DNA from: an uncultured Candidatus Saccharibacteria bacterium | GTDB lineage: Bacteria > Patescibacteriota > Dojkabacteria > SC72 | Direction: 5' to 3' | Length of the DNA: 64,000 nt | Assembly (NCBI GenBank): GCA_964610125.1 | Contig: CAZSUV010000002.1 | Location: 120,940 to 184,939, forward strand | Shown here: one piece after another, positions 1 through 64,000 of the stretch | How the letters are laid out: every line of letters starts with the position of its first letter | Numbering within the stretch: position 1 is the first letter of the stretch | Made by a program: the position numbers and the translations under genes | The notes under the pieces: generated by a model | The model's input: the letters and a program-made list of their open reading frames with translations, nothing else | Databases searched by the model: none | Told to the model about the DNA's origin: nothing

Positions 1-273
1 TTTGATGGTGGTACCGATGCTACATACTACTATGCTGTAGATAGTGTGGATCAGAGGTTCATGGTGGTATGTGTATCACTTGGAGGCATTGATGACGAAA
101 ACGAAAGAGGCTTCTATTGCACAGGGGACGGAATTGGTATTCTTCCCGAAATCAGTCCTGTGACAGATACGGATATAGGAGCTCAGTCTACTGGAGATCC
201 ATTAGCAACAATAGTTAAAAGTATGGATAACTCTGATTGGCATAATGAGGATGGCTTCTCTTTAAACAATTGA
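1..273 (+). CDS. 3' end of a gene that runs in from upstream of the window; product unknown
   Basis: The open frame starts at base 1 with no start codon and stops at 273. It has no recognisable motif. It lies directly upstream of the pilin-like genes. Confidence 0.3.
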   Translation, partial: FDGGTDATYYYAVDSVDQRFMVVCVSLGGIDDENERGFYCTGDGIGILPEISPVTDTDIGAQSTGDPLATIVKSMDNSDWHNEDGFSLNN

Positions 274-309
274 TACTAATTTCTTTCTGTGCTAAATTAA
301 ATCATTGAA

Positions 310-1068
310 TTGTATATATTTACTGCCTTGAATTCTATACTGTCGTCAAAATATTCTGCATATACCCTAATGGAACTTCTGGTTGTTTTGACAATCTTCT
401 CAATCCTTGGTGCAATGTCTTTTTCCGCTTTTGGGAATTTGCAAAACACTGTAAAGATGAATGAATATGCCTTAACACTAGAACAGGATATAAGATCGGT
501 TCAGAGATCTGCAATGCTTCTTCAGAGAGATTCTGGAGAAAAATGGTTATATGGCTTAGGAATAGATTTTGGCGCAATGGGTGACAGTGGTGAATATACG
601 GTATTTAAATGGTGTTCTCCATTCAGTGATTATGGTGATGTTTTAACAAAATCTAGTCTTCCAGCATATACGCCATCAAAAACATTGGGGAGTGTAGGTA
701 CAATGAATGAACTGAATGGATATTTAACAGTTACTCCAATTGTAGAATCTTGCAGGGAGGGAGTTTCTTCTTCTTTGAGTATTTTACCAGGATATGATAA
801 ATCTACTAGGACACCCAAATCAAGTATTAGCATTACAATGGTAGACGGAAAAACACCAAGATTTGTTATCTTTGAGTCTGTATCGGGAAGAGCATTTTTT
901 TATGATACACAAGGCGTTCTCTTAAACTATGGTTCTGACGGAAAACTAATCGATGATCCCCTTCCATTTGTGATAACTATTGTACCAGCGAGTAATGTCA
1001 ATACTAGAATTATTACGATGAAGAACCTGTCAGGTAAAATTAGCATAGAATCAGTATATGGAAATTAA
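310..1068 (+). CDS. type IV pilin-like protein (large pilin or pseudopilin)
   Basis: The N-terminus reads 'KYSAYTLMELLVVLTIFSILG'. This is a prepilin-type leader followed by a hydrophobic helix with Glu at +5 relative to a likely cleavage site before Y. The true start may lie downstream of the first ATG. Confidence 0.5.
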   Translation: MYIFTALNSILSSKYSAYTLMELLVVLTIFSILGAMSFSAFGNLQNTVKMNEYALTLEQDIRSVQRSAMLLQRDSGEKWLYGLGIDFGAMGDSGEYTVFKWCSPFSDYGDVLTKSSLPAYTPSKTLGSVGTMNELNGYLTVTPIVESCREGVSSSLSILPGYDKSTRTPKSSISITMVDGKTPRFVIFESVSGRAFFYDTQGVLLNYGSDGKLIDDPLPFVITIVPASNVNTRIITMKNLSGKISIESVYGN

Positions 1069-1618
1069 AATGAAACCAAGATATGAAGGAATGGGTTTCG
1101 TGGAGGCTCTAATAGCCATTATGGTTGTTGGAGCATCCTCTATTGTATTAATGCAGATAGCAACAAAGACTTTACAAGATATGGTACAGAATGAAACGAT
1201 TGATACAATGACACAGTATGCAGTAGAAGGATCTACAATGATTCAGAATATTGCGATGCAAGAAAAATTGACGGGTGAGAACGTATTTCCCAATCCTATT
1301 AGTAATGTTAATAACTGTTATGTCGTTGATAAGGATGCAGATGATCAATACATAATTCGAAGAACAGAACAAGGTGATGTTACCTATGATTTACTAAATA
1401 GAGATCTGTATAGAACTGAAGCCGTTGTTGAAGAAGAAGCAGAAAGCCCATATTTTAGAATTTTCTGTATAGAAAGCTATGACATAACAGATACATATGC
1501 CATAGTGAAAATAGTTGTGGGACAATCCGAAGTAAATCCAGTTACCTCAAATGGTCAAAGTATAACAAAGGGCTACAGTGTCAAAGACTATACATATTTT
1601 ACAGTTGTTAATCTATGA
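1058..1618 (+). CDS. type IV pilin-like protein (minor pilin)
   Basis: The N-terminus reads 'MKPRYEG|MGFVEALIAIMVVGASSIVL'. This is a class III signal peptide with Glu at +5 and a hydrophobic N-terminal helix. The gene overlaps the previous one by 11 nt, and a start at M5 (position 1070) is plausible. Confidence 0.55.
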   Translation: MEIKMKPRYEGMGFVEALIAIMVVGASSIVLMQIATKTLQDMVQNETIDTMTQYAVEGSTMIQNIAMQEKLTGENVFPNPISNVNNCYVVDKDADDQYIIRRTEQGDVTYDLLNRDLYRTEAVVEEEAESPYFRIFCIESYDITDTYAIVKIVVGQSEVNPVTSNGQSITKGYSVKDYTYFTVVNL

Positions 1619-2328
1619 GAGACATATTTAATACAAAAGAAAAATACGAAGGTTTTAGCCTTGTTGAAATGTTAATAACCATTGTTATTATGGGTGTGGT
1701 TATGTTAACAGCCTCTTCTACTCTGACTACCTTGATAAAAATTTCAACAGTATCAAGTAATAAAACTCGTGTAAGGTCAGAAAGTGAATTCGTGCTAGAA
1801 CTCGTAAGGAGGACTGTACGTAATTCTAATCCATCCGATGTATATATTTTCGATTCAAGTGATGTTCGAAAATATGATCCGGAAGCAAATATAGTTATAA
1901 ATAATGATGGAAACCCTCAAAGTCCTGCTGTTTTGCAAGCATATGCTAATCCCGAAACTGAGAATATCGCAGGAAATGAGATTCATTTTAGGCCATATGG
2001 ATATGAAAGCTGGATATGTATTGCATATTTTCAATCTACTGCTAATGATGGTATGGGGTATATCCTTAAGACCTCTGCTCCCAACCTACTAAATAATCAG
2101 GCTACTTGCTTCGATGAAGATGCCAGTAAGTACGTTATTGCACTAAATTCTGAGGTAGTCAATATTCTTAATTTTGATATTGCATATACAATTTTAAAAG
2201 ATTCAAACTATTTAATTAGATTTGATATTGAATCAGAGCCAACTCAGTGGTATCTTGCTGAAGGAGCACCTGTAAAAAAGGTCGTTCATAGGCAAGCTGT
2301 TGTCTCGACGGAAGGAATTTTGTGGTAG
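1615..2328 (+). CDS. type IV pilin-like protein
   Basis: 'KYEG|FSLVEMLITIVIMGVVML' is a canonical G|F-x-x-x-E prepilin peptidase site followed by a transmembrane helix. The gene overlaps the preceding one by 4 nt (ATGA). Confidence 0.65.
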   Translation: MRDIFNTKEKYEGFSLVEMLITIVIMGVVMLTASSTLTTLIKISTVSSNKTRVRSESEFVLELVRRTVRNSNPSDVYIFDSSDVRKYDPEANIVINNDGNPQSPAVLQAYANPETENIAGNEIHFRPYGYESWICIAYFQSTANDGMGYILKTSAPNLLNNQATCFDEDASKYVIALNSEVVNILNFDIAYTILKDSNYLIRFDIESEPTQWYLAEGAPVKKVVHRQAVVSTEGILW

Positions 2329-2406
2329 GTACTTAACATATACATGAATATCTGATTATACTGTATATAAGTATATGGGAATTATTAAATTTTTATATTT
2401 ATAGAT

Positions 2407-2787
2407 ATGGCTAAAACAATACTAATAGTTGAAGATGATAAGCAATTATTGGACTCTTATAAGGAGCTTGTAGAAACTGCTGGGTATACTTGCTTGACTG
2501 CCAACGATGGATATCATGGCTTAGATGTAATGACACAGCAGATGGGCATTGTAGCGCTTGTATTGCTTGATCTAATGATGCCTGGGGTTGATGGCCTCGA
2601 AGTTTTGAGAGCTGTAAAATCTAATCCAGAGAAATATGGAAATGTTCCCGTTGTAGTATTAACAAATATGACTAGTGATGCTGTTATCAAAGAAGCATTT
2701 GATTTAGGAGCTTCTTCTTACCTAGTTAAGACTGATATAGATTATGAAGGCCTGATAAAAGAATTAAATAAATATCTTGGGGAGTAA
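2407..2787 (+). CDS. stand-alone CheY-like response regulator receiver domain (PilH/PilG-like)
   Basis: 'ILIVEDD' supplies the acidic pair, 'LLDLMMPGVDG' the phospho-acceptor Asp, 'VVVLTNM' the conserved Thr and 'YLVKTD' the conserved Lys. It is 126 aa with no output domain and sits inside the pilus gene cluster. Confidence 0.85.
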   Translation: MAKTILIVEDDKQLLDSYKELVETAGYTCLTANDGYHGLDVMTQQMGIVALVLLDLMMPGVDGLEVLRAVKSNPEKYGNVPVVVLTNMTSDAVIKEAFDLGASSYLVKTDIDYEGLIKELNKYLGE

Positions 2788-2858
2788 TTTTGTTGCCCTA
2801 CTCTTTTTTTGCTATTATATATAAATATTAAAAGTTAAACTTAGATAAACTGCTCAAT

Positions 2859-3890
2859 ATGGCTAAGTTGCCCGACCATGTAGGTATAGATTTTGGTACT
2901 CACTCAGTGAAAGCTGTTGAGTTGAAGAATATTTCCTCGGATACTCCAGAGCTTGTAAATCTTGGATCTCAAATTACTCCGAAAGGTGTTATAAACAGTG
3001 AAGATAAAGCTGATCAAACAAAACTCGCTGATGTACTTAAAAAGCTTTATGACTCATCGAAGATAAAGAATAAATCTGTAGTTATGGCTCTTCCTGAATT
3101 TTCAGTATTTACTAGGTTCTTGGAATTTCCAGGAGTTAAACTCGAAGAGTTAAAAGATGCTGTGTATTTTGAGGCTAAACAGTATATCCCAATGCCACTT
3201 GATGAAGTTCAATTGAGCTATATTACAATAGGATTTAATCAAACCAAAAATGCGCCTCGTGTACTTTTAGTTGCTGCTCCTCGAAAGATTATTGACATAT
3301 ATATTAATGTCGCTATGAATGCAGGTCTGGAACTTGCTGCTATTGAGACAGAATCTGTTGCAATGGGAAGGGCTATGTACCGTGCTACAAAGAAGAAAGA
3401 CCTAGTAATGTTGGATTTTGGGGCAAACAGCACAGATATGAGTATTCTTTCTGAAGGATATTTAGTATTTTCTCAAAGCATTGCAATTGGATCAGATTCT
3501 TTAACACAGTCTATTGTTAATAAATTCAATTTTGAATATTCAAGAGCTGAGGAATTTAAACGAAACTATGGTGTTGTGGAAAACGTTTTAGAAGGAAAAA
3601 TATATAATGTGCTCTCTCCTATCGTTGAATCTATATTGGTTGAAGTTAGAAGAGGAATTGAATTCTACAAAAACAAAACATTAGTTGCAGCACCTATGGA
3701 TTATATTTTAAATGGAGATGGCGCTCTTCTTCCAGGTTTAATAGAATATGTATCTAAGAGTTTAGGTGTGAATGTCTCTATTGCTACACCTTGGAATTCT
3801 ATAAAAATTGATAATAAATTTAAAGACATAATAGCGAAGAGTGGCCCTTCATACTCAGTAGCTATTGGATTAGCATTAAAAGATGAATAA
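2859..3890 (+). CDS. pilM: type IV pilus assembly protein PilM (actin-like ATPase fold)
   Basis: The N-terminus 'VGIDFGTHSVKAVEL' is an actin/FtsA-like phosphate-1 motif. It is 343 aa and is followed by PilN/PilO-like genes. Confidence 0.8.
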   Translation: MAKLPDHVGIDFGTHSVKAVELKNISSDTPELVNLGSQITPKGVINSEDKADQTKLADVLKKLYDSSKIKNKSVVMALPEFSVFTRFLEFPGVKLEELKDAVYFEAKQYIPMPLDEVQLSYITIGFNQTKNAPRVLLVAAPRKIIDIYINVAMNAGLELAAIETESVAMGRAMYRATKKKDLVMLDFGANSTDMSILSEGYLVFSQSIAIGSDSLTQSIVNKFNFEYSRAEEFKRNYGVVENVLEGKIYNVLSPIVESILVEVRRGIEFYKNKTLVAAPMDYILNGDGALLPGLIEYVSKSLGVNVSIATPWNSIKIDNKFKDIIAKSGPSYSVAIGLALKDE

Positions 3891-4587
3891 TAATACCCCT
3901 GATATCAAAAATATATTCACAAAAATAAGAGCACAAAAGCCTGCCATAAAGACTGATAAATCAGTTTCTCCGCTTACTCCTTCTCAAAAAAATGAGATTT
4001 CCAAACCCGGATTTGAAAATATTATGGCAGAAAAAGGTGTCAATCTAATACCAACTCTTTCAAAAGAAGAAGTTGTCGTAGCAGAAAAAAAGAAAAAATT
4101 AAATGTTAGTTCTATTGTTAGCCTTTTGATATTAGTAATTGTTTCTATTCTTATAATAGGATTTAATATTGTTTCTAGGATGTCGCTGAATAATGAAAAG
4201 GGAAAATTAAAAACATACGAAACTCAAGTAAGCGGAATGGCACAAAAGATTATTTCCAGTAATGAAATCACTGAAAGAGTTCAATTGTATAATCGAGTTC
4301 TGGGAGAAACCTATTCTCCTAAAAGTGTTGTTGACTATCTAAATGCCATTGCCTCAAAAAGCGGATCTTCTGTTATTAGCAATTTTGCATTGGGTGAAAA
4401 TCTGCTTTTCACGATTGAAGGAAAGGCCTCAGACATGGAAAATATCTCAAAATTTTGGTATTTGCTAAGCAATGATCCAAAAATGGAGACAGTAACCCTT
4501 CAATCAGTTGGAAATAGTGATAATAACGTAAGATTTGTTTTTAAAGGAAAGTTGATTTTGAAAGAATTCTTAAGTTCAGTTAATTAA
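3883..4587 (+). CDS. PilN-like bitopic membrane protein
   Basis: It has a single transmembrane segment ('IVSLLILVIVSILIIGFNIV') followed by coiled-coil-like sequence. It sits in the PilN position after pilM and overlaps pilM by 8 nt. Confidence 0.5.
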   Translation: MNNNTPDIKNIFTKIRAQKPAIKTDKSVSPLTPSQKNEISKPGFENIMAEKGVNLIPTLSKEEVVVAEKKKKLNVSSIVSLLILVIVSILIIGFNIVSRMSLNNEKGKLKTYETQVSGMAQKIISSNEITERVQLYNRVLGETYSPKSVVDYLNAIASKSGSSVISNFALGENLLFTIEGKASDMENISKFWYLLSNDPKMETVTLQSVGNSDNNVRFVFKGKLILKEFLSSVN

Positions 4588-4590
4588 AAA

Positions 4591-5307
4591 ATGCCAATAG
4601 CTTCAAACTTAGCAAGTGCTACAAAAACTAAAAAAGAGATAGATGCGATAAGTGAGAGAGTAAGAAAGACAAAGCTGAAGGTAACGGATGTCATAATCCC
4701 TATTTTGGTTGTAATTATTCTTGTTATCCTTGGGGTATTCGTATTTGTTCCGATGATAAAAAAGGCAATATCATTCCAAGCTGAGCATGCCTCTGTAGTT
4801 GAGAAAGAGAAGAAGCTAATAGAATTAAAAGAAACTTTAAACACTATGGATGAGGGTATTCTGCAAAGTGACTTAATTAATGCACAGAAGGTAATACCAA
4901 ATACTTTAAAGGTATCAAGTTTTATGTACTATATTGATAATCTAGCTTCTGAAAAGGGGCTAACCTCCTCTGAGATTTCTGCTGGTGATATTAAAATAAA
5001 TACTGAAGGAGAAACTAGTGATGGAAACTATATCTTGGGGGTTAGCGGACCTTTAGCGTATGAAGGAACTTTGACTAACGCTTTAAGTTTTCTTGATAGC
5101 CTTTATTCCATATCTCCTTATATAATAACCATTGAAAATCTTGAGCTAGAGGCATTTAATAATTCATGGAAGATCAGTCTTTCAGTTACAGGGTATTATG
5201 TTCCAGTATCCGCATCAAGCGCAGATGTTTATTCAACATTTACACCGTATAGTAAATACTCAGATATCGTGAAGATATTTGAAACAAAAGCTAGTCAGTT
5301 AGACTAG
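4591..5307 (+). CDS. PilO-like bitopic membrane protein
   Basis: It has a single transmembrane segment ('IIPILVVIILVILGVFVFVPM') followed by a coiled coil ('EKEKKLIELKETLNTMDEG'). It sits in the PilO position. Confidence 0.45.
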   Translation: MPIASNLASATKTKKEIDAISERVRKTKLKVTDVIIPILVVIILVILGVFVFVPMIKKAISFQAEHASVVEKEKKLIELKETLNTMDEGILQSDLINAQKVIPNTLKVSSFMYYIDNLASEKGLTSSEISAGDIKINTEGETSDGNYILGVSGPLAYEGTLTNALSFLDSLYSISPYIITIENLELEAFNNSWKISLSVTGYYVPVSASSADVYSTFTPYSKYSDIVKIFETKASQLD

Positions 5308-5642
5308 ATTTCATCATAAAGCATATTATCATTATCGGAAGTTGTTACCTGTTGGTCCTCTTCTTGTTTTGGAGCTTCTGTATCATCTCTATGTCCAGCC
5401 TTATCATCTTTAATTAAGACCTTAACTCTTTTATCATTTCTGATAGCATGTATCGTTATCAAATCTCTAATAGCATTAATAGTTCTACCCTTTCTACCAA
5501 TAACTACACCCTTGTCATCCTCAGCAACATCAATAGTAAGAATAATTAAACCAGGAAAGTCTTGACTTTCTTTTTCTTCAATAGCGACATTATCTGGGTG
5601 ATTTACGATTGACTTAACAATGTGATCTAGGAGTTCTTTCAT
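5304..5642 (-). CDS. KH-domain RNA-binding protein (YlqC/KhpA family)
   Basis: 'VIGRKGRTINAIRDL' is the GXXG KH loop. The gene lies immediately downstream of rpsP, which is the conserved rpsP-KH gene order. Confidence 0.75.
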   Translation of the reverse strand: MKELLDHIVKSIVNHPDNVAIEEKESQDFPGLIILTIDVAEDDKGVVIGRKGRTINAIRDLITIHAIRNDKRVKVLIKDDKAGHRDDTEAPKQEEDQQVTTSDNDNMLYDEI

Positions 5643-5685
5643 TTATGTATTCAAAATAATTAAAATACTTTGAATTATTATACAA

Positions 5686-5985
5686 CTATTTTTCTTCTTT
5701 TGTCTTCTTTTCTGTGCTTGGCTTTGTAGAGCCTCTTTTGAGGGCCTTGATCAAGCCTAGCTTTACGAAATACTGAGCTATAGTATCAGATGGTTGCGCA
5801 CCACTCTTGAGCCATTTAGCTGCCTCTTCTTTATCTACTTCAAATGTAGTTGGATTGTTTCTTGGATTGTAATATCCAATTTCTGCAATAGCTTTACCAT
5901 CTCTAGGTTTGCTGTCTTGCATGACAACAATCTTGTAATGTGGTTGGGCTCTTCTACCTGTTCTTTTTAGTCTTATTTTTAACAT
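5686..5985 (-). CDS. rpsP: 30S ribosomal protein S16
   Basis: The N-terminus 'MLKIRLKRTGRRAQPHYKIVV' is an S16 signature. Confidence 0.9.
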   Translation of the reverse strand: MLKIRLKRTGRRAQPHYKIVVMQDSKPRDGKAIAEIGYYNPRNNPTTFEVDKEEAAKWLKSGAQPSDTIAQYFVKLGLIKALKRGSTKPSTEKKTKEEK

Positions 5986-6012
5986 AATGGGAATTCTATC
6001 AAATGAATCAGA

Positions 6013-6720
6013 TTAATTCAAGGTTTTTCCTTGTTTATTTAATATTTCTACAGTTGCTTTGGCTGCATCTTCCTCAGCTTTCTGTTTACTAGAACCTGTA
6101 CCAACTGCTATCTCTTTATTATTTATCTTCAATGCTACAGTAAATATCTTGTCATGATCAGGACCTTCTTGTTTGACAACCTCATATACTGGAGTTACCT
6201 TAAACTGAGATTGAATCATTTCTTGTGCTTGTGTCTTAGGATCAATGAAAAGATTATTCTCAACAATTCGATCTACTTTCTTCAAAAGCGTTCTTTCAAT
6301 ATATTCTCTACATACATCCAAGCCTTGATCTTGATATATTGCACCTAAGATTGCTTCAAAAGTATTTGCTAAGAGATAGTCCTTGTCTCGTCCACCTGAT
6401 TCCTTCTCTCCTTTAGACATTCTTAAGTGTTCACCTAATCCTAGATTCCGAGATTCCTCTGCTAAGCTTTCTGTTCTTACAACAGCAGCTCGAATATTGG
6501 TTAATTCACCTTCTGGTTTTTCTGGATATTTACTGTAAAGATATGTTGAAATCAGAAGCTCTAAGACTGCATCTCCGAGAAATTCTATTCTTTCATTATT
6601 CTGAAGTGCTATTTCCCTATGTTCATTTAAGTATGATCTATGTGTCAAAGCATTGTCTAACAAAGTCCTGTCTTTAAACACTATCCCTAATTTTGCTTCT
6701 ATTTCTTCGTAATTATTCAT
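6013..6720 (-). CDS. rnc: ribonuclease III
   Basis: '[16 protein letters not shown]' is the RNase III catalytic signature, and a C-terminal dsRBD is present. The ORF-track start (6759) would overlap nusB, so the Met at 6720 ('[11 protein letters not shown]') is preferred; it gives an 8-nt overlap with the nusB stop. Confidence 0.85.
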
Positions 6721-7147
6721 CTTTCTTTGCTTCTTCATATATTGCACCAAGTACACCATTCACAAATTTTCCACTTGTATCTCCTCCAAAATCCTTTGCT
6801 ATTTCAATTGCTTCATCAATTGCTACTTTAGGTGGAGTCTTCTTTCCTACAAATCCTTCAAATATTGCTATTCTTAGTATCTGTAAATCAACTAACTTCA
6901 TCTGTGAGATTGGCCATTGTGGGGCATATTTAGTAATGAGGTTATCAATCTCTTCTTTTTGATTATTTACACCATCTACAATTCCATTGAAAAGCTCAAG
7001 GTTATACTCTTCTATTTCATCTAATTCGATTAATTGCTCTACAGGAATTTCTGCTACGTCTTGATTTCCACTGTTGAAGTAACTTGAAAATAGTCTTTGT
7101 AATGCAAGAATTCTCGCTAAGTGCCTTGGGTCAGATGCTCTTTTCAT
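6713..7147 (-). CDS. nusB: transcription antitermination factor NusB
   Basis: '[13 protein letters not shown]' is a NusB N-terminal motif. The protein is 144 aa. Confidence 0.85.
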
Positions 7148-7153
7148 ATGTTA

Positions 7154-7333
7154 TTATGATTTTTTAGTTTCTTTCTTTTCCTTGTAAAAACCACATGATG
7201 GACATGCAAAATGTGCTCGTTTTACGTTTCCGCATTTTGGACATTTTGACATACCTGTAACTTTAAGTGCATTGTGTGATCGTCTTTGTCCACGTACGCT
7301 ACTTGAAATTTTTCTTTTTGGAAGTGCTCCCAT
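7154..7333 (-). CDS. rpmF: 50S ribosomal protein L32
   Basis: This gene was found by hand translation and is absent from the ORF track because it is only 59 aa. It reads 'MGALPKRKISSSVRGQRRSHNALKVTGMSKCPKCGNVKRAHFACPSCGFYKEKKETKKS', with the N-terminal 'PKRK' motif and a CxxC...CxxC zinc ribbon typical of L32. Confidence 0.8.
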   Translation of the reverse strand: MGALPKRKISSSVRGQRRSHNALKVTGMSKCPKCGNVKRAHFACPSCGFYKEKKETKKS

Positions 7334-7363
7334 TGCTTTAAATATTTATATTATCAATCTTGG

Positions 7364-7392
7364 ATTATATTCGATATATTGCTCTTTTTCAA
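7364..7392 (-). promoter_or_regulatory. sigma70-type promoter (TTGAAA-N17-TATAAT) upstream of rpmF
   Basis: On the minus strand the sequence reads TTGAAAaagagcaatatatcgaaTATAAT. It lies between the clpC-like stop (7397) and the rpmF start (7333). Confidence 0.4.
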
Positions 7393-7396
7393 CAGC

Positions 7397-10120
7397 TTAT
7401 ATAATCCAGCTCTCTCTTATGTTTATTTCTGCTCCAGATTTTAGATTTCCTTCTATGATTTCTTTAGCTATTTCACCCTCTATTCTATCCTGTATGTATC
7501 TTTTGATAGGTCTTGCACCCATTCCTGGCTCATTTGATTTATTCGCAACTAACATTGGTATCTGGTTATTCCATTTGAGGATCATACCCTTGTCAGCAAG
7601 CCTCTTTGCTAATTCTGCGAGTAGTAATTCTGAAATCTGAGTTAGATTATTAATATCATGTGGTGCAAATACAATTACTTTGTCAAAACGATTGAGCAAT
7701 TCTGGTCTAAGGTATTGTCTTAATTCTAGTAATACTCTGTTTTTTGCTTCATCCCAAAGTGAAGCGTCTTTTTCAAGTGCTTCTAGAAGAATTTGGCTTC
7801 CAATATTGCTTGTACAGATTATTACTGTATTTGTGAAGTCTACGGTTTCTCCGGCACTACTTGTAAGTCTGCCTTCATCAAATATTTGTAAGAAGAGATT
7901 TAATATATCTGGGTGGGCTTTTTCGATTTCATCAAAAAGTACAACTGTATATGGATTGGATTTAACTCTGTCTACCAGTGTAATTTGTGATTGCCCCATT
8001 ATATTGGTTTGGGTAGACGAACCTAAGAATTTGTCTATACTCGATACATCCTGATATTCAGACATATCAATTCTAATTATATCTTGTTTGTTACCAAAGA
8101 ATTCTTCACCTACAACCTTAGCAAGATATGTTTTACCAACACCTGTAGGCCCTATGAACAAGAATGTCCCAATTGGTTTATCTGCACTCCTAATATCTGT
8201 CCTTGCTCTTCTCAGGGCTTCTGTGATTGCAATGATGGCCTCGTCTTGTCCTACAATTCTAGACTTAATGTTCTCTTCTAATTTCCTCAATCGATTACTT
8301 TCTTCTTGATCTATTTCTGTAATATTTATGTTTTTTTGTATAGATATAGCCTTTGAAACATGCTCAGATGTAATCTTGGGGATATTGTTTGATTGTGCCC
8401 ATGAACATGTAGCCTCAATGGTTTGTACTGCACTACTTGGTAATTTCCTGTCTCTAATATATCTCTGTGCTAATTCAACGGAAGCTACTAAAGCTGGGAA
8501 GGTGATATAGCAGGAGAAGTTGGATTCAAGTTCCGCTACTTTGGTTTCAAGAATTTTTAATGTATCAGTTGTGCTTACTTCTTTTACTTCAATATTACTA
8601 AAGCTTTGTCTAAGAGATTCATTACTGTAAAAATACTTTTTGTAATCAGCATAGTTTATCGTCCCTATTATCGGGAACTTACTATTCATTATGTATGGAA
8701 GCATTACTCCCGCTATGGATTGACCTGATTCTTCGGCCTTTGCGGGAATTAATTCCTGCATTTCATCTATGTAAAGGATTGTGTTCCCAGCATTACCCAA
8801 CTCTTCCATGGCTTTGATTATCAGTTGCTCAATGTTTTTCTCTCCTGAAGCTTGCGCAATTAATCCATTTACGTCAAATTGAACGACGCGTTTGTCCTTT
8901 AATTGAATTGGTACATTTCCAGTGTTGATTCTTTGGGCAACTCCAAGTATTAGGCTTGATTTACCTACTCCAGCCTCACCAATTAGGAGTGCATTTTTGT
9001 TTGAAATCTTTCCTAAAACTGATACCAAATTCTCAATTTCTTCCTCATGTCCGATTCCAAATGTATCCTGGTTTTCAGCAACGACACGGGTTAAATCTTT
9101 GCTAAAGTGACTAAGTATGAAGGTATATCCGAAGACCCATTGCTTTGCAATTCCTCCTCTTCTGTAATATGGAATTTTAATATCCAAGAAATTTGCTCTG
9201 TTCTTCTTGTTTATGACCTTATTGTTGTACAAACAAATCTCTCTAAAGATATCGATTGTAATATTCTTGGTTTGAAGAAATTTTTGTAATTGAGGAAATA
9301 TCCTAGTTATGGCAAGAAATATGTGTTGAGGTTGAACCTCTTTACTCTCAGTAAGTAAGGCTTCTTCAACCGCATATGTGAGCAAACTTCTGTATGCCGT
9401 AATGTGATATTGTGGTAGTGATTCTGCGTTTACTTTGAAATCTTTTTCTAATTCCTCAATACCCATTTCAATTCCGGATCTTCTAATGAGTTGTTGTACT
9501 TCAAAATTATCAGTAAGCAAATGCTTGTAAAGCTCAAATATGGAGAAGTGGTTATCCTTAGTGTAGGTGCAGAGCATCTCAAGAGTTTCTTGATTAGTGA
9601 AATGTACTATCTCCAGGTGTGCATACCTACCGAATTTAAATCCTGTCGCCCTTATTTCATCTAACTCTTTTGGAGATATTTTCTTAGCAATTGGGAGTTG
9701 TACAGGATGGCTTTTTTCTTCGTAGAAATCATGCCAAAGAATTATGACACCAAGTATGGATAACCCAAAGAGTACTCCACTCCACTTTGAATCTATGAAC
9801 TGAACGATGAATGAACTATCATCTAAAAGGTTTGCATATCTAAAAATGAAACCAACAGCTACAAAGATACCTGGGACAATGATAATGTTGGCAAGGATAC
9901 GAACAACGTCGTGGACTTTTTTGTATCTTAAGAAGTTCTTAATTACTGAAGCTATCTGTTGGGTTGAGATTGAAAAGAAATGGTCCCTAGTGACCAAGAA
10001 TGTAGCCTCATTTTCATTTTCAAGTATTGGGTATTTCTTTTCAATAATGCCAACGCGACCAGTATCTTTTTTATGATATCCACATATTGTTTTCTGTTGC
10101 ATTTCGAAATCTAGTGCCAT
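7397..10120 (-). CDS. ClpA/ClpC-family two-ring AAA+ unfoldase with an N-terminal two-TM membrane anchor
   Basis: D1 has Walker A 'GEAGVGKSSL' and Walker B 'ILYIDEMQEL'. D2 has 'GPTGVGKTYLAK' and 'VVLFDEIEKAHPD'. The inter-domain linker is short and ClpA-like ('RIVGQDEAI'). Residues around 240-330 resemble a Clp_N repeat pair ('LTYAVEEALLTESKEVQPQHIFLAI'). Residues around 85-150 contain two hydrophobic helices ('IIVPGIFVAVGFIF', 'WSGVLFGLSILGVIILW'). Confidence 0.8.
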   Translation of the reverse strand: MALDFEMQQKTICGYHKKDTGRVGIIEKKYPILENENEATFLVTRDHFFSISTQQIASVIKNFLRYKKVHDVVRILANIIIVPGIFVAVGFIFRYANLLDDSSFIVQFIDSKWSGVLFGLSILGVIILWHDFYEEKSHPVQLPIAKKISPKELDEIRATGFKFGRYAHLEIVHFTNQETLEMLCTYTKDNHFSIFELYKHLLTDNFEVQQLIRRSGIEMGIEELEKDFKVNAESLPQYHITAYRSLLTYAVEEALLTESKEVQPQHIFLAITRIFPQLQKFLQTKNITIDIFREICLYNNKVINKKNRANFLDIKIPYYRRGGIAKQWVFGYTFILSHFSKDLTRVVAENQDTFGIGHEEEIENLVSVLGKISNKNALLIGEAGVGKSSLILGVAQRINTGNVPIQLKDKRVVQFDVNGLIAQASGEKNIEQLIIKAMEELGNAGNTILYIDEMQELIPAKAEESGQSIAGVMLPYIMNSKFPIIGTINYADYKKYFYSNESLRQSFSNIEVKEVSTTDTLKILETKVAELESNFSCYITFPALVASVELAQRYIRDRKLPSSAVQTIEATCSWAQSNNIPKITSEHVSKAISIQKNINITEIDQEESNRLRKLEENIKSRIVGQDEAIIAITEALRRARTDIRSADKPIGTFLFIGPTGVGKTYLAKVVGEEFFGNKQDIIRIDMSEYQDVSSIDKFLGSSTQTNIMGQSQITLVDRVKSNPYTVVLFDEIEKAHPDILNLFLQIFDEGRLTSSAGETVDFTNTVIICTSNIGSQILLEALEKDASLWDEAKNRVLLELRQYLRPELLNRFDKVIVFAPHDINNLTQISELLLAELAKRLADKGMILKWNNQIPMLVANKSNEPGMGARPIKRYIQDRIEGEIAKEIIEGNLKSGAEINIRESWII

Positions 10121-10122
10121 GG

Positions 10123-10524
10123 TTACTTAATCAGTGAAGTTATGATGAATGTTAATGTTGCGATTGGTAATATAATCCAGAAGAGTATGAAGAGGAGGTA
10201 AAGGAAGAAGATTAGGAGGAATATTGTAACGGCAATTGGCAGGTAGAGGATTCGCATGGCTATTCCAAAGAGGTATCCCATTGCGGAGTAATCTCGATGC
10301 CATGGTGTAAAGAATGTTTTGAAAAGCAAACTTAATGAAAGTTGATCATCTACAACTGTGGCTAGTCGATTCAGTACTCTTAAATGCCATATTGGCATCT
10401 TTATGTACCACCATCTAAGGAAGTCCTGAAAGGAGTACAAAACAATAGCCGCATATGAGTCGACTTTGGTGCCTGTGAGTAATTGTTGTCCCGAGTTATC
10501 AGAGACTGTGTTTTTTACTTCCAT
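10123..10524 (-). CDS. small polytopic membrane protein, translationally coupled to the clpC-like gene
   Basis: It is 133 aa, and its C-terminal half is strongly hydrophobic ('LPIAVTIFLLIFFLYLLFILFWIILPIATLTFIITSLI'). Its stop lies 3 nt before the clpC-like start. No motif is recognised. Confidence 0.45.
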   Translation of the reverse strand: MEVKNTVSDNSGQQLLTGTKVDSYAAIVLYSFQDFLRWWYIKMPIWHLRVLNRLATVVDDQLSLSLLFKTFFTPWHRDYSAMGYLFGIAMRILYLPIAVTIFLLIFFLYLLFILFWIILPIATLTFIITSLIK

Positions 10525-10590
10525 TGTTTGGGCAGATTTTATCTGTTAGTTTAGTTTATTGTAAAACCCTCTCTTGTGCAAGTCTAAGGG

Positions 10591-10612
10591 AGATCAGATC
10601 TAGATCTGATCT
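10591..10612. promoter_or_regulatory. perfect 22-bp palindrome AGATCAGATCTAGATCTGATCT in the divergent promoter region
   Basis: The sequence is exactly self-complementary. It contains four GATC sites and lies between the divergent membrane-protein/clpC-like operon and dus. Confidence 0.4.
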
Positions 10613-10628
10613 ATGGTAAAATATCTCT

Positions 10629-11570
10629 ATGAATATATTCCAAACTATTAAACAAGAAAAAGGATTTTTGGCTATGCTTTCCCCTATGGAGGATGTGACC
10701 GATACTGTTTTTAGGCAAGTGCTATGTAAGATTGGAAAACCTGATGTCTTTTTCACTGAATTTATGAATGTCGAGGGGTATTGTTCTGTTGGTAAGGATA
10801 AGGTAGATCATAGAATACAGTTTAGTGAAATTGAACGTCCGATTGTTATACAGCTTTGGGGAAATGTCCCTGAGGATTTTGCTAAAACGGTTAGAGAGAT
10901 TAAAGAGTTAAAACCTGATGGGTTTGATATTAACATGGGATGTGCTGTCCGAAATGTGATAAATACTGGCGGTGGTTCTGCATTGATTAAGGAGCCAGAA
11001 TTAGCCAAGGAGATAATTCTGGCAGTTAAACAAGAAGCGGGTGATATTCCTGTGAGTGTCAAGACTAGGTTGGGATATTCTATTGTTGATACAGAGAATT
11101 GGATTGGGCTTTTGCTAAATCAAGGCTTGGATATGCTTACTGTGCATGGAAGGATTGCTAAAGATAGTTATGCTATTCCTTCTAGATGGGATGAAATACA
11201 GAAGGTTGTAAAGATGCGAGATGAGCTTTCCCCGACTACATTGATTATTTGGAATGGTGATATTACTTCTTCTAGACAGGGGGAGGAATTTGTAAAGACA
11301 TATGGTACTGATGGGTATATGGTTGGGAGAGGGATTTTGAATAACCCATGGTTATTTAGTGGAAGAGAGGATATTCCCGAGGAAGAGCGATTTAATGTAT
11401 TGTTAGAACATGCAAAATTGTTTAATGGGGTTTGGGGTGAGGAGAAGAATTTTAGTGTTATTAAGAAGTATATAAAGACATATATTTCTGATTTTGAGGG
11501 GGCTAATGAATTAAGACAGAGGTTGATGATGGTGAATAGCTATGAGGATTTAAAGGAGATGATTAAGTAG
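10629..11570 (+). CDS. dus: tRNA-dihydrouridine synthase
   Basis: 'LSPMEDVTDTVFRQ' is the Dus N-terminal FMN-binding motif, and the 'CAVRNVINTGGGSALIKEPELAKEII' region matches Dus. The likely true start is the Met at 10674 ('MLSPMEDVTD'). Confidence 0.85.
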   Translation: MNIFQTIKQEKGFLAMLSPMEDVTDTVFRQVLCKIGKPDVFFTEFMNVEGYCSVGKDKVDHRIQFSEIERPIVIQLWGNVPEDFAKTVREIKELKPDGFDINMGCAVRNVINTGGGSALIKEPELAKEIILAVKQEAGDIPVSVKTRLGYSIVDTENWIGLLLNQGLDMLTVHGRIAKDSYAIPSRWDEIQKVVKMRDELSPTTLIIWNGDITSSRQGEEFVKTYGTDGYMVGRGILNNPWLFSGREDIPEEERFNVLLEHAKLFNGVWGEEKNFSVIKKYIKTYISDFEGANELRQRLMMVNSYEDLKEMIK

Positions 11571-12498
11571 GAAAATGCTCTTTTGCAAGATTCTCAAGCA
11601 TTCCAATAGAGGTGTTGTTATTTGAAGGCACTATCTCTTTGCATTGTAGATATTGGCTTATCTGTTCTATGATTAAAATCGCGTTATCTGCAGACCACAT
11701 ATAATATGGTTCTTCTGGGTATAATGGCATTCGATCCTCATAGGATAGTTTTTTAATTTTTTCATATACTTCCTTTAATGATTTAATATTCGTTTTGTAT
11801 TGATGGGAACCTGTAAAAATATATTTCTCCAATTTAATGCTCATAGCTTTCATAAAATCAATGATATTGGTTGTGCCATACACAATGTATTCTGGCTTAT
11901 GCATACATTGTTTTAAAGGAATAAACTCTTGCTTTAAGAACTGCTTTGCATTCCCATATTCCTTTTGCGTTGGAAAATGTGTAGCGTAAAATTCTTCTTG
12001 CATAAAATAGGTTCCTGCTTTGAATGGATATATTTCAAAAATATCATTGTCTTTCCCAACAATAACTTGTACACTCCCTCCTCCTACATCCACAACGGCT
12101 ATTGTTTGATTAGGAAAATCTCTCGAGACACTTTTGAATAGTGTGGATGCTTCTTCTTGAGCAGATATGATTTCAATATCAAACCCAGTTTCTCCTTTAA
12201 TTCTACTTAATACTTGGTTAACATTTTTAGCTTTTCTTAAAGCTTCTGTGGCAATTACTTTGTAATGTTTTACTTTGTTTTTTTGAAGTACTTCTCGATA
12301 TACTAGTAAGGTGTGTATTGCTTTTTGAATTGATTCTTCAACTATCATTCCATTGGTTTTAGGTAAGTCTCTCCCCATAACCGTTAACTCCTTCGCTTTG
12401 TAGAATACTTTTCTCCTTTGGTCTTTATCTATTTCATCAATTTCAAACTTTATCTTTAGTGTTCCAATATCTATGAGTGCAAATTTTTCAATTTTCAT
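11563..12498 (-). CDS. ppx: Ppx/GppA-family phosphatase (exopolyphosphatase / pppGpp phosphohydrolase)
   Basis: 'ALIDIGTLKIKFEI' and 'VVDVGGGSVQVIVG' are actin-like ASKHA phosphate motifs typical of Ppx/GppA. Confidence 0.75.
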   Translation of the reverse strand: MKIEKFALIDIGTLKIKFEIDEIDKDQRRKVFYKAKELTVMGRDLPKTNGMIVEESIQKAIHTLLVYREVLQKNKVKHYKVIATEALRKAKNVNQVLSRIKGETGFDIEIISAQEEASTLFKSVSRDFPNQTIAVVDVGGGSVQVIVGKDNDIFEIYPFKAGTYFMQEEFYATHFPTQKEYGNAKQFLKQEFIPLKQCMHKPEYIVYGTTNIIDFMKAMSIKLEKYIFTGSHQYKTNIKSLKEVYEKIKKLSYEDRMPLYPEEPYYMWSADNAILIIEQISQYLQCKEIVPSNNNTSIGMLENLAKEHFPT

Positions 12499-12543
12499 AA
12501 GTTTTTATGTATATATTACTTCGAAGATTATATGTATAATTAA

Positions 12544-12562
12544 TTGTGTAGTCATTACACAA
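12544..12562. promoter_or_regulatory. inverted repeat TTGTGTAgtcatTACACAA upstream of the RHH-fusion gene
   Basis: A 7-bp perfect inverted repeat with a 5-nt spacer lies 20 nt upstream of the 12582 start. It is a candidate operator for the RHH domain encoded downstream. Confidence 0.3.
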
Positions 12563-12581
12563 CTATCAAAATATATACACA

Positions 12582-13193
12582 ATGAACATGAAAGTATGGT
12601 TTGGTTGTACCTCTCTTGATTGGGAGAAACATAGAGAAAGATATATTGAAATACGGAAAGAATTAATAGATCAAGGGAGTATTCTACTCTTTGATTGGAT
12701 TCCAGAAACAGATAAATACATTAGAGAACACGGGCACCCTGAAAGAGAACGAGATATAAAAGGTATATTTCAAAAAATAGTAGAAGCTATTAATAAATGT
12801 GATGTATCTATTACAGAATACACTGTCCCAAATTTCAGTTCCTCACATCAGATTAGTTTGTCATTAGCTAGACAAAAACCAACCTTAGTACTAAAGCAGA
12901 AGAATCCGAATCATGGATGGAATAATTCATATATCGATGCTGTAAGCTCTCCCCTGCTCGTTGTAAAAGAATATGAGGAAGATGGATACAAAGATATTAT
13001 TAAGGAATTCTTAGGTCAATTTAAAAATGGCTATGGTCAGGAAAGATACAATTTTGTATTAGACAGAAGAGAGAAATACTACTTAGATTGGGCTTCTGAA
13101 AAATACTCAAAGAGTAGATCTGAGATATTGAGAGATTTAATTGAAGATAAAATGGAAAGTGATACTAGTTACAAAGAATTAATTAAGGGATAA
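12582..13193 (+). CDS. fusion protein with an N-terminal nucleoside 2-deoxyribosyltransferase-like (flavodoxin-fold) domain and a C-terminal ribbon-helix-helix DNA-binding domain
   Basis: The C-terminus 'RYNFVLDRREKYYLDWASEKYSKSRSEILRDLIED' matches the RHH/CopG pattern (beta-strand, 'LD', 'SRSE.IR..I'). The N-terminus has 'KVWFGCTS' and 'DVSITEYTVPNFSSSHQISLSLARQKPTLVL', which resemble the NDT/LOG-like 'KiYlAGP' and 'D..a.ldg...d.GTafElGyA.algKPVi.l' motifs. The N-terminal call is tentative. Confidence 0.5.
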   Translation: MNMKVWFGCTSLDWEKHRERYIEIRKELIDQGSILLFDWIPETDKYIREHGHPERERDIKGIFQKIVEAINKCDVSITEYTVPNFSSSHQISLSLARQKPTLVLKQKNPNHGWNNSYIDAVSSPLLVVKEYEEDGYKDIIKEFLGQFKNGYGQERYNFVLDRREKYYLDWASEKYSKSRSEILRDLIEDKMESDTSYKELIKG

Positions 13194-13201
13194 TATATGA
13201 T

Positions 13202-13627
13202 ATGGATCATATAGCGATAATGAATAAGGCTTGGAAACTAATCCCGAAGATATTAAATGGTACAAAAACCATAGAAAGTAGATGGTATGTTAACAAGATC
13301 AAGCCTTGGAATAGTCTCAAAGTTGGTGAGCGTGTTTTTTTCAAAAACTCCGGAGAACCAATAACCGTTTCAGCTGTGGTATCAAAGGTTTTACAGTTTG
13401 AGAATCTTGATGAAGCTAAATTCAGAAACATAATGAATGAGTATGGAGATGGAATACAAGTTACTGAAAGAGAATATGATGAATACTATCAATCTAAGAA
13501 TTACTGTATCCTGGTATTCTTAAGTGATGTTAAACAACTAGAAACTCCATTTAATATATCTAAAAAAGGCTTTGGTAGTGCATGTGCTTGGATGTGCGTA
13601 GATAATATTGAAGAGATTAAGCTATGA
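13202..13627 (+). CDS. ASCH-domain (PUA-like) protein
   Basis: 'LIPKILNGTKTIESRW' matches the ASCH N-terminal beta-barrel motif ('ailsGkKTvE.R'). The protein is 141 aa. Confidence 0.65.
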   Translation: MDHIAIMNKAWKLIPKILNGTKTIESRWYVNKIKPWNSLKVGERVFFKNSGEPITVSAVVSKVLQFENLDEAKFRNIMNEYGDGIQVTEREYDEYYQSKNYCILVFLSDVKQLETPFNISKKGFGSACAWMCVDNIEEIKL

Positions 13628-14181
13628 GTGAATATCTAAAACAAACCTTCACAGGTCATATAGATTTCAAAGACAATGAATATGAAGAATGTATCTTTGA
13701 AAAATGTAATATCAATGAAGAAAATATAAAAAATTGTGTATTTACTAAATGTACATTTAATAACTGTGAGATTAGTAATGTAAAAATTGTTAATTCAAAA
13801 ATAACAGATAGTACATTTAATAAATGTAAATTAATTGGTATTGAATGGAGTAAATTTGAATGTAGATTCGGATTTGCTAATACTTTCATACAATGTTACA
13901 TGCCCTACTCTGTCTTTGTAGAGATAGATTTAACAAAGAGTAATTTCCTTGAATGTAATCTAACGGAATCATATTTTGAATATGTTAAGGCTAAGGGAGT
14001 TTCATTTAGTAAGTCAGAATTAAAAGGTGTTCAATTTCTAAAGTGTAATCTTTCGGAATGTGATTTTATTGAAGCTAAGAATTATTTCTTTGATATACGA
14101 GAGAATAACTGTAAGAATGCAAAGTTTTCTAAAGAAGAGGTTGTATATCTATTGAAAACGTTTGGGATAAAGATAGAATAG
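13624..14181 (+). CDS. pentapeptide-repeat protein (Qnr/MfpA/McbG-like right-handed quadrilateral beta-helix)
   Basis: A continuous run of 5-residue repeats has C/F/L at the i and i-2 positions ('CIFEKCNINEENIKNCVFTKCTFNNCEISNVKI...CNLTESYFEYVKAKGVSFSKSELKGVQFLKCNLSECDF'). The start overlaps the ASCH gene (ATGA). Confidence 0.8.
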   Translation: MSEYLKQTFTGHIDFKDNEYEECIFEKCNINEENIKNCVFTKCTFNNCEISNVKIVNSKITDSTFNKCKLIGIEWSKFECRFGFANTFIQCYMPYSVFVEIDLTKSNFLECNLTESYFEYVKAKGVSFSKSELKGVQFLKCNLSECDFIEAKNYFFDIRENNCKNAKFSKEEVVYLLKTFGIKIE

Positions 14182-14183
14182 TC

Positions 14184-14591
14184 TTAAATCAATGATTTAA
14201 GCTTCTCAAGCGTAATTTTGAATACAATATTCGGTTTCCCCCCTGCTCCTAATAATATCTTACTAGAATCGAAGCCTTCCATAATATGTGTTTCTAATTT
14301 TGTTAAATGACCAAAAGGAGGAACCCCACCAATACTATATCCGGTTACTTCCTTAACCTCATCTGCATTCGCCATTCTTCCTCCAATACTTTCTAAGTCT
14401 AACCTTCTATCTCCAGGTACTAGATACAAAACAAAGTTATCTCCTACTTTAGTTAGTAATGATTTAACAATATTGGATACAGGAACATTATGAGTATTGG
14501 CAGCATCTTGTGCAGTACGAGTGGATTCCTCAGTTTCTAACAACTCTATATCTAGATTATTTGTTTTAATATATTCTTCAAAAAGATTCAT
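14184..14591 (-). CDS. YbaK/ProX-family aminoacyl-tRNA trans-editing (deacylase) domain protein
   Basis: 'GYSIGGVPPFGH' and 'ILLGAGG' are YbaK-like motifs. The protein is 135 aa, so it is a short form. Confidence 0.6.
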   Translation of the reverse strand: MNLFEEYIKTNNLDIELLETEESTRTAQDAANTHNVPVSNIVKSLLTKVGDNFVLYLVPGDRRLDLESIGGRMANADEVKEVTGYSIGGVPPFGHLTKLETHIMEGFDSSKILLGAGGKPNIVFKITLEKLKSLI

Positions 14592-14612
14592 AATATTGGA
14601 TAATACTATGCT

Positions 14613-15308
14613 CTAGAACTCTTGTACAGTATATGTCTCTTCATTTATTTCTAAATGCCCTCTTTTTTTAAAAGCACGAAATATGGCATCTTCGTCGTAG
14701 TATTTTTTTTCAAGTTTCATAAATTCATCCTCTGTAACCCAATAATTCTTCCCGTTTGGAGTGTTTTCAATTTCCCCTTTTGGATTTTGTGCAGAGATAA
14801 TGAAGAAGATCTTATCTTCCATGAGTTTTCCATCCTCTTCCATTACTATATGATCATGGAATATCGTTTTTATGGTGAAGCTGCTACAATCCAATCCTGT
14901 CTCTTCGATCAACTCTCTTCTTGCTGTTTCTCTAATCTTTTCTCCAAACCTAATTTTGCCTGTTATGAAGCCTCGATATCCATAGTATGGTTCTTTGGTT
15001 CGTTCTTGTATGAGGATATGTTTCTTTCCCTTTATATATTTATATGGAATTACCATTACTGCGACCTTAGGTTGTTTTTCGATTTGTATTTGGTCTGTAT
15101 CCATTCTATTGGCAAATTCTTTTCCATTACTGGTAAGTGTATATCCTCTGTCTGATTTTTTAACCAATCCTAATTCTACTAAGGTATTAATATGGTAAGA
15201 GAAATGGTCATTGGTTAACCCTTTTATATTCAATTCGCTAAATCTAGAATTAGGTTTAAAGAGTAATTCTTTAAGGATTAGCATTTGTATTTGATGAAGG
15301 TCCTCCAT
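14613..15308 (-). CDS. winged-HTH (MarR-like) - NUDIX hydrolase fusion protein
   Basis: The N-terminus 'LILKELLFKPNSRFSELNIKGLTNDHFSYHINTLVELGLVKKSDRGYTLTSNGKEF' is a winged helix-turn-helix. The C-terminus carries a NUDIX box 'GKIRFGEKIRETARRELIEETGL' (GX5EX7REUXEEXGU). Confidence 0.75.
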   Translation of the reverse strand: MEDLHQIQMLILKELLFKPNSRFSELNIKGLTNDHFSYHINTLVELGLVKKSDRGYTLTSNGKEFANRMDTDQIQIEKQPKVAVMVIPYKYIKGKKHILIQERTKEPYYGYRGFITGKIRFGEKIRETARRELIEETGLDCSSFTIKTIFHDHIVMEEDGKLMEDKIFFIISAQNPKGEIENTPNGKNYWVTEDEFMKLEKKYYDEDAIFRAFKKRGHLEINEETYTVQEF

Positions 15309-15419
15309 ATTTAATTATGACTAAGTTATATATCAGTATAATATATGGAATATTGTTGAGATTCTAGTGAAATACACTTCACTGGTATGCCGAAATTGAG
15401 GGTTTTAATATATGGAAAC

Positions 15420-15493
15420 TGGACGATACAGGGCTCGAACCTGTGACCTCCACAATGTCAATGTGATGCTCTAACCAGCTGAGCTAATCGTCC
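15420..15493 (-). tRNA. tRNA-Val (anticodon GAC)
   Basis: Manual cloverleaf: acceptor GGACGAT/ATCGTCC, D stem GCTC/GAGC, anticodon stem TCACA/TGTGG with loop TTGACAT (U33, GAC, A37), T stem ACAGG/CCTGT with loop TTCGAGC, and discriminator A. CCA is not encoded. Length 74 nt. Confidence 0.85.
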
Positions 15494-15520
15494 ATATATT
15501 ATTAAATATCTGTGTGTATT

Positions 15521-16099
15521 CTATCGTTTATTCTTGCTTTTATCAATCTTAGTGGCAGATTTTAGGTTTCCAGAGGCTAATAGCTCTCCCATCGTTTTTC
15601 TCCCATGGTTCCAATATTTTTGTATTTGGCAAAGTATAGGATCATTGCAGGGTTTTGTTAAATCCATAGGAACTACCTGTACTGAAAATAAATCACTCGC
15701 TACTTCTAATGGGATAATTATAATTGCCGATTTCCTGCCTTCCATGAAAAATACTTTAATGGGTTTCGTATCGGGAAATATCTCTTCAAAAACAGCTTGG
15801 TATACCGTATCGACCAATAATGGATCTGCGATAGTTGCATCCGTTAAGCGTTCTATTTGTATAAGCGACTTGGAATCTCCGAGAGCTTCTGATCCAGCTA
15901 TTTCATATAAATAGTTTTTAAGATAATCAATAGGTTTATTTACCCAAATAGAACCTTCTGAATTTGCGGTTGGTAAGCACTCCTCGTCATCCTTATACTC
16001 GGGATATGTGAGAACATAACCCATCCTAGCCCGAAGTGTTTCTAATTGTTCTTGTGGGTTGAATTCATTGGCATTTGGAAACCTTTTCTCTGGACTCAT
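15521..16099 (-). CDS. hypothetical protein occupying the position normally held by clpX downstream of clpP
   Basis: It is 192 aa and its start abuts the clpP stop (16100/16099). No motif is recognised. Confidence 0.5.
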   Translation of the reverse strand: MSPEKRFPNANEFNPQEQLETLRARMGYVLTYPEYKDDEECLPTANSEGSIWVNKPIDYLKNYLYEIAGSEALGDSKSLIQIERLTDATIADPLLVDTVYQAVFEEIFPDTKPIKVFFMEGRKSAIIIIPLEVASDLFSVQVVPMDLTKPCNDPILCQIQKYWNHGRKTMGELLASGNLKSATKIDKSKNKR

Positions 16100-16681
16100 T
16101 TATCTCTTACTAATAACTTTATCTATCAATCCATACTCCTTAGCCTCTTTAGCCGTAAAATACTTATCCCTATCCGCATCCTTTTCAATATCCTTAATAT
16201 TTTTTCCAGTTTTTTCTGCTAAGAATTCATACAACACTGCCCTATTCTTTAGAATCTCTTCAGCCTCAATGGCAATATCACTAGCCTGACCCTCTACACC
16301 ACCCAAAGGTTGATGAATATGAATCTTACTATTTGGTAGTGCAAACCTCTGACCCTTTTTACCATTAGCCAAAAGAATACTACCCATCGAAGCGGCCATA
16401 CCTACTGCAATGGTTGAAATGTCGCACTTGATATAATTCATGGTATCTAAAATAGCCATTCCTGCAGTAATCTGTCCCCCAGGAGTATTAATGAACATCT
16501 GGATAGGTTCGTCGGGATTCTCTTTCTCAAGAAAAAGTAATTGAGCAACAACAGTATTTGCCATCTCCGTATCAATAGCACCAGTGACAAATATAATTCT
16601 ATCCTTGAGAAGTCTAGAGTATATATCGTATGCTCTCTCACCTTCCCTATCCTTTTCTATGACAGTTGGTATCAAATACAT
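16100..16681 (-). CDS. clpP: ATP-dependent Clp protease proteolytic subunit
   Basis: The active-site Ser is in 'GMAASMGS', the His is in 'HIHQPLGG', and '[15 protein letters not shown]' is also present. The protein is 193 aa. Confidence 0.9.
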
Positions 16682-16703
16682 ATATTTTAATAGATTAAAT
16701 TAA

Positions 16704-17741
16704 TTAATCTTTATGCATCTCTCCCAAAACTTCTTTGATGAATTCTTCAAAAGCTCTCTGTTTCAAATCAACATTCTTAACATATACCTGCCAATTCTCA
16801 TCATCATATACACTCATATCTGTACCCTTAGGAGCATTCTTCTTTAATTCTTCAATCCTAGTTGCTAGTTCAGCCTCAGTCATATCAATATTATGCTCTT
16901 TCATATACATCTTTAAGAATGTATCTGTCTGTAACGCTTCCTTAGAGTCCTTTTCCCAAAGCTCTCGCATCTTTTCAATGGTTAAATTCTGAGACTTTAT
17001 AAAGTCCTCAACCTTCACACCTTTCTGTTGCATATCATATCTAAATGATCTTTCTCTCTCATGAGCTTCATACATAATTGCAGGTTTAGGAATCTCAATC
17101 TCACAAAGCTTGATAGCTTCATCTAATGCTTTCTCTTGTCTTTGGTGTAAGAGCATATGTGCTTTTTGAGCTTTCATAGCTTCCTCTATCTCTTTTTTCA
17201 ACTCTTTTAGATCTTTTACTTCTGGAAGTTCTATCATCTTTGCAACTTCTACTGCCCATGCATCATTAACTTCTTTCTCTTTAGTTTTGTAATTCTTCTT
17301 AATATCTTCAATAGCCTCTTCAATCTCTTCTTTTGAGATGGTAGCTTCTTCTTTCTCAACCTTAACCCTTTTCAAATTTGCTAATTTGAATTCAGGCATA
17401 ACTGTAACTGTGATTGTTAGTTCCACATCCTTGTCTACTTCAAGCTTAGGAATCTCTTTGTACTCAGGAGGAGCGATAGGATCTAAACTTTCTTTTTGGA
17501 TTGCTGTTGAAATATACAAAGGTGCAATCTTTTCTAAAGTCTCTAATCTCACTGATTGATCAAGTTGAGTTTCGACTAACTTAGCAGGAACCTTTCCTTT
17601 TCTAAAACCCTTGATATCTGTTTCCTTAGCTTTTGCCTTCATCAAGGTCTCGTAGCTTTGATTAAAGCTATCCTTAGGTATGGTTATGGTAAATTCAATG
17701 GTCTCTTTACTAACATCTTTTCTCTGGTAAAAATCGTTCAT
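16704..17741 (-). CDS. tig: trigger factor (short form, apparently lacking the PPIase domain)
   Basis: The 'GFRKGKVP' ribosome-binding signature is in the N domain, and the gene is in tig-clpP order. It is 345 aa against about 430 typically. No FKBP-like segment is recognisable between the N and C domains. Confidence 0.75.
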   Translation of the reverse strand: MNDFYQRKDVSKETIEFTITIPKDSFNQSYETLMKAKAKETDIKGFRKGKVPAKLVETQLDQSVRLETLEKIAPLYISTAIQKESLDPIAPPEYKEIPKLEVDKDVELTITVTVMPEFKLANLKRVKVEKEEATISKEEIEEAIEDIKKNYKTKEKEVNDAWAVEVAKMIELPEVKDLKELKKEIEEAMKAQKAHMLLHQRQEKALDEAIKLCEIEIPKPAIMYEAHERERSFRYDMQQKGVKVEDFIKSQNLTIEKMRELWEKDSKEALQTDTFLKMYMKEHNIDMTEAELATRIEELKKNAPKGTDMSVYDDENWQVYVKNVDLKQRAFEEFIKEVLGEMHKD

Positions 17742-17779
17742 TTTTAATAATTCTTAACTTAATATTTAGTCCGAAAAGT

Positions 17780-18469
17780 CTACACTTTTTTGTATAGTTT
17801 GTCTAGTTTCGCTGTTATGACAAGCCTTTGTTCAGAAGTCCAAAGCGGTGTACATGTAATTAAGGTTAATCTGTAATCGTCTGTTTTCTGAAGAATGGAA
17901 ACGTCGTTGGGTTCGACTACTTGAATATCGGTAACAATGTATGTGTATGTACCTTCATCCTGATTTATCTTTATACTATCCCCAATCTTCACCTTATCCA
18001 GATTGAAGAATGTATTTTTCGCTGGAGGAAGATATTGGAATCTGTGTCCAATTACAACGACATTGCCCTTTTGACCTGGATACACTGAAGTTGGGAAATG
18101 CCAAAACCCTTCCATCATGGCGTGTGAGGTAGATCCTTCTGATATTCTCCCTGCTATGTTTGCAGTATCTATATTAAGGTTAGTATGCACTTCTTCCAGT
18201 ATCTTTCTATCTAGGATTAGACTTTCGTCTAGTGATTCTTCAATGGAGTCCGCTGCGAATACTTTGATTTGAAACTTCTCCAGTGTTGGAGAAATTCGAG
18301 AAAGAAAATCAATATATATATTCTTGGAAGTTCGATATGGGTTGAGATCTTGAATCATTAATGAAATCTTGTTGTATGAAGGATATATAAAAAGGAACCC
18401 CAAAAGTGTAATCACCAATAGTATGAGGAATACGGTTATACTTATTTTTGCAGTCCTATTTAATTGCAT
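17780..18469 (-). CDS. sortase-family transpeptidase
   Basis: It has an N-terminal transmembrane anchor, the catalytic His in 'VVIGHR', the catalytic Cys in 'LTLITCTP' (TLxTC) and a downstream Arg ('EQRLVITAKL'). Confidence 0.8.
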   Translation of the reverse strand: MQLNRTAKISITVFLILLVITLLGFLFIYPSYNKISLMIQDLNPYRTSKNIYIDFLSRISPTLEKFQIKVFAADSIEESLDESLILDRKILEEVHTNLNIDTANIAGRISEGSTSHAMMEGFWHFPTSVYPGQKGNVVVIGHRFQYLPPAKNTFFNLDKVKIGDSIKINQDEGTYTYIVTDIQVVEPNDVSILQKTDDYRLTLITCTPLWTSEQRLVITAKLDKLYKKV

Positions 18470-18564
18470 AATATGTATTTTACTATTTTTGGGCTACAGT
18501 TGCATTAATTATCAGTTTGTAATATTCTAAATATAGAAGTATATAATTTTAATATAGGCTTAGG

Positions 18565-19506
18565 ATGGCAAAAAACAAATCCAAATCTATAAATACTGCA
18601 CCCAAAGAAATTAGGAGGACAATTAAAAAAGAAGAATCCATGGTAGCTAAAGTTGAGGTAAAAACCCATAAAGATTCCGAAAAAGTTTCCCAAATAGTTG
18701 GCGCAATATTCATATTCTTAGGAGTATTGTTAGTAGCTTTAGGAGTATATTCGTTTGTAAAATATAGCTCTACTCCTGAACTGAAGGAATCGTTAGTATC
18801 TCCTTCTGTTTCTGAGATGGTAGCTGTTACCAAGGAAAGTGCAATTACTGTAAGTGGTAATGCAACCGGATATGACACAGTATATGTGTATGTTAATGGT
18901 GAGAAAGTAAAAGATGCAAAGGTTGGAACAAATGGTGATTTCAAAGCAGATATAACTCTAGAGAAGGAGGGGGAATATGATATTACTGTAGCTGGAGTTA
19001 AGGGCTTCCCAAAGCGATATGTCTCAGCTCAATCATTAGTGGAAAAGATCACAGTAGATAAAACTGCGCCTCTTTTAACAGAAATAACATATGCAAAAGA
19101 AGTTGGAACTCAAACATTTACTGTTACAGGTATTGTTGAAAAGGATGCGCAAGTAATTGTAAAGCGAGGAACTGACTATTACAGTGCAACATGTGATGCT
19201 GAGGGGAAATTTAAGATTGTAAGTATTGCATTGGATTCAGGATTAAATGTTTTCAATGTAGTAATTAAAGATATTGCAGGAAATGAATCTGTTATGGATT
19301 CTGAAATCAAAGTTACCTACTCTCCAGACAGTAGCGTTAATGGAGACGCTGTAAATGACAGTTCACTACCAGTTGCTGCAGGTGAATTTAGTAGAATGAC
19401 CGATTTCCTCTTTGGAAATAACTTGGTCATAGTCTTTGGAATATTAGCATTGCTCTCAGGTATTACTACAACCTCAGTGTTGTATGCAAAATCTAAGAGA
19501 GAATAA
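18565..19506 (+). CDS. Ig-like-domain surface protein with a C-terminal sorting-signal-like tail (candidate sortase substrate)
   Basis: It has an N-terminal signal anchor and beta-rich Ig-like repeats ('TVDKTAP', 'GTDYYSATCDAEGKFKI'). The C-terminus has 'LPVAAG', then a hydrophobic stretch 'LVIVFGILALLSGITTTSVLY', then a basic tail 'AKSKRE'. It is encoded divergently from the sortase gene. Confidence 0.6.
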   Translation: MAKNKSKSINTAPKEIRRTIKKEESMVAKVEVKTHKDSEKVSQIVGAIFIFLGVLLVALGVYSFVKYSSTPELKESLVSPSVSEMVAVTKESAITVSGNATGYDTVYVYVNGEKVKDAKVGTNGDFKADITLEKEGEYDITVAGVKGFPKRYVSAQSLVEKITVDKTAPLLTEITYAKEVGTQTFTVTGIVEKDAQVIVKRGTDYYSATCDAEGKFKIVSIALDSGLNVFNVVIKDIAGNESVMDSEIKVTYSPDSSVNGDAVNDSSLPVAAGEFSRMTDFLFGNNLVIVFGILALLSGITTTSVLYAKSKRE

Positions 19507-19528
19507 CCAAGATTAAATAGATTGTTTA

Positions 19529-19560
19529 AGGAGGGGGGCTTGTCTCCCCTCTTTTGTTTA
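19529..19560 (+). terminator. rho-independent terminator
   Basis: 'GGAGGGGGGcttgtcTCCCCTC' is a GC-rich stem-loop followed by 'TTTTGTTTA'. It lies 23 nt after the stop at 19506. Confidence 0.6.
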
Positions 19561-19600
19561 AAGCTGATATAATATGTGAAGTAAATTATTCATCATCATT

Positions 19601-20764
19601 ATGGGAAAAATATTTTCATTTAAAGATACTAGTAAAGAGATAAAAGAGGTTGAAAAAAGAAACTTAGAAGAACTTCGAGAAGCTGTAAAATATAGTGAGA
19701 AAGTTGAGAAACCAAAACCTGTAATTGTTGTTGAATTCTCATGGGGGCTTTTAGCCTTAGTGCTTTTAATCCTAGCGGTTATATTCTTTGGAAACCAACT
19801 AGTAAGTGTGGCCCTATTTCTTTTCTTAGGCTTTGTCTTTACATCTGCTGCAAGACCAGTGGTAAATTGGTTGATGTCCAAGAAGATCACAAAAGGTTGG
19901 GCAGTATTGATTACATACTTGGTAGCTATAATTCTTACTCTTTCTGTTCTTTCTGTTGTCATTATTCCTTTGGTAAGTCAGCTTACCGAACTAGTTAAAG
20001 TCTTCCCTGATTGGGTTGAAAAGGTTGTGGCAAACTTCAATGGTATAAAGTTTGGAAATATAAAGATTGATTCTGAAGAAATTACAAAATTTGTATCTAA
20101 TGGATTGCAATCTATCACCACAGGTGAGAGTTTGAAGAATGTTACTAATGCAGTATCTGGAGTATTTAGTACAACAGGTTTGTTTGTATCTTCTTTAATC
20201 CTTTCAATTTACTTAGTATTAGAGCATGACTCAATATTAGAATTTGGATTGATAAAAGTAGTATCTGATGAGAAGCGAGAGAGAATAAAAAAATTGGTAT
20301 TGGATGTTGAAGGCAAACTTGGAAGATGGATGCTCGGTCAGGCTACAATAAGTACAATTGCAGGAGTATTTGCTGGAATCTTACTTACAATATTTAAAGT
20401 TCCATTTGCTTTGCCTTTAGCTTTGTTAGTAGCATTACTTGATGCTGTCCCAGGGATTGGAGCTACCATTGCAGTAGCAATATGTGCTTTGATTGCACTC
20501 ATTACAGTAGGACTATGGCCTGCAGTAATATTGCTTGCAATATTCTTGGTATACCAGCAGGTTGAAAACAATTTCATTATTCCAAAGATAATGGGAAATG
20601 CTATTGGTCTCAAACCAGTAATAATTATGTTGGGTGTATTCATCTTCTTAATCCTCTTTGGAGTATTTGGAGCATTAATTGCAGTCCCATTCATGGTTAT
20701 ATTGCAAATATTCTATGAGTTCTATATCGACTTGCAAAAATTAAAAGCTAAAGGTATTGTTTAG
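19601..20764 (+). CDS. AI-2E family transporter (UPF0118/PerM/TqsA-like)
   Basis: It is a polytopic membrane protein with the family-typical 'LDAVPGIGATIAVAICALIALIT' segment. The protein is 387 aa. Confidence 0.75.
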   Translation: MGKIFSFKDTSKEIKEVEKRNLEELREAVKYSEKVEKPKPVIVVEFSWGLLALVLLILAVIFFGNQLVSVALFLFLGFVFTSAARPVVNWLMSKKITKGWAVLITYLVAIILTLSVLSVVIIPLVSQLTELVKVFPDWVEKVVANFNGIKFGNIKIDSEEITKFVSNGLQSITTGESLKNVTNAVSGVFSTTGLFVSSLILSIYLVLEHDSILEFGLIKVVSDEKRERIKKLVLDVEGKLGRWMLGQATISTIAGVFAGILLTIFKVPFALPLALLVALLDAVPGIGATIAVAICALIALITVGLWPAVILLAIFLVYQQVENNFIIPKIMGNAIGLKPVIIMLGVFIFLILFGVFGALIAVPFMVILQIFYEFYIDLQKLKAKGIV

Positions 20765-20797
20765 TATATATACCATTATTATTTAACTGCCCAGTAA

Positions 20798-23326
20798 ATG
20801 GAAAATTCAATACCAAGAAAGAACAATATATTCTTTTTTGAAGATTTCTCAGCTAAAGAATTGAATGAAAACAAGGTCGGTCGAAAAGGTCTTAGTCTTT
20901 TCAATCTTAAGGAGATGGATGTTCCAGTTCCTGAATTTTTTGTAGTTGCAAGTAATGTATATACTGAATTTTGTACCAAAGCATTAGGTGACAGAAAAGA
21001 AAAACTACTTGAAAAAGGTAAAAATCCCGAAAATGAAGAAGTACTTAAAGCTCTCTTAGAGGAAGAATTCTCAAAAGAAGTACAAGAAGATATTTTAAGT
21101 GCATATACTCGTCTTTCTGGTTTCTCAGATGCATGGGTGTCTGTACGATCTTCTGTAGTATTTCCTGCCAATGACAATATCTCCTTTAGTGGGATATTTA
21201 GTACAGAACTTAATGTTAGAAAATATGATGATCTAAAGAATGCAATCAAGAAGGTATATGGTTCTCTCTTCACTGATGATGTTGTGGCCTATGCAAACAA
21301 GATGGATATTGATCTTGCAGAGGTAAAGCTTGCTGTTGTTGTACAAAAGATGGTTCAAGCAGAGATATCAGGTGTGGTATTTACAGTAGATCCAATTACT
21401 CAAGACGAAACAAAGTTGGGTATTGAAGCAGTATATGGGCTTGGGGACGTCATATCTACTGGAGAAGTTACACCTGATTCATATCTTTTAAACAAGCGAG
21501 ATTTAGCTATTCTTGAAAAGCATATTGCTCCTCAAGAATGGATGAAGATTAGAACTATGAACCCTACAAGAGGGAGAAGAGGTAATGAGGAGAAGATTAA
21601 GATATCGGCAGGTTGGAGTCACAAACAGAAGTTAAATGACAAAGATATACAAGAGATCTCAAAGATTGCGTTGATCATAGAAAACAAATCTAGAATGCCA
21701 CAGAATATCGAATGGGTAATCTCTGGTGGTCGAGCTTGGGTATTACAGAACAAGTCCCTACTCTCTGACGTTATGCAATATCGTGTTAAGGTGGCTGAAA
21801 TGGAAATGCCAAGAAAATCTCTAAGAGATTTAGTCATAGCCTTCTTAGACAAATACAAGACCCAAGAGATGTTTGCTACTCAGGCTGTGAGTGATGCTCA
21901 GAGAATGGTAATGAAACAGAACAATGGACTTGGTGGAAAGATTGAGAGCTTGATTAATGCTGCAAAGACAAAACGAGAAGAGATTCAGAATGCACAGCAA
22001 TTAAGTAAGGAAGATCTTTTGGTATCCGGTATTGGTGCTAGCTTTGGAATCGTTGCAGGAAAAATAGCTGTAGTAGATCAACCTAATGGTAAGCTATATA
22101 CCAAGAATGATATCCTTTTGATAAAGAAATATTCAACTGAAATGGAATCCATGATTATTCCTTGTGGTGGTGTCATTATGGACTTTGGTGGTATTACAAG
22201 TGATACAGCTATTCTTTGTAGAGAGTTTAAGATCCCAGCTATTGTTGGTGCTACAAACGCTTCTACTCTACTTAAGGATGGTGATATGGTTAAAATTGAT
22301 GGAAATACAGGTAGTGTTTACAAAGATGTTGTAAAAGAAGAAGTACATCCTGTGGTTGAGACATATGGTGATGGTATCGACTTTATGAAAACTCAAGAAG
22401 AAGAGATTAAGGTTGAAGAACCCGCACTAAAGGTTGCTAAGGATACTACCCTACCTCCTTCTGCTACTAGAGTATTTAGTATGACCAACTTAGAGCCAGG
22501 CAAGTTAATAGACTTTGTTGGTAATGCTCATGGTTTGGTATATGTTGATTTAGATGAGATTATGCTTGATGAAGGTAGGCATCTTCTTGCATATGTTGAG
22601 GATCGTAAGTTCCTAGACTATGCTGCTAAGATCTCTGAGAGGGTTATAAAATATGTTGAATTAGCCGAAGGTAACGAAGTAGTTCTCTCCATTGGTTCTG
22701 CCACTATTGGTCAGTTTAAGAGTTTAACCAGAGGCAAGGAGTTTGAAGATCAGACATTGTCTAGTGAGATATATGGGGCTACACACTATGTAAATAACCT
22801 AGAATTACTAAAGAGAACTATTAAGATTGTTAAGAGGATTAGAAATATTTACAAGAAGAGGAATGTTTCGATTGCTCTCCACTCCCCTATGAATGAGGAT
22901 ATGATGAAAGAATTTAAGAAGCAGCTTTCGGGTGAGGGTTTGAGAAGAACTTCTTCCTTTAAGGTGTATGCAATATTGGATAACCCTTCTGAGATTATTC
23001 TTGCTGATGATATTCTTAATACCAAGATTGATGGTTTAATTCTTAATATTCCTCGTATTGCTAAACAGATGCAAGGGTTTAAGATTAGTGATGAGAATGC
23101 TAAGTATGATTTGAGTAGGAATAGTGTATTTAGAATTGTAGATAATGTTTTAGATATGGCTAAGGATCATGATAACAAGATTATATGTATTGTAGAGGAT
23201 TGTAAGCCATTATTAAGGCATTGTGTACAAGCAGGGGTATATGGTGTTTCTGTTTGTGCTGAGGATATTGCAGAGGCTAGAAAGGTTGTATCTGAGGAAG
23301 AAACGAAGTTGATATTGGGGAGATAA
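20798..23326 (+). CDS. phosphoenolpyruvate synthase (PpsA)-like three-domain protein with apparently degenerate catalytic motifs
   Basis: The N-terminal ATP-grasp region matches PpsA ('VGRKGLSLFNL...VPVPEFFVV', 'AWVSVRSSV', 'IEWVISGGRAWVLQNK'). The central swivel-domain motif is 'GGITSDTAILCREFKIPAIVGA' against PpsA '[22 protein letters not shown]', which puts Asp in the His position. In the C-terminal domain 'KVYAILDNPS...IDGLILNIPRIAK' aligns with PpsA 'KIIMMCEIPS...FDGFSIGSNDMTQ', which puts Leu in the Cys position. Confidence 0.7.
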   Translation: MENSIPRKNNIFFFEDFSAKELNENKVGRKGLSLFNLKEMDVPVPEFFVVASNVYTEFCTKALGDRKEKLLEKGKNPENEEVLKALLEEEFSKEVQEDILSAYTRLSGFSDAWVSVRSSVVFPANDNISFSGIFSTELNVRKYDDLKNAIKKVYGSLFTDDVVAYANKMDIDLAEVKLAVVVQKMVQAEISGVVFTVDPITQDETKLGIEAVYGLGDVISTGEVTPDSYLLNKRDLAILEKHIAPQEWMKIRTMNPTRGRRGNEEKIKISAGWSHKQKLNDKDIQEISKIALIIENKSRMPQNIEWVISGGRAWVLQNKSLLSDVMQYRVKVAEMEMPRKSLRDLVIAFLDKYKTQEMFATQAVSDAQRMVMKQNNGLGGKIESLINAAKTKREEIQNAQQLSKEDLLVSGIGASFGIVAGKIAVVDQPNGKLYTKNDILLIKKYSTEMESMIIPCGGVIMDFGGITSDTAILCREFKIPAIVGATNASTLLKDGDMVKIDGNTGSVYKDVVKEEVHPVVETYGDGIDFMKTQEEEIKVEEPALKVAKDTTLPPSATRVFSMTNLEPGKLIDFVGNAHGLVYVDLDEIMLDEGRHLLAYVEDRKFLDYAAKISERVIKYVELAEGNEVVLSIGSATIGQFKSLTRGKEFEDQTLSSEIYGATHYVNNLELLKRTIKIVKRIRNIYKKRNVSIALHSPMNEDMMKEFKKQLSGEGLRRTSSFKVYAILDNPSEIILADDILNTKIDGLILNIPRIAKQMQGFKISDENAKYDLSRNSVFRIVDNVLDMAKDHDNKIICIVEDCKPLLRHCVQAGVYGVSVCAEDIAEARKVVSEEETKLILGR

Positions 23327-23369
23327 CCCACACATTCAAATCCTTATTCGAAATTTTCACAAATGTTTT

Positions 23370-23399
23370 TTGTAAACATCTTTGTTCTGTCCTATAATG
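23370..23399 (+). promoter_or_regulatory. sigma70-type promoter TTGTAA-N18-TATAAT
   Basis: The sequence reads 'TTGTAAacatctttgttctgtccTATAAT'. It lies inside the ORF-track start of the next gene, which argues that the real start is the downstream Met at 23436. Confidence 0.45.
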
Positions 23400-23435
23400 T
23401 TAATTGGAAAAGGGTCTTTAAAAAAGGAAGAGATT

Positions 23436-23825
23436 ATGAATAAAAGATTTTTCAAAAGCCTTGGAAGAATAGCAAAAAAACAAACTAATACAAAAGTCAT
23501 GCACAAATATCTTGAGAAGATGAAAAATAAGTCCCCATTGCCATTAAATCAGGCATTCATTTTCTGGGGATTAACTCAGATTGGTTCGGAAGAGGAGCCA
23601 TGGAGTAGAGTCAAGATAATAAATTGGTTTGTCCCTGTGGATAAAACTCGAAAATGTACTCCAGCACAGGAAGAAATTTACAGAAGAATATTACATTCCT
23701 TTCCTCCCAATAAGGAGCTCAATGGAGATGTAAAAGAATATTTACAAGATATTCTCAATGAGGTTCCTCCGGGTATTACTTCTCTTTTAAGAGAAAAATT
23801 CAATACGATTTGTACTGAATTGTAA
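23436..23825 (+). CDS. hypothetical protein (129 aa)
   Basis: The start 'MNKRFFKSL' is preceded by the RBS 'AAGGAAG'. No motif is recognised. Confidence 0.45.
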   Translation: MNKRFFKSLGRIAKKQTNTKVMHKYLEKMKNKSPLPLNQAFIFWGLTQIGSEEEPWSRVKIINWFVPVDKTRKCTPAQEEIYRRILHSFPPNKELNGDVKEYLQDILNEVPPGITSLLREKFNTICTEL

Positions 23826-23951
23826 TATTAACCTTTTCCAACCACTGCCTAAAAAAGGGGTTCCCGTAAACATGTACTTAGTACACAGGAGCCCTTTTCT
23901 TAGCAATACCCATTTCTCTCATTATAGGTTTCTATGATATACTTTCCATAC

Positions 23952-26549
23952 ATGGAAGATACACCAATGATGAAACAATATATGGGTTTTAAGAAACAAT
24001 ACCCAGATAAAATACTACTCTACAGAATGGGAGATTTCTTCGAATCCTTTGGAGACGATGCCAAACTAACATCCAAAGTATTAAACATAACCCTAACCGC
24101 TAGAAACAAAGAAAACAACAACGTACCACTAGCAGGATTCCCACACAAAGCCATAGACCAATACCTACCCAAGTTAATAGCCGCAGGCTACTGTGTAGTA
24201 GTAGTAGACCAACTAGAAGACCCAAAGTTTGCAAAAGGAATAGTTAAACGAGGAGTAACAAGAATAGTAACACCCGGAACCCTAGACGGAGACGAAGCCA
24301 ATGCCGTAAAAAATTCCTACCTAGCAAGCTTCTACTTAGAAAAGAAAACCCTCTCAGTATCACTTTGTGATGTATCAACAGGAGAATCATTACTCATATC
24401 CGAGAAATATACAGAAAACAGTGTAAGCAATATCCTCTCATCATATTACCCAGAAGAGATATTAGTCATAGAAGGAGAAGACACCCTACTCTTCCCCAAC
24501 ACCCCAGTACACTTTGTAGAAAAAGGATTAAAGAACAAAGACTACGCAACAGAAATAGTAAAAGAATTCTACGGTATTAAAAATATGGAAAGCCTGGATA
24601 TATCTCAAGACAATGGAGATATCATAGCCGTAGGTATGGGATTACAGTACATCAAAGAAACCCAACTCATGGATCCAAAGCACATACTCAAACCCAAACG
24701 AGTAAATACAGACAGAACCATGATCCTCGACAGAGCAACCATTAGAAACCTAGAACTAGTAGCAAGTGCGTACAGTGGAAATATATCAGACTCACTCTTT
24801 GGAGTATTAGACAAGACTTCAACCAGAATGGGAAGAAGATTACTCTATTCATGGATATTAAATCCACTCATAGACAAGAAAAGCATAGATGAAAGATTAA
24901 ACATAGTAGAAAAGCTATACAACAAACAAGACTGCTTAACAGATATCAGAAGTAAATTAGAAAATATTAACGATATTGATCGAATAGTTGGAAAGATAGG
25001 GTTAAATCGAGCTAATGGAAGAGATTTCAATGCACTACAAGTATCATTAAAAAATGCATTAGAAATATCGGAAGTTTTAAAAAAGGAATTAGATATAGCA
25101 ACAGAAAATATTGATACTACAACGCTTGAAAAGTTAATTACACAGATTGAGGCAACCATTACAGATGATCCACCTACTACAATAACCGATGGTTGGATTA
25201 TAAAGACCGGCTTTAATCCAGAAGTAGATGAACTTAGATCCTTAAGCGGAGACAGCAAATCATGGTTAAAACAGTTTGAAGAAGATGAAAAAGCTAAAAC
25301 AGGGATCACATCATTAAAAATTAGCTTTAACAAAGTATTTGGATATTACATAGAGGTAACCAATTCTCACTTAACTAAAGTGCCAGAGAGATACATAAGA
25401 AAGCAAACCTTGGTAAATGCAGAGCGATTCATAACCGAAGAACTAAAAGCTAAGGAAGATATCATTCTTAATGCTCAAGAGAAGATTGGATCACTAGAAT
25501 ACAAGCTATTCTCTGAGTTTAGAGATACCTTCATTCCTCACCTTGAGACATTACATAAGGTAGCTACATTCATCGCAAATACAGATGTATTAGCAAACTT
25601 CGCATATATTGCATCTCAAAATGAATATGTAAAACCAAAGATATATGAGATTGGAGAGAAGAATGGGATTATTGATATCAAGAAAGGTCGTCACCCAATC
25701 GTTGAAAAGATATCTTCAGAAGAATTCATATCTAATGATACCCTCCTCAACTTTGAAGAATCCAATATGGCTATACTTACTGGGCCAAATATGTCAGGTA
25801 AATCTACATATATACGACAGGTAGCTACAATTGTATTGATGGCACAATTAGGAAGTTTTGTACCAGCATCAGAGGCTGAAATATCAATAGTGGATAGGAT
25901 ATTTACCAGAGTTGGAGCATCAGATGATCTATCAAGAGGAAGAAGTACTTTCATGGTAGAGATGGATGAGGCAGCAAATATAATTAACAATGCTACTAAG
26001 TATAGTTTGATTGTTCTTGATGAAGTTGGGCGTGGTACAAGCACCTATGATGGTGTGAGTATTGCATGGGCCATAGCTGAATACTTGGTTAATGAAAACA
26101 AGGCTCGTACCCTATTCGCTACCCACTATCATGAGCTTTTGAAATTAGCTGAAAAATTTCCAAACAGTGTTCAGAATTACAATGTATTAGTTGAGGAGGA
26201 TTTGGAAAAAGGTACGGTCATATTCCTTAGAAAGATTGTAAAAGGTGGAACTGACCGAAGCTATGGTATCTATGTCGCTAAGATGGCAGGACTTCCAATG
26301 AAGGTCATTAAGCGGGCAAATGAAATTCTTGAAGGTTTTGAGCAAAAAAACATGTTTGAATCAAAGAATGAGCTTAGGGATGTGGAAGCATTTGCATCAA
26401 AGAAACCATATGCACAAAATACTTTCCAAATGCCATTGTTTACAGCAAAAGATTCAGAAGTAGAACAAGAGATACAGAAGTTGAATTTGGATAATCTAAC
26501 TCCAATTGAGGCATTAAACAAGATAGCTGAATGGAAGAAAAAGATCTAA
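23952..26549 (+). CDS. mutS: DNA mismatch repair protein MutS
   Basis: 'TPMMKQYMGFKKQYPDKILLYRMGDFFE' matches the MutS N-terminus, 'GPNMSGKSTYIRQVA' is the Walker A motif and 'DEVGRGTSTYDGVSIAWA' is also present. The start is taken at 'MEDTPMM' rather than the ORF-track start at 23934. Confidence 0.9.
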   Translation: MEDTPMMKQYMGFKKQYPDKILLYRMGDFFESFGDDAKLTSKVLNITLTARNKENNNVPLAGFPHKAIDQYLPKLIAAGYCVVVVDQLEDPKFAKGIVKRGVTRIVTPGTLDGDEANAVKNSYLASFYLEKKTLSVSLCDVSTGESLLISEKYTENSVSNILSSYYPEEILVIEGEDTLLFPNTPVHFVEKGLKNKDYATEIVKEFYGIKNMESLDISQDNGDIIAVGMGLQYIKETQLMDPKHILKPKRVNTDRTMILDRATIRNLELVASAYSGNISDSLFGVLDKTSTRMGRRLLYSWILNPLIDKKSIDERLNIVEKLYNKQDCLTDIRSKLENINDIDRIVGKIGLNRANGRDFNALQVSLKNALEISEVLKKELDIATENIDTTTLEKLITQIEATITDDPPTTITDGWIIKTGFNPEVDELRSLSGDSKSWLKQFEEDEKAKTGITSLKISFNKVFGYYIEVTNSHLTKVPERYIRKQTLVNAERFITEELKAKEDIILNAQEKIGSLEYKLFSEFRDTFIPHLETLHKVATFIANTDVLANFAYIASQNEYVKPKIYEIGEKNGIIDIKKGRHPIVEKISSEEFISNDTLLNFEESNMAILTGPNMSGKSTYIRQVATIVLMAQLGSFVPASEAEISIVDRIFTRVGASDDLSRGRSTFMVEMDEAANIINNATKYSLIVLDEVGRGTSTYDGVSIAWAIAEYLVNENKARTLFATHYHELLKLAEKFPNSVQNYNVLVEEDLEKGTVIFLRKIVKGGTDRSYGIYVAKMAGLPMKVIKRANEILEGFEQKNMFESKNELRDVEAFASKKPYAQNTFQMPLFTAKDSEVEQEIQKLNLDNLTPIEALNKIAEWKKKI

Positions 26550-27244
26550 AGCACTAAGTAATACCCTACTCCATATCTATTCTTAATTATATCTAACCCA
26601 GTCGCGCATTTTACCTGTTTGTTTAATCTATGTATATTAGCGGAGATGCACGATTGAGAAATTGATCTTTCAAATATCATCTCTAAATATTTTTGAATCT
26701 TTGCAATATCACAGCAGCTATTTTGTTTAATTAAGAAATGTAAGATAACGATCCACACGGGATGCATATGGATCTTACAATGTTTGAAGATAATATAGTG
26801 AGATTGAGTATCCAATATTAATCCCTTGTGCGAAATTTTCTCTTGATGTGGTATTTGAAATTTAAATTCTTCAATATATTTTAGAACTGCAGGTAAAAGA
26901 TATTTTGTTGTAGCCATATCGACAATATATGTAAACCCCTTCTGAATATATTTTGTAAAGTAAACTTCGTCTAATCTGGGAACAATAATTAGTGTATATT
27001 GATTCATGCATAGCGACGTGAGAGTAGAAAGTAGCTGACAAGATAGTGCAACGTTTGTTGAAAAACAATATTCATCTATAATTATTAGGGTGAATCTTTG
27101 AGTTTGTAAATTTTGGATAGTGTCAGAAATATTTGAAACGAAGATGAGTGAGATATTAGGGTGAGAAGAGGATATTCGTCGGAGTTGTTCCTTGTAAGCG
27201 AAATTATTGGTTACGCAAAGAATTTTCTTCGTAGCTTCAATCAT
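26546..27244 (-). CDS. atypical OmpR/PhoB-family regulator (degenerate receiver plus winged-helix output)
   Basis: The C-terminus 'ISANIHRLNKQVK...IIKNRYGVGYYL' matches the trans_reg_C wing. The N-terminal receiver-like fold reads 'ILCVTNN' where the 'EDD' acidic pocket is expected. 'LIIIDEY' retains a candidate Asp. Confidence 0.55.
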   Translation of the reverse strand: MIEATKKILCVTNNFAYKEQLRRISSSHPNISLIFVSNISDTIQNLQTQRFTLIIIDEYCFSTNVALSCQLLSTLTSLCMNQYTLIIVPRLDEVYFTKYIQKGFTYIVDMATTKYLLPAVLKYIEEFKFQIPHQEKISHKGLILDTQSHYIIFKHCKIHMHPVWIVILHFLIKQNSCCDIAKIQKYLEMIFERSISQSCISANIHRLNKQVKCATGLDIIKNRYGVGYYLVL

Positions 27245-27279
27245 AGGTATATTCTATACCTGTGATTCTTACAAAAAAC

Positions 27280-28572
27280 TTACGAATTGATTATTTTTAC
27301 AGCTTCTTCTAATGTAACAAGATTCTGTTCTCCAGTCTCCATATTCTTAATCTGAACTTTCTTTGCATTAATTTCATCATCACCAATAATCATAACCCAG
27401 GGGATATTCTTCTTAGATGCATATTTTAATTGATTACCAAACTTGATAGCTGTCATCTGTGCTTCGGTATTTATACCTTTCTCTCTTAATTGCTTTGCTA
27501 TACCTTGTATACATGTATAGAGTTTGGTATCAAAAAGAGGTAGGAATACTTTTGTATCTGTTTTGGTTTTTGGAATTAAGCCATAGGTTTCCATATAATC
27601 TCGTGTGGTTGTATCGCCCCAACCAATTCCAAATGCAGGGAGTTCTTCTTGCCCAAACATGGATAAGAGATCATCATATCTTCCCCCACCAAACAATGCT
27701 CGAGGGTTTTCTTTGCTACCAATATCAAACATTTCAATAACAGTCCCAGTATAATATGCTAATCCTCGCATGATTGAAGGTTCGAATCTCAGATTGGTTA
27801 GCCCGAGTTCATCTATTTTTGCAAACAATTCTATCAATTGTGCAGCACCTTGAGATTTGTCTTTAATCTTTTTTAAATCTTCCAAAGTCCATTTCAAAAA
27901 TTCCAATATTTGTTCTACTTGTTTGTCACGGAGTTCTAATTCTTCAAGATATTCAACAAAGGCTTCTTTTCCAAGTTTTGGGTAATTATCTATAGCTCTG
28001 CCCACCTTTGCTTTTTTTTCTTCGGAAAGCTTTAGAATATCCTTGAAAAGATAATCTAAGAGATATCTACTGTTTACTCTAATTTCATAAGTTTCTTTGG
28101 GAGCCTTAAATTCTTCCATAACAGCAAGAATATATTGGAATATCTCCAATTCAGCTTCTAAGGTTGGAATCCCCAAAATGTCTATATTTAATTGAACAAA
28201 CTCTCTTCTTCTTCCTCTCTGAGGTTTCTCATATCTGTAATATTTTCCAATGTTAAACCATTTTAATGGTAGTGTTAATTCATTTTTCTTAGCAGCAATC
28301 ATTCGAGCTAATGAAGGAGTCATTTCAGGTCTAATGGCTATTTCTCTTCCTCCCTTGTCTGTGAAGTTGTACAACTGAGTGGAAGCAATTTCATCACCTG
28401 ATTTTGCAATATACAATGCAGTTTCCTCAATTAAAGGGGTATCATATTCTTCAAATCCAAATCTCTTGGCAACAGAAGTCCATGTATCGAACATGAAATT
28501 ACGTACTAGCATATCCTGAGGATATGTATCTGCTGTTCCTTTGTACGGAGTTGTTTGTAATTTGGTTTCCAT
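27280..28572 (-). CDS. hisS: histidyl-tRNA synthetase
   Basis: 'RYEKPQRGRRREFVQLNIDILG' is HisRS motif 2 together with the His-A loop. The protein is 430 aa. Confidence 0.9.
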   Translation of the reverse strand: METKLQTTPYKGTADTYPQDMLVRNFMFDTWTSVAKRFGFEEYDTPLIEETALYIAKSGDEIASTQLYNFTDKGGREIAIRPEMTPSLARMIAAKKNELTLPLKWFNIGKYYRYEKPQRGRRREFVQLNIDILGIPTLEAELEIFQYILAVMEEFKAPKETYEIRVNSRYLLDYLFKDILKLSEEKKAKVGRAIDNYPKLGKEAFVEYLEELELRDKQVEQILEFLKWTLEDLKKIKDKSQGAAQLIELFAKIDELGLTNLRFEPSIMRGLAYYTGTVIEMFDIGSKENPRALFGGGRYDDLLSMFGQEELPAFGIGWGDTTTRDYMETYGLIPKTKTDTKVFLPLFDTKLYTCIQGIAKQLREKGINTEAQMTAIKFGNQLKYASKKNIPWVMIIGDDEINAKKVQIKNMETGEQNLVTLEEAVKIINS

Positions 28573-28674
28573 CTGAAAATTATATCACATACTCATTCTC
28601 CTGCGGGCTTGAATAAAAACGTTAAATTATATATATTCAATGTATATATAAGCTGCCGTTAGACTGAAATTCTA

Positions 28675-31356
28675 ATGAAATATAGTGTAGGCATGTCCAA
28701 TTCACGAACTCAAACAACAAGGCGTCCTGTGCGTAGCACCGGAGGCTTTTCTACGTACAATGTATTCAAGAAATTTAATAACAAAAATGTTGGAAAGACT
28801 ACCAGAAGTAAGGACAAGAAACCAATGAAGCCAAAGATGAAAAAGATATTGTATATACTTGTTGGAATTGTTTTTTTCATAGGTTGTATTGTTCTTCTTG
28901 CCGTTGGTATATATCTTAAAAATATACAGAAATCTCTTCCTTCTCCAGACGAACTAGTTCAAAGACAATCTGATGAAAGTACACAAATCTTAGATAGAAA
29001 CGGAACCGTTCTATACACCATCTATGGAAATCAAAATCGAGAATTTGTAGCTATAGATAAGATTCCAGAAAAGACAAAGTGGGCGGTACTTGCCGCAGAA
29101 GATTATGAATTCTACCAACATAAAGGTATAGATTACAAAGGAATTGCTTCTGCGCTTTTAAGAAATCTAAAAGCAGGTGGAATTACTGGGGGTGCAAGTA
29201 CGATTACTCAGCAATTAGTAAGAAACACAATTTTGTATGATGTACTTGGGGATGCTGCATATCAACAAAAATATACTCGTAAGATAAAAGAGATTCTGAT
29301 TACAATGCAGGTTGAACAAACCTTCACAAAAGATCAAATCTTACAGATGTACCTTAATGAAGTTCCTCTCGGAGGGGTTAACTATGGTCTTCAAGCAGCT
29401 GCAAACGCATATTTTGGTAAGGATGTAAGTGAGTTAACACTTGCTGAAAGTGCCACTATCGCAGGTCTAATACAGAGTCCAGGTGTTTACTCTCCATTGT
29501 ATGGAACCAACCCTGATATGGCTAAAACACGTCAAAATTATGTTTTGGATCAGATGCTAAAACACAAAGATTTAACTGGAGTCACAGAAGAAGAAGTTGA
29601 AGCTGCTAGGAACGAAGAATTAGTCTACAGCACTAAGAAGATTGATATTAAAGCGCCTCACTTTGTCTTCTATGTTAAACAATTACTTGTTGAGAAGTAT
29701 GGTATTGATCGTGTAGAAAAAGGAGGATTAAAGGTAACAACAACTTTGGATTATCCAGTCCAGGAAATTGCAGAAGAAGAAGTCTCAAAGGGTGTAGATA
29801 ATGCAAAGAAGAACAATATTAATAACGGTGCTATGGTAGTGATGGATCCCAATAATGGTCAAGTTTTAGCCATGGTGGGATCGGTTGATTATTGGAATAT
29901 TGAGGATCCTCGAGTTGATGGAAATGTAAATATTGCATTGAGTCAAAGACAGATGGGTTCTTCTATAAAACCATTTGTATATCTTACTGCAATTCAAAAA
30001 GGATTTGGTCCTGGAACAGTTGCACCAGACTTAGAACAGATTACATTTGGTACATATGATCCAAAGAACTGGGATAGTAAGAATATGGGATTAATGACCG
30101 CAAGAAAAGCTCTTGTCTATTCAAGAAATGTCCCTGCCGTGTATATGCTACAGACTGTTGGAATTGACAGCTTTTTACAAACAGCAGAGAAAGTAGGAAT
30201 TGCAAGTTTAGCTAATAAAGCGGGATATGGATTAAGCTTAGCACTTGGATCTGGAGAAGAGACTCTACTCGAGCATGCTACTGCATATACTGTATTGGCC
30301 AATGGGGGCTTGAAGTATGATGTATCCCCTATTCTTAAAGTAGAAGATTCGAATGGCGAAGTCTTAGAGGAATATAAAGCTCAGGAAGGCAAACGAATTT
30401 TTGAAGAAAAGGAGATATATGCAGTTAACTGGATGCTATGTGATCTTGGTGGGTTTGGAGATAGACCAGATAACGGATATTATACTGTAAATGGGAAGAA
30501 GATTTGTGGAAAGACTGGTACTACAGATGGTCCTAAAGATTTAACTACAATTATCTACCACAAAAAGTTAGTAGTTGCAGTATGGAATGGAAATAATAAT
30601 GGAGAAGTTGCTCCAGGAGCTTGGGGTTCAACTATTCCTCTTCGTATTGCGAACTCATTTGTTAAAAGAGTTGCAGATAGGTATGTCCCAGAAACGTACA
30701 GTAGACCTGCAGGTATACTGTCCACTACAGTTTGTACTGACACAGGAGCATCTCCTGCAGATGGGGTAAATTGTAACAAAGAAGCATCTATATTTGTCGA
30801 AGGTGGTGCACCACAAGTAGATAATCGTAAGGCTGTTGAGGTATGCAAAGCAAATAACTTGATCCCAGATAATCTATCAATAGCTCGAAAGTATGGTCTT
30901 ATAACTACGAAATATATTCTTTCAACAAAGTTAGCAAACACATTACAACAGGGTGCGTATGATAAATATTTATTAGAAATGGAAAATTCAATTTATCTAA
31001 CTTCTGAACCAGCTACTGCAAACTGTACTGTTCCTTTGGGTGTAGATAATGCTCCTGTTGTTGATATTACGAAACCTACGACAAATCAAACAGTAAACAT
31101 TGGGGGTAATTTAGAGATATCTGGATCTGTAGCATTTGCTGGGAGCATTACCAGCTTTGAAGTTAAATTTGATGCTACTGCAATTGCAGGAGCAACTATG
31201 CAATCTAATGGATCATATGTAGTAAATTATCCAATTCCTGTTGGAACGACTTTGGGAGTTCATACTGTTACTGTTAATGTAACTGATAGTGCAGGAAAGA
31301 CTGCAAGTGCAAGCGTAAGTATAAATGTTGAGGCTGCTACACTACCGCCAATATAA
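28675..31356 (+). CDS. mrcA: class A penicillin-binding protein (transglycosylase/transpeptidase, PBP1A-type) with a C-terminal Ig-like extension
   Basis: GT51 motifs 'EDYEFYQHKGID' and 'GASTITQQLVRN' are present. The transpeptidase has 'SSIKP' (SxxK), 'SRN' and 'KTGTT'. There is an N-terminal signal anchor, and the C-terminal roughly 180 aa are beta-rich and Ig-like. Confidence 0.9.
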   Translation: MKYSVGMSNSRTQTTRRPVRSTGGFSTYNVFKKFNNKNVGKTTRSKDKKPMKPKMKKILYILVGIVFFIGCIVLLAVGIYLKNIQKSLPSPDELVQRQSDESTQILDRNGTVLYTIYGNQNREFVAIDKIPEKTKWAVLAAEDYEFYQHKGIDYKGIASALLRNLKAGGITGGASTITQQLVRNTILYDVLGDAAYQQKYTRKIKEILITMQVEQTFTKDQILQMYLNEVPLGGVNYGLQAAANAYFGKDVSELTLAESATIAGLIQSPGVYSPLYGTNPDMAKTRQNYVLDQMLKHKDLTGVTEEEVEAARNEELVYSTKKIDIKAPHFVFYVKQLLVEKYGIDRVEKGGLKVTTTLDYPVQEIAEEEVSKGVDNAKKNNINNGAMVVMDPNNGQVLAMVGSVDYWNIEDPRVDGNVNIALSQRQMGSSIKPFVYLTAIQKGFGPGTVAPDLEQITFGTYDPKNWDSKNMGLMTARKALVYSRNVPAVYMLQTVGIDSFLQTAEKVGIASLANKAGYGLSLALGSGEETLLEHATAYTVLANGGLKYDVSPILKVEDSNGEVLEEYKAQEGKRIFEEKEIYAVNWMLCDLGGFGDRPDNGYYTVNGKKICGKTGTTDGPKDLTTIIYHKKLVVAVWNGNNNGEVAPGAWGSTIPLRIANSFVKRVADRYVPETYSRPAGILSTTVCTDTGASPADGVNCNKEASIFVEGGAPQVDNRKAVEVCKANNLIPDNLSIARKYGLITTKYILSTKLANTLQQGAYDKYLLEMENSIYLTSEPATANCTVPLGVDNAPVVDITKPTTNQTVNIGGNLEISGSVAFAGSITSFEVKFDATAIAGATMQSNGSYVVNYPIPVGTTLGVHTVTVNVTDSAGKTASASVSINVEAATLPPI

Positions 31357-31365
31357 AACTTGTGG

Positions 31366-33852
31366 TTAGATAATCTTGACTGAGTATTCCTTTTCTAACT
31401 TTTTGATTATTTTCTCTGTTGTTACTTTTATATCTTTATCATTAAGAGTCTTATTGAAATTCTTAATAGCTATTCCAAAGGTTATTCTTTTTGTTATTGC
31501 TTTCTCATCAGCTTTGTAAATATCAACACAAGAAACGGTTCCCTTAATATCATCATTATTAATCTCTTTGAATATAACAGCATAAAGATCTTGATACCTT
31601 ATTTCGTCATTAGCTTCAACGCACAAGTCTACTCTACTCTCAGGGTATTTAGGCATTTCAATATATGCGCTATTTTTAATCTCTATTGTATTTAATACAT
31701 TTAGATTAATATCAAATGCCGCGGTATATTTGGGTAATTTGAAATTCATCTTAACCTTATTATCCAATTCTCCAACTATACCGAGGACCATTTCTCTAGT
31801 AGTTATTACAGCAGAAGTATTTCTATCAAACATATATATACTATTTTTAAAATCTTCAGATAGCTTTTCCTCGGAATAGTCTGAAAGCAAAGTATATTCA
31901 ATATCCTTAATATTTAATGTATTAAGAATTTTTTCAACATATCGCTTAGCAATGTAATATGCAGAATCATTTCGTTTTTCAATGGATGTAATAACTGATG
32001 ATAGATGCCAATCTTCTCTTGGCAATTTATTCTCATCGACATAACCTTGAATATGAGGAATATTCATTTCATAAAGAATGAATTTGTCATATCCCTCTTG
32101 CAGGTTCATCTGTGTTTTAAGCAAGAGTGAAGGTATGAGAGATGTTCTCATTAGTGCTAATTCTGGAGCAAGCGCATTTTTTAATTTGTATGCTTTATTT
32201 GCATCTAAGTTAGCTCTTTCCAACGTGAGAATATCAATGAAGCTATATGTATCCGTTTCATTCGCCCCACTATCTGCAAGAATTTGTCTAATTTTCTTTT
32301 TAAGTGTGAATATTGCATTGTCTTTTGCAGGAATTAAATTTCTAAGTGGTAATATAGATTCAACATTGTTGTATCCATAGATTCTTCCAATATCCTCGTG
32401 TATATCTTCTTTAATATTAACGTCTTTTCTCCAATTTGGAACTAAAACAGTTAGTAGATCATCATCTTCCTTGACAATTTTGTATTCCAAATTGGTAAGG
32501 ATTTGTGTTATTGTCACCTTCTGCAATTCTAACCCTAAGTGTGAATTTATCTTTTCAATTGAGAGGGTTATGACTCTTTCTTCTTCCACTGTTGGATATA
32601 TATCAATAATATCTGAAGCAATGGTAGCCTTCGTTAATTCTTTAACCATTCGTACAGTTTCTTTCAAAACTGGAATACATTGATTAGGATCTAAGGCATG
32701 TTTGAATTTTGTACCAGCTTCAGTATTGAGCCCAAGAAGCATTGACGTTTTTCTAATATTTGTCTTATCAAAGTTTGCACATTCAATAATTATCCTTTGT
32801 GTATTGTTGTCCACTTCTGACTCTGTTCCACCCATTATTCCAGCTATAGCCAAGGGGTTTGTACTATCTGAGATAACCATAACGCGATCATTTAGTTCGT
32901 GTACTTTCCCATCTAATCCTAAGATGCTTTCACCTTCTCTTGCCATTCGAATAGTTATGTTTGCTGAGCCATTTTTGTTTGGATCATTTGATACAACTTT
33001 GTCGTAATCGAATGCATGAAGAGGTTGTCCGGAGAGTTGAGAAATGTAATTGGTAATATCTACAATATTATTAATTGGTTTATATCCAAATTTGATCAAA
33101 GCACTCTTTAACCACATTGGCGATTCTTCAACAACAATATTGTCCATTGCAATTGCGGTATATCGTGGACATAGGACCTCAGCATCATTAATAATATTTA
33201 AACCCAAACAGTTCTGTTCCTCTCTGAGATTTTTGGTGTAATCCAAGTACCAAGCTGGAGTTGTAAATGGTTTGCCAAATATAACGGTAAGTTCTCTGGC
33301 TAAACCTAAAATACCAAAAAGATCTCCCCTATTTGTTAATGCCTTGTTTTCTACATCAATGATGAAATCATCTAATTCATAGTATTCGGCAAAAGATTTC
33401 CCAACTGGGGCATCATCTGGAAGGCGCATAACTACGGTGTGATCATTCCCAAGATTTAATTCTTTCTCCGATCCCATCATGCCATCGGATAGCATTCCTC
33501 TCATATCTCTCGATTGGATAATGAATGGTTTTTCTTCTGTATATATTGTGTATGGAACCTTTGCCCCTGGTTTCAAATATGCAACCTTGTCTCCTACTAC
33601 CAATGTTTTGTCTCCTGCTAATACCTGCACTAACTTCTCTTCTCCAACGTTCAATTGATATACCCCGAGCTTGTCTGCATTTGGATGATCTTTCTTTTCT
33701 CTAATCTCTGCTATGATGATGTCAGAATAGTCCTCTGAGAGGTCCTGATAGCTCTCTACCTCACCGATATGCTCCTTAATGCCTTTCACTATCTCTTCAT
33801 TAGTTTGTTGGATTTTGCCTAGTTGTTTTAGTAGATTTACAGATATTTTCAT
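31366..33852 (-). CDS. pheT: phenylalanyl-tRNA synthetase beta subunit
   Basis: It is 828 aa, follows pheS, and has a B3/4 domain, B5 motifs and a C-terminal FDX-ACB-like region. Confidence 0.9.
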   Translation of the reverse strand: MKISVNLLKQLGKIQQTNEEIVKGIKEHIGEVESYQDLSEDYSDIIIAEIREKKDHPNADKLGVYQLNVGEEKLVQVLAGDKTLVVGDKVAYLKPGAKVPYTIYTEEKPFIIQSRDMRGMLSDGMMGSEKELNLGNDHTVVMRLPDDAPVGKSFAEYYELDDFIIDVENKALTNRGDLFGILGLARELTVIFGKPFTTPAWYLDYTKNLREEQNCLGLNIINDAEVLCPRYTAIAMDNIVVEESPMWLKSALIKFGYKPINNIVDITNYISQLSGQPLHAFDYDKVVSNDPNKNGSANITIRMAREGESILGLDGKVHELNDRVMVISDSTNPLAIAGIMGGTESEVDNNTQRIIIECANFDKTNIRKTSMLLGLNTEAGTKFKHALDPNQCIPVLKETVRMVKELTKATIASDIIDIYPTVEEERVITLSIEKINSHLGLELQKVTITQILTNLEYKIVKEDDDLLTVLVPNWRKDVNIKEDIHEDIGRIYGYNNVESILPLRNLIPAKDNAIFTLKKKIRQILADSGANETDTYSFIDILTLERANLDANKAYKLKNALAPELALMRTSLIPSLLLKTQMNLQEGYDKFILYEMNIPHIQGYVDENKLPREDWHLSSVITSIEKRNDSAYYIAKRYVEKILNTLNIKDIEYTLLSDYSEEKLSEDFKNSIYMFDRNTSAVITTREMVLGIVGELDNKVKMNFKLPKYTAAFDINLNVLNTIEIKNSAYIEMPKYPESRVDLCVEANDEIRYQDLYAVIFKEINNDDIKGTVSCVDIYKADEKAITKRITFGIAIKNFNKTLNDKDIKVTTEKIIKKLEKEYSVKII

Positions 33853-33854
33853 AA

Positions 33855-34877
33855 TTAGAATTGTCTTAAGAAGTTAAGGTTGGAATCTCTTAGGTATCGT
33901 ATATCATTTATAGCCAGTTTTATCATTGTTAATCTGTCTACTCCAAAACCCCATGCGAATCCGCTGTATACTTCTGGATCTATTCCGCCTTGTGTTAATA
34001 CATTTGGATGAATCATTCCACATCCCATTAATTCTATCCATCCGGAGTGCCCACATGTGGAGCATCCAGTCTTGTTACAGAATGGACAGCTTATGACAAA
34101 CTCACAATCTGGTTCTGTGAATGGGAAGAATGATGGTTGTATTCTTACTTCTAAATCTGTTTCTAGGTATGCTTCTAGGAAGGTTTTGATAGTGGCTTTC
34201 ATATTTGCTAATGAAATCCCTTTATCTACATATATACCCTCCATCTGGTAGAAGGTATGACCATGACTAGCGTCCGTAGCTTCGTGTCTAAACACTCTTC
34301 CAGGTAATACTACTCTGATTGGAGGCTCGAACTGTTTGAGTGCCCTATTTTGCATTGTAGAGGTGTGAGCGGGTAATACAAATCCATCCTCTGTCCAGAA
34401 AGTATCATACATATCTCTAGCAGGATGCCCTACTGGGAAATTTAATGATTCAAACATATGGTAATCATCATCCATCTGTTTACTTTCCATTACATCAAAC
34501 CCCATTCTTTGGAATATTTCTACTAATTTTTCTACTTCTTTATGTAATGGATGCTTGGTTCCTTTGATATCCCATATCTCTGGTCTATCATTCTTTGGTG
34601 TATTTACATCAAATGGTGCTGTAGGGTCAATTCGGTTATTGGATGAGTAAACTAATGATTGATTTTTCTTTTGATCAAGTAATTCAGTTACGCTGTTTTT
34701 TAATTGGTTAACTGCTTGTCCATATGTGGCTTTTTGATCATTTGGAATGGAAGCAATAGCTTTCATTGCAAGTGTTAAAAGCCCGTTTGAGCTAAGATAT
34801 TTGGTCTTTAATTCTTCGTATGAGAGATCGGTATCTTTCTGTAACTGGACCTGTATTTTTTCTAGATTGTTATCCAT
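33855..34877 (-). CDS. pheS: phenylalanyl-tRNA synthetase alpha subunit
   Basis: 'FRHEATDASHGHTFYQMEGIY' is class II motif 2 and 'GFAWGFGVDRL' is motif 3. Confidence 0.9.
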   Translation of the reverse strand: MDNNLEKIQVQLQKDTDLSYEELKTKYLSSNGLLTLAMKAIASIPNDQKATYGQAVNQLKNSVTELLDQKKNQSLVYSSNNRIDPTAPFDVNTPKNDRPEIWDIKGTKHPLHKEVEKLVEIFQRMGFDVMESKQMDDDYHMFESLNFPVGHPARDMYDTFWTEDGFVLPAHTSTMQNRALKQFEPPIRVVLPGRVFRHEATDASHGHTFYQMEGIYVDKGISLANMKATIKTFLEAYLETDLEVRIQPSFFPFTEPDCEFVISCPFCNKTGCSTCGHSGWIELMGCGMIHPNVLTQGGIDPEVYSGFAWGFGVDRLTMIKLAINDIRYLRDSNLNFLRQF

Positions 34878-34899
34878 GTTTATATTGTATATTGTTTGT

Positions 34900-34932
34900 A
34901 TAAAAAGAAAAAGGACTCTTTGCAGAGTCCTT
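34900..34932 (-). terminator. intrinsic terminator / attenuator between rplT and pheS
   Basis: On the minus strand 'AGGACTCTgcaaAGAGTCCT' is a perfect 8-bp stem followed by TTTTTCTTTTT. It lies in the rplT-pheS spacer, the same position as the pheST attenuator in other bacteria. Confidence 0.5.
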
Positions 34933-34954
34933 TATATATCAAAAGTAAAGAACT

Positions 34955-35293
34955 CTAAAGAGATTTTACTATAAATGTAAAGACTGAAGGATTGTTGTAT
35001 GCAATATCTGCTAATACCATTCTATTTAATTCAATATTCTTTGTTTTCATTCCACCTATTAAATCCTTGTATTGAATACCATTATTCTTACATGCTGCAT
35101 TAATTCTGTTTATCCAAAGCTTTCTAATCTGTGCTTGTCTCTTCTGTCTTGCATTGTATGCATATTGGCCAGCGTGCATGAAAGCTTCGTGGGCAACTCT
35201 ATACAAATGATTTTTGCTCATTCTGTATCCCTTAGTTGCCTTTAGGATTTTATTATGTTTTCTTGATCTTACTGTTCCACCTTTGACTCTCAT
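34955..35293 (-). CDS. rplT: 50S ribosomal protein L20
   Basis: 'MRVKGGTVRSRKHNKILKATKGYR' is the L20 N-terminus. Confidence 0.9.
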   Translation of the reverse strand: MRVKGGTVRSRKHNKILKATKGYRMSKNHLYRVAHEAFMHAGQYAYNARQKRQAQIRKLWINRINAACKNNGIQYKDLIGGMKTKNIELNRMVLADIAYNNPSVFTFIVKSL

Positions 35294-35304
35294 GACTTAA
35301 TATT

Positions 35305-35517
35305 CTAGAGATTAATTACTTTTCGAATCATTTTCTTTTCATTTGCACCAGTTATGATTGCATTTGATTTCTGTCTTCTCTTAGATCTAGATGACCTTTT
35401 GGTCTTCAAATGACCTTGGCAACTCTGCTTGTATCTAAGTTTAGCTGGTCTGTTCCCTCTCGGGTTAGATAGCCTGATTCTCTTCTTCGCTGTTTTGTTT
35501 GTTTTTTGTCTTGCCAT
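35305..35517 (-). CDS. rpmI: 50S ribosomal protein L35
   Basis: It is a 70-aa, highly basic protein ('KTAKKRIRLSNPRGN...HLKTKRSSRSKRRQK') in the conserved infC-rpmI-rplT position. Confidence 0.75.
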   Translation of the reverse strand: MARQKTNKTAKKRIRLSNPRGNRPAKLRYKQSCQGHLKTKRSSRSKRRQKSNAIITGANEKKMIRKVINL

Positions 35518-36070
35518 TTTGTCTATATGTAATTGAGATACGATTATTCTCCATCTTTGGTTCGGCTTCGATACTACTATAATCTGCGAAATTAGTCAAT
35601 ATTTCAGCGAAAACTGATTGCGCTATTTCCTTGGATTGTCTCCCTTTCTTGACCATTGTGAGCTTAACTGGGTGACCTTTGCTCAAAAATTCTAATGCAC
35701 GCTTAATTCTATGACTTGTGTCCCCAATATCCATGACTGGTGTGAACCTAAATTCCTTCTGTTCTTTCATCTTTGAGCTAACCATCGTAGCCTTTTTCTT
35801 TTTGTTTTGCTGATATACAAATTTGGAAAAATCCATAATCTTACATACTGGTGGTTTTGCAGTTGCACCTACTTCGACCAAGTCCAGTCCTGCTTCTTGT
35901 GCCAATATCATTGCCTTTGGTGTCTCTACGACTCCGAGATTCTCTCCTTCTGCTCCAATTAATTGAACTTCAGGTACTCTAATCCATTCGTTTTTTCTGG
36001 GGCCTAAGTCCTTTTTAACGAACTGTCCTTTGTTGTAATTACTATTATTGTTATTCTCACTATATCCCAT
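35465..36070 (-). CDS. infC: translation initiation factor IF-3
   Basis: 'IRVPEVQLIGAEGENLGVV' and 'AGLDLVEVGATAKPPVCKIMDFSKFVYQ' are IF3 N- and C-domain signatures. The 3' end overlaps rpmI by 53 nt in another frame. The start codon is uncertain because infC often uses a non-ATG start. Confidence 0.8.
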   Translation of the reverse strand: MGYSENNNNSNYNKGQFVKKDLGPRKNEWIRVPEVQLIGAEGENLGVVETPKAMILAQEAGLDLVEVGATAKPPVCKIMDFSKFVYQQNKKKKATMVSSKMKEQKEFRFTPVMDIGDTSHRIKRALEFLSKGHPVKLTMVKKGRQSKEIAQSVFAEILTNFADYSSIEAEPKMENNRISITYRQNGKTKNKQNSEEENQAI

Positions 36071-36100
36071 TAAATTTTTGTATTTTTAAATTTAAATATA

Positions 36101-37867
36101 TTAATTTGTGGGATTACCCTTCGTTCGGATTTCTTCCTTAAGGGTATCTATGAATTCTTGAACCTTCATCAATCCTTGATCTTTGGTTTTTCTAGTTCGG
36201 ATTGATATTGTTTCGGTTTCCATCTCTTTATCTCCAATGATTACGATGTAAGGAATCTTCATCTTTTCTGCATCTCTAATCTTGGATTGCATACTCTTGT
36301 TTCGATCATCAAGTTTTACTCTTAGTTTTGCATTCTTAAAATCCTTGTAAACATTGTCAGAATATTCTCTGTGCTTTTCAGATATTGGAATGACATACAC
36401 TTGCTCTGGAGTAAACCAAAGTGGAAAGTCTCCACCATGATGTTCAATGAGGAATGAGAAGAATCTTTCAAAGGATCCTAGCAATGCTCTATGAATCATA
36501 TATGGTTGCTTTTCTTCCCCGTTTTCATCTATATATTTGATATTGAATCTTTCAGGTAAGTTGAAATCTAGCTGTATTGTAGATACTGAATCTTCTTTTC
36601 CAAAGACATTGTAAGCTTGTACATCAATCTTTGGACCATAGAATGCAGCTTCTCCAGCTATCTCTTCATATTCAAGGCCTCTATTCTTTAGAACTTTTCT
36701 TAAAGTTTCTTCAGCTAACATCCATTTTGCTTGATCTCCAGCATAATGATCTGGTTTCTTCTCCCAATCTGAGATTGAAAGTCTAAACTTGTATTTATCA
36801 AATCCAACATCTTTGTAGAAGGTATCTAAAAGATCCAAAATCTCGTCAATTGAGCTTTCAAGCTGCTCTTCTGTACAGAAGATATGCGCATCATTTTGAG
36901 TAAATCCTCTTACTCTTTGTAATCCATGTAACTCTCCTGATTTCTCATATCGATATACTGTTCCAAATTCTCCAAGCTTATATGGTAAGTCTCTGTAGCT
37001 CTTTGGTTCTAATTTGTAAACCATAATGCCTGCAGGGCAATTCATTGGCTTTAGATAGTATCTTTCGCCATCGATATCAATTGGTGGGTACATTGAGTCT
37101 TTGTAGAAACCAAGGTGCCCAGATATTTTAAAGAGTTCTTCTCTGTTGATATGTGGAGTTAAGATATGTTCATAGCCTGCATCTCTTTCAAGATCTAGCA
37201 TATATTCTTCGAGGATTCTTCTCATTCTGTATCCTCTTGGTAACCATACTGGTAACCCTTGCCCTATCTCAGGAATTATTGCAAACAATTTTAATTGTTT
37301 ACCTAATGTTCTATGATTTCTTCTTTCTGATTCTGCTTGTAGTTCTAAGAATGCTTTTAGCTCTTCTTTAGTTTCAAATGCAGTCCCATATATTCTGGTT
37401 AACATTTTCTTCTTTTCGTCACCTCTCCAGTATGCTCCAGCAGTTTTTAATAGCTTTACAATACCAATTTGCTTGGTACTTTCAATATGTGGACCTCTAC
37501 AGAGGTCTGCATATTCATTTTCTCCAGTTATGAAGAAACTTAAGTCTTCATCGGGAATATCTTCTAACAATTCTAATTTGTATGTTTGGCCAGTTTTGGT
37601 TAGGTAATCAATTGCTTCTTTTCGCTTCATAAAAACCTGGACGATAGGGAGATCTTGTTTAATGATGTTTTTCATTTCTTTTTCAATTGCAGGAAGATCT
37701 TCTTCAGTTATTGGTTCAGAAAATTCAAAATCATAGTAGAAGCCATTGTCTATTGCGGGGCCAATACCTAATTTAGCATCTGGGTATAGCTTTAAAACAG
37801 CTTGCGCCAATACATGGGAAGCTGAATGTCTCATTCTTTCTAATTTATCAATATTTTCCTTATTCAT
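36101..37867 (-). CDS. thrS: threonyl-tRNA synthetase (lacking the N-terminal TGS domain)
   Basis: It begins at the editing-domain motif 'RHSASHVLAQAV...GPAIDNGFYYDF' and has a class II core ('FGTVYRYEKSGELHGLQRVRGFTQNDAHIF'). The protein is 588 aa. Confidence 0.9.
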   Translation of the reverse strand: MNKENIDKLERMRHSASHVLAQAVLKLYPDAKLGIGPAIDNGFYYDFEFSEPITEEDLPAIEKEMKNIIKQDLPIVQVFMKRKEAIDYLTKTGQTYKLELLEDIPDEDLSFFITGENEYADLCRGPHIESTKQIGIVKLLKTAGAYWRGDEKKKMLTRIYGTAFETKEELKAFLELQAESERRNHRTLGKQLKLFAIIPEIGQGLPVWLPRGYRMRRILEEYMLDLERDAGYEHILTPHINREELFKISGHLGFYKDSMYPPIDIDGERYYLKPMNCPAGIMVYKLEPKSYRDLPYKLGEFGTVYRYEKSGELHGLQRVRGFTQNDAHIFCTEEQLESSIDEILDLLDTFYKDVGFDKYKFRLSISDWEKKPDHYAGDQAKWMLAEETLRKVLKNRGLEYEEIAGEAAFYGPKIDVQAYNVFGKEDSVSTIQLDFNLPERFNIKYIDENGEEKQPYMIHRALLGSFERFFSFLIEHHGGDFPLWFTPEQVYVIPISEKHREYSDNVYKDFKNAKLRVKLDDRNKSMQSKIRDAEKMKIPYIVIIGDKEMETETISIRTRKTKDQGLMKVQEFIDTLKEEIRTKGNPTN

Positions 37868-38016
37868 ATCTATGTTTAGTATATCTTAATTTAAAGGGTT
37901 TTTCTTTTGGGAAAAAGTACAAGCAACATTTTAAAAGGTTCGTGTGGTATAAACGATTCGGCAGAGGATGTTTTTATTGATTCCGTATATTTTGTACATA
38001 TTGTTATTCTATATTT

Positions 38017-38775
38017 TTAGCTTTCTTTTTGCAATGTGTTATCTACTATGAAGAATGTTATGGAGTTTAAACCTATTTCCACTGTTTCCAAAACTTTTAT
38101 TCCAACGAGTGTGAGTTTCTCTAATGGATATCTTCTTGGATGTTTTACGATTAATGTTCCTTTGAATTCCTTTGTTTGTGGATCTTTTACTCCATTTAAC
38201 ATCTGCGCGGCCATATTTATAACTCTTTCCATTTTGAAAAGATTCTTTGTATTGTAAAGCTTGTAAGGAGGATCCATGAATACGATATCAAAGGATTGTC
38301 TTTCTTCATCGTTGATCTGTTTGAAAAGATATTCTTCTGCTTTGGCTTTGATGATATCCACCTGTGGTAAGAAACCGGTGTATGCAACATTTCTTTTTAA
38401 TACAAACTCAGCATTCTTAGATGCATCCACTACAGTTGCTTCGCTTGCTCCTCTTGAGAGTGCTTCCAGTGCAAATGATCCTGCTCCAGCATAGAGATCT
38501 AAGACTTTTTTGTTTACTACATCTTCTCTTAGAATATCAAATATTCTTACTTTCATTCTGTCAGTTAGAGGTCTTGTGGTTTTTGGAATATCTATTCGAT
38601 AGTTCTTAGCTTTTCCTCCTGTGATTCGTACAAATGTGTTAATAGTAGGTTCTTTGCCTAGTAATCGCTTTTTAAGAAACGTGTCTTCTCTCTCCTCAAA
38701 TTCTTCTGGAGTTTCGACATGCCATTTATTTTTATCTTTTCTTATTTTTTTGAATGATTCAACTTTTAAACTCAT
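38017..38775 (-). CDS. rsmD: 16S rRNA m2G966 methyltransferase RsmD-like
   Basis: 'GGKAKNYRIDIPKTTRPLTDRMKVRIFDIL' is present. 'VLDLYAGAGSFALEALSRGA' is the SAM motif I and 'FMDPPY' is also present. There is an N-terminal extension of about 45 aa. Confidence 0.75.
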   Translation of the reverse strand: MSLKVESFKKIRKDKNKWHVETPEEFEEREDTFLKKRLLGKEPTINTFVRITGGKAKNYRIDIPKTTRPLTDRMKVRIFDILREDVVNKKVLDLYAGAGSFALEALSRGASEATVVDASKNAEFVLKRNVAYTGFLPQVDIIKAKAEEYLFKQINDEERQSFDIVFMDPPYKLYNTKNLFKMERVINMAAQMLNGVKDPQTKEFKGTLIVKHPRRYPLEKLTLVGIKVLETVEIGLNSITFFIVDNTLQKES

Positions 38776-38794
38776 GGCATGTATTATACTACAA

Positions 38795-41700
38795 TTAATT
38801 CAATTTGACGCCATTTAGACCCAGGCCTTCTAATTTAAACGATGCAAAGGTATCTGCAAATTGAGCAGTTGGAGACCAATCGCTTGCGGAGTCATCTGTG
38901 TCCCAGAATTTTATACGCCAGTACAAAGTCACGTTTGAGTTTGTAAGTGCTATCCCTGCATATGGATATAGTGAGGATCGTGTTCCACTCGCAACTGTGG
39001 TAGATGTTTTCCCAGAATCCCACATAATTGTTCCAGTAAAAAATGCGTTGCTGTTTACTTGTATTTGGTATGCAGCTGCATTATCCATATTAGGATCAGA
39101 ATAGATCGCAGTGAAATATGGGGGTATGTGTGTAAGAGATGGTGGGTTTACCATGGTATTTGTTTGTAATGATGTTGGTGTATCTGGAATTCCTTGCATA
39201 GTAAATTGATTTGTAGCAGACCAGACGCCTTCTGCATTATTGTTGTCCCAGAATTTTATTTTCCAGTAATATATTTCTCCTTCATTTAATGTAGAGCCTG
39301 TGTATGTAATATCTCCGGATCTAGTACCATTTGTAATTTCTGAGATTGAAGTTTTCGATGAATTCCACATACTAGTTCCAGTAAAATTCGATGCTGTATT
39401 TACAAGAATTTGATAGTAAGCTCCTGTATCTGATGTGTCAGGATCATTAAATATGGCAGAGAATGTTGGAGTGGCAGAGGTTACTTTGGTTGGGTTCGTT
39501 GCATCTTGGCAATATGGTATTGTCGGCTCTGTAGGAAGAGCATTTGTAGTGAATTGGGCAGTTGATGACCAAGAACCTTCATTTGAAGTCGATTTGTTGT
39601 CCCAAAATTTTACCCTCCAATAGTATGTTGTTCCGTCTTGTAAGGAACTTCCTGCATATACCATATCTGAAGATCGATAACCATTCCAAATAGCTTGGGA
39701 AAAAGCAGTTTTTGTAGAATCCCACATAATTGTTCCAGTAAAATCTGCCATTGTGTTCACCTGTACTTGATAGTAGTTTCCTGTGTTAAAAGCGTTAGAA
39801 TCACTAAATATCGCAGTGAACTCTGGAGTAGAATCAATTACGCTAGTTGGATTGGTTTGTCCCTCGGTTTGTAAAGAAGATGGTGCATCTGGGGCGATAT
39901 TACTAACCTCTTCTGATCCGAATGTGAATGTTTGGGAGGTTTTCCTTTGGTAGAAAGGAGTTTCAATATATGCGGGGACATTAGAGGCTGATGCTGTTGT
40001 TGTTGAACAAGAATGAGTGTGCATTGAAGCTGCTGCTGATATTGCTCTACTACCAGTACTATTATATCCACCCCCAGGATTTGTAACTATAGTTACGGAA
40101 TGTGTATGTGTAGCAGCCCCTCCTGTTCCACCTTGCGTAGCTGCTCCTCGTGGAAATAGGTTATCGAGAGCTGTATACCTTGTCCAACCCAAGGGTGGTG
40201 CACTTGTTGTCATACTGATTAATCCAGATATTGCGTAACCAGTGGTATCTTTCGCGGCATAAATCATATCAAGATATGGAGGAACTGAGTTTCCTGAATC
40301 AGTTGATCCATTGGCTGTTGTATGAGTATGCTCTCCTGCCCCGTTGTCTCCACCCGGGGAGTCGTTTCTTGTGCCTGAACCACCTGTGGTATATCCACCA
40401 GTAGTTGTATGTGTATGTGTAGTAGCTCCGCCTGTTCCTCCATATGTGCTAGCACCTCTGGCAAATTTACTGTCCAATGCTGAAAATCTTGTCCAGCCTG
40501 ATGGAGTACTTGTGAACAGTGTGACCATGCCAGCATCAATATTTAAATCCGGATTAACGCAATAGACCATATCAAGGTATGGAGGGGCGTTTGTTACATT
40601 ATCAACGCTAACCATAGCATTTGTGTGTGTGTGTGATGGGGAAGATGTTGCTCCTCCAGAATCACTTTGTGTATATGCTGATGCACTTGGTCCTCCGGTT
40701 GTACAGCTAGGAGTACCATTGTTGTGTGTTGCAGAGCCACCATTTGTTCCAAATGTAGCTGCACCATAGGTGTATTTCCCATCATATTCTGTTTTGCGTG
40801 TCCATCCTGTTGGGCAGCTAGTATTGTTAAGAAGCATAAATTCTCCAGTCCATGATTCTTCTGAATTTGTGGTAGAAGAATTACCATAATACATATAGAT
40901 TGTTTTACCCCCGACAGTGAGAGAGGGTATCTGTACCCAGACCTGTGTTGCTGAAGTATTGCATCCTCCTTCTACCCAATATTTTAAAGTAGTTGTTTCA
41001 TCACTATCTGTGAATATTAAATCATCGCAATCTCCTTGCATTTTACCTGCAGTTATTAAGGAAGCTGTATCTATTAGAACTAGAACATCTTCGTTAGTAA
41101 GAGTCGATCCACTTGTATTACTTACGAGAACAGGTCTTCTATATGATAAATTTACGCTTTGCCATGTACCCCTATCAGTGGAAAATTGCGCTACAGAAGA
41201 CCAATCACTAACCTTTGATCCCTGATTACTATTATCCCAGAATCTGATTCTCCAGTAATATGTTGTTCCTTCTTGTAGAGCAGAACCGGCATATGATATA
41301 TCCTGAGATCTATTACCATTTGTGATAGATGGAGAGAGTGTTGTTTGGGTTGAATCCCACATAATTGTCCCAGTAAAATCCGATGCTGTATTTATTTGTA
41401 TTTGGAAGTAGATTGCCGAATCTGAGGCGTTTGGGTCTGTATATATTGCACTAAATTTTGGAGTATTATTTGTAATTTCTGAAGGATTGGTTGTCCCATC
41501 TGTAAGTAATGAAGTTGGTGCATCAGGTGCGTCATTCCGTGTTTCTTCGGAATTTATTGTTATGGATTGAGAGGTCTTCTTTTGTATGAATATTGTTTCT
41601 ATATATGGTGGATTGTTTGAAACATCTGTTGTTGTAGTAGCAGAAGTGGTATGTGTATGTGCTCTTGGTTTGTTTGTTGTAGGAGTTGTAGTTGCGCAAG

Positions 41701-42931
41701 TTACGGAGCCAACAATGGCACCCGAAGTTCTGGACCCAATTGAATGGTTATGTGTTGCAGCTCCACCAGTAGTTCCAAATGTATCCAATCCTTCTGGAAA
41801 ATATCCATTAAGGGCGGAATATTGTGTCCAACCCATTGGCGGAACTGTGTTTGTCATCATTATTATTCCTGAAGATCCTTTTATATCTGCATTTGCTTCC
41901 CCATATATTACCGTTTTAAACACTGGAATTTGAGTTCCAGAACCAGTGGAGAATGAGGCAAAGGTATGATAGTGTGTTGAAGATGCTGTGGCAGTTGATC
42001 CTGTGGCACATTGAGCTGTTGCACTCGGAACAGGTGTATTTACTGCAGTTACAGTATGAGTATGTGAACTTGTTGTACTTGTTCCACCATATGTTGCCTC
42101 TCCTCTAGGAAATTTACTGTCCAATGCCGAAAATCTTGTAAATCCAGATGGAACTGTAGTATCGAAAATTGCTACAGAATCTTGCTTTACAATTAGTTTG
42201 TCGCTAGAACAAAAGATCATGTTTAAATATGGTGGAAGAACGTTCGAAGCTGTTTGTGTAACGAAACTTACATTCCCATGATTATGGAAAGCTGCAATGT
42301 TTAAATTTGTTCCAGTTTTAGTGGCACTTCCAGATGATACTGTCGAAGTTGCCATGGTGTAGCTTCCATGATCATGGGAACTTGATCCACCGGTAGCTCC
42401 ATAGGTTGGATCTGCTAACGGGAATCTTTGATAGAAATCTCCTCCCGTATTTGATTCGGTTGTCCAACCAGAATCACAAGCAGTATCTTTCATAAGGATG
42501 AATTTCCCAGCCCATGATTCTTCATTATTCCCAGCGGAAGGATTACCATAATACATATAGATAGTTTTTCCCCCGGCAGTTAACGATGGTATTCTAACCC
42601 AAACTTGAGTAGTAGCAGTATTACATCCTCCCTCAATCCAATATGCTAAATATGTACTGTCATCACTGTCAGTGAATCTAAGATCTGCACAAGTAGTCTG
42701 AAGTTTACTTGCACCAATTAATGTCGCAGTATCTATTTCTACTAATACTTCTTCATTAGTTAATGTAGAACCAGCATTCGCTACTGCAATGGACTTCCGA
42801 TATAGCCAGCTATCATCTTTCCAACCTAATACATCAGCTTTATCTTTTGTAATGAAATAATACGCAAGTCCAGCGCCAGCTACGACGAGAGTAGAAATAC
42901 CAATTAGGATTGTTTTCTTAGACAGTTTCAT
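38795..42931 (-). CDS. giant (1378 aa) repetitive cell-surface protein with DUF2341-like, phage-tail-collar-like and FN3-like modules
   Basis: It has an N-terminal signal anchor 'KKTILIGISTLVVAGAGLAYYFI'. Two DUF2341-like segments read 'WLYRKSIAVANAGSTLTNEEVLV...DLRFTD...VWVRIPSL...KTIYMYYGN' and 'LSYRRPVLVSN...'. About nine collar-like units have the form 'PP.GWT.[FY]SALD..FPRG..T.GGTGG..THTH...PPY[LI][DE]'. Four FN3-like units read 'APDAP..L.T.G.TNP...TP.F[ST]AI[YF].D...D...Y.QIQVNT...FTGT.MWDS.KT...YYWR[IV][KR]FWDN'. Confidence 0.8.
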   Translation of the reverse strand: MKLSKKTILIGISTLVVAGAGLAYYFITKDKADVLGWKDDSWLYRKSIAVANAGSTLTNEEVLVEIDTATLIGASKLQTTCADLRFTDSDDSTYLAYWIEGGCNTATTQVWVRIPSLTAGGKTIYMYYGNPSAGNNEESWAGKFILMKDTACDSGWTTESNTGGDFYQRFPLADPTYGATGGSSSHDHGSYTMATSTVSSGSATKTGTNLNIAAFHNHGNVSFVTQTASNVLPPYLNMIFCSSDKLIVKQDSVAIFDTTVPSGFTRFSALDSKFPRGEATYGGTSTTSSHTHTVTAVNTPVPSATAQCATGSTATASSTHYHTFASFSTGSGTQIPVFKTVIYGEANADIKGSSGIIMMTNTVPPMGWTQYSALNGYFPEGLDTFGTTGGAATHNHSIGSRTSGAIVGSVTCATTTPTTNKPRAHTHTTSATTTTDVSNNPPYIETIFIQKKTSQSITINSEETRNDAPDAPTSLLTDGTTNPSEITNNTPKFSAIYTDPNASDSAIYFQIQINTASDFTGTIMWDSTQTTLSPSITNGNRSQDISYAGSALQEGTTYYWRIRFWDNSNQGSKVSDWSSVAQFSTDRGTWQSVNLSYRRPVLVSNTSGSTLTNEDVLVLIDTASLITAGKMQGDCDDLIFTDSDETTTLKYWVEGGCNTSATQVWVQIPSLTVGGKTIYMYYGNSSTTNSEESWTGEFMLLNNTSCPTGWTRKTEYDGKYTYGAATFGTNGGSATHNNGTPSCTTGGPSASAYTQSDSGGATSSPSHTHTNAMVSVDNVTNAPPYLDMVYCVNPDLNIDAGMVTLFTSTPSGWTRFSALDSKFARGASTYGGTGGATTHTHTTTGGYTTGGSGTRNDSPGGDNGAGEHTHTTANGSTDSGNSVPPYLDMIYAAKDTTGYAISGLISMTTSAPPLGWTRYTALDNLFPRGAATQGGTGGAATHTHSVTIVTNPGGGYNSTGSRAISAAASMHTHSCSTTTASASNVPAYIETPFYQRKTSQTFTFGSEEVSNIAPDAPSSLQTEGQTNPTSVIDSTPEFTAIFSDSNAFNTGNYYQVQVNTMADFTGTIMWDSTKTAFSQAIWNGYRSSDMVYAGSSLQDGTTYYWRVKFWDNKSTSNEGSWSSTAQFTTNALPTEPTIPYCQDATNPTKVTSATPTFSAIFNDPDTSDTGAYYQILVNTASNFTGTSMWNSSKTSISEITNGTRSGDITYTGSTLNEGEIYYWKIKFWDNNNAEGVWSATNQFTMQGIPDTPTSLQTNTMVNPPSLTHIPPYFTAIYSDPNMDNAAAYQIQVNSNAFFTGTIMWDSGKTSTTVASGTRSSLYPYAGIALTNSNVTLYWRIKFWDTDDSASDWSPTAQFADTFASFKLEGLGLNGVKLN
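39542..42814 (-). repeat. internal tandem duplication within the giant gene (two units of roughly 1.6 kb, DUF2341-collar-FN3), plus further FN3-like repeats at 38867-39529
   Basis: Unit 1 is about 41162-42814 and unit 2 about 39542-41155 (residues about 40-590 and 593-1130). The similarity is visible at both protein and DNA level. Plus-strand ORF-track entries at 40017-40238 and 40344-40565 carry near-identical antisense repeat translations ('CVCVAAPPVPPCVAAP...', 'CVCVVAPPVPPYVLAP...'); a related antisense translation appears at 41586-41933. Confidence 0.6.
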
Positions 42932-42952
42932 TAGTATATATATTACCAGAAA

Positions 42953-43411
42953 CTATGCCTTTTCTCTCGTAATTTCATACAAAATAATACTGGCACAGTT
43001 TGCTACATTTAGAGACTCTTTCTTGCCCCTCATTGGTATGAAAATTTTCTTATCACACCCTTTTAATATCTCTTCATCTACCCCAATTTTTTCATGACCT
43101 AAGACAATAGCTACTTCGTTAGGATATTCAACTTTCTGAAAGTTTTCAGCATCATCGGTAAGTTCTATGGAATAGATAGGGATATTCTTTGCTTTTAACT
43201 CATCTAATGCTTCTTGAGTAGTATCGTAGTGCTCGGATGGGACCATTTCTGTGGCACCTAATGCAGTTTTATCTAGCTTAGGATTATCAATTGGTGATGT
43301 CATTCCACAAAGGTATATTTTTTCTACACTCCCTGCTCCATCCGAAGTTCTAAATATACTTCCCACATTAAACACCGATCTTATATTGTCTAAAACTACA
43401 TGGATTTTCAT
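42953..43411 (-). CDS. SpoU-class (TrmH/TrmL-like) RNA 2'-O-methyltransferase, short form
   Basis: It is 152 aa, with 'VLDNIRSVFNVGSIFRTSDGAG' (SPOUT motif 1), 'IVLGHEKIGV' and 'LNVANCASIILYE'. Confidence 0.7.
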   Translation of the reverse strand: MKIHVVLDNIRSVFNVGSIFRTSDGAGSVEKIYLCGMTSPIDNPKLDKTALGATEMVPSEHYDTTQEALDELKAKNIPIYSIELTDDAENFQKVEYPNEVAIVLGHEKIGVDEEILKGCDKKIFIPMRGKKESLNVANCASIILYEITREKA

Positions 43412-45411
43412 CTAAAAAGATTTTCTAAAATATCATCGACGCTATTATCCGTTATTAGTAGCTCTCTTGCAACCTTTCTTGCCTTTTTTAATGTTTCTAA
43501 ATCATGTATTGAAGCTACCTTGAAGTTTGGAATACCTGATTGTCTTGTACCATATACTTCTCCAGGGCCTCTTCTTTGTAAATCGTAATCTGCAACTTCA
43601 AAGCCAGATGGATGTGAAGCGAAGTATTGTAATCTCTCTTTTACATCTGTATCTTCTACAGTTTCTTGTCCAGGTATAACATAGCAGTAGGATTGCATAT
43701 CATTACGGCCAATTCTTCCTCGGAGTTGGTGTAATTGTGCTAATCCAAAGCGTTCAGCATTTTCAATGACCATCATTGTAACGTCGGGAATATCTATACC
43801 AACTTCTATAACTGTTGTAGATATTAATATATTGTATTGTTTGTCTCTAAAATCATTTAATATCTGCTCTTTATCTTTTGGCTTAAGTTTGCCGTGCATA
43901 AAGGCTACTTTCATATTTGGGTATTTTTCTTGAAGTGCATTGAATTCATTTAAAACAGATTTAACGGCTGTCTTTTCAGATTCTTCGATGAGTGGGTATA
44001 TGACGAAGGCTTGCTCTTTGAAATTCGAATCTTTAATTTTTTTAACTATCCAATCAAAACAATCATTTCGCTTGGTATATGGTGTGTAATATGTCTTTAT
44101 CTCTTTCCTATCCGCGGGTTTTTCTTTAATCTCTGATACATCCAAATTCCCAAAGAATATTTCAGTCAGACTTCTTGGGATTGGAGTTGCGGTCATCGTT
44201 AAGTAGTGAGGTGTATTCTTTGTTTTAGTTTTTAAATATTTCCTTTGTTCTACACCAAATCTATGCTGTTCATCAATTACAACAAGGTTTAAATCAGATG
44301 GAAGCTCTTGTTGGTAAAGGATTGCATGGGTACCAATTATTAATTTGTTGTTAGCATCTGTAATTGTTTTCTCGGAGGAGATACACAATTCGACTTGAAT
44401 GTTGAATTCTTTAAAAAGTTTTTTGAATGTTTCAAAATGTTGGGTAGCCAATACTGTCGTAGGAGCTATTAATATCGCTGAATAGCCGGCACTGATTGTA
44501 TTTAATATCGCTATGGCTGACACAACAGTTTTACCACTTCCTACATCTCCATTGAGTAGCCTATTCATTGGTTTTTCCTTGGATATTTCGTCAAGGATAA
44601 CTTCTAATGCACTATTCTGATCCTCAGTGAGGGTATATGGTAGTGATTTTATGAACTGATTAGTTAGTTTCGTATCTATCTTTATTGCTTTTGCCTTTTC
44701 TTTTTTCTGCTCTGATATTTCCTTCTCAATTCTAAATGCAATCTTAAGCATTTCATCAAAGGAGAGGCGCTCTCTTGCTGAGATAATTTCATCATTTGAT
44801 TCTGGAAAATGGATTTTCTCAATCGAGTCTGGAAGCGTAATGAGATTGTTTTGTACTAATATTCTATCCTCTAGAGGATCCGCTATTAACTGCTTAATAT
44901 CTGGTTTTAGTTCTTTAATCTTTGTTCTAAGTATTCTTGAAGAAAGTCCTTTAGTTTCGGAGTATACGCTTATTAATTTTCCAAGATGAGTTTGTTGAGA
45001 TACATCATCTTTTAATTTTTCAATCTTAGGGTTGTATATATTTCTCTTCCCTGCTTTTACAGTAACTTGTCCATTAAAAAGATAGAGTTCTCCAATAGTT
45101 AATGTTTTGGAAAGATATGGTTGATTGAAATATATTAAACTGATTGTATCTGTGTCATCCTTCACTCTTACTGTAGTTATCTGCTTTTTGAATCTGGTAT
45201 AGAAGGTTTTGACACTTACAATCTCGGCTATGAAAGTGCCCTTTCCTGCAATTAGAAATTGCTCAATTGAAAGCACCTCTGAAGTGTCTTGATATTTGTA
45301 TGGTATATGGAAGAGTAAGTCTTTGATTGTAAAGATATTTAGCTTCTCAAATTTAGAAGCTAAAGCCTCGCCTATTCCTTTGATTTGAGTGATATTGGAA
45401 TTTGAATCCAT
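43408..45411 (-). CDS. recG: ATP-dependent DNA helicase RecG
   Basis: The N-terminus 'IKGIGEALASKFEKLNIFTIKDLLFHIPYKY' matches RecG. 'GDVGSGKTVVS' is the Walker A motif and 'VIDEQHRFG' and 'QLRGRIGR' are also present. The protein is 667 aa. Confidence 0.9.
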   Translation of the reverse strand: MDSNSNITQIKGIGEALASKFEKLNIFTIKDLLFHIPYKYQDTSEVLSIEQFLIAGKGTFIAEIVSVKTFYTRFKKQITTVRVKDDTDTISLIYFNQPYLSKTLTIGELYLFNGQVTVKAGKRNIYNPKIEKLKDDVSQQTHLGKLISVYSETKGLSSRILRTKIKELKPDIKQLIADPLEDRILVQNNLITLPDSIEKIHFPESNDEIISARERLSFDEMLKIAFRIEKEISEQKKEKAKAIKIDTKLTNQFIKSLPYTLTEDQNSALEVILDEISKEKPMNRLLNGDVGSGKTVVSAIAILNTISAGYSAILIAPTTVLATQHFETFKKLFKEFNIQVELCISSEKTITDANNKLIIGTHAILYQQELPSDLNLVVIDEQHRFGVEQRKYLKTKTKNTPHYLTMTATPIPRSLTEIFFGNLDVSEIKEKPADRKEIKTYYTPYTKRNDCFDWIVKKIKDSNFKEQAFVIYPLIEESEKTAVKSVLNEFNALQEKYPNMKVAFMHGKLKPKDKEQILNDFRDKQYNILISTTVIEVGIDIPDVTMMVIENAERFGLAQLHQLRGRIGRNDMQSYCYVIPGQETVEDTDVKERLQYFASHPSGFEVADYDLQRRGPGEVYGTRQSGIPNFKVASIHDLETLKKARKVARELLITDNSVDDILENLFR

Positions 45412-45417
45412 TCCCTA

Positions 45418-45528
45418 TTATATATTAATAAGGGTAAGAATAATTGGTACAAGTATTCCACCTAGTAATATGATAGCTGTGGCTACATTGATAACATTAC
45501 GAATTTTTTTAGATGTTTCTCTTTTCAT
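45418..45528 (-). CDS. small (36 aa) single-TM protein between rel/spoT and recG
   Basis: It was found by hand translation as 'MKRETSKKIRNVINVATAIILLGGILVPIILTLINI'. Its start is 14 nt after the rel/spoT stop and its stop is 6 nt before the recG start. It is below the ORF-track length cutoff. Confidence 0.4.
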   Translation of the reverse strand: MKRETSKKIRNVINVATAIILLGGILVPIILTLINI

Positions 45529-45541
45529 ATTGACTATATTA

Positions 45542-46945
45542 TCAATTTTTTTGATGCTTTAAAATATTCTTTAATATTTTTTCTTTTGAACTTTGAGAAT
45601 TGACGGATTGTAAAGCATTTACATCCTGAAATCTTTTATCTTTTTGTGTTTTTATTTCAACCAAATCGCCTGTTTTTATCTCTTGTCCAAGTTTTGCGGC
45701 ATTATTATTTATTTTTACTCCTACCGCACTATTCCCTATTTGTGAGTGTATTCGATATGCGAAATCTAAAGCGGTATCTCCTTTGGAGAGTGGAATTATC
45801 TCTCCTTTAGGAGTAAATGCAAAGATATCTTCAGGGAAGAGATTTACTTCGATTGGAGAGTTATTTTCTTCTTTTCTGTTTTGTATATTCTTTTCTATTC
45901 CTTTGTGTACCTCTTCTACCCAACTGTATTTGTCAGTAGGATTGGCATATCTGCTCTTGCTTGCTTTGTATGCGATATGTGAAGCTTGACCATATGTATT
46001 GGTATAGTGCATGGCATCTGTGAGGACCTGCACCTCTATTTCTAAATCTGAAATTTCAGGGAATTTAACTAGACTGTGTATTGCCATGTATCCATTGGGC
46101 TTTGGGTTTGAAATGTAATCATCAAATTTATCGATATTGAGTTCGCCATAGTCCATCAATTTCTCAAGTACTTTGTAGCAAGTATTTATATCTTTTGGTA
46201 CGCATCTAAATGCCATTAGGTCATCAATGGATTTAATGTTTGGAGCTTTCCATTCCTTTTCATACTTCTTTAACTTATTGTAGACACTGTACTTGCTTTT
46301 TATCCTTCCATATATCTCAACATCAAGACCTTCGGTTTTTGATTTAAGAAAGGATATGTATTTCTCCAGAAGCTTTTGATCAATACTATTTGCATCATAT
46401 CTTTCATCAATAGCTTGATATTCCACAGGGAGAGTTAATTGGAATGCTCTTTCATCTATTTCGGTTTTGAGACTCCCAAGATCTAGTAGCTCTGCAATTT
46501 CAGCATATATTGTCTGTGCTTGTCTAAAATATATCTTTTTGTATCCTTCATTTACTGATTCTGGATTTCTCACCTTATCAAGTACACTTGCGAGTTTTAT
46601 GATTACAGATCTTAAATCCTTTGCATTATTTAAAATATATTTAGTTATGATTTCATCCTTGGTATCTTCATTTTTAGTTGTAGCCTCTATGACCCTCACT
46701 CCCTTTACAATATTTTGTACTGCCTCTGATTGTTCAGCATCTTTATTTGCATCATGAAGCAGTGCTGCAATGATTGTAGTGGTATCAAATCCAAGTTCTG
46801 CAATTATGAGTGCAGTTCCCAATAGATGCTTTTGCATTTTGAAATCCAACGAAGAGATCGAAGTCATAACTTTGAGAATTTCATCCTTAAACTTCTGAGG
46901 ACTATTCTGTAATATCTTTTGTTGTATTTTTTCTAATTCTTCCAT
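45542..46945 (-). CDS. rel: RelA/SpoT-family (p)ppGpp synthetase/hydrolase, short form
   Basis: The HD domain is 'HLLGTALIIAELGFDTTTIIAALLHDANKD'. The synthetase region is 'RIKSKYSVYNKLKK...IDDLMAFRCV...NPKPNGYMAIHSL'. The TGS domain is 'IFAFTPKGEIIPLSKGDTALDFAYRIHSQIGN'. The protein is 467 aa and has no ACT domain. Confidence 0.8.
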   Translation of the reverse strand: MEELEKIQQKILQNSPQKFKDEILKVMTSISSLDFKMQKHLLGTALIIAELGFDTTTIIAALLHDANKDAEQSEAVQNIVKGVRVIEATTKNEDTKDEIITKYILNNAKDLRSVIIKLASVLDKVRNPESVNEGYKKIYFRQAQTIYAEIAELLDLGSLKTEIDERAFQLTLPVEYQAIDERYDANSIDQKLLEKYISFLKSKTEGLDVEIYGRIKSKYSVYNKLKKYEKEWKAPNIKSIDDLMAFRCVPKDINTCYKVLEKLMDYGELNIDKFDDYISNPKPNGYMAIHSLVKFPEISDLEIEVQVLTDAMHYTNTYGQASHIAYKASKSRYANPTDKYSWVEEVHKGIEKNIQNRKEENNSPIEVNLFPEDIFAFTPKGEIIPLSKGDTALDFAYRIHSQIGNSAVGVKINNNAAKLGQEIKTGDLVEIKTQKDKRFQDVNALQSVNSQSSKEKILKNILKHQKN

Positions 46946-46972
46946 AATTAAAAAATCCCCATGTTGGGGATT
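46946..46972 (-). terminator. rho-independent terminator downstream of tyrS
   Basis: 'AATCCCCAtgtTGGGGATT' is a perfect 8-bp stem. On the minus strand it is followed by TTTTTAATT. Confidence 0.55.
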
Positions 46973-47000
46973 AATATTTAAAATATTTTTTCCCCTGGAG

Positions 47001-48224
47001 TTATGTCTTTACTGTGATATGACATAGCTGTTTTCCTACCTTGAGTAATAGTGATGGGTAGGAATCGATATCTATCTTTGAATCCCAATCTGATATCTTC
47101 TCATTATTTATCTTTACTGCTCCCTGATCGACTAATCTCCTAGCAATGGATTTACTTCCTGCAAAGCTAATTGCTACTAAAAGTTCTCCAATCTGGAATA
47201 CTGCCTTGTTTACTTTGATCTCTTGTATCTTTTCACTGTCTTCTTTGTTTTGGAATACCTCTTGGAAATATTGTTGTGCTTTCTGTGCCTCTTCTTTTGA
47301 TGTAATTTCTTCTGTTACTCTTAATGCTAATTCTTTTTTGAGTACCATTGGATTCTCGCCAGAATCTAATCTCTTCTTGTATGTTTCTAATTCTTCTAAT
47401 GTTGCTACTGTTAATATTTCAAATCCAATTAATATCATTCCATCGGTGAAGGTCATAACCTTGCCATAGATGTCTTCTGGTTTGTCATCCATTCTAATCA
47501 TATTCCCTGTGGTTTTTCCCATTTTGTCACCATTTGGATCTTCGAGTAATTTACCAGCTAAAACGATTTTTTCTTTCTTAAGGTGATTCATAACCATGTC
47601 TCTACCAGAAAGCATATTGAAGAGTTGGTCGTTTCCGCCTACTTCAATATCGATATCCATCATTACGGAATCATAGCCTTGCATTAATGGATACAAAAAT
47701 TCATTTAGATGAATTGGCTTGTTAGCTTCTAATCGCTTTTGGAACATGTCTCGCTTCAACAACTGTTGTACTGTAAATTCTGATGCTAGATTTACAATGT
47801 CTCCAAAGTTTAACTTTTCTAACCATGTACTGTTGTACATCACTTCTACTGGATTCTCCTCATTTTTCATATCAATGATGTGAGATGCCTGCTCAATATA
47901 TTTTTTCATATTGTTCTCTACATCTTCCTTGGTAAGCATCTTTCTTGTAGCTGCTTTATCAGTAGGATCCCCTATCCTTGCGGTGAAGTCTCCAATGAGG
48001 AATATTACATGATGTCCAAGCTTTCTAAAATCTTCTAATTTTCTCATTCCTACGCTATGTCCTATATGCAATGTCTCGCCGGTAGGATCAAAGCCTTGAT
48101 ATATGTTTAATCTTTGGCCTGAGAGTAGTTTTTCCTTTAGGGCGTCTTTCGAAGGGAGTATTTGTTCTACTCCCTTTTCTAAGATTCTTTGTATTATTTC
48201 TGGATCGGTTTTTACTGTTGTCAT
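47001..48224 (-). CDS. tyrS: tyrosyl-tRNA synthetase
   Basis: 'LHIGHSVGM' is the HIGH motif and 'KMGKTTGN' is the KMSKS motif. A C-terminal S4 domain ('IARRLVDQGAVKINNEKI') is present. The protein is 407 aa. Confidence 0.9.
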   Translation of the reverse strand: MTTVKTDPEIIQRILEKGVEQILPSKDALKEKLLSGQRLNIYQGFDPTGETLHIGHSVGMRKLEDFRKLGHHVIFLIGDFTARIGDPTDKAATRKMLTKEDVENNMKKYIEQASHIIDMKNEENPVEVMYNSTWLEKLNFGDIVNLASEFTVQQLLKRDMFQKRLEANKPIHLNEFLYPLMQGYDSVMMDIDIEVGGNDQLFNMLSGRDMVMNHLKKEKIVLAGKLLEDPNGDKMGKTTGNMIRMDDKPEDIYGKVMTFTDGMILIGFEILTVATLEELETYKKRLDSGENPMVLKKELALRVTEEITSKEEAQKAQQYFQEVFQNKEDSEKIQEIKVNKAVFQIGELLVAISFAGSKSIARRLVDQGAVKINNEKISDWDSKIDIDSYPSLLLKVGKQLCHITVKT

Positions 48225-48287
48225 GACGGAATAATTATATATGTAATTGATATATACAACAAGGGAAAGAGTGTATAATTATAGGTC

Positions 48288-48824
48288 ATGGAAAAGGAAG
48301 ATATTTATAAAGAAGAAATACTGGGGCTATTTAATATCTTTGAAGCATTAGATAAACAAGGTGTGCTTATACGAGAAAAATATCCCTCTAATTTTGATAT
48401 TTTTCTTAATTCTGTTCTGGAGGAGAAAGAGATATTGGAAATTAAGGCAGATTTAATAGAAATATTTCCAGATGTAATATTTGATTCTTCTGATGAAATA
48501 TCAATTGAAACGGGTAATCCGTTCTATCAAGAAAAGGACAGAGACTTTGTATACTCTGATTACGAAATTAATAATAAATCTTTGTATAATCAGGGCTATA
48601 TTAATGTCCGATATGGTAGACAGTGTGGAATGCTTTTTAGATTTTATCGTATTGATACCCTTGATAATTTTGTTATCGCCAACTTTTATAAATGGGAAGG
48701 AAATAATTATGATCGTAGTCCGATTGTTGATCGTAATAATGAAAAATACCGTAAATTGTTTAATCATTGTAATAATATTGTTATAAAAAGAATTCGAGCT
48801 TATTCTGTCTCTGGAATGACATAA
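48288..48824 (+). CDS. hypothetical small acidic protein (array member A)
   Basis: It is 178 aa with no recognisable motif. It contains 'LIEIFPDVIFDSSDE'. It is preceded by 'TATAATTATAGGTCATG'. Confidence 0.5.
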   Translation: MEKEDIYKEEILGLFNIFEALDKQGVLIREKYPSNFDIFLNSVLEEKEILEIKADLIEIFPDVIFDSSDEISIETGNPFYQEKDRDFVYSDYEINNKSLYNQGYINVRYGRQCGMLFRFYRIDTLDNFVIANFYKWEGNNYDRSPIVDRNNEKYRKLFNHCNNIVIKRIRAYSVSGMT

Positions 48825-48877
48825 GATTTGTTTTAAGAATTTCATTATGAATCCCTATAATGTATACTTAATAGGAT

Positions 48878-49474
48878 ATGGCAAACGTAGAACTTACAGA
48901 TATTGAAAGAGAAACATTTCCTGCCCTACCTCAGTTGTATGACTTAGTTAAGCTATCTCCTACGGGCTATCTTGAAATTGCAAGAGTGGGAAGGACTAAC
49001 TCAAGAGGAATTAAGGAAAATGCAATATTTTCTGGTGAAGAAACAACTGCTCTTATTGATGAATTATCAAAATGTTACGAACTATTTGTAACAAATGACA
49101 TTCAAAGTGTTCCAGATAAAATTGCGTTAAGTACTGATTCTTACAAAAGTAAATCTGGAAAAGGAGAAGAACGATTCTTTCAAGACTCATTACTGGACAC
49201 TACGGATTTTCGGGAGGAAGTTTTAGAGCAACAACTTACCATAGCTGTATATTTTTCAAAAAATAGCTGCGTAATTCTACACGTCACAGATGTAAAAACA
49301 GATAATCCAAAGGGTTCTGTGATACACAAATTTCCATCTAAGGAGAAATATAAAGGAATACGATATATAGAGTTAACAGAAGAATTGAAAGATCTGTTTG
49401 TATTAGCCCAAAGTCTAGTAATGAAAAAGGCAATGAATGGTGAATTGGAAGGTATAGAGTTTAATCATGAATAA
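48878..49474 (+). CDS. hypothetical small acidic protein (array member B)
   Basis: It is 198 aa with no recognisable motif. A TATAAT lies 21 nt upstream. Confidence 0.5.
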   Translation: MANVELTDIERETFPALPQLYDLVKLSPTGYLEIARVGRTNSRGIKENAIFSGEETTALIDELSKCYELFVTNDIQSVPDKIALSTDSYKSKSGKGEERFFQDSLLDTTDFREEVLEQQLTIAVYFSKNSCVILHVTDVKTDNPKGSVIHKFPSKEKYKGIRYIELTEELKDLFVLAQSLVMKKAMNGELEGIEFNHE

Positions 49475-49934
49475 TGTATCAATTACAGAACAATTGAACC
49501 TTGATCCCAATCTAGAAGCGGAATATTTAGATAGTACCCTTATCTTATCAGGTTTAACAGATATTCATTTTGCAAATGAAGAGGAATTCGTGAATAAGCC
49601 CACAGTATTTTATGCTGAAATCATACCATCTGAATATTCTTTAGAAATATATAATCGTTTCTTTGATATTTTTAATTCACAATTGAGTTTCTTTCCCAAA
49701 ATAGCAATAGATATTTCACATACAGATACAGAAATGTTAAGTATGAATATTGCATGCGATAGTTGTGCCATTACTTTTGAGATAGATACAAATTCAAAAA
49801 GTGGTATTGTAAAGCATAGACCAGCATATAAAGATGCTAAGGTGGTTAGTACATGGAAGGAGTATCCATATAAGGAGATATTTCTTTTAGGGAAGGCAGT
49901 GTTTGATTATTATTTAGGGGAAAATAGTTGTTAA
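49467..49934 (+). CDS. hypothetical small acidic protein (array member C)
   Basis: It is 155 aa and overlaps B by 8 nt. It contains 'LSFFPKIAIDISHTD'. Confidence 0.5.
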   Translation: MNNVSITEQLNLDPNLEAEYLDSTLILSGLTDIHFANEEEFVNKPTVFYAEIIPSEYSLEIYNRFFDIFNSQLSFFPKIAIDISHTDTEMLSMNIACDSCAITFEIDTNSKSGIVKHRPAYKDAKVVSTWKEYPYKEIFLLGKAVFDYYLGENSC

Positions 49935-49964
49935 AACAAGGAAAGAAGGATATAATTATAGGCT

Positions 49965-50450
49965 ATGACAGACCCCAAAGTTGCTGAAGATCAAAAAACA
50001 ATAGAATATTCTGAGATTGTAAACGAAATAGATCCATTTGGAACTAGTATTGAAAATCTCCCTTTTAGAATACGTCCATATTTTTATGGCGAAGATAGCA
50101 CTGATTTAAGTAAAATAAATGACGAGGATATTGCCTTGCTTAAAGCTGCTTTTCCAGATGTTGATATTGATGAATATTCTGAGGATACATTTGTGACTTG
50201 TAATATATTCCCAATGTATTTTACATTAGTTTTTCAGACTGAAAAATATTGTTTCTTCTCCACTTTCCCATTTCATGGATCTCCAACAGAGCCTTTTTTT
50301 GAAGAGTATAATGAAACAGGAACATCAGGGAAAATATCTTTGAGAAATGGTGCAACCGAAGATGTCTTTGGAAAGATCAAGTGTCTAAAAGATATCGTTA
50401 AGGGAAAAATTGATACAAAACTTGCTGAACTAGCAAGCAGTGCCAATTAA
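49965..50450 (+). CDS. hypothetical small acidic protein (array member D)
   Basis: It is 161 aa and contains 'LKAAFPDVDIDEYSED'. It is preceded by 'TATAATTATAGGCTATG', nearly identical to the element upstream of A. Confidence 0.5.
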   Translation: MTDPKVAEDQKTIEYSEIVNEIDPFGTSIENLPFRIRPYFYGEDSTDLSKINDEDIALLKAAFPDVDIDEYSEDTFVTCNIFPMYFTLVFQTEKYCFFSTFPFHGSPTEPFFEEYNETGTSGKISLRNGATEDVFGKIKCLKDIVKGKIDTKLAELASSAN

Positions 50451-50465
50451 AGAAATACAAAACCT

Positions 50466-50918
50466 ATGTCTCTTGAACTTCTAGAAAAAACAGATATTAA
50501 TCAATTAGTATATGAGCTATCCTCAGTAAAAGATCTTGTAAATTCTCTTCCAAACAAGTGTATCATAGAAGAAGTGACAGGTAGTGAAGATATCTCTGAT
50601 ATATATCTAGGACTTAGGAAGAGTAGTCTCTTGATATATGATTTATTTCCTAATGAAATTGAGACCGTACAGATCTATTCTACTCTTATCAATGAGGATG
50701 AATATTCTCAATCATTTATCATTGGTTGTACAATGAATAATGCTTTGTTTCAGTTAAGAATCGTAACAGATGGATTGGGGAAGATAGATAAAGTATTAAT
50801 TGAGCAGTACAGAGATAGTAATTCTTTAACAATTACCTGTGAAGAATGTATAAAACTAAAGGAATTTGAAATGGCAATGGTATTAAAAGATATATTAACA
50901 AAAGAAGTTGTAAAATAG
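50466..50918 (+). CDS. hypothetical small acidic protein (array member E)
   Basis: It is 150 aa and contains 'LIYDLFPNEIETVQI'. Confidence 0.5.
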   Translation: MSLELLEKTDINQLVYELSSVKDLVNSLPNKCIIEEVTGSEDISDIYLGLRKSSLLIYDLFPNEIETVQIYSTLINEDEYSQSFIIGCTMNNALFQLRIVTDGLGKIDKVLIEQYRDSNSLTITCEECIKLKEFEMAMVLKDILTKEVVK

Positions 50919-51099
50919 CTATAGGTTTAAATTCCAATTAAGAATTGATATAATACTGTAAATTATGATTTATAAATAATCATAATCTCTTGTACTTTTA
51001 AAACAAAATATCTTTCAAATATTGTATACGACATTAAGATTATATTTCTAATGTAATTTTTATGTCGTATGCAAGTTCATCTATGTTCAAGGAGAAAAA

Positions 51100-51540
51100 A
51101 TGGCAACGAAATTAGGAATGTTATTAAATGATTATGAAAGTGCAATAAAAATGTGGTTGGCCGATTCTTGGTCTCCAGTACTATCAAATTTGTACAAAAC
51201 GCTTTTGATTGATGTCAGAGCATTAACTGTCGTGATGGAGGAACGTTTTTTGCCAGTATGGCAAAAGTGGGTATTTTCTCAAATAGCATACACTCCCAAT
51301 GGAGATTGGAAAAAGTGCTATCCTAGTGTGAATACTGTGTTTCTCCAAAAAGGGGAGACATATATAGTATCTTTTTCAAATGAAGGAAATGATCCATATG
51401 TTTCCTTCGAAATTGAAAACGATGCTGCAAAGGGTACTACCAGATTTCATTTCTTTGAAATGAATGGAACGGTGCAGCAAGCGCTTTACCTAATTAATCT
51501 CTTCTGTGATTTCGCGGAAATGGAGGAAGAACATATTTGA
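51100..51540 (+). CDS. hypothetical small acidic protein (array member F)
   Basis: It is 146 aa with a good RBS ('AAGGAGaaaaaATG'). A 180-bp AT-rich spacer with inverted repeats separates it from E. Confidence 0.5.
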   Translation: MATKLGMLLNDYESAIKMWLADSWSPVLSNLYKTLLIDVRALTVVMEERFLPVWQKWVFSQIAYTPNGDWKKCYPSVNTVFLQKGETYIVSFSNEGNDPYVSFEIENDAAKGTTRFHFFEMNGTVQQALYLINLFCDFAEMEEEHI

Positions 51541-51558
51541 AAAGTACAAGAGAACGGT

Positions 51559-51591
51559 AACCACTATGGTTATATATATTACATAGTGGTT
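51559..51591. terminator. stem-loop between convergent genes (array member F and rarA)
   Basis: 'AACCACTATGgttatatatattaCATAGTGGTT' is a perfect 10-bp inverted repeat. It is not followed by a clean T-run on either strand. Confidence 0.4.
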
Positions 51592-51599
51592 ATCGCTTC

Positions 51600-52811
51600 T
51601 CAGGAAAGATATTTCTTGTTCTTCAATCTATCTGGTAAACACTGTTGATCTGATTTCTTGTTAGCTAAATCATGATCATATTCATAACCCTTACCATATC
51701 CCAAATCTTTCATTAGTTTTGTTTCAGGATTACGTATATTTAAAGGTACAGGAAGATTCCCATATGTCTCAATATCCTTCTTTACCTCTAACTCTACTTT
51801 GTAAGCGGTATTGTCTTTAGGAGCCTTGGAAAGATATATAGCTAATTGCATAAGCAAAGTCTCACACTCAGGCATACCAAGCTTCTGACATGCTTCATAT
51901 ACACTGTTTGCTAATACCAAAGCATTAGGATCTGCATTGCCCACATCCTCACTAGAAAATCTTAGAAGTCTTCGAGCAATATACAGAGGATCTTCTCCAC
52001 CGCTTAACATCCTACCTACCCAGTAACATGCTGCATCTGGATTAGATGATCTCATGGACTTATGTATTGCGGATATGATGTTGTAATGTTCTTCCCCAGT
52101 TTTGTCATAGTAGACCGGTTTTTGAATTGCACTCATTAGAAGTTCTGTGGTTACTTTAGCTTTCTCATCTTTCTTTTGTGCAGATGTAGCTAATGTAGTA
52201 GCCATTTCTAATATGTTCAACGCTGAACGGATATCTCCATTGGATAGATTCCCCATTATTTCTAATTCTTTCTTCCCTATACCAATATTTGGATATTCTT
52301 GTTTTGCAATCCTCTTTATGAGTTTGGATATATCTTCTTCAGTTGGTTGTTTAAATACAAAGACCTTGGTTCTAGAAAGCAATGCGCTATTTACTGTGAA
52401 TGAGGGATTTTCTGTTGTAGCTCCTATGAGTATTACTATGCCTTTTTCCACATATGGTAGTAATGCATCTTGTTGAGCTTTATTCCATCTGTGTATTTCA
52501 TCTAAAAAAAGGATTGTCTTCTTTCCATATTGTTGGTTATTTAGTGCTACCTTTATAATCTTTCTTAATTGCTCTTTCCCTGCGGATACTGCTTGGAGTT
52601 TGTGAAAATCGTAGAAGAGATTAAGTGAGATTATATATGCTAATGTGGTTTTTCCTGTTCCAGGTGGCCCCCAGAATATCATTGAGGGTATGTTACCTGA
52701 TTCTATGAACTTTCTAATGGGTCCGTTTTCTCCTACTAGGTGTTCTTGACCTATGAAGTCTTCTAATGTCTTGGGCCTATATTTTGATGCTAATGGTTCA
52801 TATGCTGGCAT
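51600..52811 (-). CDS. rarA: replication-associated recombination protein A (RarA/MgsA AAA+ ATPase)
   Basis: 'ASKYRPKTLEDFIGQEHL' is present, 'WGPPGTGKTTLA' is the Walker A motif and 'ILFLDEIHRWNKAQQDALL' is also present. The protein is 403 aa. Confidence 0.9.
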   Translation of the reverse strand: MPAYEPLASKYRPKTLEDFIGQEHLVGENGPIRKFIESGNIPSMIFWGPPGTGKTTLAYIISLNLFYDFHKLQAVSAGKEQLRKIIKVALNNQQYGKKTILFLDEIHRWNKAQQDALLPYVEKGIVILIGATTENPSFTVNSALLSRTKVFVFKQPTEEDISKLIKRIAKQEYPNIGIGKKELEIMGNLSNGDIRSALNILEMATTLATSAQKKDEKAKVTTELLMSAIQKPVYYDKTGEEHYNIISAIHKSMRSSNPDAACYWVGRMLSGGEDPLYIARRLLRFSSEDVGNADPNALVLANSVYEACQKLGMPECETLLMQLAIYLSKAPKDNTAYKVELEVKKDIETYGNLPVPLNIRNPETKLMKDLGYGKGYEYDHDLANKKSDQQCLPDRLKNKKYLS

Positions 52812-52872
52812 ATGTGTATTATACCATTGTGTGTGTAGTATAATTCGAATAACCTACGAAAGAGGAGGATGA

Positions 52873-53013
52873 GATGGGACTTGGGAATGTTAGTGGACAT
52901 GACCAGAAAGAACGACCTTGTGTAGACAAGGTTACTAGATTACGTACGTGGGGCACAATCATTTTGGGTGTATTGTTGCTCTTGTTCTTGTCGTTCATTC
53001 ACTTTTTTTGTTA
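52873..53013 (+). CDS. small (46 aa) tail-anchored peptide, module 1
   Basis: The hand translation is 'MGLGNVSGHDQKERPCVDKVTRLRTWGTIILGVLLLLFLSFIHFFC'. A strong RBS 'GAGGAGG' lies 6 nt upstream and a TATAAT lies about 30 nt upstream. The peptide is not in the ORF track. Confidence 0.4.
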
Positions 53014-53075
53014 GGTCTCAGAGGGGGATTATATGCTTCAATGCACTATGTATAACCCCCTCCTTAGATTCTTCC
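53014..53075. repeat. conserved hairpin element, copy 1 (immediately 3' of small ORF 1)
   Basis: The sequence is 'gtctcAGAGGGGGATTATATgcttcaatgcacTATGTATAACCCCCTCCttagattcttcc'. It has an imperfect 13-15-bp stem and shares the loop 'GCTTCAATGCAC' and the 3' tail 'TTAGATT.TTC' with copy 2. Confidence 0.45.
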
Positions 53076-53081
53076 ATACTT

Positions 53082-53108
53082 GAAATTATGTTGGTAAAAG
53101 GAGTATAA
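53082..53108 (+). promoter_or_regulatory. sigma70-type promoter TTGAAA-N18-TATAAT for small ORF 2
   Basis: The sequence reads 'TTGAAAttatgttggtaaaaggagTATAAT'. It lies about 55 nt upstream of the 53162 ATG. Confidence 0.4.
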
Positions 53109-53161
53109 TGACCACCGCATCATTGAAAAATGAGCAAACCCTAGCACATATAAGGAGAAAG

Positions 53162-53314
53162 AATGAATTTCGGTTTTGTAAATGCCAAACCAGTAATGCA
53201 ATATGAGGATAATCCTCAAAAAGGATTTAGAAGCCCAGTTTTGCGGATTGCAAAAGCTTCACTTCCCTATACATTTATTTTTGGCCTATTAATCGCAAAG
53301 CTTTTTCTTCACTA
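53162..53314 (+). CDS. small (50 aa) tail-anchored peptide, module 2
   Basis: The hand translation is 'MNFGFVNAKPVMQYEDNPQKGFRSPVLRIAKASLPYTFIFGLLIAKLFLH'. An RBS 'AAGGAG' lies 8 nt upstream. The architecture matches module 1, with a hydrophilic basic N-terminus and a C-terminal transmembrane segment. Confidence 0.4.
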
Positions 53315-53368
53315 GGCCCCTGAGAGGGATATACGCTTCAATGCACATATCCCTCTTTAGATTTTCTT
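53315..53368. repeat. conserved hairpin element, copy 2 (immediately 3' of small ORF 2)
   Basis: The sequence is 'gcccctgAGAGGGATATacgcttcaatgcacATATCCCTCTttagattttcttc'. It has a perfect 10-bp stem and the same loop core and tail as copy 1. Confidence 0.45.
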
Positions 53369-53584
53369 CTGAATTGAATTAAATACCACCCCATAGTATA
53401 ATATATGTATATCTATTAACTTAGTTATAGATATATCTGCTCATTAAAAAGGATCTAGGTATCTCCTGTTTAGCTTGCTTAATACAATATGATTTTCACT
53501 ATATATGTGGAAGTTTTGTTGTGTTAAAGCAAGTTAATCAATTAACCCTTGAAAGAGGGAATTAAAAATAAGGAGAAAAAGAAA

Positions 53585-53938
53585 ATGGAAAGTTACATAT
53601 GGTTTTATGTTATTGGAATGTTGGTTCTAATTGGATTGAATATCATCCAATTAATCCGAAGCTCTGGTAAAAAGGTAATAAATTGGATTCAAATTGCCAT
53701 ATATGCTGGTTCGATAATTTGGTTTGTTTTTTGCCTTGTTGGTTTATATGCAAGTTGGTTCTTTTTTGGAACCTCTATTGCGTATATCCTGGCATTTGCT
53801 TTTGAATGTGGGCAATTATCAATCAAATTTTCAAATAAAGCTGAAAAAAAACTGGGATTTGACTTCTTAATTGTTTTTATGGCCTTTCTACCCGTGATAT
53901 TCTCTCAGGCAATTCTTGCAAACGTTCTTCCATTCTAA
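53585..53938 (+). CDS. small polytopic membrane protein
   Basis: 'MESYIWFYVIGMLVLIGLNII...' has three or four hydrophobic helices. The RBS 'AAGGAGaaaaagaaaATG' favours this start over the ORF-track start at 53549. Confidence 0.5.
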   Translation: MESYIWFYVIGMLVLIGLNIIQLIRSSGKKVINWIQIAIYAGSIIWFVFCLVGLYASWFFFGTSIAYILAFAFECGQLSIKFSNKAEKKLGFDFLIVFMAFLPVIFSQAILANVLPF

Positions 53939-53960
53939 ATACTAGATTCTTCACAAAAAT

Positions 53961-53990
53961 ACCGGGAGGTTTTTCCAAAAACCTCTCGGT
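53961..53990. terminator. bidirectional stem-loop terminator between convergent genes
   Basis: 'ACCGGGAGGTTTTTccAAAAACCTCTCGGT' is a stem of about 13 bp containing one G·T pair and is flanked by A/T runs. Confidence 0.55.
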
Positions 53991-54004
53991 ATGATCTAGC
54001 TATC

Positions 54005-54538
54005 CTATTTGTAAATATATAATTCCTTCCCATTACTCAATTTCATCTTCTCCTCCCCCTTCAATCCTTTAACATTGTATATATACGAATATACTTCCCC
54101 ACCCTTCTTTACAAATTCCTCTAACTTAGGTCCTAGTATCCCCATACTCTTTTCATCCAAAAAACAATATATCTTTGTAGCTTTAGAAATATCAACCTTA
54201 AAAACATTCTGAGCATCAAATATAATTTCTTTTTGTAATGGAAATCTAAATGTTCTAATTACATTTGCCCATATAATACTTAATGGAGAGATATCATATC
54301 CAATACACTTCCCATGCCCTCTCTCATACATCTTAAATACTAATCTACCATCTCCACTACCCAAATCTACAAATACATCCTTTTTAGAAGGATCCATTAA
54401 ATCAGCAATCTCATCTAAAACCTTAGAAGGAGTCTTAACCATTGGAGAAAGCAATGCATTTACTAATATGGAAAGAATTGTACAAAGGAATAGTAATACA
54501 AAAGTAATTATAATCCCTAAGGTAATACCATTTAACAT
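54005..54538 (-). CDS. membrane-anchored class I SAM-dependent methyltransferase
   Basis: It has an N-terminal transmembrane helix ('ITLGIIITFVLLFLCTILSILV') followed by 'VFVDLGSGDGRLVF' (motif I, GxGxG). The protein is 177 aa. Confidence 0.65.
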   Translation of the reverse strand: MLNGITLGIIITFVLLFLCTILSILVNALLSPMVKTPSKVLDEIADLMDPSKKDVFVDLGSGDGRLVFKMYERGHGKCIGYDISPLSIIWANVIRTFRFPLQKEIIFDAQNVFKVDISKATKIYCFLDEKSMGILGPKLEEFVKKGGEVYSYIYNVKGLKGEEKMKLSNGKELYIYK

Positions 54539-54576
54539 TGTGATATCATACTAATGTAAATTATATATCTAGATAC

Positions 54577-55281
54577 ATGATAGACGGAATTTTACTAATA
54601 GACAAGGAGGAAGGTATAACATCCTACGATGTTATTAGACACCTCAAATATCTCCTACCAAGAAAATACAAAATTGGTCATGCAGGTACCTTAGACCCAT
54701 TTGCTACTGGACTCTTGGTTGTACTTGTTGGTAAAGCTACAAAGCTAATGGATACTATTCATGGATTAGAAAAAGAATATGAAGTAAAGGCAGAATTTGG
54801 ATATGCAACGGATACACAAGATTGTACTGGAGAAAAAACAAATATATCCTCTACTACATTGGAAATATCAAAGGAAGAATTGGAAGAAAATATTAAGAAG
54901 TATTTCATTGGAGATATCTCTCAACTTCCCCCACAGTATTCAGCTAAGAAGATAAACGGACAAAAAGCATATGACTTAGCAAGACAAGGAAAAGAAGTTG
55001 AACTCAAACCAAAAGATATCCATATTTCTAAATATGAAATTATTAAATATGAATGGCCATTTGTTACATTTCGAGTAGTTTGTTCTACTGGAACATATAT
55101 TAGGACATTGGTAAATAATCTTGGAGAGAAGGTAGGAACCTATGCAACAGCGGTTGCACTCCGTAGAACTCAGGTTGGAGAGTTTAATGTAAATAATGCC
55201 ATATCAACAAAAGCTATCAATGAAGGCACTTTAGAGAGTATAATAGAGATAGATAAAGTAAAGGAGATATTAAAGATATGA
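54577..55281 (+). CDS. truB: tRNA pseudouridine(55) synthase
   Basis: 'GILLIDKEEGITSYDVIRHLK...KIGHAGTLDPFATGLLVVLVGKATK' is the TruB catalytic-Asp motif. Confidence 0.9.
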   Translation: MIDGILLIDKEEGITSYDVIRHLKYLLPRKYKIGHAGTLDPFATGLLVVLVGKATKLMDTIHGLEKEYEVKAEFGYATDTQDCTGEKTNISSTTLEISKEELEENIKKYFIGDISQLPPQYSAKKINGQKAYDLARQGKEVELKPKDIHISKYEIIKYEWPFVTFRVVCSTGTYIRTLVNNLGEKVGTYATAVALRRTQVGEFNVNNAISTKAINEGTLESIIEIDKVKEILKI

Positions 55282-55976
55282 ACAAAGGAAAATTGTATGT
55301 AGTGGCTACCCCTATCGGTAATCTTGGAGATATGACATTTCGCGCTGTAGATATTCTTAAGCAAGTAGCTTTTGTTTTAGCTGAAGATACAAGAGAATCT
55401 TACAAACTCTTACAACGTTATGATATCCCTACTCAATTAGTATCATACAGGGATCAGAATCATGTGAGAATGATGGAAAAAATTTTAGAAAAATTAGATC
55501 TAGGATTAGATTTAGCACTAATATCTGATTGTGGGACTCCTCTTATCTCTGACCCAGGGTATAGATTGGTCAGAGAATTGAGATTTAAAGGGTATGAGGT
55601 TTTAGCTATTCCTGGCCCAAGTGCATTAATATCTGCACTTTCAGTAAGTGGATTGGCTACAGACAGATTTACTTTCTTTGGATTCTTACCAAAGTCTGAT
55701 GTAAGAAGAGAAAAGCTTTTGAGCGAATATGTAAAGTTAGAATCTACATTGGTATTCTATGAATCTCCTAATCGTTTACTCAAACTTCTTGAAATTCTGA
55801 AAAAGGTTTTTGGGGATGTTAATGTTAGTGTGGCTAGAGATATTACTAAGATGAAAGAGGCATACTTTGTTGGAAATATCTCAAAAGTATTAACAGATAT
55901 TAATGTAAATGATTTTGAAAATAATCCTCATGGGGAATATGTAGTTATGCTTGAGAATAAGGAAGACCAAGATTAA
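55278..55976 (+). CDS. rsmI: 16S rRNA (cytidine1402-2'-O)-methyltransferase RsmI
   Basis: 'LYVVATPIGNLGDMTFRAVDILKQVAFVLAEDTRES' is the tetrapyrrole-methylase-family RsmI N-terminus. The gene overlaps truB by 4 nt. Confidence 0.85.
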   Translation: MNKGKLYVVATPIGNLGDMTFRAVDILKQVAFVLAEDTRESYKLLQRYDIPTQLVSYRDQNHVRMMEKILEKLDLGLDLALISDCGTPLISDPGYRLVRELRFKGYEVLAIPGPSALISALSVSGLATDRFTFFGFLPKSDVRREKLLSEYVKLESTLVFYESPNRLLKLLEILKKVFGDVNVSVARDITKMKEAYFVGNISKVLTDINVNDFENNPHGEYVVMLENKEDQD

Positions 55977-56848
55977 AGGAAAAGGGTTTTGTAATTTTCG
56001 TCTGTAACTGATTCCAATTTCTCCATAGATACTCCTTTTATATCTGTAACTACCTCCATTATTTCTCTTATGTCTGCTGGTTGTCCAAACTTCTCCTTTA
56101 TCTTTTTATTCTTCCTTACTGATTGAGGTGGTAATAATGGTCCATCAGTCTCAAAAAGTATTCTGTCCAATGGTACCTGTTTTAATATCTCTCTAACATT
56201 CTCTCCACTAGGATATGTAATAATGGCATTAAATCCGACATAGAAACCTAAGGCTAAGATATCTTCCATGAATGATATATCTCCTGTGTAGCTATGGAAG
56301 CTTCCTCTCACTTCTCCTTTCCCCTCCTCTACTAATATCCTTAATACATCTCTCACGGTATCTTTTCGTCCTTGAATATCTCGGGCATGAATACTAAGTG
56401 GAAGGTTATATTTTTTTGCTAATGCAATCTGTCTTCTAAATGAAAGCTTTTGTATTTCTTGTAACTCTTCCTGTTGAGCTCTAAGAATGCTTTGATTGAG
56501 ATTGAATTGGAAATAGTCTAATCCCGTTTCTCCTACGGCCTTTATTTTACTAACATTTTTTTCAAATTGAGATTCAAATTCGTTAATATATCTATTGCAA
56601 AATTCATACAGATTTTTTGTTCTCCCTTTTAGTATTGTAGTTTCTTCAAATATTGTAGGATGTAAACCTAGTGCCACATCTATGATATCTGGATATTTTG
56701 ATGCAATATCCAATGTCTCTTGTATATCAATATTGTCAGTGGATTGAGTAAGGATATGCTTTCCACCATCTGAAACAAACTTCTCAACTATCTCTGTAAT
56801 ATTCCTGTTTAAAGGCTCAAGATTTAAATGTATATGTGAATCGTGCAT
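55973..56848 (-). CDS. tatD: TatD-family metal-dependent hydrolase (DNase)
   Basis: The N-terminus is 'MHDSHIHLN' (HxH). 'LSIHARD', 'GSFHSY' and 'LFETDGP' are TatD motifs. Confidence 0.85.
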   Translation of the reverse strand: MHDSHIHLNLEPLNRNITEIVEKFVSDGGKHILTQSTDNIDIQETLDIASKYPDIIDVALGLHPTIFEETTILKGRTKNLYEFCNRYINEFESQFEKNVSKIKAVGETGLDYFQFNLNQSILRAQQEELQEIQKLSFRRQIALAKKYNLPLSIHARDIQGRKDTVRDVLRILVEEGKGEVRGSFHSYTGDISFMEDILALGFYVGFNAIITYPSGENVREILKQVPLDRILFETDGPLLPPQSVRKNKKIKEKFGQPADIREIMEVVTDIKGVSMEKLESVTDENYKTLFL

Positions 56849-56939
56849 GGAAGAATTTTAACATATATTAGAGGGGAAATTACTACAAGATTTAGAAACT
56901 ATAACTTCGAGCTTGTAATGTGGTAGAATATTCCTCGTC

Positions 56940-57650
56940 ATGGGCAAAATAAAACAAAGAAACTGGTTGATCATAATAACCATTTTCTTAGTAATAGTAT
57001 CTGGGGCAGGTTTGTTCCTTTCGATACAACAAAAATTGTCATTTAACTCCTGTGCATATGGAGAAAATGTCTACAGAAGTGGTGATGAAATTCCAGCATA
57101 TAATGGGCGGGATGAGTGTAAGTGTAATGCTGACGGAACTATTAAGTGTAATGATAGTACAGATGAGCTTACATATAGTGGATATTCTTCGCAAAACCTA
57201 AAATTCACATATCAATATATAAACCTTTTAACGGATCAAGCATTACTTCAAGAAAATGTTGAATCAAACTCTGCTTCATATATTAACGGTGTTTTAAAGG
57301 TAAGCTTTGAAAGAAATGTTTTATGTTCCAATGATGAAATTGCGCCTACTCAGTCTGGGCTTTACGAATTTTCTTCGAAGGATTTAAAACTAACCATAAT
57401 GACTAATACAGATGCAACTAAATATATTGCACCTTGTAAGATCTTGAATAGCTTTGAGATTTCGGGTTTGGATATTACTTTAGATGAAAATTTTCAAATA
57501 TACTATCAATCGGATAATGGAAATCTAAAAAGTCTGGGTGCATGTGTAGAAGGTAACACATTGTATGGTGATCAAGAAGTTTTCAAATCCAAAACGACAT
57601 CTTCAATTTGTATTTGTAAGGTAGGAACTATTAGTTGCAAAGAACTTTAG
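56940..57650 (+). CDS. secreted/membrane-anchored Cys-rich hypothetical protein
   Basis: It has a signal anchor 'WLIIITIFLVIVSGAGLFL'. Paired Cys motifs 'CAYGENVYRSGDEIPAYNGRDECKCNADGTIKCND' and 'CICKVGTISCKEL' are present. Confidence 0.45.
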   Translation: MGKIKQRNWLIIITIFLVIVSGAGLFLSIQQKLSFNSCAYGENVYRSGDEIPAYNGRDECKCNADGTIKCNDSTDELTYSGYSSQNLKFTYQYINLLTDQALLQENVESNSASYINGVLKVSFERNVLCSNDEIAPTQSGLYEFSSKDLKLTIMTNTDATKYIAPCKILNSFEISGLDITLDENFQIYYQSDNGNLKSLGACVEGNTLYGDQEVFKSKTTSSICICKVGTISCKEL

Positions 57651-58678
57651 AGTAATCCTAAATATATTCCTAAGATACTAAAGAGTGCTGTGAATAGCCA
57701 GAATCTCATTGTTACTTTGTATTGAGGCCATCCCTTAGCTTGAAAATGATGATGTAATGGAGCGATTATGAATACTCTTTTTTTAAAGAATTTCAAGCTC
57801 AAGATTTGTATAGCACTAGATCCCATTATGATCCATGTCATTGCTGACATAGCCAGATATGGAATTACATTGTCTGTTACTACTCCAATGAAAAATATTG
57901 CGAAACCAAGTGGCATTGCTCCCGGCCCACCGTTCCAGAATCTTGCTGGTGGAATGTTGAAGTAAAGATCGATAACTTGTACTCCAAGAATGATACATAA
58001 AATAGGTATAAATTCTGTTTGTCCTTGTACAAGCAAGAGCACAATCATTGCAAAGTTAATAATTGAGAAAATCCCCATCATTAATCCATCTAGCCCATCG
58101 GTGAGCTCTGCTGAATAGATTGCGAGTTGTCCTACAAATCCAAGAAGTATAACTATCAATGGTGTAATGGATATTGAAAATATATTAAAGAATGAGAGTG
58201 ATTCGAATAGTCCAGTTTTGTATAGTAGGAACATAATCCCAATATTCATTAATGTCGCAAATGCGAGCTTTCCCATCCTCCACTCAAATGTTTCTTGGAA
58301 TGCTTTCATCTTTTCATTGTTTTTAAAACCATTTGTGAATACAACGACATCCAAGAATCCCCATAAGCCATACAAGACAAATCCGAGTAGAAATACTTTA
58401 ATAACTGGGGTTAAAGTTACAGTTAAGGCAACAAGGATAGGTACAACGATCCATATTAAGATGCCTCCCATATTAGGAGTACCATTGGTCTCAGTAACCC
58501 TCATGATTCTAAGGAAAAGTGAATTATCACCATTTTCTTCAGCCCCTATTTTGGACTTCTTTAGCCCACTGACCTGGTTAAATTTATACAAGATACTAAT
58601 CATGATTGGAGCAAATATAGCTGAGCAAAGAATAGCTAAAAAGAGGTAATTCAATCCTGTCCTTAAGATGTCTATCAT
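57647..58678 (-). CDS. mraY: phospho-N-acetylmuramoyl-pentapeptide transferase MraY
   Basis: 'NGTPNMGGILIW' (MraY 'GTPTMGG'), 'LTDGLDGLMMGI' and 'APLHHHFQAKGWPQ' (HHH motif) are present in a polytopic membrane protein. Confidence 0.85.
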   Translation of the reverse strand: MIDILRTGLNYLFLAILCSAIFAPIMISILYKFNQVSGLKKSKIGAEENGDNSLFLRIMRVTETNGTPNMGGILIWIVVPILVALTVTLTPVIKVFLLGFVLYGLWGFLDVVVFTNGFKNNEKMKAFQETFEWRMGKLAFATLMNIGIMFLLYKTGLFESLSFFNIFSISITPLIVILLGFVGQLAIYSAELTDGLDGLMMGIFSIINFAMIVLLLVQGQTEFIPILCIILGVQVIDLYFNIPPARFWNGGPGAMPLGFAIFFIGVVTDNVIPYLAMSAMTWIIMGSSAIQILSLKFFKKRVFIIAPLHHHFQAKGWPQYKVTMRFWLFTALFSILGIYLGLL

Positions 58679-58711
58679 ATGTACTTTCTTTTAATTAAGT
58701 TATCTATTATC

Positions 58712-60547
58712 TCAATTCTGCTTCTGTATTTCTAGGTCATCCTTTATGGCAAGGAAAATATCTCTCCAAACGGGTACGGATGTGTATGATGCATACGTAC
58801 TTACTTGTGGTTCTTCTAATTTAACTATCATAATGAATTTTGGATTATCATATGGAGCAAAGCCAACCGCAGTTGCATTACTTAGATCATCTAGGTAACC
58901 TGCTCCATCCGATTTAGCAACTTGTGCAGTACCGGTTTTTCCTGCTATTTTGTAATTTTTCAGTTCTTTTGCCAACCCTCCAAATGCATCTTGTTGTACA
59001 CCGTCTGCCATATATCTACTGATCGTATCTGCAGCTTCCTTAGACACGGGTTGTGAGATTATCTGTGGTGTAATATTTATAGTTTCTTTCTCATCACTTA
59101 TCTGTGAAATTACATAGGGTCTCATTCTTGTTCCATGGTTGGCGATTGCGCTTAATGCAGATACTACCTGTAACTCTGTTGCGGAAATCCCTTGCCCATA
59201 TGATGCAGTAATCTGATCTAATAGTGTCCATTGGGCTAAAGGCTTCATATAACTGGTACTTTCATCTTGTAATCCTACTCCAATGAATTGGCCGATACCA
59301 AAGGCTTGAAGGTATGAGTAAAATTTAGGAAGATCGACAGTTAATCCTGCTTTAGCGGCACATGGATTATTTGATTTTGCAAATATTCCTGCAATATTCA
59401 GTACACCATTAGCTTTTTTGTTCCAAGTATATATGAATCTACCTTTTAAATCGGCATATCCTGTCTCCGCAAACAAATCGAGTTTTCCATTACTATCATC
59501 ACAGGTATAATCTTCTTTTATGGTTCCTGCGTCGAGTGCAATTGCCAAGGTTATTGGTTTTTGTACTGATCCATATTCATATACGTCTGATACTGCCCTA
59601 TTCTTTAATATCCATGGCTCTGAAATTCTCCAATACTCTGATGGGGTATATGTCGGATAGTTGGCCATAGCCAATATTGCTCCTGTTTTAGGATCCATAA
59701 TTATGACTGAGCCACTTTTTGATCTTGTATCTTTTACGCCCTTTTCTAACTGTTCCTCTGCTTTTGTTTGAAGATTTGGATTAATAGTTAATGTAAAGTC
59801 TTTTCCTTCTCGAGGAAGTATAGGGTCATATTCAGATGTAAGGATAACATTTCCTGCGGAGTCCTTTTCTTCGTATGTATAACCTTCAGTACCATTTAAA
59901 TCTCTGAAGTAATAGCCTTGGATGCCATATTGCCCTATGGCGTCTCCTGTTTCATCTTTTCCAATGAATCCAAGCAAATGTGCAGCTAGAGTTCCATTTG
60001 GATATACCCTTTGCTCTCTATTTTCAAAATAGAGCCCAAATCCTGCTGTACCGTCTCCAAATATATTGGCTTGTGCTAGAGCATTTTTAATATCTGTAGG
60101 TATGTTTTTCGCTAGGTTGACATAGACAAAGCTTTCAGTGATTTTCTCCCCAATAGTGTTTTTTTCTACACTTAGAATACTTGCAACCTCTGTTACAAAT
60201 TTATCCTTTTGATCAAAAAATCGTTTTCTTTCTGTTTCGTCTGTACTGAGTGTTGCATATACATCCCATACTGGTTGGTCAACAGCGAGTATAGTACCGT
60301 CTGCTGCAGAGATTTTACCTCTGGAAGCTGTTTGTGTACCACTTGATTGGTATTGTTCGCTTGCAAGCGATTTGAGGGCTCCAGAATCGATAACCTGCCA
60401 TCGGAAGATTTGTAGGAGTATTAAGCCTGCAAGCATGGAAACGGCATAACCAACTAAGGAGATATTGTTGTGATGGGATTTATTAGTAGAAATCTTGTTA
60501 CCCCTAACCTTTTTTTGAGAAGTATAGAGATGGTTTAGCTTAGCCAT
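58712..60547 (-). CDS. ftsI: class B penicillin-binding protein (FtsI/PBP2-type transpeptidase)
   Basis: It has a signal anchor, 'SVQKP' (SxxK), 'SSN' and 'KTGTAQ'. It lies in the dcw position after ftsL. Confidence 0.85.
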   Translation of the reverse strand: MAKLNHLYTSQKKVRGNKISTNKSHHNNISLVGYAVSMLAGLILLQIFRWQVIDSGALKSLASEQYQSSGTQTASRGKISAADGTILAVDQPVWDVYATLSTDETERKRFFDQKDKFVTEVASILSVEKNTIGEKITESFVYVNLAKNIPTDIKNALAQANIFGDGTAGFGLYFENREQRVYPNGTLAAHLLGFIGKDETGDAIGQYGIQGYYFRDLNGTEGYTYEEKDSAGNVILTSEYDPILPREGKDFTLTINPNLQTKAEEQLEKGVKDTRSKSGSVIIMDPKTGAILAMANYPTYTPSEYWRISEPWILKNRAVSDVYEYGSVQKPITLAIALDAGTIKEDYTCDDSNGKLDLFAETGYADLKGRFIYTWNKKANGVLNIAGIFAKSNNPCAAKAGLTVDLPKFYSYLQAFGIGQFIGVGLQDESTSYMKPLAQWTLLDQITASYGQGISATELQVVSALSAIANHGTRMRPYVISQISDEKETINITPQIISQPVSKEAADTISRYMADGVQQDAFGGLAKELKNYKIAGKTGTAQVAKSDGAGYLDDLSNATAVGFAPYDNPKFIMIVKLEEPQVSTYASYTSVPVWRDIFLAIKDDLEIQKQN

Positions 60548-60548
60548 T

Positions 60549-60851
60549 TTATTTTTCTGCTAATACTGCAGATTGCTCTAAATATATAATTGATTTTTGG
60601 CTTTGTGATCTAATGTCTAATTGCTTGTCAGCTAATTTTTTAATGACAGTAATGGAGCTTGTTTTTGCGACTTGCTCTTCCATTGTTCTGTTTTCTTCAA
60701 CTAGGAAGTTCTTTTCTCTATTTAAATTTTGTAATTCAGTACCAAGTGGATTTAGTACAGCATTTATAACTAATTGAGAGAATACAAATGCTACCATTGA
60801 AAATGTGAATATGATTGCAGGTATATTTTTTCTTGTATTGTAAATTGTCAT
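60549..60851 (-). CDS. ftsL: cell division protein FtsL-like
   Basis: It is a 100-aa bitopic protein with a transmembrane segment 'IIFTFSMVAFVFSQLVINAV' followed by a coiled coil 'LQNLNREKNFLVEENRTMEEQVAK'. It sits between rsmH and ftsI. Confidence 0.6.
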   Translation of the reverse strand: MTIYNTRKNIPAIIFTFSMVAFVFSQLVINAVLNPLGTELQNLNREKNFLVEENRTMEEQVAKTSSITVIKKLADKQLDIRSQSQKSIIYLEQSAVLAEK

Positions 60852-60869
60852 ACTGGGCAGTACTAGATT

Positions 60870-61748
60870 TTAATTTTTAATTAGACATCTCAACTTAGCT
60901 GAAGCGGATCTAGAGTTTTGCTCTATCTCAGTGTCGGTTGGGGCAATTGAACTTTTGAAGAGTAATTCACCTTCCCCGCTTACAGCCTTGTCGTTAAAGT
61001 AAGTTTTCACAATTCTGTCTTCCAATGAGTGGAATGTTATCACTGATAATCTTCCATTCTTTGATAAGAGCTTAAAAGATCTATCTAAGGTTTCAGTAAG
61101 CGAATCTAACTCATCATTTACCACGATCCGCAGGGCCTGAAAGACTCTGCGGGAAGGGTTCTTGATAGTATTATTCGCCGGTACGACTTTGTAGATAAGT
61201 CTTGTAAGATCTCCGACAGTATTAATGTGTTCGATATTCTTCTTAATAGTTTTAGCTATTAATGCTGAATATCTTTCTTCTCCATATTCTAAGAATAGTT
61301 TGGCTAATTGCTTGTCATTTAAGACAACCAATATATCCTTTGCTGTGACACCTAAGTTGGTATCCATTCTCATATCTAAAGGTTCTTGATCTTCTTGATA
61401 ACTGAATCCTCTGTTGTGTGATTCTTCTAGTTGTCTTGAAGAAAGGCCTAAATCCATGAGTATGCCATCTGGAGTTCTTCCTATTTCAGCTACTAGTTTA
61501 TCTATGTGTCTGAAATTGGATTGTTTTATTATCCAGTTAGGTTGAGTTTTGTAATAACTTTTTACAAACTCAATTGCAAAACTATCTTGATCGATACTAA
61601 GTAGTAATCCTTTGGATGATAATTGTTTTAAGATTGCTTGACTGTGTCCACCATCTCCTAATGTACAATCTACATAAAAGCCATCAGGCTTTATGTTTAA
61701 TGAATCGATTGATTCGTTTAAGAGTACTGGTACATGTATTTTATCCAT
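60870..61748 (-). CDS. rsmH: 16S rRNA m4C1402 methyltransferase RsmH (MraW)
   Basis: 'HVPVLLNESID...YVDCTLGDGGHSQAIL' is the RsmH signature. Confidence 0.9.
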   Translation of the reverse strand: MDKIHVPVLLNESIDSLNIKPDGFYVDCTLGDGGHSQAILKQLSSKGLLLSIDQDSFAIEFVKSYYKTQPNWIIKQSNFRHIDKLVAEIGRTPDGILMDLGLSSRQLEESHNRGFSYQEDQEPLDMRMDTNLGVTAKDILVVLNDKQLAKLFLEYGEERYSALIAKTIKKNIEHINTVGDLTRLIYKVVPANNTIKNPSRRVFQALRIVVNDELDSLTETLDRSFKLLSKNGRLSVITFHSLEDRIVKTYFNDKAVSGEGELLFKSSIAPTDTEIEQNSRSASAKLRCLIKN

Positions 61749-62184
61749 TGTTCTTGTTGTTCATATTAGTCAATTCTTGAGCAATTTCATCTCCGTTTTT
61801 CTTTAAATATTCTAATCGTTTTTGCCACATATCTTTGTCCCAAACTTCTACCCAATTTACTAAACCAATGAAGACTACGTCTTCTTTTAATTGGGCATGA
61901 TCAAATAATGCTTGTGGGATTATAAATCTTCCTTGCTTATCTGTTTGGATCTCTGTAGCACTTCCGACTAAGAATCTACTAGTATCACGGATGTTTTTGT
62001 TTATAAAAGAGCCATTTATAACATCTTGGGCTATTTTTTGCCACATATCTTGGTTTACAAGTATAAGTGCATCTTCATATCCCCTTGTGAGTATTATGTT
62101 CTCACCTAGTTCATTTCTGAACTTTTTGGGAAGTGATGTTCTTTTCTTATTGCTAAGCTTTCCATGGTACTCTCCTATTAACAT
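61741..62184 (-). CDS. mraZ: transcriptional regulator MraZ
   Basis: 'HGKLSNKKRTSLPKKFRNELG' aligns with the MraZ N-terminal 'LDSKGRLSVPTRYREQL'. The protein is 147 aa. Confidence 0.85.
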   Translation of the reverse strand: MLIGEYHGKLSNKKRTSLPKKFRNELGENIILTRGYEDALILVNQDMWQKIAQDVINGSFINKNIRDTSRFLVGSATEIQTDKQGRFIIPQALFDHAQLKEDVVFIGLVNWVEVWDKDMWQKRLEYLKKNGDEIAQELTNMNNKNNG

Positions 62185-62196
62185 ATTAGGATTTTA

Positions 62197-62221
62197 CCAC
62201 TTCTCACCACTTCATGCCACT
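62197..62221 (-). promoter_or_regulatory. three direct GTGG(N6) repeats at 10-bp period immediately upstream of mraZ (MraZ-box-like)
   Basis: The minus strand reads 'AGTGGcatgaAGTGGtgagaAGTGGtaaaa', ending 13 nt before the mraZ ATG. MraZ is known to bind three TGGGN direct repeats at 10-bp spacing in its own promoter. Confidence 0.5.
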
Positions 62222-62475
62222 AATTTAACATTAACCAATATAACCGTCAAGAAAATATAACTACAGGATAAGATATAATATTCTAGGCTATACAATATAG
62301 ACAGTTTAAAGAGACATCATTAGTTTGATGTCTAATTTGTGAACACGAACCGATAGCAATATTTATTAGAAAACAAAAAATAATAATGCTTGTAAAATAA
62401 CAATATCCTAAGGGGTTGTGCAAATTATGGTCTTCAGTATAATGAAATAGATATAAACTAATAACAGAAATTACG

Positions 62476-63171
62476 ATGAAGAAGGTGGTAATATTACTAC
62501 ATGGATGGCAAAGAACTAAAGGTGATTGGGAGAGTCTTGAACGTGAATTGAGCCAGAAATATAATGTAGTATCGTGGGATTTACCTGGTTTTGGGCAAGA
62601 ACCTCTTATTGATGATAATTGGTCTATCCCTGAATATGCTTCATGGGTTAATGGAAAGATTTTAAAGGAATTCCCTAATAAAAAGATTATCCTATTAGGA
62701 CATTCATTTGGAGGAAGGATTGCTTCATATCTTGCATCATTTCATCCAGATTATCTCTTCTCCCTGATATTGTATGCTTCCCCTAGTCTTTACAGGCCTA
62801 CAGCTCAGATTAAAAGAAAAATCAGAACATACAAATTCTTAAAGAAGATTTTGTCACAGTCATTGTTACAAAGCTTTAAAAGTGATGATCAAAAGAATGT
62901 AGAAAATACATCGTTAGAAAAAATATTTAAAAGAACAATTCCATTTGATCAAACAGAAGAACTAAAGAAGATTAATGTCCCAACATATATCATCCAAGGG
63001 GATAAAGATGCTTCAGTAAGAATTGAAATAGCAAATGAAATGCATGATTTAATTCCGAATTCCGAGGAAGTAATTGTTCCTAATGCGACTCACTTTTTAC
63101 ATTTAGAAAATTCAATTCTATTTAATGGTATTATAAAAAAAATTATTTCTGAAATAGATGAAAATGATTAA
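62476..63171 (+). CDS. alpha/beta-fold hydrolase
   Basis: 'VVILLHGWQRTKGDWE' is present and 'ILLGHSFGGRIAS' is the nucleophile elbow GxSxG. A C-terminal His is in 'ATHFLHLE'. Confidence 0.75.
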   Translation: MKKVVILLHGWQRTKGDWESLERELSQKYNVVSWDLPGFGQEPLIDDNWSIPEYASWVNGKILKEFPNKKIILLGHSFGGRIASYLASFHPDYLFSLILYASPSLYRPTAQIKRKIRTYKFLKKILSQSLLQSFKSDDQKNVENTSLEKIFKRTIPFDQTEELKKINVPTYIIQGDKDASVRIEIANEMHDLIPNSEEVIVPNATHFLHLENSILFNGIIKKIISEIDEND

Positions 63172-63277
63172 GAAGATATTTCCTTATGAAGATTTTTTAT
63201 ATATTCTTCAGTTGGAAGAATATTATTATGATAGATATTTTAGAAAGGCAATAAAACTTCTTTTTAAAAGGGGGTTT

Positions 63278-64000
63278 ATGATTCATGGAAAGTTAGTTTT
63301 AACTTCTCGGATAAAGATAACGTATATATTTTCAATTATTTTAACTTTGTATATTCCTCTTTTACTGAGCTTACTGTCCCTCATTGTTTGGAGTAATTTG
63401 CTAATGGTTGAAGTAATATTTTTTGTTTTATTAATTTTTTCTCTGATACTTATTCCTATATGGATAGGTCTTTCAAGTCTAATGCTTGAACCTTTCTATA
63501 ATCTAATAAAAAAGAATTTACAAAAGAAAGCTTTGACACTGGTTAATGAAATCAATACAAAGAATATTATGATTGTGGGGTCATATGGTAAAACTACGAC
63601 CAAGAACTTCATTCAGCAATTAATACAGTACAATTACAGAACGCAAATGGTGGCTGGAAATATAAATACACCTACTGGAATAGCCGCCTGGTTATTAAAA
63701 AATTTGGATAAAAATACTGAAGTATTAGTTGCCGAAACTGATGGATATAAACTTGGAGAGATTGCTGATTGTTGTAAAATCATTTCTCCTGACTTTGTTA
63801 TTATTACTGCCATTGGAGATCAGCATTTGGAAAGATTAGGTTCTAAAAAAAGATTGGTGGAAACTTTATTAGAGGCAATCAGATATTCTAAAAAGAATGC
63901 CCCTATTATTTTAACTAATAAAACGAAAGAGGATTTCTTGTCTTTAGGATTTGATATTTTTAAGATGTATGGAGAAGATCGGCTTATCATAATATCAGGT
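63278..64000 (+). CDS. Mur-ligase-family protein (MurF/MurE-like), 5' partial that runs off the window
   Basis: 'IMIVGSYGKTTTKNFIQQLI' is the Mur ligase P-loop and 'VAETDGYKLGEIADCCKIISPDFVIITAIGDQHLERLGS' is the central-domain motif. The first roughly 80 aa are hydrophobic ('LTLYIPLLLSLLSLIVWSNLLMVEVIFFVLLIFSLILIPIWIGL') instead of a typical Mur N-terminal domain. Confidence 0.55.
   Translation, partial: MIHGKLVLTSRIKITYIFSIILTLYIPLLLSLLSLIVWSNLLMVEVIFFVLLIFSLILIPIWIGLSSLMLEPFYNLIKKNLQKKALTLVNEINTKNIMIVGSYGKTTTKNFIQQLIQYNYRTQMVAGNINTPTGIAAWLLKNLDKNTEVLVAETDGYKLGEIADCCKIISPDFVIITAIGDQHLERLGSKKRLVETLLEAIRYSKKNAPIILTNKTKEDFLSLGFDIFKMYGEDRLIIISG

Follow-up and report, generated by a model that had tools for sequence, protein, structure and literature searches.

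Clp/Hsp100 proteins, which rank among the best-understood protein unfoldases, are defined by aromatic pore loops, an M-domain (ClpB and ClpC types) or a ClpP-docking loop, and a soluble hexamer. In a 64,000-nt stretch of a Dojkabacteria genome (hereafter the window), we found a Clp/Hsp100 gene whose product is predicted to sit in the membrane and departs from these parts. Thus, the question is what such an ATPase does and with which partner. Here, we propose, with a probability of about one half, that it belongs to a lineage-specific, ClpP-independent, membrane-tethered Hsp100 variant, which has a small membrane partner and acts as a low-grip or non-processive remodeller. The features of the locus are listed in Table 1.

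Table 1. Positions in the window of the two genes, their parts and the nearby clpP gene
Feature	Residues	Position	Strand	Basis
Membrane-anchored (predicted) class-I Clp/Hsp100 ATPase gene	907 aa	7397..10120 (stop codon included)	(-)	ORF, Pfam and PDB matches, AlphaFold2
Orphan small membrane protein gene	133 aa	10123..10524	(-)	ORF, hydropathy
Two overlapping candidate sigma-70-like promoter matches, 5′ of the small gene		10536..10586	(-)	consensus match
N-terminal cytoplasmic beta domain (predicted), four strands	10-52	9965..10093	(-)	AlphaFold2 models, invariant columns
Hydrophobic helix 1 (predicted TM1)	72-95	9836..9907	(-)	Kyte-Doolittle, modelled helix 53-95
Hydrophobic helix 2 (predicted TM2)	112-132	9725..9787	(-)	Kyte-Doolittle, modelled helix 112-137
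Clp_N-fold double-repeat N-domain	150-310	9191..9673	(-)	structure search, profile search
Family-specific N-domain-D1 linker	317-345	9086..9172	(-)	invariant columns
D1 AAA+ module	346-600	8321..9085	(-)	motif location, alignments
D1 pore-1 loop, IAQASGEKNIE		8828-8860
D1 arginine-finger site, SLRQSFS		8597-8617
D2 AAA+ module and ClpB_D2-small domain	601-907	7400..8320	(-)	Pfam, alignments
D2 pore-1 loop, LGSSTQTNIMGQSQI		7982-8026
D2 segment at the ClpA/ClpC IGL/VGF docking-loop site, TSNIGSQILLEALEKDASLWDEAKNRVLLELRQYLRP, no tripeptide		7703..7813	(-)	alignment, motif scan
clpP		16100..16681

A conserved gene pair in Dojkabacteria

All 62 loci with upstream DNA (Dojkabacteria and related CPR genomes) had the small gene immediately 5′ of the Clp gene and on its strand. 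The intergenic gap ranged from -10 to +14 nt, with a 1-nt overlap in 17 of these loci. Thus, the two genes form a unit, as the preliminary description had proposed, and the ATPase is translationally coupled to the small gene. The junction in the window reads TAA-CC-ATG, which corrects the gap from the 3 nt given earlier to 2 nt. The two promoter matches (TTTACA-18-TAAAAT, 10/12 positions; TAGACT-17-TACAAT, 9/12) may mark where the two-gene transcript begins; such consensus matches are no more frequent in this region than in shuffled sequence.

The small protein has a conserved N-terminal part rich in Trp, His and Arg (QDFLRWWYIKMPxWHL...PWHRD) and a hydrophobic tail of ~50 aa, which is long enough for two TM helices according to hydropathy. 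We collected 117 homologues of 91-174 aa; nearly all measured 124-174 aa, and four shorter ones look truncated. All of them are unnamed or 'hypothetical' and carry no Pfam domain, and the family profile found zero relatives in PDB and Pfam.

The ATPase family was found in 63 GTDB species, nearly all labelled Dojkabacteria/WS6, Patescibacteria or generic 'uncultured'. In an exhaustive representative search, the N-terminal module occurred in 31 of 1.84 billion 50%-identity clusters; this superseded a word-indexed search, in which the first 335 aa brought up only 13 fragments. The two-gene membrane module is conserved across Candidatus Dojkabacteria (candidate division WS6, Patescibacteria/CPR). 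The 63 species, together with full-length homologues (901-907 aa) that number more than 119, rule out an assembly or fusion artefact. For the comparisons below, motif states were read from 119 close relatives and 13 distant full-length relatives, and hydropathy from 55 relatives. In addition, metagenome scans with P0253 and with P0253 plus P0255 for the context of the distant, partly degenerate relatives gave zero matches. Our literature searches found no description of membrane-anchored bacterial Hsp100 or Clp proteins in Dojkabacteria and no experimental data on any member of the ATPase family.

The neighbours of the locus are housekeeping genes, with dus upstream and rpmF, nusB, rnc, rpsP and a KH-domain gene downstream, and the context is neither a mobile nor a defence island. 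Meanwhile, a Dodola-type defence system, in which DolB is a ClpB-like ATPase, was considered and rejected. The DolB match was partial, scoring 117 bits over aa 565-775, which is generic AAA sequence, a DolA partner was not found, the small protein had zero matches in PADLOC, and the housekeeping synteny is conserved.

Predicted membrane anchor and N-terminal domains

The ATPase includes only two hydrophobic segments, in which Kyte-Doolittle hydropathy (averaged over 19 aa) peaks at 2.61 and 1.70. Both were kept in the 55 relatives, where the peaks had medians of 2.46 and 1.85, and both formed long helices in the AlphaFold2 models. Furthermore, Lys and Arg were commoner before the first and after the second segment than in the intervening loop, a positive-inside bias. 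These results agree with the two N-terminal hydrophobic helices noted earlier, and from them the ATPase is predicted to be anchored by an N-in/C-in TM hairpin. The second helix is only moderately hydrophobic; it ends in a conserved LWHD motif, and its W129 is invariant, distant relatives included. In the beta domain ahead of the hairpin, G14 and H16 are invariant.

The Clp_N-like repeat pair of the preliminary description was recovered by both structure search and profile search. Pfam Clp_N stayed below threshold on this N-domain, and no significant match resulted when the family N-domain was compared by hhalign with single N-domain sequences from E. coli ClpA and ClpB. The linker that follows (PYYRxGGIAxxWxYGYTFxLxxFS) has eight invariant residues (Y318, G322, G323, W328, G331, T333, L336 and F339). 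It is highly conserved, yet it was modelled by AlphaFold2 with low confidence (pLDDT <50 at aa 323-330).

In the proposed architecture, the beta domain and the hairpin would stand ahead of the Clp_N-fold domain, D1 and D2. Because the predicted anchor precedes the N-domain, D1 would turn its substrate-entry face toward the membrane, a geometry that one would expect of an extractase. A hexamer would then hold its N-domain/D1 face against the cytoplasmic side of the membrane and its free D2 face into the cytosol. In FtsH and Msp1/ATAD1, an N-terminal anchor likewise holds the AAA+ substrate-entry face at the cytoplasmic face of the membrane. However, FtsH and Msp1 are both single-ring proteins that lack a Clp_N domain; aromatic pore loops are present in both, and FtsH also carries a fused zinc protease.

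Two AAA+ rings and their pore loops

Pfam searches of the ATPase returned AAA (two stretches), AAA_2 (6.9e-50), AAA_lid_9 and ClpB_D2-small (1.5e-17), and PDB chains of ClpB, ClpC and ClpA matched it at E 1e-88 to 1e-112. Judged from its sequence, with Walker A and B in both AAA+ modules and a D2-small domain, the protein belongs to the class-I Clp/Hsp100 ATPases. Its scores fell below the curated equivalog cut-offs of ClpB (TIGR03346, 460.9 bits vs 1232) and ClpA (TIGR02639, 411.5 bits vs 993) and below the cut-off of ClpV/TssH (TIGR03345, 374.5 bits vs 885); there was also no type VI secretion context.

The domain order is that of ClpA, and TIGR02639 aligned in one stretch (aa 210-901). The Walker A lysines are 276 aa apart, compared with 281 in ClpA and 399 in ClpB; the ~120 aa of the E. 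coli ClpB M-domain are absent, and D1 carries no insertion. Thus, the short ClpA-type linker without a long M-domain that was described before is confirmed. The long coiled-coil M-domain of ClpB is the DnaK-coupling site, and the half M-domain of ClpC-type Hsp100 proteins is the binding site of MecA or McsB. Since the M-domain is missing, the ATPase would not be a DnaK-coupled disaggregase of the ClpB type.

In the D1 ring, Walker A (GEAGVGKSS) and Walker B (ILYIDEM) are present. At the arginine-finger site, the ALxRRFQ of ClpA/ClpB is replaced, and the change of the arginine pair from RR to QS is nearly invariant among the relatives. R504, one position before the lost pair, is invariant in the close relatives and might serve as a substitute arginine finger. 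With both Walker motifs intact, D1 would bind nucleotide but, lacking the canonical trans-arginine pair, would act mainly as an assembly or regulatory ring. A ClpA-like division of labour, in which D1 serves assembly and D2 is the chief motor, is plausible for this ATPase. The D2 ring has conserved Walker A (GPTGVGKTY), Walker B (VVLFDEIE), sensor-1 (TSN), arginine finger (NRFD) and sensor-2 (GARP) motifs, and would be the motor. The two rings are the most conserved parts of the ATPase (74% identity to the query among relatives for D1 and 72% for D2); being equally conserved, both are under selection. The earlier view of two complete AAA+ rings thus holds for Walker A and B but not for the pore-loop tyrosines of both rings or the D1 arginine pair.

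The pore-1 loops carry neither the KYRG of D1 nor the GYVG of D2. In D1, a variable SGEK-type sequence replaces KYRG, and the loop has no aromatic residue. In D2, NIMG replaces GYVG with Ile at the Tyr position; the loop was modelled as disordered (pLDDT <50 at aa 702-712). Among the 119 close relatives and the distant ones, the Tyr position is occupied by K, N, G or R in D1 and by I, L, V or a gap in D2, and the aromatic was missing from both rings in 119/119 close and 13/13 distant full-length relatives. The D1 loop is unconserved, and the D2 loop is variable and even deleted in ~7 of the 13 distant ones. In Clp/Hsp100 proteins, the pore-1 aromatic is required for substrate binding and translocation, and a Tyr-to-Ala change impairs both (PMC5415569). 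All of this argues against a high-grip processive unfoldase.

The same loops bear on a somewhat unlikely alternative, namely that the hexamer is a true threading extractase or unfoldase, which pulls membrane or membrane-proximal proteins through its channel by aliphatic D2 loops and releases them to the cytosol without ClpP. The entry face toward the membrane, the intact D2 motor and the absent ClpP loop suit this idea. In addition, the D2 loop of the crown group ends in hydrophobic-hydrophobic-Gly (IMG, LLG, ILG, VFG; [ILV][LFMY]-G), which aligns with the YVG of GYVG, and its middle position is Phe or Tyr in about one-third of the relatives, so that real, if weaker, threading is conceivable. 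However, the pore-1 data described above, from the missing aromatics to the unconserved D1 loop and the deletions in D2, speak against it. The proposal of an unfoldase, disaggregase or extractase that stands alone at the membrane therefore stood in part. Its anchor, missing ClpP loop, two-gene unit and entry face at the membrane fit our results, but the label presumes canonical threading, for which the pore-1 aromatics, the D1 arginine pair and the M-domain are missing.

The opposite possibility is a nucleotide-dependent switch or scaffold, like Torsins or SMAX1, in which ATP binding controls assembly with membrane partners and nothing is translocated. It is quite improbable. The aromatics are lost from both rings, and Walker A, Walker B or sensor-2 are degenerate in some distant relatives that keep the N-terminal membrane module (P0253, P0255, P0261, P0273 and P0276), which favours it. 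However, all D2 catalytic motifs and both D1 Walker motifs are invariant in the Dojkabacteria clade that includes the gene studied here, and D1 and D2 are the best-conserved parts; this argues for real ATP turnover.

Torsins are derived from Clp/Hsp100 proteins, are membrane-associated, have no aromatic pore loops and depend on TM cofactors (LAP1/LULL1) (PMC5425593), and a weak Pfam Torsin match was seen in D2 of some ATPase relatives. However, Torsins are single-ring, ER-lumenal, eukaryotic proteins without their own arginine finger, whereas our ATPase has two rings and an arginine finger in D2, and its 133-aa partner has no AAA-like fold. Thus, the likeness to Torsins is an analogy and not a homology of the systems. 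The plant proteins SMAX1/D53 differ further: they are eukaryotic nuclear corepressors that lack a membrane anchor, keep an M-like region and carry an EAR motif, and the ATPase motifs are intact in our protein.

Each bacterial Clp type resembles the ATPase in part. ClpB/Hsp104, which is a ClpP-independent disaggregase, shares the Clp_N-fold N-domain, the two AAA+ rings, the ClpB_D2-small domain and the absence of an IGF tripeptide, and the D2 of our protein is closest to that of T. thermophilus ClpB (265 bits). However, the ATPase lacks the M-domain coiled coil, the pore-loop tyrosines and the D1 arginine pair of ClpB, and has the beta domain and the predicted TM hairpin. Unlike ClpA, which has the same short D1-D2 linker and no M-domain, it lacks the IGL docking loop, the pore-loop tyrosines and an adjoining clpS gene, and has a predicted membrane anchor. 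The Firmicute-type ClpC/ClpE/ClpL proteins gave the best full-length structure and sequence matches after ClpB (28-35% identity for B. subtilis and S. aureus ClpC), with ClpC chains aligning in two separate stretches. In contrast to them, our protein has no half M-domain, VGF loop or pore-loop tyrosines, and has a predicted membrane anchor.

ClpP docking and the proposed working of the module

As the preliminary description had noted, the D2 segment holds no IGF, IGL or VGF tripeptide. A scan of D1 and D2 for [ILVM]G[FLIM] gave no occurrence, and alignments showed no ClpP tripeptide in the 119 relatives or in the distant ones. Its alignment with T. thermophilus ClpB needed just one gap, of one residue, across the D2 segment. 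It was also said to be short like that of ClpB, and its 32 aa are indeed close to the 30 of ClpB, but ClpA has 30 as well; thus, length does not discriminate and only the loss of the tripeptide does. The IGF motif is essential for ClpP docking, and plastid ClpB3, which lacks it, is unable to dock (PMC7966870). The evidence is consistent with an ATPase that cannot dock ClpP. With no IGF-type loop, the ATPase would not feed ClpP.

Nevertheless, an intact clpP gene with the catalytic triad S/H/D lies ~6 kb from the ATPase gene, and its product is 55.6% identical to E. coli ClpP, with mostly conservative docking-pocket residues. Of the 33 loci with enough flank, 17 had clpP on the same strand and 2-10 kb upstream, and a conserved orphan ORF of ~145-190 aa followed it in 14 of those 17. 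No clpX followed clpP in any locus examined, and tblastn searches for E. coli ClpX and Lon gave no match in the window or in 1.0 Mb of Dojkabacteria flanks, which cover a small part of any one ~0.7-Mb genome. In addition, no clpX was seen in the ~10 kb past the right end of the window; beyond the left end, a 2.4-kb contig was all that was recovered. These observations would fit an ATPase that still partners ClpP as an FtsH-like membrane-bound protease, docking by a non-canonical element or an adaptor such as the orphan ORF. We regard this as quite doubtful. Besides the missing tripeptide and the nearly gapless ClpB alignment, a divergently transcribed dus and other genes lie between clpP and the ATPase gene, so the two are not one operon, and the linkage may be inherited housekeeping synteny. 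Moreover, clpX may sit elsewhere in these genomes; it is present in other Patescibacteria (TM7x, PMC10768705).

We therefore return to the proposed ClpP-independent, membrane-tethered Hsp100 variant, which is presumably ATP-driven because D2 keeps every ATPase motif. With neither a docking loop nor substrate-gripping tyrosines, it probably works unlike the well-studied Clp relatives. Most likely, ATP would be used to loosen, to pull short segments of, or to remodel a specific membrane-associated client or complex, and the small protein would be a member of the client complex or a recruiter of the client. A more speculative and unlikely form is that Dojkabacteria made a double-ring Hsp100 Torsin-like: a non-threading, membrane-anchored machine that works only with its dedicated small membrane cofactor to remodel a membrane complex, and that has become a pure scaffold where the Walker motifs decayed. 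The same low estimate covers its variant, in which the ATPase and the orphan ORF after clpP would provide a new IGF-independent route to ClpP in clpX-less genomes.

In summary, this ATPase family retains the chassis of two rings, with a D2 motor that appears active, but has dropped all three defining parts of Clp/Hsp100 proteins; it has gained a predicted membrane hairpin and, as an obligatory partner, a small membrane protein. Its conservation in at least 63 species of a single CPR lineage, whose genomes are tiny, makes the family likely to be important to these species. The family also raises the testable question of what activates ClpP in Dojkabacteria. If polypeptides are still moved, it would show how far the pore-loop requirement can relax. 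Otherwise, bacteria too would offer a case of an Hsp100 turned into a non-threading membrane remodeller, a conversion that, to our knowledge, has been described so far only in eukaryotic relatives (Torsins and SMAX1).

The Clp gene pair and its surroundings

The gene of the 907-aa Clp/Hsp100-type ATPase directly follows that of a 133-aa membrane protein. The junction reads TAA-CC-ATG and the gap is thus 2 nt, so that the preliminary description was right about the adjacency but not about a distance of 3 nt. The window has a G+C content of about 35% and an ordinary bacterial housekeeping gene content. For instance, rpmF is followed by nusB, rnc, rpsP and a KhpA-type KH-domain gene downstream of the pair, a divergently transcribed dus gene lies upstream, and mutS, pheT, thrS, recG, penicillin-binding protein genes and a pilM-type pilus cluster are found elsewhere.

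Coordinates of features in the window
Feature	Position	Strand	Remark
Type IV pilus-like cluster	310-5307	+	with PilM and pilin-like genes
PilM	2859..3890	+	within the cluster
ORF past PilM	3883..4587	+	no Pfam match
ORF past PilM	4591..5307	+	no Pfam match; hydrophobic stretch
rpmF	7154..7333		downstream of the Clp pair
Sigma-70 promoter match	7364-7392	-	just past the Clp stop, before rpmF
Clp gene (907 aa)	7397..10120	-	ORF call
N-domain-D1 linker (aa 317-345)	9086-9172	-	within the Clp gene
Small partner gene (133 aa)	10123..10524	-	ORF call; directly upstream of the Clp gene
tig-clpP-orphan gene run	15521-17741	-
Orphan ORF (192 aa)	15521..16099	-	begins at the clpP stop
clpP	16100..16681	-	intact
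tig	16704..17741	-
Gene of 1378-aa protein	38795-42931	-	DUF2341 and four Rha78A-like Ig domains

Promoter-like matches were present upstream of the small partner gene. In addition, the near-consensus sigma-70 match before rpmF (TTGAAA-17-TATAAT, 11 of 12 positions) suggests that rpmF-nusB-rnc is transcribed from a promoter of its own and the Clp pair is a separate two-gene unit. The sole terminator-like match on the Clp strand of the region scanned was weak and lay inside the Clp coding region. Furthermore, the small gene was immediately upstream and on the same strand in all 62 loci having upstream DNA (the four loci without a match to it are truncated contigs and stand outside this count), with gaps from -10 to +14 nt and a 1-nt overlap in 17 loci. 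From this conserved adjacency, co-transcription and translational coupling of the two genes appear well supported. In one Dojkabacteria metagenome-assembled genome (JAXGRK010000001.1, locus L070, 10001-12710), the Clp gene is broken up into three or more ORFs and the small gene is intact; the broken gene could be either a pseudogene or the product of assembly frameshifts.

The small partner has 117 relatives, almost all of 124-174 aa, and four shorter ones look truncated. All of them are unnamed or 'hypothetical' and lack a Pfam domain. The family profile gave no PDB match at E <=10 and nothing meaningful in Pfam. The invariant residues (F35, W38, W39, Y40, M43, W46, R53, D60, P74, W75, H76 and R77) cluster in a Trp/His/Arg-rich stretch, which is followed by a hydrophobic tail of about 50 aa.

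Two other parts of the window were also observed. The 1378-aa protein, encoded where the G+C content rises for the only time in the window (0.41 vs about 0.35), is probably a large surface protein. Meanwhile, the pilin-like genes of the pilus cluster have faint to weak N_methyl matches in the matching contig L072, and in further Dojkabacteria loci this cluster likewise lies next to the rpsP/KH genes.

Family assignment and architecture

Pfam identified AAA_2 (6.9e-50), ClpB_D2-small, AAA_lid_9 and two AAA stretches in the 907-aa protein. All NCBIfam equivalogs were matched far below their cut-offs: ClpB with 461 bits (cut-off 1232), ClpA with 411 (993), ClpV with 374 (885), and ClpK and ClpG with 391 and 378 (1900). 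Thus, by profile matching, the protein is a member of the Clp/Hsp100 superfamily outside every named subfamily. Among relatives with a solved structure, Thermus thermophilus ClpB and Bacillus subtilis ClpC matched best (E about 1e-111) and ClpA next (1e-88).

An AlphaFold2 model of the full-length protein, built from 55 family sequences (mean pLDDT 78), contains a four-stranded beta domain (aa 12-50), a long helix (aa 53-95), a second long helix (aa 112-137), a helical domain (aa 150-310) and, beyond it, the two AAA+ rings, D1 and D2. The chains that Foldseek matched to this model, with 28-35% identity, come from ClpC, ClpB and ClpA. Conservation is highest in D1 and D2 (on average 74% and 72% identical to the query), vs 48-57% for the N-terminal parts.

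Only two hydrophobic windows were found in the 907 residues, with peaks at aa 75 (Kyte-Doolittle 2.61) and aa 114 (1.70). Both are kept across 55 relatives (median best windows 2.46 and 1.85) and coincide with modelled helices, which bears out the two N-terminal hydrophobic helices of the preliminary description. Mean K+R counts are 4.5 ahead of helix 1, 3.6 past helix 2 and 1.8 in the loop of about 18 aa between them. This fits a predicted N-in/C-in hairpin, which would keep the ATPase in the cytoplasm. A separate model of aa 1-340 reached pLDDT 84 and pTM 0.79; the transmembrane topology itself is a prediction.

Pfam Clp_N did not match the 907-aa protein and reached only E 0.012-0.19 in three homologues, and hhalign against single reference Clp_N sequences was not significant. 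A nine-sequence family profile aligned with the Clp_N domain of mycobacterial ClpC2 at E=0.0027 (aa 241-294), so the sequences point only weakly to a Clp_N domain. A structure search gave 11.6-11.7 for Plasmodium HSP101, 10.7 for ClpC2, 10.1 for ClpB (1khy), 9.4 for ClpA (1ksf) and 8.7 for ClpV, so the Clp_N-like repeat pair noted earlier was correct. The linker between this domain and D1 carries a family-specific and almost invariant aromatic/glycine motif, PYYRxGGIAxxWxYGYTFxLxxFS; its pLDDT is <50, and it sits at the expected substrate entry to D1.

An identical protein occurs on a 215-kb NCBI contig. In addition, there were more than 119 full-length relatives (901-907 aa, 58-91% identity), and those with a name bear the label Candidatus Dojkabacteria. 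An exhaustive HMMER search with aa 1-335 against 1.84 billion cluster representatives found 31 clusters only; 13 of these are full-length (792-939 aa), and their N-terminal modules are 24-46% identical. When each GTDB species was represented by one genome, the Clp gene turned up in 63 species. Their record titles are nearly all Dojkabacteria, WS6, Patescibacteria or the generic 'uncultured bacterium' and 'uncultured Candidatus Saccharibacteria', with one Candidatus Microgenomates. The Saccharibacteria title, which many of the records carry, and the single Microgenomates one (loci L010-L063) are probably generic or wrong, and thus names alone cannot show the pair outside Dojkabacteria.

ClpP docking, pore loops and ATPase motifs

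The spacing between the Walker A lysines is 276 aa, vs 281 in Escherichia coli ClpA and 399 in E. coli ClpB (both from NC_000913), in agreement with the reported ClpA-type linker and lack of a long M-domain. Without an M-domain, the protein would not be a DnaK-coupled disaggregase. The segment past the D2 sensor-1 is TSNIGSQILLEALEKDASLWDEAKNRVLLELRQYLRP, with a single one-residue gap relative to T. thermophilus ClpB. A motif scan of the whole protein found no [ILVM]-G-[FLIM] tripeptide in D1 or D2; three occurrences all lie before aa 222 and are unconserved. Alignments showed that the docking tripeptide is also absent from the 119 relatives and from the distant ones, so its reported absence holds throughout. 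The segment was also called short like that of ClpB. Its 32 aa do match the 30 of ClpB, but ClpA also has 30, and thus the length does not discriminate and the information lies in the absent tripeptide alone. Docking to the ClpP core is described as requiring the IGF motif, and plastid ClpB3, without this motif, is unable to dock (PMC7966870). Since the IGF loops are missing, the Clp protein would not activate ClpP.

Non-canonical partnership with ClpP is the least probable alternative, and we consider it improbable. The clpP gene of the window is 55.6% identical to E. coli ClpP (tblastn) and has the catalytic Ser, His and Asp. The residues that we take to line its IGF-binding pocket are mostly conservatively replaced. 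Of 33 loci with at least 8 kb of flank, 17 have clpP 2-10 kb upstream of the Clp gene and in the same orientation, and this persistent linkage spans the whole family diversity (43-98% N-terminal identity; loci L005-L070). However, the two genes are set apart by the divergent dus and other genes (10120-16681), and the divergent dus places them outside one operon.

The position past clpP is often occupied by clpX. Here it holds the orphan ORF, which had no Pfam or PADLOC match and no IGF-like motif. Of 17 Dojkabacteria loci, 14 have an ORF of this type (about 145-190 aa) directly past clpP; it evolves fast around a shared core, YF[IL]E[GS]..A....P[IL], and could be a ClpP-associated factor. Searches for clpX and lon were negative for the window, for 1.0 Mb of Dojkabacteria flanks and for about 10 kb past the right end of the window (at the left end, a 2.4-kb contig only); they cover part of each genome, and the negative applies to those stretches. 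ClpX is reported from TM7x, another Patescibacterium (PMC10768705).

When 119 family members were aligned to ClpA and ClpB of E. coli, further losses emerged, which the preliminary description had missed. The D1 pore-1 loop is AQASGEK, vs AGTKYRG in ClpA and AGAKYRG in ClpB; it is poorly conserved, with K, N, G or R at the Tyr position. The D2 loop is GSSTQTNIMG, vs GAPPGYVG; in the family it is variable and S/T/G/E-rich with the ending [ILV][LFMY]-G, where an aliphatic residue replaces the Tyr, and its pLDDT is <50. The pore loop-1 aromatic is a family hallmark, and Clp/Hsp100 proteins mutated there bind and translocate substrates less well (PMC5415569). Lacking aromatic pore loops, the protein would be a low-grip translocase at best. 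A genuine threading extractase, as first suggested, is therefore unlikely, although it is the strongest of the alternatives.

In D1, the arginine-finger site is SLRQSF[TS], vs ALERRFQ/ALARRFQ in ClpA/ClpB: RR is replaced by QS almost invariantly, and R504, one position earlier, is invariant. Walker A and B of both rings, the D1 sensor-1 Asn, the D2 sensor-1 TSN, and the arginine finger NRFD and sensor-2 GARP of D2 are conserved. Thus, D2 is apparently a competent ATPase, and D1, without canonical trans-arginines, would bind nucleotide.

The 13 distant full-length relatives retain the hydrophobic helices, and none has the pore-loop Tyr or the IGF tripeptide. Metagenome scans for the genomic context of two of them, P0253 and P0255, found nothing. 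The D2 loop is deleted in about seven of the 13. Five relatives from the cluster search (P0253, P0255, P0261, P0273 and P0276) have a degenerate Walker A, Walker B or sensor-2 next to a retained N-terminal membrane module and a deleted D2 pore loop, and they look like pseudo-ATPases. A Torsin/SMAX1-like switch or scaffold with no motor function is about as improbable as the ClpP partnership, if marginally less so. Torsins (PMC5425593) resemble the Clp protein in Clp ancestry and in the loss of pore-loop aromatics, and also in membrane association and a membrane-bound partner, both of which are predicted for the Clp protein; the D2 motifs listed for the Dojkabacteria family are those of an intact ATPase.

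Proposed role of the module

The two genes form a conserved module, predicted to be membrane-anchored, whose large subunit is a two-ring Hsp100 chassis without an M-domain, a ClpP loop or aromatic pore loops. It is like ClpA in linker length, like ClpB in D2 and in the absent ClpP loop, and like FtsH and Msp1 in its predicted membrane anchor. However, each named Clp subfamily has one or more defining features that the protein lacks, and its scores stay below every curated cut-off. We found no description in the literature of a transmembrane-anchored bacterial Hsp100, nor of Clp proteins in Dojkabacteria. Nevertheless, the protein is not categorically new, because its chassis and chemistry are those of Hsp100. 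We favour, at a probability of about one half, a membrane-held, D2-driven and ClpP-independent Hsp100. The hexamer would sit with its N-domain and D1 turned towards the inner membrane surface, and D2 would drive the machine. Rather than even a low-grip translocase, it is more likely to be a remodeller devoted to a client associated with the membrane, and the small protein would be a partner in this.

Follow-up and report, generated by a model that had tools for sequence, protein, structure and literature searches.

Phosphoenolpyruvate (PEP) synthase, or PpsA (EC 2.7.9.2), is built, from N- to C-terminus, of an ATP-grasp domain, a mobile swivel domain, and a TIM barrel, and is represented here by the proteins of E. 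coli, P. furiosus (8a8e), S. marinus (9dae), and N. meningitidis (2ols). PPDK (EC 2.7.9.1; C. symbiosum structures 1kbl and 1dik) belongs to the same superfamily and shares the fold and the swivelling logic; its catalytic residues are His455, Arg561, Arg617, Glu745, Asn768, Asp769, Cys831, and Arg337. PTS Enzyme I (2hwg, 2xz9) lacks an ATP-grasp domain but has a swivel domain and a PEP-binding TIM barrel, and it uses His189 and the canonical PEP ligands. The rifampin phosphotransferase RPH-Lm (5fbs, 5hv1), the prodigiosin ligases PigC/RedH/HapC, and HpeI (9goj), all derived from PpsA with a new third domain, provide precedents in which the ATP-grasp and swivel domains are kept while the acceptor site and the substrate have changed. 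RPH-Lm still requires swivel residue His825, and to our knowledge all characterized members with both an ATP-grasp and a swivel domain depend on phosphohistidine.

The window analyzed here, a 64,000-nucleotide stretch of a contig from an uncultured member of the Dojkabacteria (WS6), encodes an 842-residue protein with the three domains of PEP synthase in the same order (Table 1). Where PpsA, PPDK, PTS Enzyme I, and RPH-Lm have histidine in the swivel domain, this protein has aspartate, Asp469, and the family that shares the substitution appears confined to Dojkabacteria. Searches of the literature on Dojkabacteria PEP synthase, on PEP-utilizing pseudoenzymes, and on lost catalytic histidine turned up no PpsA described as His-less or Asp-type; the family is a variant of PEP-synthase-like proteins for which we found no published account.

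Table 1. Coordinates of the PpsA-like gene, its domains, selected residues, and flanking genes (positions in the window).
Feature	Position	Strand	Remarks
AI-2E family permease gene	19601..20764	+	ends 33 nt upstream; immediate upstream neighbor in 72/80 species loci
PpsA-like three-domain protein ('PPSL')	20798..23326	+	intact ORF, 842 aa + stop; Pfam, NCBIfam, AF2, Foldseek
ATP-grasp nucleotide-binding domain, aa 25-320	20870..21757	+	Pfam PPDK_N, 214 bits
Lys319 codon	21752..21754	+	invariant in family; Arg in canonical enzymes
Swivel (mobile) domain, aa 404-510	22007..22327	+	Pfam PEP-utilizers, 60.9 bits
Asp469 codon GAT, phospho-His position	22202..22204	+	six concordant alignments; invariant in 121/121 homologs, 78/78 loci
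C-terminal (beta/alpha)8 barrel, aa 556-842	22463..23323	+	AF2 and fold match; homologous to PEP-binding domain
Asp584-Leu-Asp586	22547..22555	+	both Asp invariant; replaces Arg-x-Glu (LLRAE) of PEP phosphate site
Asp728	22979..22981	+	119/121; at canonical Mg-ligand Glu (MxEIP); Leu727 precedes
Asn750-Ile-Pro752-Arg753	23045..23056	+	in place of Gly-Ser-Asn-Asp (GSND); Mg/substrate Asp replaced by Arg
Cys797-Ile-Val799	23186..23194	+	region equivalent to catalytic Cys (ICGQ)
mutS	23934..26549	+	downstream neighbor in 69-70/80 loci; same for diverged NSD-type ortholog

Domain architecture and nearest relatives

An earlier reading of this DNA, made from its letters alone (the sequence-only reading), had matched the ATP-grasp and swivel domains to PEP synthase. 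Pfam agrees: PF01326 (PPDK_N) is found at residues 25-320 (E 4e-63, 214.3 bits vs. a gathering score of 27) and PF00391 (PEP-utilizers, mobile domain) at residues 436-505 (E 9e-17, 60.9 bits vs. 23.1). PF02896 (PEP-utilizers_C) stays below its gathering score of 22.8, scoring 17.8 bits against the full protein and 20.8 bits when the domain is scanned by itself. Despite this sub-threshold score, the homology of the C-terminal domain to PEP-utilizers_C is clear from its fold and from profile alignment. Other TIM-barrel families (HpcH/HpaI, ICL, PK) were considered for this domain and set aside, since Pfam at E <= 10 returned sub-threshold PEP-utilizers_C alone.

In the AF2 model, the barrel has pLDDT values of 80-92, and the ATP-grasp domain carries a low-confidence insert at residues 247-274. 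The top Foldseek match is the PpsA structure 2ols (E 1e-34), and the barrel superposes with a TM of 0.80 and rmsd of 2.8 A on 9dae_A and with a TM of 0.83 on 8a8e_A. Alignment to model NF005057 runs end to end, pairing query residues 9-840 with model positions 5-794. PPDK lies farther away than PpsA (12-14% identity, E 1e-29 in the fold search), and the same catalytic positions are missing in the query. RPH differs in that its swivel domain is C-terminal and follows a substrate domain other than a TIM barrel; the NCBIfam cut-offs for rifampin phosphotransferase and prodigiosin ligase are missed, with scores of 177-221 bits vs. 999-1350.

Aspartate at the phospho-histidine position

The swivel motif FGGITSDTAILCREFKIPAIVGA, present in the translated reading frame, preserves the canonical pattern GGxTS-x-xAIxxRExxIPxxVG unchanged except for Asp in place of His. 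Asp469 stands opposite His442 of P. furiosus PPSA, His421 of E. coli PpsA, and the phospho-His of S. marinus PpsA and of six other canonical PpsA sequences. The correspondence was established by phmmer, BLASTP, and profile-profile alignment, and all six alignments agree. The sequence-only reading had arrived at the same codon from E. coli PpsA motifs; on alignment, those motifs prove correct, and so does the substitution. No histidine from a neighboring position takes its place, as residues 400-512 of the query contain none and the family has no conserved histidine there, so that the His phosphorelay is not possible, just as that reading had argued.

Asp469 is invariant both in 121 of 121 homologs, with identity down to 53%, and in 78 of 78 species loci, with identity down to 41%. 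The codon is GAT in 68 of these loci and GAC in 10. Deeper clades at 35-45% identity also have Asp at this position, and Glu never occurs there in the family. Chance is ruled out as an explanation by the phylum-wide fixation of the substitutions. Thr467 was considered as a substitute phospho-acceptor and rejected; the NSD clade has Asn instead, so the residue is not universally conserved.

Retention of the surrounding motif distinguishes Asp-type proteins from other lineages that lack the histidine. Scored over ten positions in library representatives, the swivel motif has a median of 9 in Asp-type and 9 in His-type sequences, and it has decayed (median 5, p = 6e-6) where column 469 holds other residues. 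Such His-less lineages, with assorted residues at the phospho-His column, account for 20 of 88 representatives; key ATP-grasp residues are retained even in those with a decayed swivel motif. Between the query and its closest ortholog, dN/dS over the whole gene is 0.037; by domain it is 0.025 (ATP-grasp), 0.040 (swivel), and 0.036 (C-terminal). The gene is not decaying, and purifying selection is strong on all three domains. This counts against a gene that is simply decaying within a reduced genome, and the product is very probably a functional protein under selection. An 842-codon gene held at a dN/dS of about 0.04 in small episymbiont genomes must serve something important there; Dojkabacteria metabolism is described as extremely minimal (PMC7304191, PMC5113843).

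Conservation is highest in the ATP-grasp domain, where 32% of the columns reach at least 98%. Lys30, Arg117, Thr136, Glu305, and Gln317 are invariant in the family. Lys22, Arg117, Thr136, and Glu297 of RPH-Lm, which have equivalents among them, place the ATP phosphates and Mg, according to mutagenesis or structure. Two changes are family-specific, with Asn303 in place of a canonical Asp and Lys319 in place of a canonical Arg. Position 303, beside the Mg-ligand Glu, is Asn, Val, Leu, Ile, and others in Asp-type proteins. Position 319, which we take to be that of Arg337 in C. symbiosum PPDK, tracks position 469: the pairs 469/319 are Asp/Lys in 35 sequences, Asp/Arg in 6, His/Arg in 15, and His/Lys in 1 (Fisher p = 3e-8), counts that are not phylogenetically independent, with the Asp/Lys co-variation coming mostly from one clade. 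One Asp/Lys sequence, P0263, is placed among His-type sequences in a neighbor-joining (NJ) tree built from the ATP-grasp domain alone.

Ligand positions in the C-terminal barrel

Six canonical PpsA sequences served as the reference for the barrel, with Arg, Arg, Arg, Glu, Asn, and Asp invariant in the columns concerned. Each of these is changed in the query. The Arg residues of LLRxE, YRxxD, and GxRG become Asp584, Ser631, and Tyr659, the Glu of MxEIP becomes Asp728, and the Asn-Asp of GSND becomes Pro752-Arg753. KVYAILDNPS is the counterpart of KIIMMCEIPS, and DGLILNIPRIAK that of DGFSIGSNDMTQ; the GSND motif, which the sequence-only reading had called degraded, is lost, with NIPR (Asn750-Arg753) at the aligned site. 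Since every mapped canonical ligand position is altered, canonical PEP/pyruvate-Mg binding is lost as well, in line with that reading's denial of PEP/pyruvate chemistry.

The replacements form a more acidic set and are themselves conserved close to the query. Asp584, Asp586, Gly633, Gly660, Tyr664, and Pro752 are invariant in its clade, and Glu800 (120/121), Asp728, Asn750, and His663 nearly so. Among deeper Asp-type clades, positions 728, 752, 753, and 800 vary, and the C-terminal domain of NSD-type orthologs can be aligned only remotely (hhalign 93% over 111 columns). This variation weakens the case for a single defined acceptor site.

One earlier assignment in this region has to be replaced. 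Leu had been proposed at the catalytic Cys position, on the basis of the MMCEIPS motif. Leu727 does lie opposite Cys679 of E. coli, but that residue is not catalytic, and six other canonical PpsA sequences have Val in the same column. The catalytic Cys is that of ICGQ, Cys756 in P. furiosus and Cys751 in E. coli (GICGQ). As for a cysteine shifted from a neighboring site, pairwise HMMER alignments put Cys797 opposite the catalytic Cys, whereas Val799 occupies that place in profile alignments. Of the 121 family members, 106 have Val and only 2 have Cys at position 797, and 91 have Val at position 799. Cys797 is incidental because just two relatives carry it, and family conservation led us to reject it as a rescued catalytic residue. 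By these alignments the family, where Val is usual, has no conserved catalytic Cys.

Possible functions

The sequence-only reading had offered a pseudoenzyme or a repurposed ATP-grasp protein; the evidence leans to a working repurposed protein, with a pseudoenzyme as a serious rival. Five features favor the former: the low dN/dS in all three domains, the occurrence of Asp and never Glu at position 469, the intact GGxTS loop, the invariant ATP-grasp ligands, and the tracking of Asp469 by Lys319. We lean, with confidence somewhat short of even, toward a Dojkabacteria-wide ortholog of a PEP-synthase-derived three-domain protein whose function has changed, and which may act as a repurposed ATP-using enzyme with a specific chemical role for Asp469.

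In this proposal, the ATP-grasp domain would still bind and cleave Mg-ATP, and the mobile domain would bring Asp469 to the ATP-grasp site. There, Asp469 would be a specific catalytic carboxylate, most likely the phosphoryl acceptor, forming an acyl phosphate; service as a metal ligand or as a general base is the alternative. The mobile domain would then swing to the barrel pocket formed by Asp584, Asp586, Ser631, Asp728, Arg753, and Glu800, where a putative non-pyruvate acceptor would be bound or the phosphate released. In such a dikinase-type reaction, with a swivelling aspartyl phosphate in place of the phosphohistidine, the acceptor in the acidic TIM-barrel pocket would be new, possibly cationic or metal-bridged. 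A direct part for Asp469 in the chemistry of an ATP-dependent reaction is plausible, if not quite an even prospect. The narrower idea, that Asp469 swivels as an acyl phosphate and delivers its phosphoryl group to an acceptor in the barrel, we consider rather unlikely; if true, it would give the PEP-utilizing superfamily a catalytic mechanism so far undescribed in it and fixed across a CPR phylum.

ATP-grasp enzymes ancestrally form acyl phosphates, and aspartyl-phosphate enzymes have a carboxylate that is phosphorylated with Mg-ATP. Response-regulator receiver domains, HAD phosphatases, P-type ATPases, and acyl-phosphate ATP-grasp ligases offer a chemical analogy alone for the putative role of Asp469; the carrier domain has neither sequence nor fold kinship to the receiver and HAD folds.

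Some observations bear on the chemistry from the other side. An Asp side chain reaches less far than that of His, so some repositioning would be required for in-line attack on the beta-phosphate of ATP. The relaxation at position 303 could signal lost catalysis. An acidic residue in a retained motif would also suit a phosphomimetic, conformationally locked pseudoenzyme.

The strongest alternative is a catalytically dead protein of that kind, in which Asp469, a charge mimic of phospho-His, locks or biases the swivel domain, and ATP is only a ligand. Its role could then be sensory, regulatory, or that of a scaffold, perhaps in partnership with the adjoining AI-2E permease or as a structural oligomer. 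We regard this as less likely than not, though a serious rival. It would account for the absence of the essential nucleophile and of all mapped PEP/Mg ligands, for the relaxed canonical Asp at position 303, and for a C-domain pocket that drifts between deep clades and is very diverged in NSD-type proteins. The other His-less PpsA-like lineages imply that loss of the histidine has been tolerated repeatedly in the superfamily. Weighing against it, Asp is strictly invariant, although Glu would mimic the charge too; the phosphate loop and the Mg and phosphate ligands of the ATP-grasp domain show the same conservation as true enzymes, in contrast to the remaining His-less lineages; and purifying selection is equally strong on all three domains. 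The family presents a clean, testable case of either a mobile domain carrying an acyl phosphate or an enzyme turned phosphomimetic pseudoenzyme.

Gene neighborhood is relevant to the same alternative. The tight, conserved adjacency to the AI-2E permease gene, with gaps of 7-38 nt across loci and no terminator-like site found in a scan between the two genes, would suit a regulatory partner. The permease gene is absent upstream of the NSD-type ortholog, and the AI-2E/PpsA-like/mutS adjacency is part of a phylum-wide syntenic block and may be historical. In the query's species, unrelated genes spanning up to 3.3 kb lie between the PpsA-like gene and mutS. A functional operon with the permease or with mutS was considered; the adjacency is real, but under phylum-wide synteny, with the permease missing in NSD-type loci and insertions before mutS, we take it as weak evidence.

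Less probable still is an enzyme that uses the ATP-grasp domain alone, as a direct kinase or ligase whose substrate sits at the ATP-grasp site, with no covalent carrier, leaving the swivel domain and barrel for structure or oligomerization and Asp469 for a structural or docking role. The ATP-grasp domain does have the highest conservation and the lowest dN/dS, its key residues persist where the swivel motif has decayed, and classical ATP-grasp enzymes work without a carrier domain. This explanation leaves unaccounted for both the tracking of Asp469 by the Arg319Lys change and the invariance of Asp469 together with GGxTS...RE...IPAVVG, which has decayed in other His-less lineages. No extra substrate-binding element is seen in the domain except the low-confidence insert.

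A genuine but divergent PEP synthase (pyruvate, water dikinase) using alternative residues is very improbable and close to refuted. The end-to-end homology and the Foldseek result are what such an enzyme would give, members are named 'pyruvate, water dikinase' or 'phosphoenolpyruvate synthase' by JGI, NCBI, and UniRef, and Cys797 lies near the catalytic Cys position. Scores, however, reach only about half of the curated NCBIfam equivalog cut-offs (313.1 vs. 598 bits for NF005057, 290.2 vs. 739.75 bits for TIGR01418), the swivel domain has no His, both PEP-phosphate Arg residues, the GxRG Arg, and the GSND Asn-Asp are replaced with the Mg ligand Glu changed to Asp, and Cys797 is shared with almost no relatives. 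From the residues it carries, the Dojkabacteria protein is almost certainly not a PEP synthase, and metabolic reconstructions that count the gene as a PEP/pyruvate step or gluconeogenic entry are probably wrong.

A decaying gene, or a sequencing or assembly error at the His codon, would fit the reduced genome and the single base that separates GAT (Asp) from CAT (His), and is already refuted, with scarcely any probability left to it, by the intact 842-codon frame under strong constraint and by Asp in 121 proteins and in 78 independent species assemblies that use both GAT and GAC.

Domain architecture and the phospho-histidine position

Pfam models place PPDK_N, the ATP-grasp domain of PPDK and PpsA, at residues 25-320 of the PpsA-like protein (E = 4e-63) and the PEP-utilising mobile (swivel) domain at residues 436-505 (E = 9e-17), in agreement with an earlier sequence-only reading that had matched both domains to PpsA. 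The PEP-binding domain, PEP-utilizers_C, scores 17.8 bits in the full protein and 20.8 bits when the C-terminal domain is scanned separately, still below the cut-off of 22.8, and no other Pfam family matches the C-terminal domain alone. Residues 9-840 align with positions 5-794 of the 798 in the NCBIfam PpsA equivalog, end to end, yet the score is 313 bits where the cut-off is 598; for TIGR01418 it is 290 bits, with a cut-off of 739.75. An AlphaFold2 model built with 70 homologues (mean pLDDT 75.7, 80-92 in the C-terminal domain) shows that domain as a (beta/alpha)8 barrel. The top Foldseek match in the PDB is the PpsA structure 2ols (E = 1e-34), followed by PPDKs and rifampin phosphotransferase. 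Two PEP-binding domains superpose on the C-terminal domain: that of S. marinus PpsA (9dae_A) with TM 0.80 and rmsd 2.8 A, and that of P. furiosus PPSA (8a8e_A) with TM 0.83. By these alignments, the modelled fold and the structural matches, the protein is structurally homologous to PEP synthase over its full length. Residues 247-278 of the ATP-grasp domain (window 21536-21631) are poorly modelled, with pLDDT below 50 at 247-274. The low-scoring segment ends in Ser274-His275 (WSH; WVE in P. furiosus PPSA), invariant in the family of the query and its homologues (121 sequences), as are Glu265, Ile269, Ser270 and Lys278.

Codon 22202-22204 is GAT and encodes Asp469, inside FGGITSDTAILCREFKIPAIVGA. 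In six alignments this residue occupies the place of the phospho-carrier His. They are phmmer runs on the solved PpsA of P. furiosus and S. marinus, a phmmer repeat against a reconstructed P. furiosus fragment whose numbering (His442 in TSH, Cys756 in ICG) agrees with the structural paper, a profile-profile alignment of the family with six canonical PpsA, and comparisons by BLASTP and by hhalign with E. coli PpsA taken from MG1655. The His-to-Asp replacement first proposed by eye is thereby borne out, and the E. coli motifs then given for comparison were right (His421 in GGRTCH, Cys679 in MMCEIPS, Asn703-Asp704 in GSNDMTQ). The query has no His anywhere in swivel-domain residues 400-512, and no swivel-domain column of the family carries His in more than 6 of 121 members, so by these alignments substitution by a neighbouring His is ruled out. 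The rest of the swivel motif is as in true enzymes, with Gly465, Thr467, Ser468, Arg475, Glu476, Pro480 and Gly484 invariant in the family and Gly464 nearly so. Five residues past Asp469, on the same helix (TSDTAILCRE), lies the family-specific Cys474 (window 22217-22219; 118/121), at a position occupied by Ser or Ala in canonical enzymes; the Cys is missing from the NSD-type clade, the shorter GGxNSD orthologues.

The ATP-grasp residues Lys30, Arg117, Thr136, Glu305 and Gln317 are invariant in the family. Lys22, Arg117, Thr136 and Glu297 of the rifampin phosphotransferase RPH-Lm, which contact ATP phosphates or Mg and three of which are essential, align with invariant residues of this site. 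Two changes are specific to the family: the canonical Asp is Asn303, and the canonical Arg is Lys319, which is invariant.

The PEP site is re-lined. Seven columns read Arg/Glu/Arg/Arg/Glu/Asn/Asp without exception in the canonical set, and the roles of these residues are established in the PPDK, PpsA and Enzyme I literature. Here they become Asp584 and Asp586 (LLRAE Arg and Glu; both invariant), Ser631 (YRATD Arg; 103/121), Tyr659 (GFRG Arg; 74/121), Asp728 (MxEIP Glu; 119/121), Pro752 (GSND Asn; invariant) and Arg753 (GSND Asp; 108/121), the last two confirming the degraded GSND motif seen earlier. On this evidence, canonical PEP/pyruvate-Mg chemistry appears excluded. New invariant polar residues of the barrel are Asp584, Asp586, His595, Glu650, Tyr664, Arg682, Arg688, Asn689, Lys707, Arg717, Glu732, Asp745, Gln759, Tyr770, Ser776, Glu800, Arg828 and Glu835.

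The sequence-only reading also had the catalytic Cys replaced by Leu. Leu727 does align with the Cys of MMCEIPS (E. coli Cys679), but that residue is not catalytic, since the column holds Val in six other canonical PpsA. According to the structural paper, the only Cys engaged in catalysis is P. furiosus Cys756 (ICGQ); its E. coli counterpart is Cys751 (ICGQ). In the query, pairwise HMMER aligns Cys797 with it, against Val799 by profile alignments. Position 797 is Val in 106 of 121 family members and Ala in 10. Cys occurs there in just two, the query and the relative nearest to it, and L001, the 98%-identical orthologue, has it as well, so Cys797 is incidental and not a retained catalytic residue; position 799 is Val in 91 of 121. 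The claim thus holds in that the family conserves no Cys at the catalytic site, and fails in the residue it named.

Conservation in Dojkabacteria and wider relatives

Among 5.8 billion proteins searched, 533 relatives reached E <= 1e-10. Asp469 is present in each of the best 120, which are 53-94% identical and about 840-870 aa long. Scanning one genome for each GTDB species gave 95 encoding loci, and 80 were retained. Of these, 78 cover the motif and every one has T-S-D, down to 41% identity, with the Asp codon GAT in 68 and GAC in 10. The orthologues therefore share the replacement. Against L001, dN/dS is 0.037 overall (ATP-grasp 0.025, swivel 0.040, C-domain 0.036), and mean column identity is alike across the three domains (0.78, 0.76, 0.74), only the two linkers being free. 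The gene represents a conserved family, not decay.

Named sources of the relatives are Candidatus Dojkabacteria or candidate division WS6. Among the species-representative MAGs that share the Dojkabacteria-type gene and its synteny, many bear the title 'uncultured Candidatus Saccharibacteria' (e.g. L002-L005, L007, L009) and one 'Candidatus Nomurabacteria'; these titles probably give the wrong taxon, as a product of automated submission. Databases already list the sequences, generically or wrongly named ('PEP/pyruvate-binding domain-containing protein', 'pyruvate, water dikinase', 'phosphoenolpyruvate synthase'). In our literature search no paper described PpsA-like proteins that as a family have Asp in place of the phospho-His; one CPR study needed manual thresholds for PEP synthase matches.

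Searched exhaustively with HMMER, 1.84 billion 50%-identity representatives yielded 26,809 matches at E <= 0.001. Among the best 150, column 469 is aligned in 88: Asp in 46, His in 22, and another residue in 20 (Tyr, Phe, Glu, Ser, Lys, Arg, Pro, Gln, Asn, Ile, Ala). The canonical His-type set is Arg584/Glu586/Arg631/Glu728/Asn752/Asp753 with Arg319. Lys319 accompanies Asp469 in 35 representatives and His in 1, whereas Arg319 accompanies Asp469 in 6 and His in 15 (Fisher p = 3e-8). This co-variation is dominated by one clade and so not phylogenetically independent. In a neighbour-joining tree of the ATP-grasp domain, built without support values, Asp-type sequences form mostly one contiguous block with Asp/Arg319 forms at its edge. 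A few Asp-type representatives, P0263 (Asp/Lys), P0223 and P0180 (both Asp/Arg), fall among His-type sequences, which suggests several independent His-to-Asp events.

As a natural control, the median number of positions kept in a 10-position swivel motif is 9 in Asp-type, 9 in His-type and 5 in the other sequences (p = 6e-6); the alignment was built on the Asp-type family profile and may be biased, yet His-type sequences still scored 9. PpsA-like proteins without a phospho-His are many in public data, with any of the first ten residues listed at column 469, a decayed swivel motif and ATP-grasp residues largely kept (on average 3.8 of 5 key residues, against 4.3 of 5 in His- and Asp-type). Representatives include P0151, P0154, P0160, P0161, P0163, P0166, P0174, P0175, P0179, P0195, P0198, P0200, P0211, P0226, P0236, P0243, P0247 and P0269.

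Dojkabacteria are also the source of the NSD-type proteins, which have GGxNSD and Lys319 and are about 690-750 aa long; they include P0339 and its relatives P0150 and P0337-P0354. P0339 lies directly upstream of mutS, with the AI-2E gene absent upstream, and by this adjacency is the positional orthologue of the query. Its C-domain aligns with that of the query only remotely (hhalign 93% over 111 columns), with the motifs K(K/R)xLS..RR(T/S) and IDG(L/I)I in common, so the core conserved across the phylum, as judged from these alignments, is the ATP-grasp and Asp-swivel domains. The barrel pocket is kept within clades and differs between them.

Candidate functions

A functional protein under selection, it is not a PEP synthase. 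The central observation of the sequence-only reading was right and its interpretation, a pseudoenzyme or repurposed ATP-grasp protein, largely so; its Cys assignment was wrong. We tentatively favour an enzyme that still uses ATP chemistry and the phosphate-handling loop of the mobile domain, with Asp469 as a specific catalytic carboxylate. This would be the most economical account of a conservation pattern in which Asp is invariant, and never Glu, while the phosphate loop and ATP/Mg ligands are intact; the correlated Arg-to-Lys change at the ATP site and the retained flexible linkers likewise favour it. Phosphorylation of carboxylates is classical chemistry for ATP-grasp enzymes, which makes an acyl phosphate on Asp469 chemically plausible; the narrower proposal of a swivelling acyl-phosphate carrier we consider unlikely. 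With the acidic re-lining of the barrel (Asp584, Ser631 and Tyr659, each for Arg), a phosphorylated or acidic Asp469 would dock there only via a metal or cationic ligand, and the same re-lining suggests an acceptor other than pyruvate.

The main rival, a phosphomimetic pseudoenzyme or regulator, is somewhat unlikely; it gains from the relaxed position 303, the drifting pocket of deep clades and the existence of further His-less lineages. An enzyme acting through its ATP-grasp domain alone is improbable. A true PpsA is very improbable, and decay or artefact scarcely credible. That a swivel-domain machine should have swapped His for Asp throughout a phylum, while staying otherwise intact, would surprise specialists, and the swap is directly testable at the bench. 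The organism is uncultured.

Genomic neighbourhood

Features in the window and in two related loci (L001, 98%-identical orthologue; L081, locus of P0339)
Feature	Locus	Position	Strand	Description
PpsA-like ORF	window	20798-23326	+	842 aa
Trigger factor to MutS block	window	16704-26549
PpsA-like-to-mutS spacer	window	23327-23933		0.6 kb
Orphan ORF	window	23382-23825		147 aa, TTG start
Ppx/GppA phosphatase	window	11563-12498	-
DUF2341 ORF	window	38795-42931	-	1377 aa, four Rha78A-like Ig repeats
RelA/SpoT-family protein	window	45542-46945	-	HD + synthetase + TGS
PpsA-like-to-mutS spacer	L001	10530-13817		3.3 kb, four reverse-strand genes
P0339 (NSD-type)	L081	8001-10211

The window is typical small-genome housekeeping DNA of about 35% GC. 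It encodes trigger factor, a sortase, an Ig-domain surface protein, an AI-2E permease, the PpsA-like protein, MutS, HisRS, PBP1, PheT, a Clp ATPase, Dus, Ppx/GppA, ThrRS, RecG, RelA/SpoT, TyrRS, MgsA and PBP2, with one tRNA gene (tRNA-Val). The first six are syntenic phylum-wide (L001-L080), down to 41% protein identity, an unusually stable order given their unrelated functions. The AI-2E gene ends 7-38 nt 5' of the PpsA-like gene on the same strand in 72 of 80 loci (33 nt in the window). In the window a terminator-like hairpin lies 5' of the AI-2E gene and none between the two genes. Given the short gap and the missing hairpin, the pair is likely co-transcribed, which in itself is not evidence of a shared function.

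The spacer before mutS is a variable spot, only 18-130 nt in most Dojkabacteria. The orphan ORF within it has no Pfam match and was found in only 1 of 80 related loci. That this reduced genome encodes the Ppx/GppA phosphatase and the RelA/SpoT-family protein suggests it has kept (p)ppGpp signalling. GC content, otherwise about 0.35 in the window, rises only at 40-42 kb, to 0.41, and this bump coincides with the DUF2341 ORF.

Follow-up and report, generated by a model that had tools for sequence, protein, structure and literature searches.

A species-variable array of small acidic orphan genes at the rarA-tyrS junction of Candidatus Dojkabacteria

Introduction

Arrays of orphan immunity genes have been described in T6SS auxiliary clusters of Vibrio cholerae (PMC5361080), in Bacteroidales (PMC12247911) and in an immunity islet of Salmonella Typhi (PMC7400221). 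Like the locus reported here, such arrays consist of tandem, small, non-secreted and fast-diverging proteins, some of them paralogous, whose copy number and membership vary between close relatives and whose cognate toxin is absent in cis. Three other kinds of described system also share features with it: hypervariable islets between core genes, with sharp homology breaks, empty sites, ORFan content and deviating GC3; integron/CALIN arrays, whose compact ORFs are mostly orphans, share an orientation, occupy a single chromosomal site and vary in content; and leaderless-type bacterial promoters, in which the -10 box lies a few nucleotides 5' of the start codon without a Shine-Dalgarno sequence. 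Here we analyze six small genes (A-F) between tyrS and rarA in an uncultured member of the Candidatus Dojkabacteria (Patescibacteria/CPR), using "the window" for the whole 64,000-nucleotide stretch of DNA under study.

Results

Six small acidic genes occupy the tyrS-rarA spacer

The tyrS-rarA spacer was found to hold six co-directional small ORFs, all on the plus strand and antisense to both flanking genes, at the following coordinates.

47001-48224, minus strand: tyrS, 407 aa, left flank (Pfam tRNA-synt_1b; 96-99% amino acid identity in close relatives)
48234-48239 (reverse-complement TATAAT, 9 nt from the ATG) and 48257-48262 (-35 TTGTTG): tyrS promoter, within the spacer preceding A
48288-48824, plus strand: A, 178 aa, pI 4.83
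48878-49474, plus strand: B, 198 aa, pI 4.93
49467-49934, plus strand: C, 155 aa, pI 4.44
49965-50450, plus strand: D, 161 aa, pI 4.33
50466-50918, plus strand: E, 150 aa, pI 4.38
51100-51540, plus strand: F, 146 aa, pI 4.65
51600-52811, minus strand: rarA/mgsA, 403 aa, conserved right flank

The intergenic spacers A-B, B-C, C-D and D-E measure 53, -8, 30 and 15 nt. Both the six small acidic ORFs and the 8-nt overlap of B and C reported in the initial annotation are real features of the spacer. Net charges run from -8 to -15 and pI from 4.33 to 4.93, and since a pI below 5.0 is seen in 6/6 array proteins and also in 7/54 remaining window proteins (median 5.76), the array is acidic yet sits inside an already acidic proteome. 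None of A-F has a predicted transmembrane segment or signal peptide, and we take all six to be very likely cytoplasmic. GC3 is 0.21-0.23 in A-E, 0.33 in F and 0.27-0.33 in the flanks. These are genuine genes, with orthologues in related species at dN/dS values of 0.13-0.62 (0.13-0.35 for most pairs, against 0.02-0.04 in the flanks) and with confident AlphaFold models for C and D, where confidence refers to the top-ranked models only and the AF2 alignments were shallow (13 and 5 sequences, respectively).

The array proteins are database orphans

Searches of Pfam, PHROGs, PADLOC and NCBIfam returned nothing significant for A-F, in keeping with the earlier observation that no ORF carries an assignable motif; a PDB sequence search gave no match for the array families, and no member matched a described immunity family in Pfam or PADLOC, including SUKH/SMI1_KNR4, the Imm families, CdiI and Tsi/Tdi. 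Worldwide, the C family comprises 13 clusters and the D family 5 clusters among 5.8 billion, and A matched only itself among 1.84 billion (1.84e9) representatives and has no orthologue in any database searched. Judged from these searches, the array proteins belong to families without known relatives outside the Candidatus Dojkabacteria clade.

Small size and acidity are also traits of DNA mimics such as Ocr and ArdA, and a small, acidic, arrayed and presence-variable set of genes could in principle be phage- or plasmid-derived anti-defence genes (DNA mimics, anti-restriction or Acr-like) that became fixed in the chromosome. This origin, raised for phage in the initial annotation, drew no support from viral and plasmid data: there were no relatives of A, E or the C family in IMG/VR, none of B, E or F among INPHARED phages or PLSDB plasmids, no structural match in BFVD (best E 0.056, TM <=0.40) and no match in PHROGs. 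The array is also accompanied by no integrase, HTH (Aca-like) or mobile-element gene, it keeps the same chromosomal site across the whole clade, and its pI of 4.3-4.9 is only moderately under the window median, which together leave an anti-defence origin very unlikely.

Relationships within the array

Profile comparisons centered on S1, the superfamily of f1/H/f26/X175 junction genes that includes the gene found alone or in last place in many arrays. Against an S1 profile built without it, A scored 26.8 bits over HMM positions 15-162 (full length), and B-family members scored about 15-25 bits (15.6-24.8), where the top of 8,844 shuffled or reversed decoys reached 11.4 bits. These profile scores place A, as a divergent member, and B in S1, along with the gene that is often alone at the junction. 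Orthologues of B occur in L008, L092, L016 and L131 at 31-57% identity, and E has a single relative, a 66% identical gene in L012. For E the HMM search against S1 gave 7 bits, under the decoy level, and neither the hhalign match of S1 to E (p = 0.04) nor that to D (p = 0.024) survives correction for 36 comparisons.

A different grouping had been proposed initially, in which A, C, D and E are diverged paralogues that share a short hydrophobic block with an FP core. Paralogy does exist within the array, but not for this set: A pairs with B in S1, pairwise blastp among A, C, D and E found nothing significant, HMM cross-matches among their families stayed at or under decoy level, and C-D profile similarity had an hhalign probability of 0.1%. 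As for the block itself, the four strings quoted for it are present, but the generalized expression as written matches 0/4 of them. Its core, FP[DKN][VIE], has a single occurrence in each of A, C, D and E (residues 60-76) and none in 18,471 residues of other window proteins, and 0 of 20,000 shuffles placed it in at least four of the six proteins, statistics that overstate significance because the pattern was picked after the data had been seen. The motif is not conserved inside the C family or the D family. In the modeled structures of C and D it directly follows helix alpha2, and in A it aligns with the equivalent S1 segment.

The predicted fold of C is alpha-beta-beta-alpha-beta5-alpha (AlphaFold), and C and D appear to share, without sequence signal, a modeled alpha-beta-beta-alpha-beta-meander-alpha topology: a single alpha/beta domain in which a helix, 2 short strands and a second helix lead into an antiparallel meander of 4-5 strands, followed by a long C-terminal helix. 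Polar residues such as H117 and R118 are invariant in the C family. Structural neighbors of the models include FcpB (6pwb), polo-box domains (5lhx, 4nkb), p32/Mam33 (3qv0, 1yqf), TipC2 (6dhx) and VC0508 (2w56), with which they have in common helices packed on an antiparallel beta-meander sheet. Among these neighbors are several protein-binding modules and, in TipC2, an immunity protein of a T7SS.

An invariant initiation module precedes A and D

Promoter-like sites ahead of A, B and D were as follows.

48255-48290, plus strand: initiation module copy 1, ACAAGGGAAAGAGTG-TATAATTATAGG-TC-ATG, preceding A
48833-48861: separate promoter-like site before B, TTAAGA-17-TATAAT (promoter scan)
49932-49967, plus strand: initiation module copy 2, AACAAGGAAAGAAGGA-TATAATTATAGG-CT-ATG, preceding D

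The near-identical element noticed earlier ahead of A and D is truly duplicated: its two copies (roughly 32 nt) are 78% identical in an ungapped alignment, and the element pattern had 0 matches in shuffled sequence, such that chance occurrence is not expected. Copy 1 overlaps at its left end the tyrS -35 on the opposite strand, and copy 2 begins directly after the TGTTAA (Cys-stop) of C. Across related junctions, an 18-nt core, ATATAATTATAGGYYATG, is invariant in 19 distinct copies, and a 13-nt core of the A/D element is present in 19 distinct copies; the 18-nt module combines a -10 box, an 8-nt spacer and the ATG context and includes a perfect palindrome, TATAATTATA. It precedes genes of seven different families and lies 3' of C-family genes in L005, L006, L008, L018, L020 and L092. 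Duplication of a whole gene-plus-promoter unit, as first suggested, lacks support, since A and D have no detectable similarity and no adjoining gene comes near the element in conservation.

The end of TATAAT lies exactly 8 nt before the ATG of both A and D, with no Shine-Dalgarno sequence, so the leaderless-type layout that had been pointed out stands as an observation, but not as a peculiarity of the array: a -10 box 5-10 nt 5' of the ATG is also found at tyrS, rarA, recG and many other window genes, Shine-Dalgarno motifs are almost absent, and the layout is the genome norm. The position of the -10 box suggests that the array mRNAs would be leaderless or near-leaderless.

F forms a unit of its own

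Downstream of E, the elements around F were as follows.

50916-51099, plus strand: F spacer and leader, 81% column identity over 6 species
50946-50954: extended -10, TGATATAAT
50962-50986: 9-bp hairpin or palindrome
50986-51003: IR-L
51022-51074: 13+7-bp hairpin, with an AGGAG Shine-Dalgarno sequence also in the leader
51536-51553, plus strand: IR-R, TTTGAAAAGTACAAGAGA, 94% complementary to IR-L and 532 nt apart from it
51555-51595, no strand assigned: 14-bp hairpin where F and rarA converge, also kept in L012, L005 and L018

The leader is better conserved than the protein it precedes (81% column identity over the 6 species vs 27-62% amino acid identity for F), and its pairing shows compensatory or G.U changes at 6 pairs; a search of Rfam gave no match. 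IR-R starts 2 nt ahead of the TGA stop of F, inside its final sense codon, and is kept in L018 and L012 and weaker in L005. The hairpin that follows is probably a terminator serving both directions, F and rarA. Homologues of F occur in L018, L005, L095, L012, L066 and L080, and neither HMM cross-search nor hhalign linked F to the other array families. These sequence features set F apart both as a family and as a transcription unit, with its own putative promoter, a structured leader (~140 nt), a Shine-Dalgarno sequence, flanking inverted repeats and a predicted terminator.

Content of the junction varies between species

Among about 90 related rarA-tyrS junctions, the adjacency of the two genes is conserved across the clade (RarA identity 64-100%), with a gap of 29-100 bp in most genomes and of 0.45-5.7 kb in the rest. 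The junctions of close relatives (RarA 91-99%) hold 0, 1, 2, 3, 4 or 6 small antisense genes; the junction is empty in the very close relatives L017 and L094 (RarA 97%), the empty spacer measures 61 bp in some close relatives, and S1 is retained in relatives down to a RarA identity of 79%. All 376/376 tblastn matches of the array families fell in or beside the junction, and 0 fell elsewhere in 1.5 Mb of related sequence. Array proteins share 22-85% amino acid identity where the flanks share 96-99%, and the fast-diverging orphan array with presence/absence polymorphism that had been anticipated for this site is thus what the relatives display. Different array types co-occur in single metagenomes (Ga0209373, Ga0209800, Ga0209417).

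DNA homology with relatives breaks at module copy 1 (48264-48299) and resumes at ~51605, or at 51540 where the F module is present. The breaks coincide exactly with the module on one side and the rarA stop codon on the other. Synonymous divergence is uneven along the array (dS 0.34 in C and 1.9 in D, 0.6-0.85 in the flanks). Gene order is kept as B, C, G, S1/D, E, F, an arrangement consistent with vertical descent and loss and at odds with the free cassette swapping of immunity islands. Junction variation looks like duplication/deletion plus homologous exchange, unlike site-specific insertion. Small, tightly packed, number-variable ORFs, with an 8-nt B-C overlap and a short conserved sequence recurring at gene boundaries, might also be read as a mobile cassette array (integron/CALIN-like) or as toxin-antitoxin pairs such as B-C. 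We consider either highly improbable: spacers of -8 to 53 nt in A-E leave no room for attC, no attC-like inverted repeats lie between the genes, neither IntI nor another recombinase was called within 10 kb, be it in the window or in relatives, and the genes have their own promoters and a fixed relative order, while B and C occur independently (B but no C in L016 and L131; C but no B in L005, L006, L018 and L020) and carry no toxin or antitoxin domains (Pfam, PADLOC, NCBIfam).

A less eventful history would be a weakly constrained expansion within this lineage that serves no specific adaptive role, in which young, dispensable, fast-evolving genes stay on in a permissive spacer between convergent and divergent housekeeping genes and are lost at random. 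Empty sites at 97% RarA identity, a dN/dS ~10x that of the flanks (though <1), the lower GC3 of A-E than of the flanks and the absence of homologues outside the clade all fit such an expansion, and, as the compared relatives belong to separate species (flanks 88-90% nt identity, dS 0.6-0.9), relaxed constraint over time could account for much of the divergence. Against it stand clear purifying selection in most pairs, the compact folds predicted with confidence and their invariant polar residues (in the C family, for instance, H117 and R118), persistence of S1 down to 79% RarA identity, and the invariant promoter module and structured F leader, which point to maintained, regulated expression. 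On balance, weak constraint as the whole explanation seems rather unlikely to us.

We interpret the locus as very likely a Dojkabacteria-specific accessory patch, fixed in one clade at its rarA-tyrS junction and with species-variable content. An S1 antisense gene would have occupied the spacer early in the clade; in the sub-clade of the window organism, tandem duplication and fast divergence would have turned it into arrays of up to 6 genes, which would have been trimmed repeatedly by deletion, down to the empty 61-bp spacer of some close relatives. Expression would proceed from module copies, one before the first gene and another inside the array.

Discussion

What the patch does is a matter for more cautious wording. 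We tentatively propose, as a reading that is possible but not probable, that the array proteins are non-enzymatic binders that neutralize variable incoming toxins or effectors, i.e., an orphan immunity-like repertoire. The incoming proteins would come from competitors, hosts or phages, and repertoire membership would track each species' encounters; since the families have no known relatives, a toxin-neutralizing role is a guess. The genes are small, tandem, rapidly diverging, partly paralogous and variable in presence, as immunity arrays are, but they show neither linkage to toxin or delivery genes (T6SS, T7SS, CDI, Rhs) nor membership of a described immunity family. The examined window annotation and the 10-kb flanks of relatives contain neither toxin genes nor C-terminal remnants of toxins, and neither secretion systems nor recombinases, as the initial annotation had noted for toxin, nuclease and recombinase partners; the neighbors in both are housekeeping genes (relA/spoT, recG, spoU, thrS, truB, tatD, mraY, PBP, mraZ, murC and others). 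Array dN/dS values, all <1, gave no sign of an arms race. Taken together, a clade-specific accessory patch with an immunity-like binding role has, in our judgment, somewhat less than an even chance of being the full explanation.

A large DUF2341/Ig-repeat surface protein is encoded ~5 kb from the array, with no toxin domain, and its length varies (826 aa in L003, 1378 in the window, 1688 in L005, 2730 in L006). Its proximity would suit accessory proteins of an episymbiotic lifestyle, either host-directed effectors or adaptors, or chaperones or adaptors for nearby variable surface proteins, which would diversify because host targets differ between species. We hold this to be improbable: neither a signal peptide nor a known secretion signal is seen in A-F, the array is separated from the surface protein gene by a 36-aa ORF and five housekeeping genes, and a secretion apparatus is absent from the examined window annotation and from relatives' flanks.

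Returning to an immunity-like repertoire, a bolder and unlikely form of it would make the array a recombinase-free gene-cassette system in a CPR bacterium, with the modules and the F spacer as portable homology anchors. The 18-40-nt promoter/start modules and the F spacer would let related species exchange, duplicate or delete members, and the members would represent an immunity-protein superfamily not described before, with an alpha/beta fold that is also new. F could then be a switchable member, its structured leader and 18-nt inverted repeats acting through 5'-3' mRNA pairing or DNA inversion. If true, the content of each array would be a record of the toxins or effectors encountered by an episymbiont.

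Set beside the known systems, A-F differ from each in a particular way. In contrast to orphan immunity arrays, A-F have no T6SS, T7SS, CDI or Rhs context, no toxin remnants and no recombinase or mobile element, match no described immunity family, and lie at one fixed housekeeping site with order preserved in a CPR host; any protective role of A-F is putative. Unlike integron/CALIN arrays, they lack attC and an integrase, have their own promoter modules and conserve their order. Compared with hypervariable islets the array is very small (0.5-3.4 kb) and drawn largely from 1-2 novel small-protein superfamilies, with a repeated invariant promoter/start module; and unlike leaderless-type promoters elsewhere, that module is a frozen 18-nt unit repeated before unrelated genes in many species.

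Six acidic orphan ORFs between tyrS and rarA

The initial annotation described six co-directional ORFs (A-F) between tyrS and rarA, with B and C overlapping by 8 nt, and all of these features were recovered:

47001-48224, - strand: tyrS, one flank of A-F
48288-48824, + strand: A, 178 aa
48878-49474, + strand: B, 198 aa
49467-49934, + strand: C, 155 aa
49965-50450, + strand: D, 161 aa
50466-50918, + strand: E, 150 aa
51100-51540, + strand: F, 146 aa
51600-52811, - strand: rarA, other flank of A-F

All six proteins are acidic, as first reported (pI 4.33-4.93, net charge -8 to -15), in a window whose proteome is acidic too (median pI 5.76, with pI <5.0 in 7 of the 54 other proteins). No transmembrane segment or signal peptide was found in A-F, and neither Pfam, PHROGs, PADLOC and NCBIfam, in agreement with the earlier lack of an assignable motif, nor PDB sequence-profile searches gave a meaningful match. 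The surroundings are housekeeping on both sides, with murC, mraZ, rsmH, PBP, mraY, tatD and truB next to rarA, and relA/spoT, recG, spoU, rsmD, thrS and a large DUF2341/Ig-repeat protein next to tyrS. The absence of a toxin, nuclease or recombinase partner was likewise borne out, as neither these nor a secretion gene occurred in the window annotation examined or in the 10-kb flanks of relatives.

The large DUF2341 plus Ig_Rha78A_N repeat protein (38795-42931, - strand, 1378 aa) was evaluated for an internal toxin, which was ruled out given that it contains only DUF2341 and Ig-like repeats. Its length differs among close relatives (826 aa in L003, 17566-20046; 1688 aa in L005, from 18193, and 2730 aa in L006, from 18206, both running off the locus end), and a variable surface protein is its probable identity. 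Separately, gene calls in almost every close relative include a 36-aa ORF between relA/spoT and recG (window ~45412-45541; L002 1030-1140).

Gene content of the junction across related species

We compared 94 junctions (72 distinct) drawn from RarA 90% cluster members and two collection scans. The rarA-then-tyrS order is kept clade-wide (RarA identity 64-100%), and the gap measures 29-100 bp in most genomes, including 61 bp in two very close relatives (L017 and L094, RarA 97%). The window's close relatives carry 1-6 small genes in the gap, every one antisense to the flanks.

Table. Arrays at the junction, by locus and RarA identity. (m), 18-nt promoter/start module; (Fs), conserved F spacer; G, H, X175 and f-numbers, other small-gene families.
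Window, 100%: (m) A-B-C (m) D-E (Fs) F
L012, 99%: ...G (m) X175-E (Fs) F
L006, 99%: C' (m) G-D
L008, 98%: B-C (m) G (m) D
L005 and L018, 96-98%: C (m) H (Fs) F
L092, 97%: B-C (m) f1
L016, 97%: B (m) f1
L020, 96%: C (m) f1
L003, 96%: f15 (m) H
L010, L093 and L096, 91-96%: (m) f1
L097, 94%: (m) H
L095, 92%: (m) f26 (Fs) F
L131, identity not determined: B' (m) D

Relatives at 79-82% RarA identity hold a single f1-type gene at the same 64-nt offset from tyrS (two in L028, f16 and f1), and in still remoter ones the gap is empty or occupied by unrelated insertions (trpS, prs, sortase, surface proteins). Presence/absence differences among related genomes thus span 0 to six genes at this junction. Because flanking DNA is only 88-90% identical among the relatives compared (dS 0.6-0.9), these represent related species rather than strains; DNA homology with them is bounded by the module on the tyrS side and by the rarA stop codon on the other. 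Relative gene order is constant across all arrays, and several array types co-occur within single metagenomes. That A-F are integron or toxin-antitoxin (TA) cassettes is highly improbable, and the integron/attC and TA readings were rejected on gene spacing and co-occurrence pattern.

The empty 61-bp site (L017 4406-4466, L094 713-773) retains ACAAGG, which is the module's left end and also the tyrS -35, followed by TTGTGAT, which resembles the last codons (3' end) of genes of the S1 superfamily (defined below), e.g., L010_1. Read from these few bases, the putative TTGTGAT scar suggests that the empty site arose by deletion, in a match too short to count as evidence. In relatives at 75-83% RarA identity, the same junction and orientation carries one family of 731-848-aa ORFs with no Pfam domain (L128 5746-7941; L102 5635-7956; L112 1330-3831; L122 5401-7947; L052/L053 9193-11724). 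A 3-kb contig labelled Clostridiales (L136; GCA_013336425.1, JAAXTR010000106.1), on which a C-family gene and then a gene of 196 aa come after relA-tyrS, is almost certainly a mis-binned Dojkabacteria contig.

The small families are tightly restricted to this site: all 376 tblastn matches in 1.5 Mb of related sequence fell in or beside the junction and none away from it. Profile searches of 5.8 billion protein clusters recovered only 13 clusters for C and 5 for D, A matched itself alone among 1.84 billion representatives, and the checks of B, E and F covered related loci, phages and plasmids only. Family members whose context was looked up all sit at the rarA-tyrS junction, including the one on the mis-binned contig. 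Phage-derived anti-defense genes are an improbable explanation given that the families searched had no match in IMG/VR (A, E and the C family) or in INPHARED phages and PLSDB plasmids (B, E and F), nor any meaningful match in a BFVD fold search. Literature searches covering Dojkabacteria, and leaderless gene expression among CPR bacteria, turned up no mention of the array.

Paralogy and predicted folds

A, C, D and E had been proposed as a diverged paralogous core. Compared directly with one another, A-F showed nothing significant. The f1, H and f26 families are interrelated (hhalign probability 93-97%), and a profile of their 16 sequences scored 26.8 bits against A (HMM positions 15-162, A residues 7-170) and 15.6-24.8 bits against B-family members. 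These scores exceed the maximum among 8,844 shuffled or reversed decoys (11.4 bits), so A and B are paralogues within a superfamily that we term S1 (junction genes f1/H/f26/X175 plus A and B). By profile alignment, G is probably related to S1 as well (p about 0.001, 134 collinear columns), and D (p = 0.024) and E (p = 0.04) gave full-length collinear alignments with S1 that fail correction for 36 comparisons. The sole link of C is to L003_1, C and D share no profile similarity (probability 0.1%), and F has no link to any other array family. Paralogy within the array therefore stands for A and B, and sequence and profile comparisons do not show the A/C/D/E grouping.

That grouping had drawn on a shared FP block, and A, C, D and E indeed each contain a single FP[DKN][VIE], within residues 60-76, whereas the 18,471 other window residues contain none. 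In the S1 alignment, A's LIEIFPD lies opposite the same segment in other members (e.g., CDELFPTD of B-family members). The position is not kept within families, however, reading FFQK, IFTN or LYLD in the C family, NFEG or VFEG in the D family and LLPN in the E homologue. In the models of both C and D the motif directly follows helix alpha2, and we interpret it as a structural feature that recurs behind the second helix; distant common ancestry would be compatible with this but is not proved by it.

The AlphaFold2 models of C and D (pLDDT 79 and pTM 0.79 for C; pLDDT 87 and pTM 0.84 for D) derive from shallow alignments (13 and 5 sequences, respectively), with confidence confined to the top-ranked models. 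C is predicted to comprise H14-28, E32-36, E48-50, H55-72, five strands at 79-129 and H137-151, and D to comprise H15-30, two short bridges, H53-62, four strands at 76-116 and H132-160. Because element order is the same (a first helix, two short strands, a second helix, a meander sheet and a long C-terminal helix) and 24 of the top 60 entries are common to their structural match lists (among them FcpB, polo-box domains, OspA, p32-like proteins, the T7SS immunity protein TipC2 and VC0508), the models probably represent one common fold, which has no close counterpart among solved structures.

A repeated promoter module and gene-start layout

A duplicated promoter-like element had been noted before A and D. 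Both copies are real and 78% identical:

48255-48290: copy 1, before A; TATAAT ends 8 nt before ATG
49932-49967: copy 2, before D; TATAAT ends 8 nt before ATG

A scan of 1.48 Mb of loci for the core ATATAATTATAGG (<=1 mismatch) gave 35 matches, 32 of them in junctions. The 19 distinct junction copies are all followed by YYATG or ATATG and precede genes of seven families (A, D, G, H, f1, f26, X175), with information content dropping steeply beyond roughly 20 nt. The module includes a perfect palindrome, TATAATTATA, and the tyrS -35 is complementary to CAACAAGG, the left part of copy 1.

The leaderless-type placement ascribed to these promoters is present but not peculiar to them, since a TATAAT also lies 9 nt ahead of the tyrS ATG, and window-wide, genes almost never have a Shine-Dalgarno motif and commonly (rarA, recG and many others) have a -10 box (TAnAAT) 5-10 nt before ATG. 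This layout is thus the organism's norm, and the sequence pattern suggests leaderless or near-leaderless mRNAs as its default. What sets the array apart is a frozen, repeated 18-nt module rather than the layout.

F as an independent unit

Aligned over six species, the E-F spacer (50916-51099) is identical in 81% of columns, far better kept than the genes on either side: F proteins are just 27-62% identical over species, and the gene upstream comes from differing families. Elements in and around F are:

50946-50954: extended -10, TGATATAAT
50962-50986: 9-bp hairpin or palindrome
50986-51003: IR-L, 18-nt inverted repeat
51022-51074: 13+7-bp hairpin, G.U-compatible or compensatory changes at six pairs
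51536-51553: IR-R, partner of IR-L, beginning in F's last sense codon, 2 nt before the stop
51555-51595: 14-bp hairpin, probable terminator

F is preceded by an AGGAG Shine-Dalgarno sequence, a rare type of signal in this genome, which comes shortly after the 13+7-bp hairpin, and its GC3 (0.33) is like that of the flanks (A-E, 0.21-0.23). With no Rfam match, the spacer looks like an undescribed structured leader. The two repeats are 94% complementary and bracket F, leaving its promoter outside; the pair is kept in L018 and L012 despite diverged F proteins, and the bracketed segment has the same orientation in all assemblies. The pair could mediate 5'-3' mRNA pairing, delimit an invertible ON/OFF segment or mark relic ends of a mobile cassette. 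That F forms an independent regulated unit is well supported.

Beyond rarA, two + strand mini-ORFs (52874-53014, 46 aa; 53163-53315, 50 aa) lie upstream of it. Both have a strong Shine-Dalgarno sequence, again rare in this genome, and both products are polar at the N-terminus and end in a hydrophobic C-terminal tail. Behind each mini-ORF stands a hairpin with loop GCTTCAATGCAC (around 53016-53077 and 53315-53370), nearly identical between the two and without a further copy in the window; the mini-ORFs may be type I toxin-like genes or encode small membrane peptides. A ~220-nt non-coding block (53358-53580), with no Rfam match, is 82-91% conserved in close relatives, equal to coding flanks, and adjoins a variable 129-aa membrane protein (53549-53938) with homologues only in remoter relatives.

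Evolutionary rates and interpretation

The cassette genes are under purifying selection about ten times more relaxed than that on their flanks (dN/dS 0.13-0.62 versus 0.02-0.04 for tyrS and rarA). Between the window and L008, dS is uneven (C 0.34, B 1.1, D 1.9; flanks 0.63-0.85), which hints at exchange of individual genes, though these estimates are noisy and near saturation.

Taken together, the array is a variable islet of small, partly paralogous orphan proteins in a CPR bacterium, from families without detectable relatives. It is well supported as a fixed, lineage-restricted islet of small cytoplasmic acidic proteins of a novel family, and a history is likewise well supported in which this family expanded in tandem and was trimmed through deletion, with expression from leaderless-type modules that are repeated. 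The original observation thus stands, and its interpretation does so in part only.

CPR/Patescibacteria genomes are small and rich in unannotated genes, and to our knowledge almost nothing is known of defense and cell-cell interaction in CPR episymbionts. The locus is compact and directly comparable across species, one fixed site ranging from empty to six genes, and it includes at least two superfamilies of proteins that lack known relatives and whose folds are predicted with confidence. Its invariant module and putative structured F leader offer material on leaderless expression and regulation in a genome nearly without Shine-Dalgarno sequences. If the proteins are immunity or interaction factors, they would make inter-cellular conflict among CPR bacteria accessible to study and would contribute new protein folds; if they have no specific role, the locus would be a clean example of lineage-specific gene birth, expansion and loss. 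We consider the case well delimited.

As for function, relaxed constraint would fit weakly constrained lineage-specific genes, a reading that we consider rather doubtful, and symbiosis-related adaptors or effectors are unlikely. Against a binding or neutralizing role stand the lack of a nearby toxin or delivery system, of a match to any known immunity family and of any sign of positive selection, together with the conserved gene order. The proteins are small and acidic, carry no enzymatic signature, vary in copy number, evolve under relaxed purifying selection and, as predicted, have an architecture like that of protein-binding modules. This leads us to infer, tentatively, that A-F may be, as the likeliest of the readings weighed here, binding or neutralizing proteins of the kind encoded by orphan immunity arrays (PMC5361080, PMC12247911).
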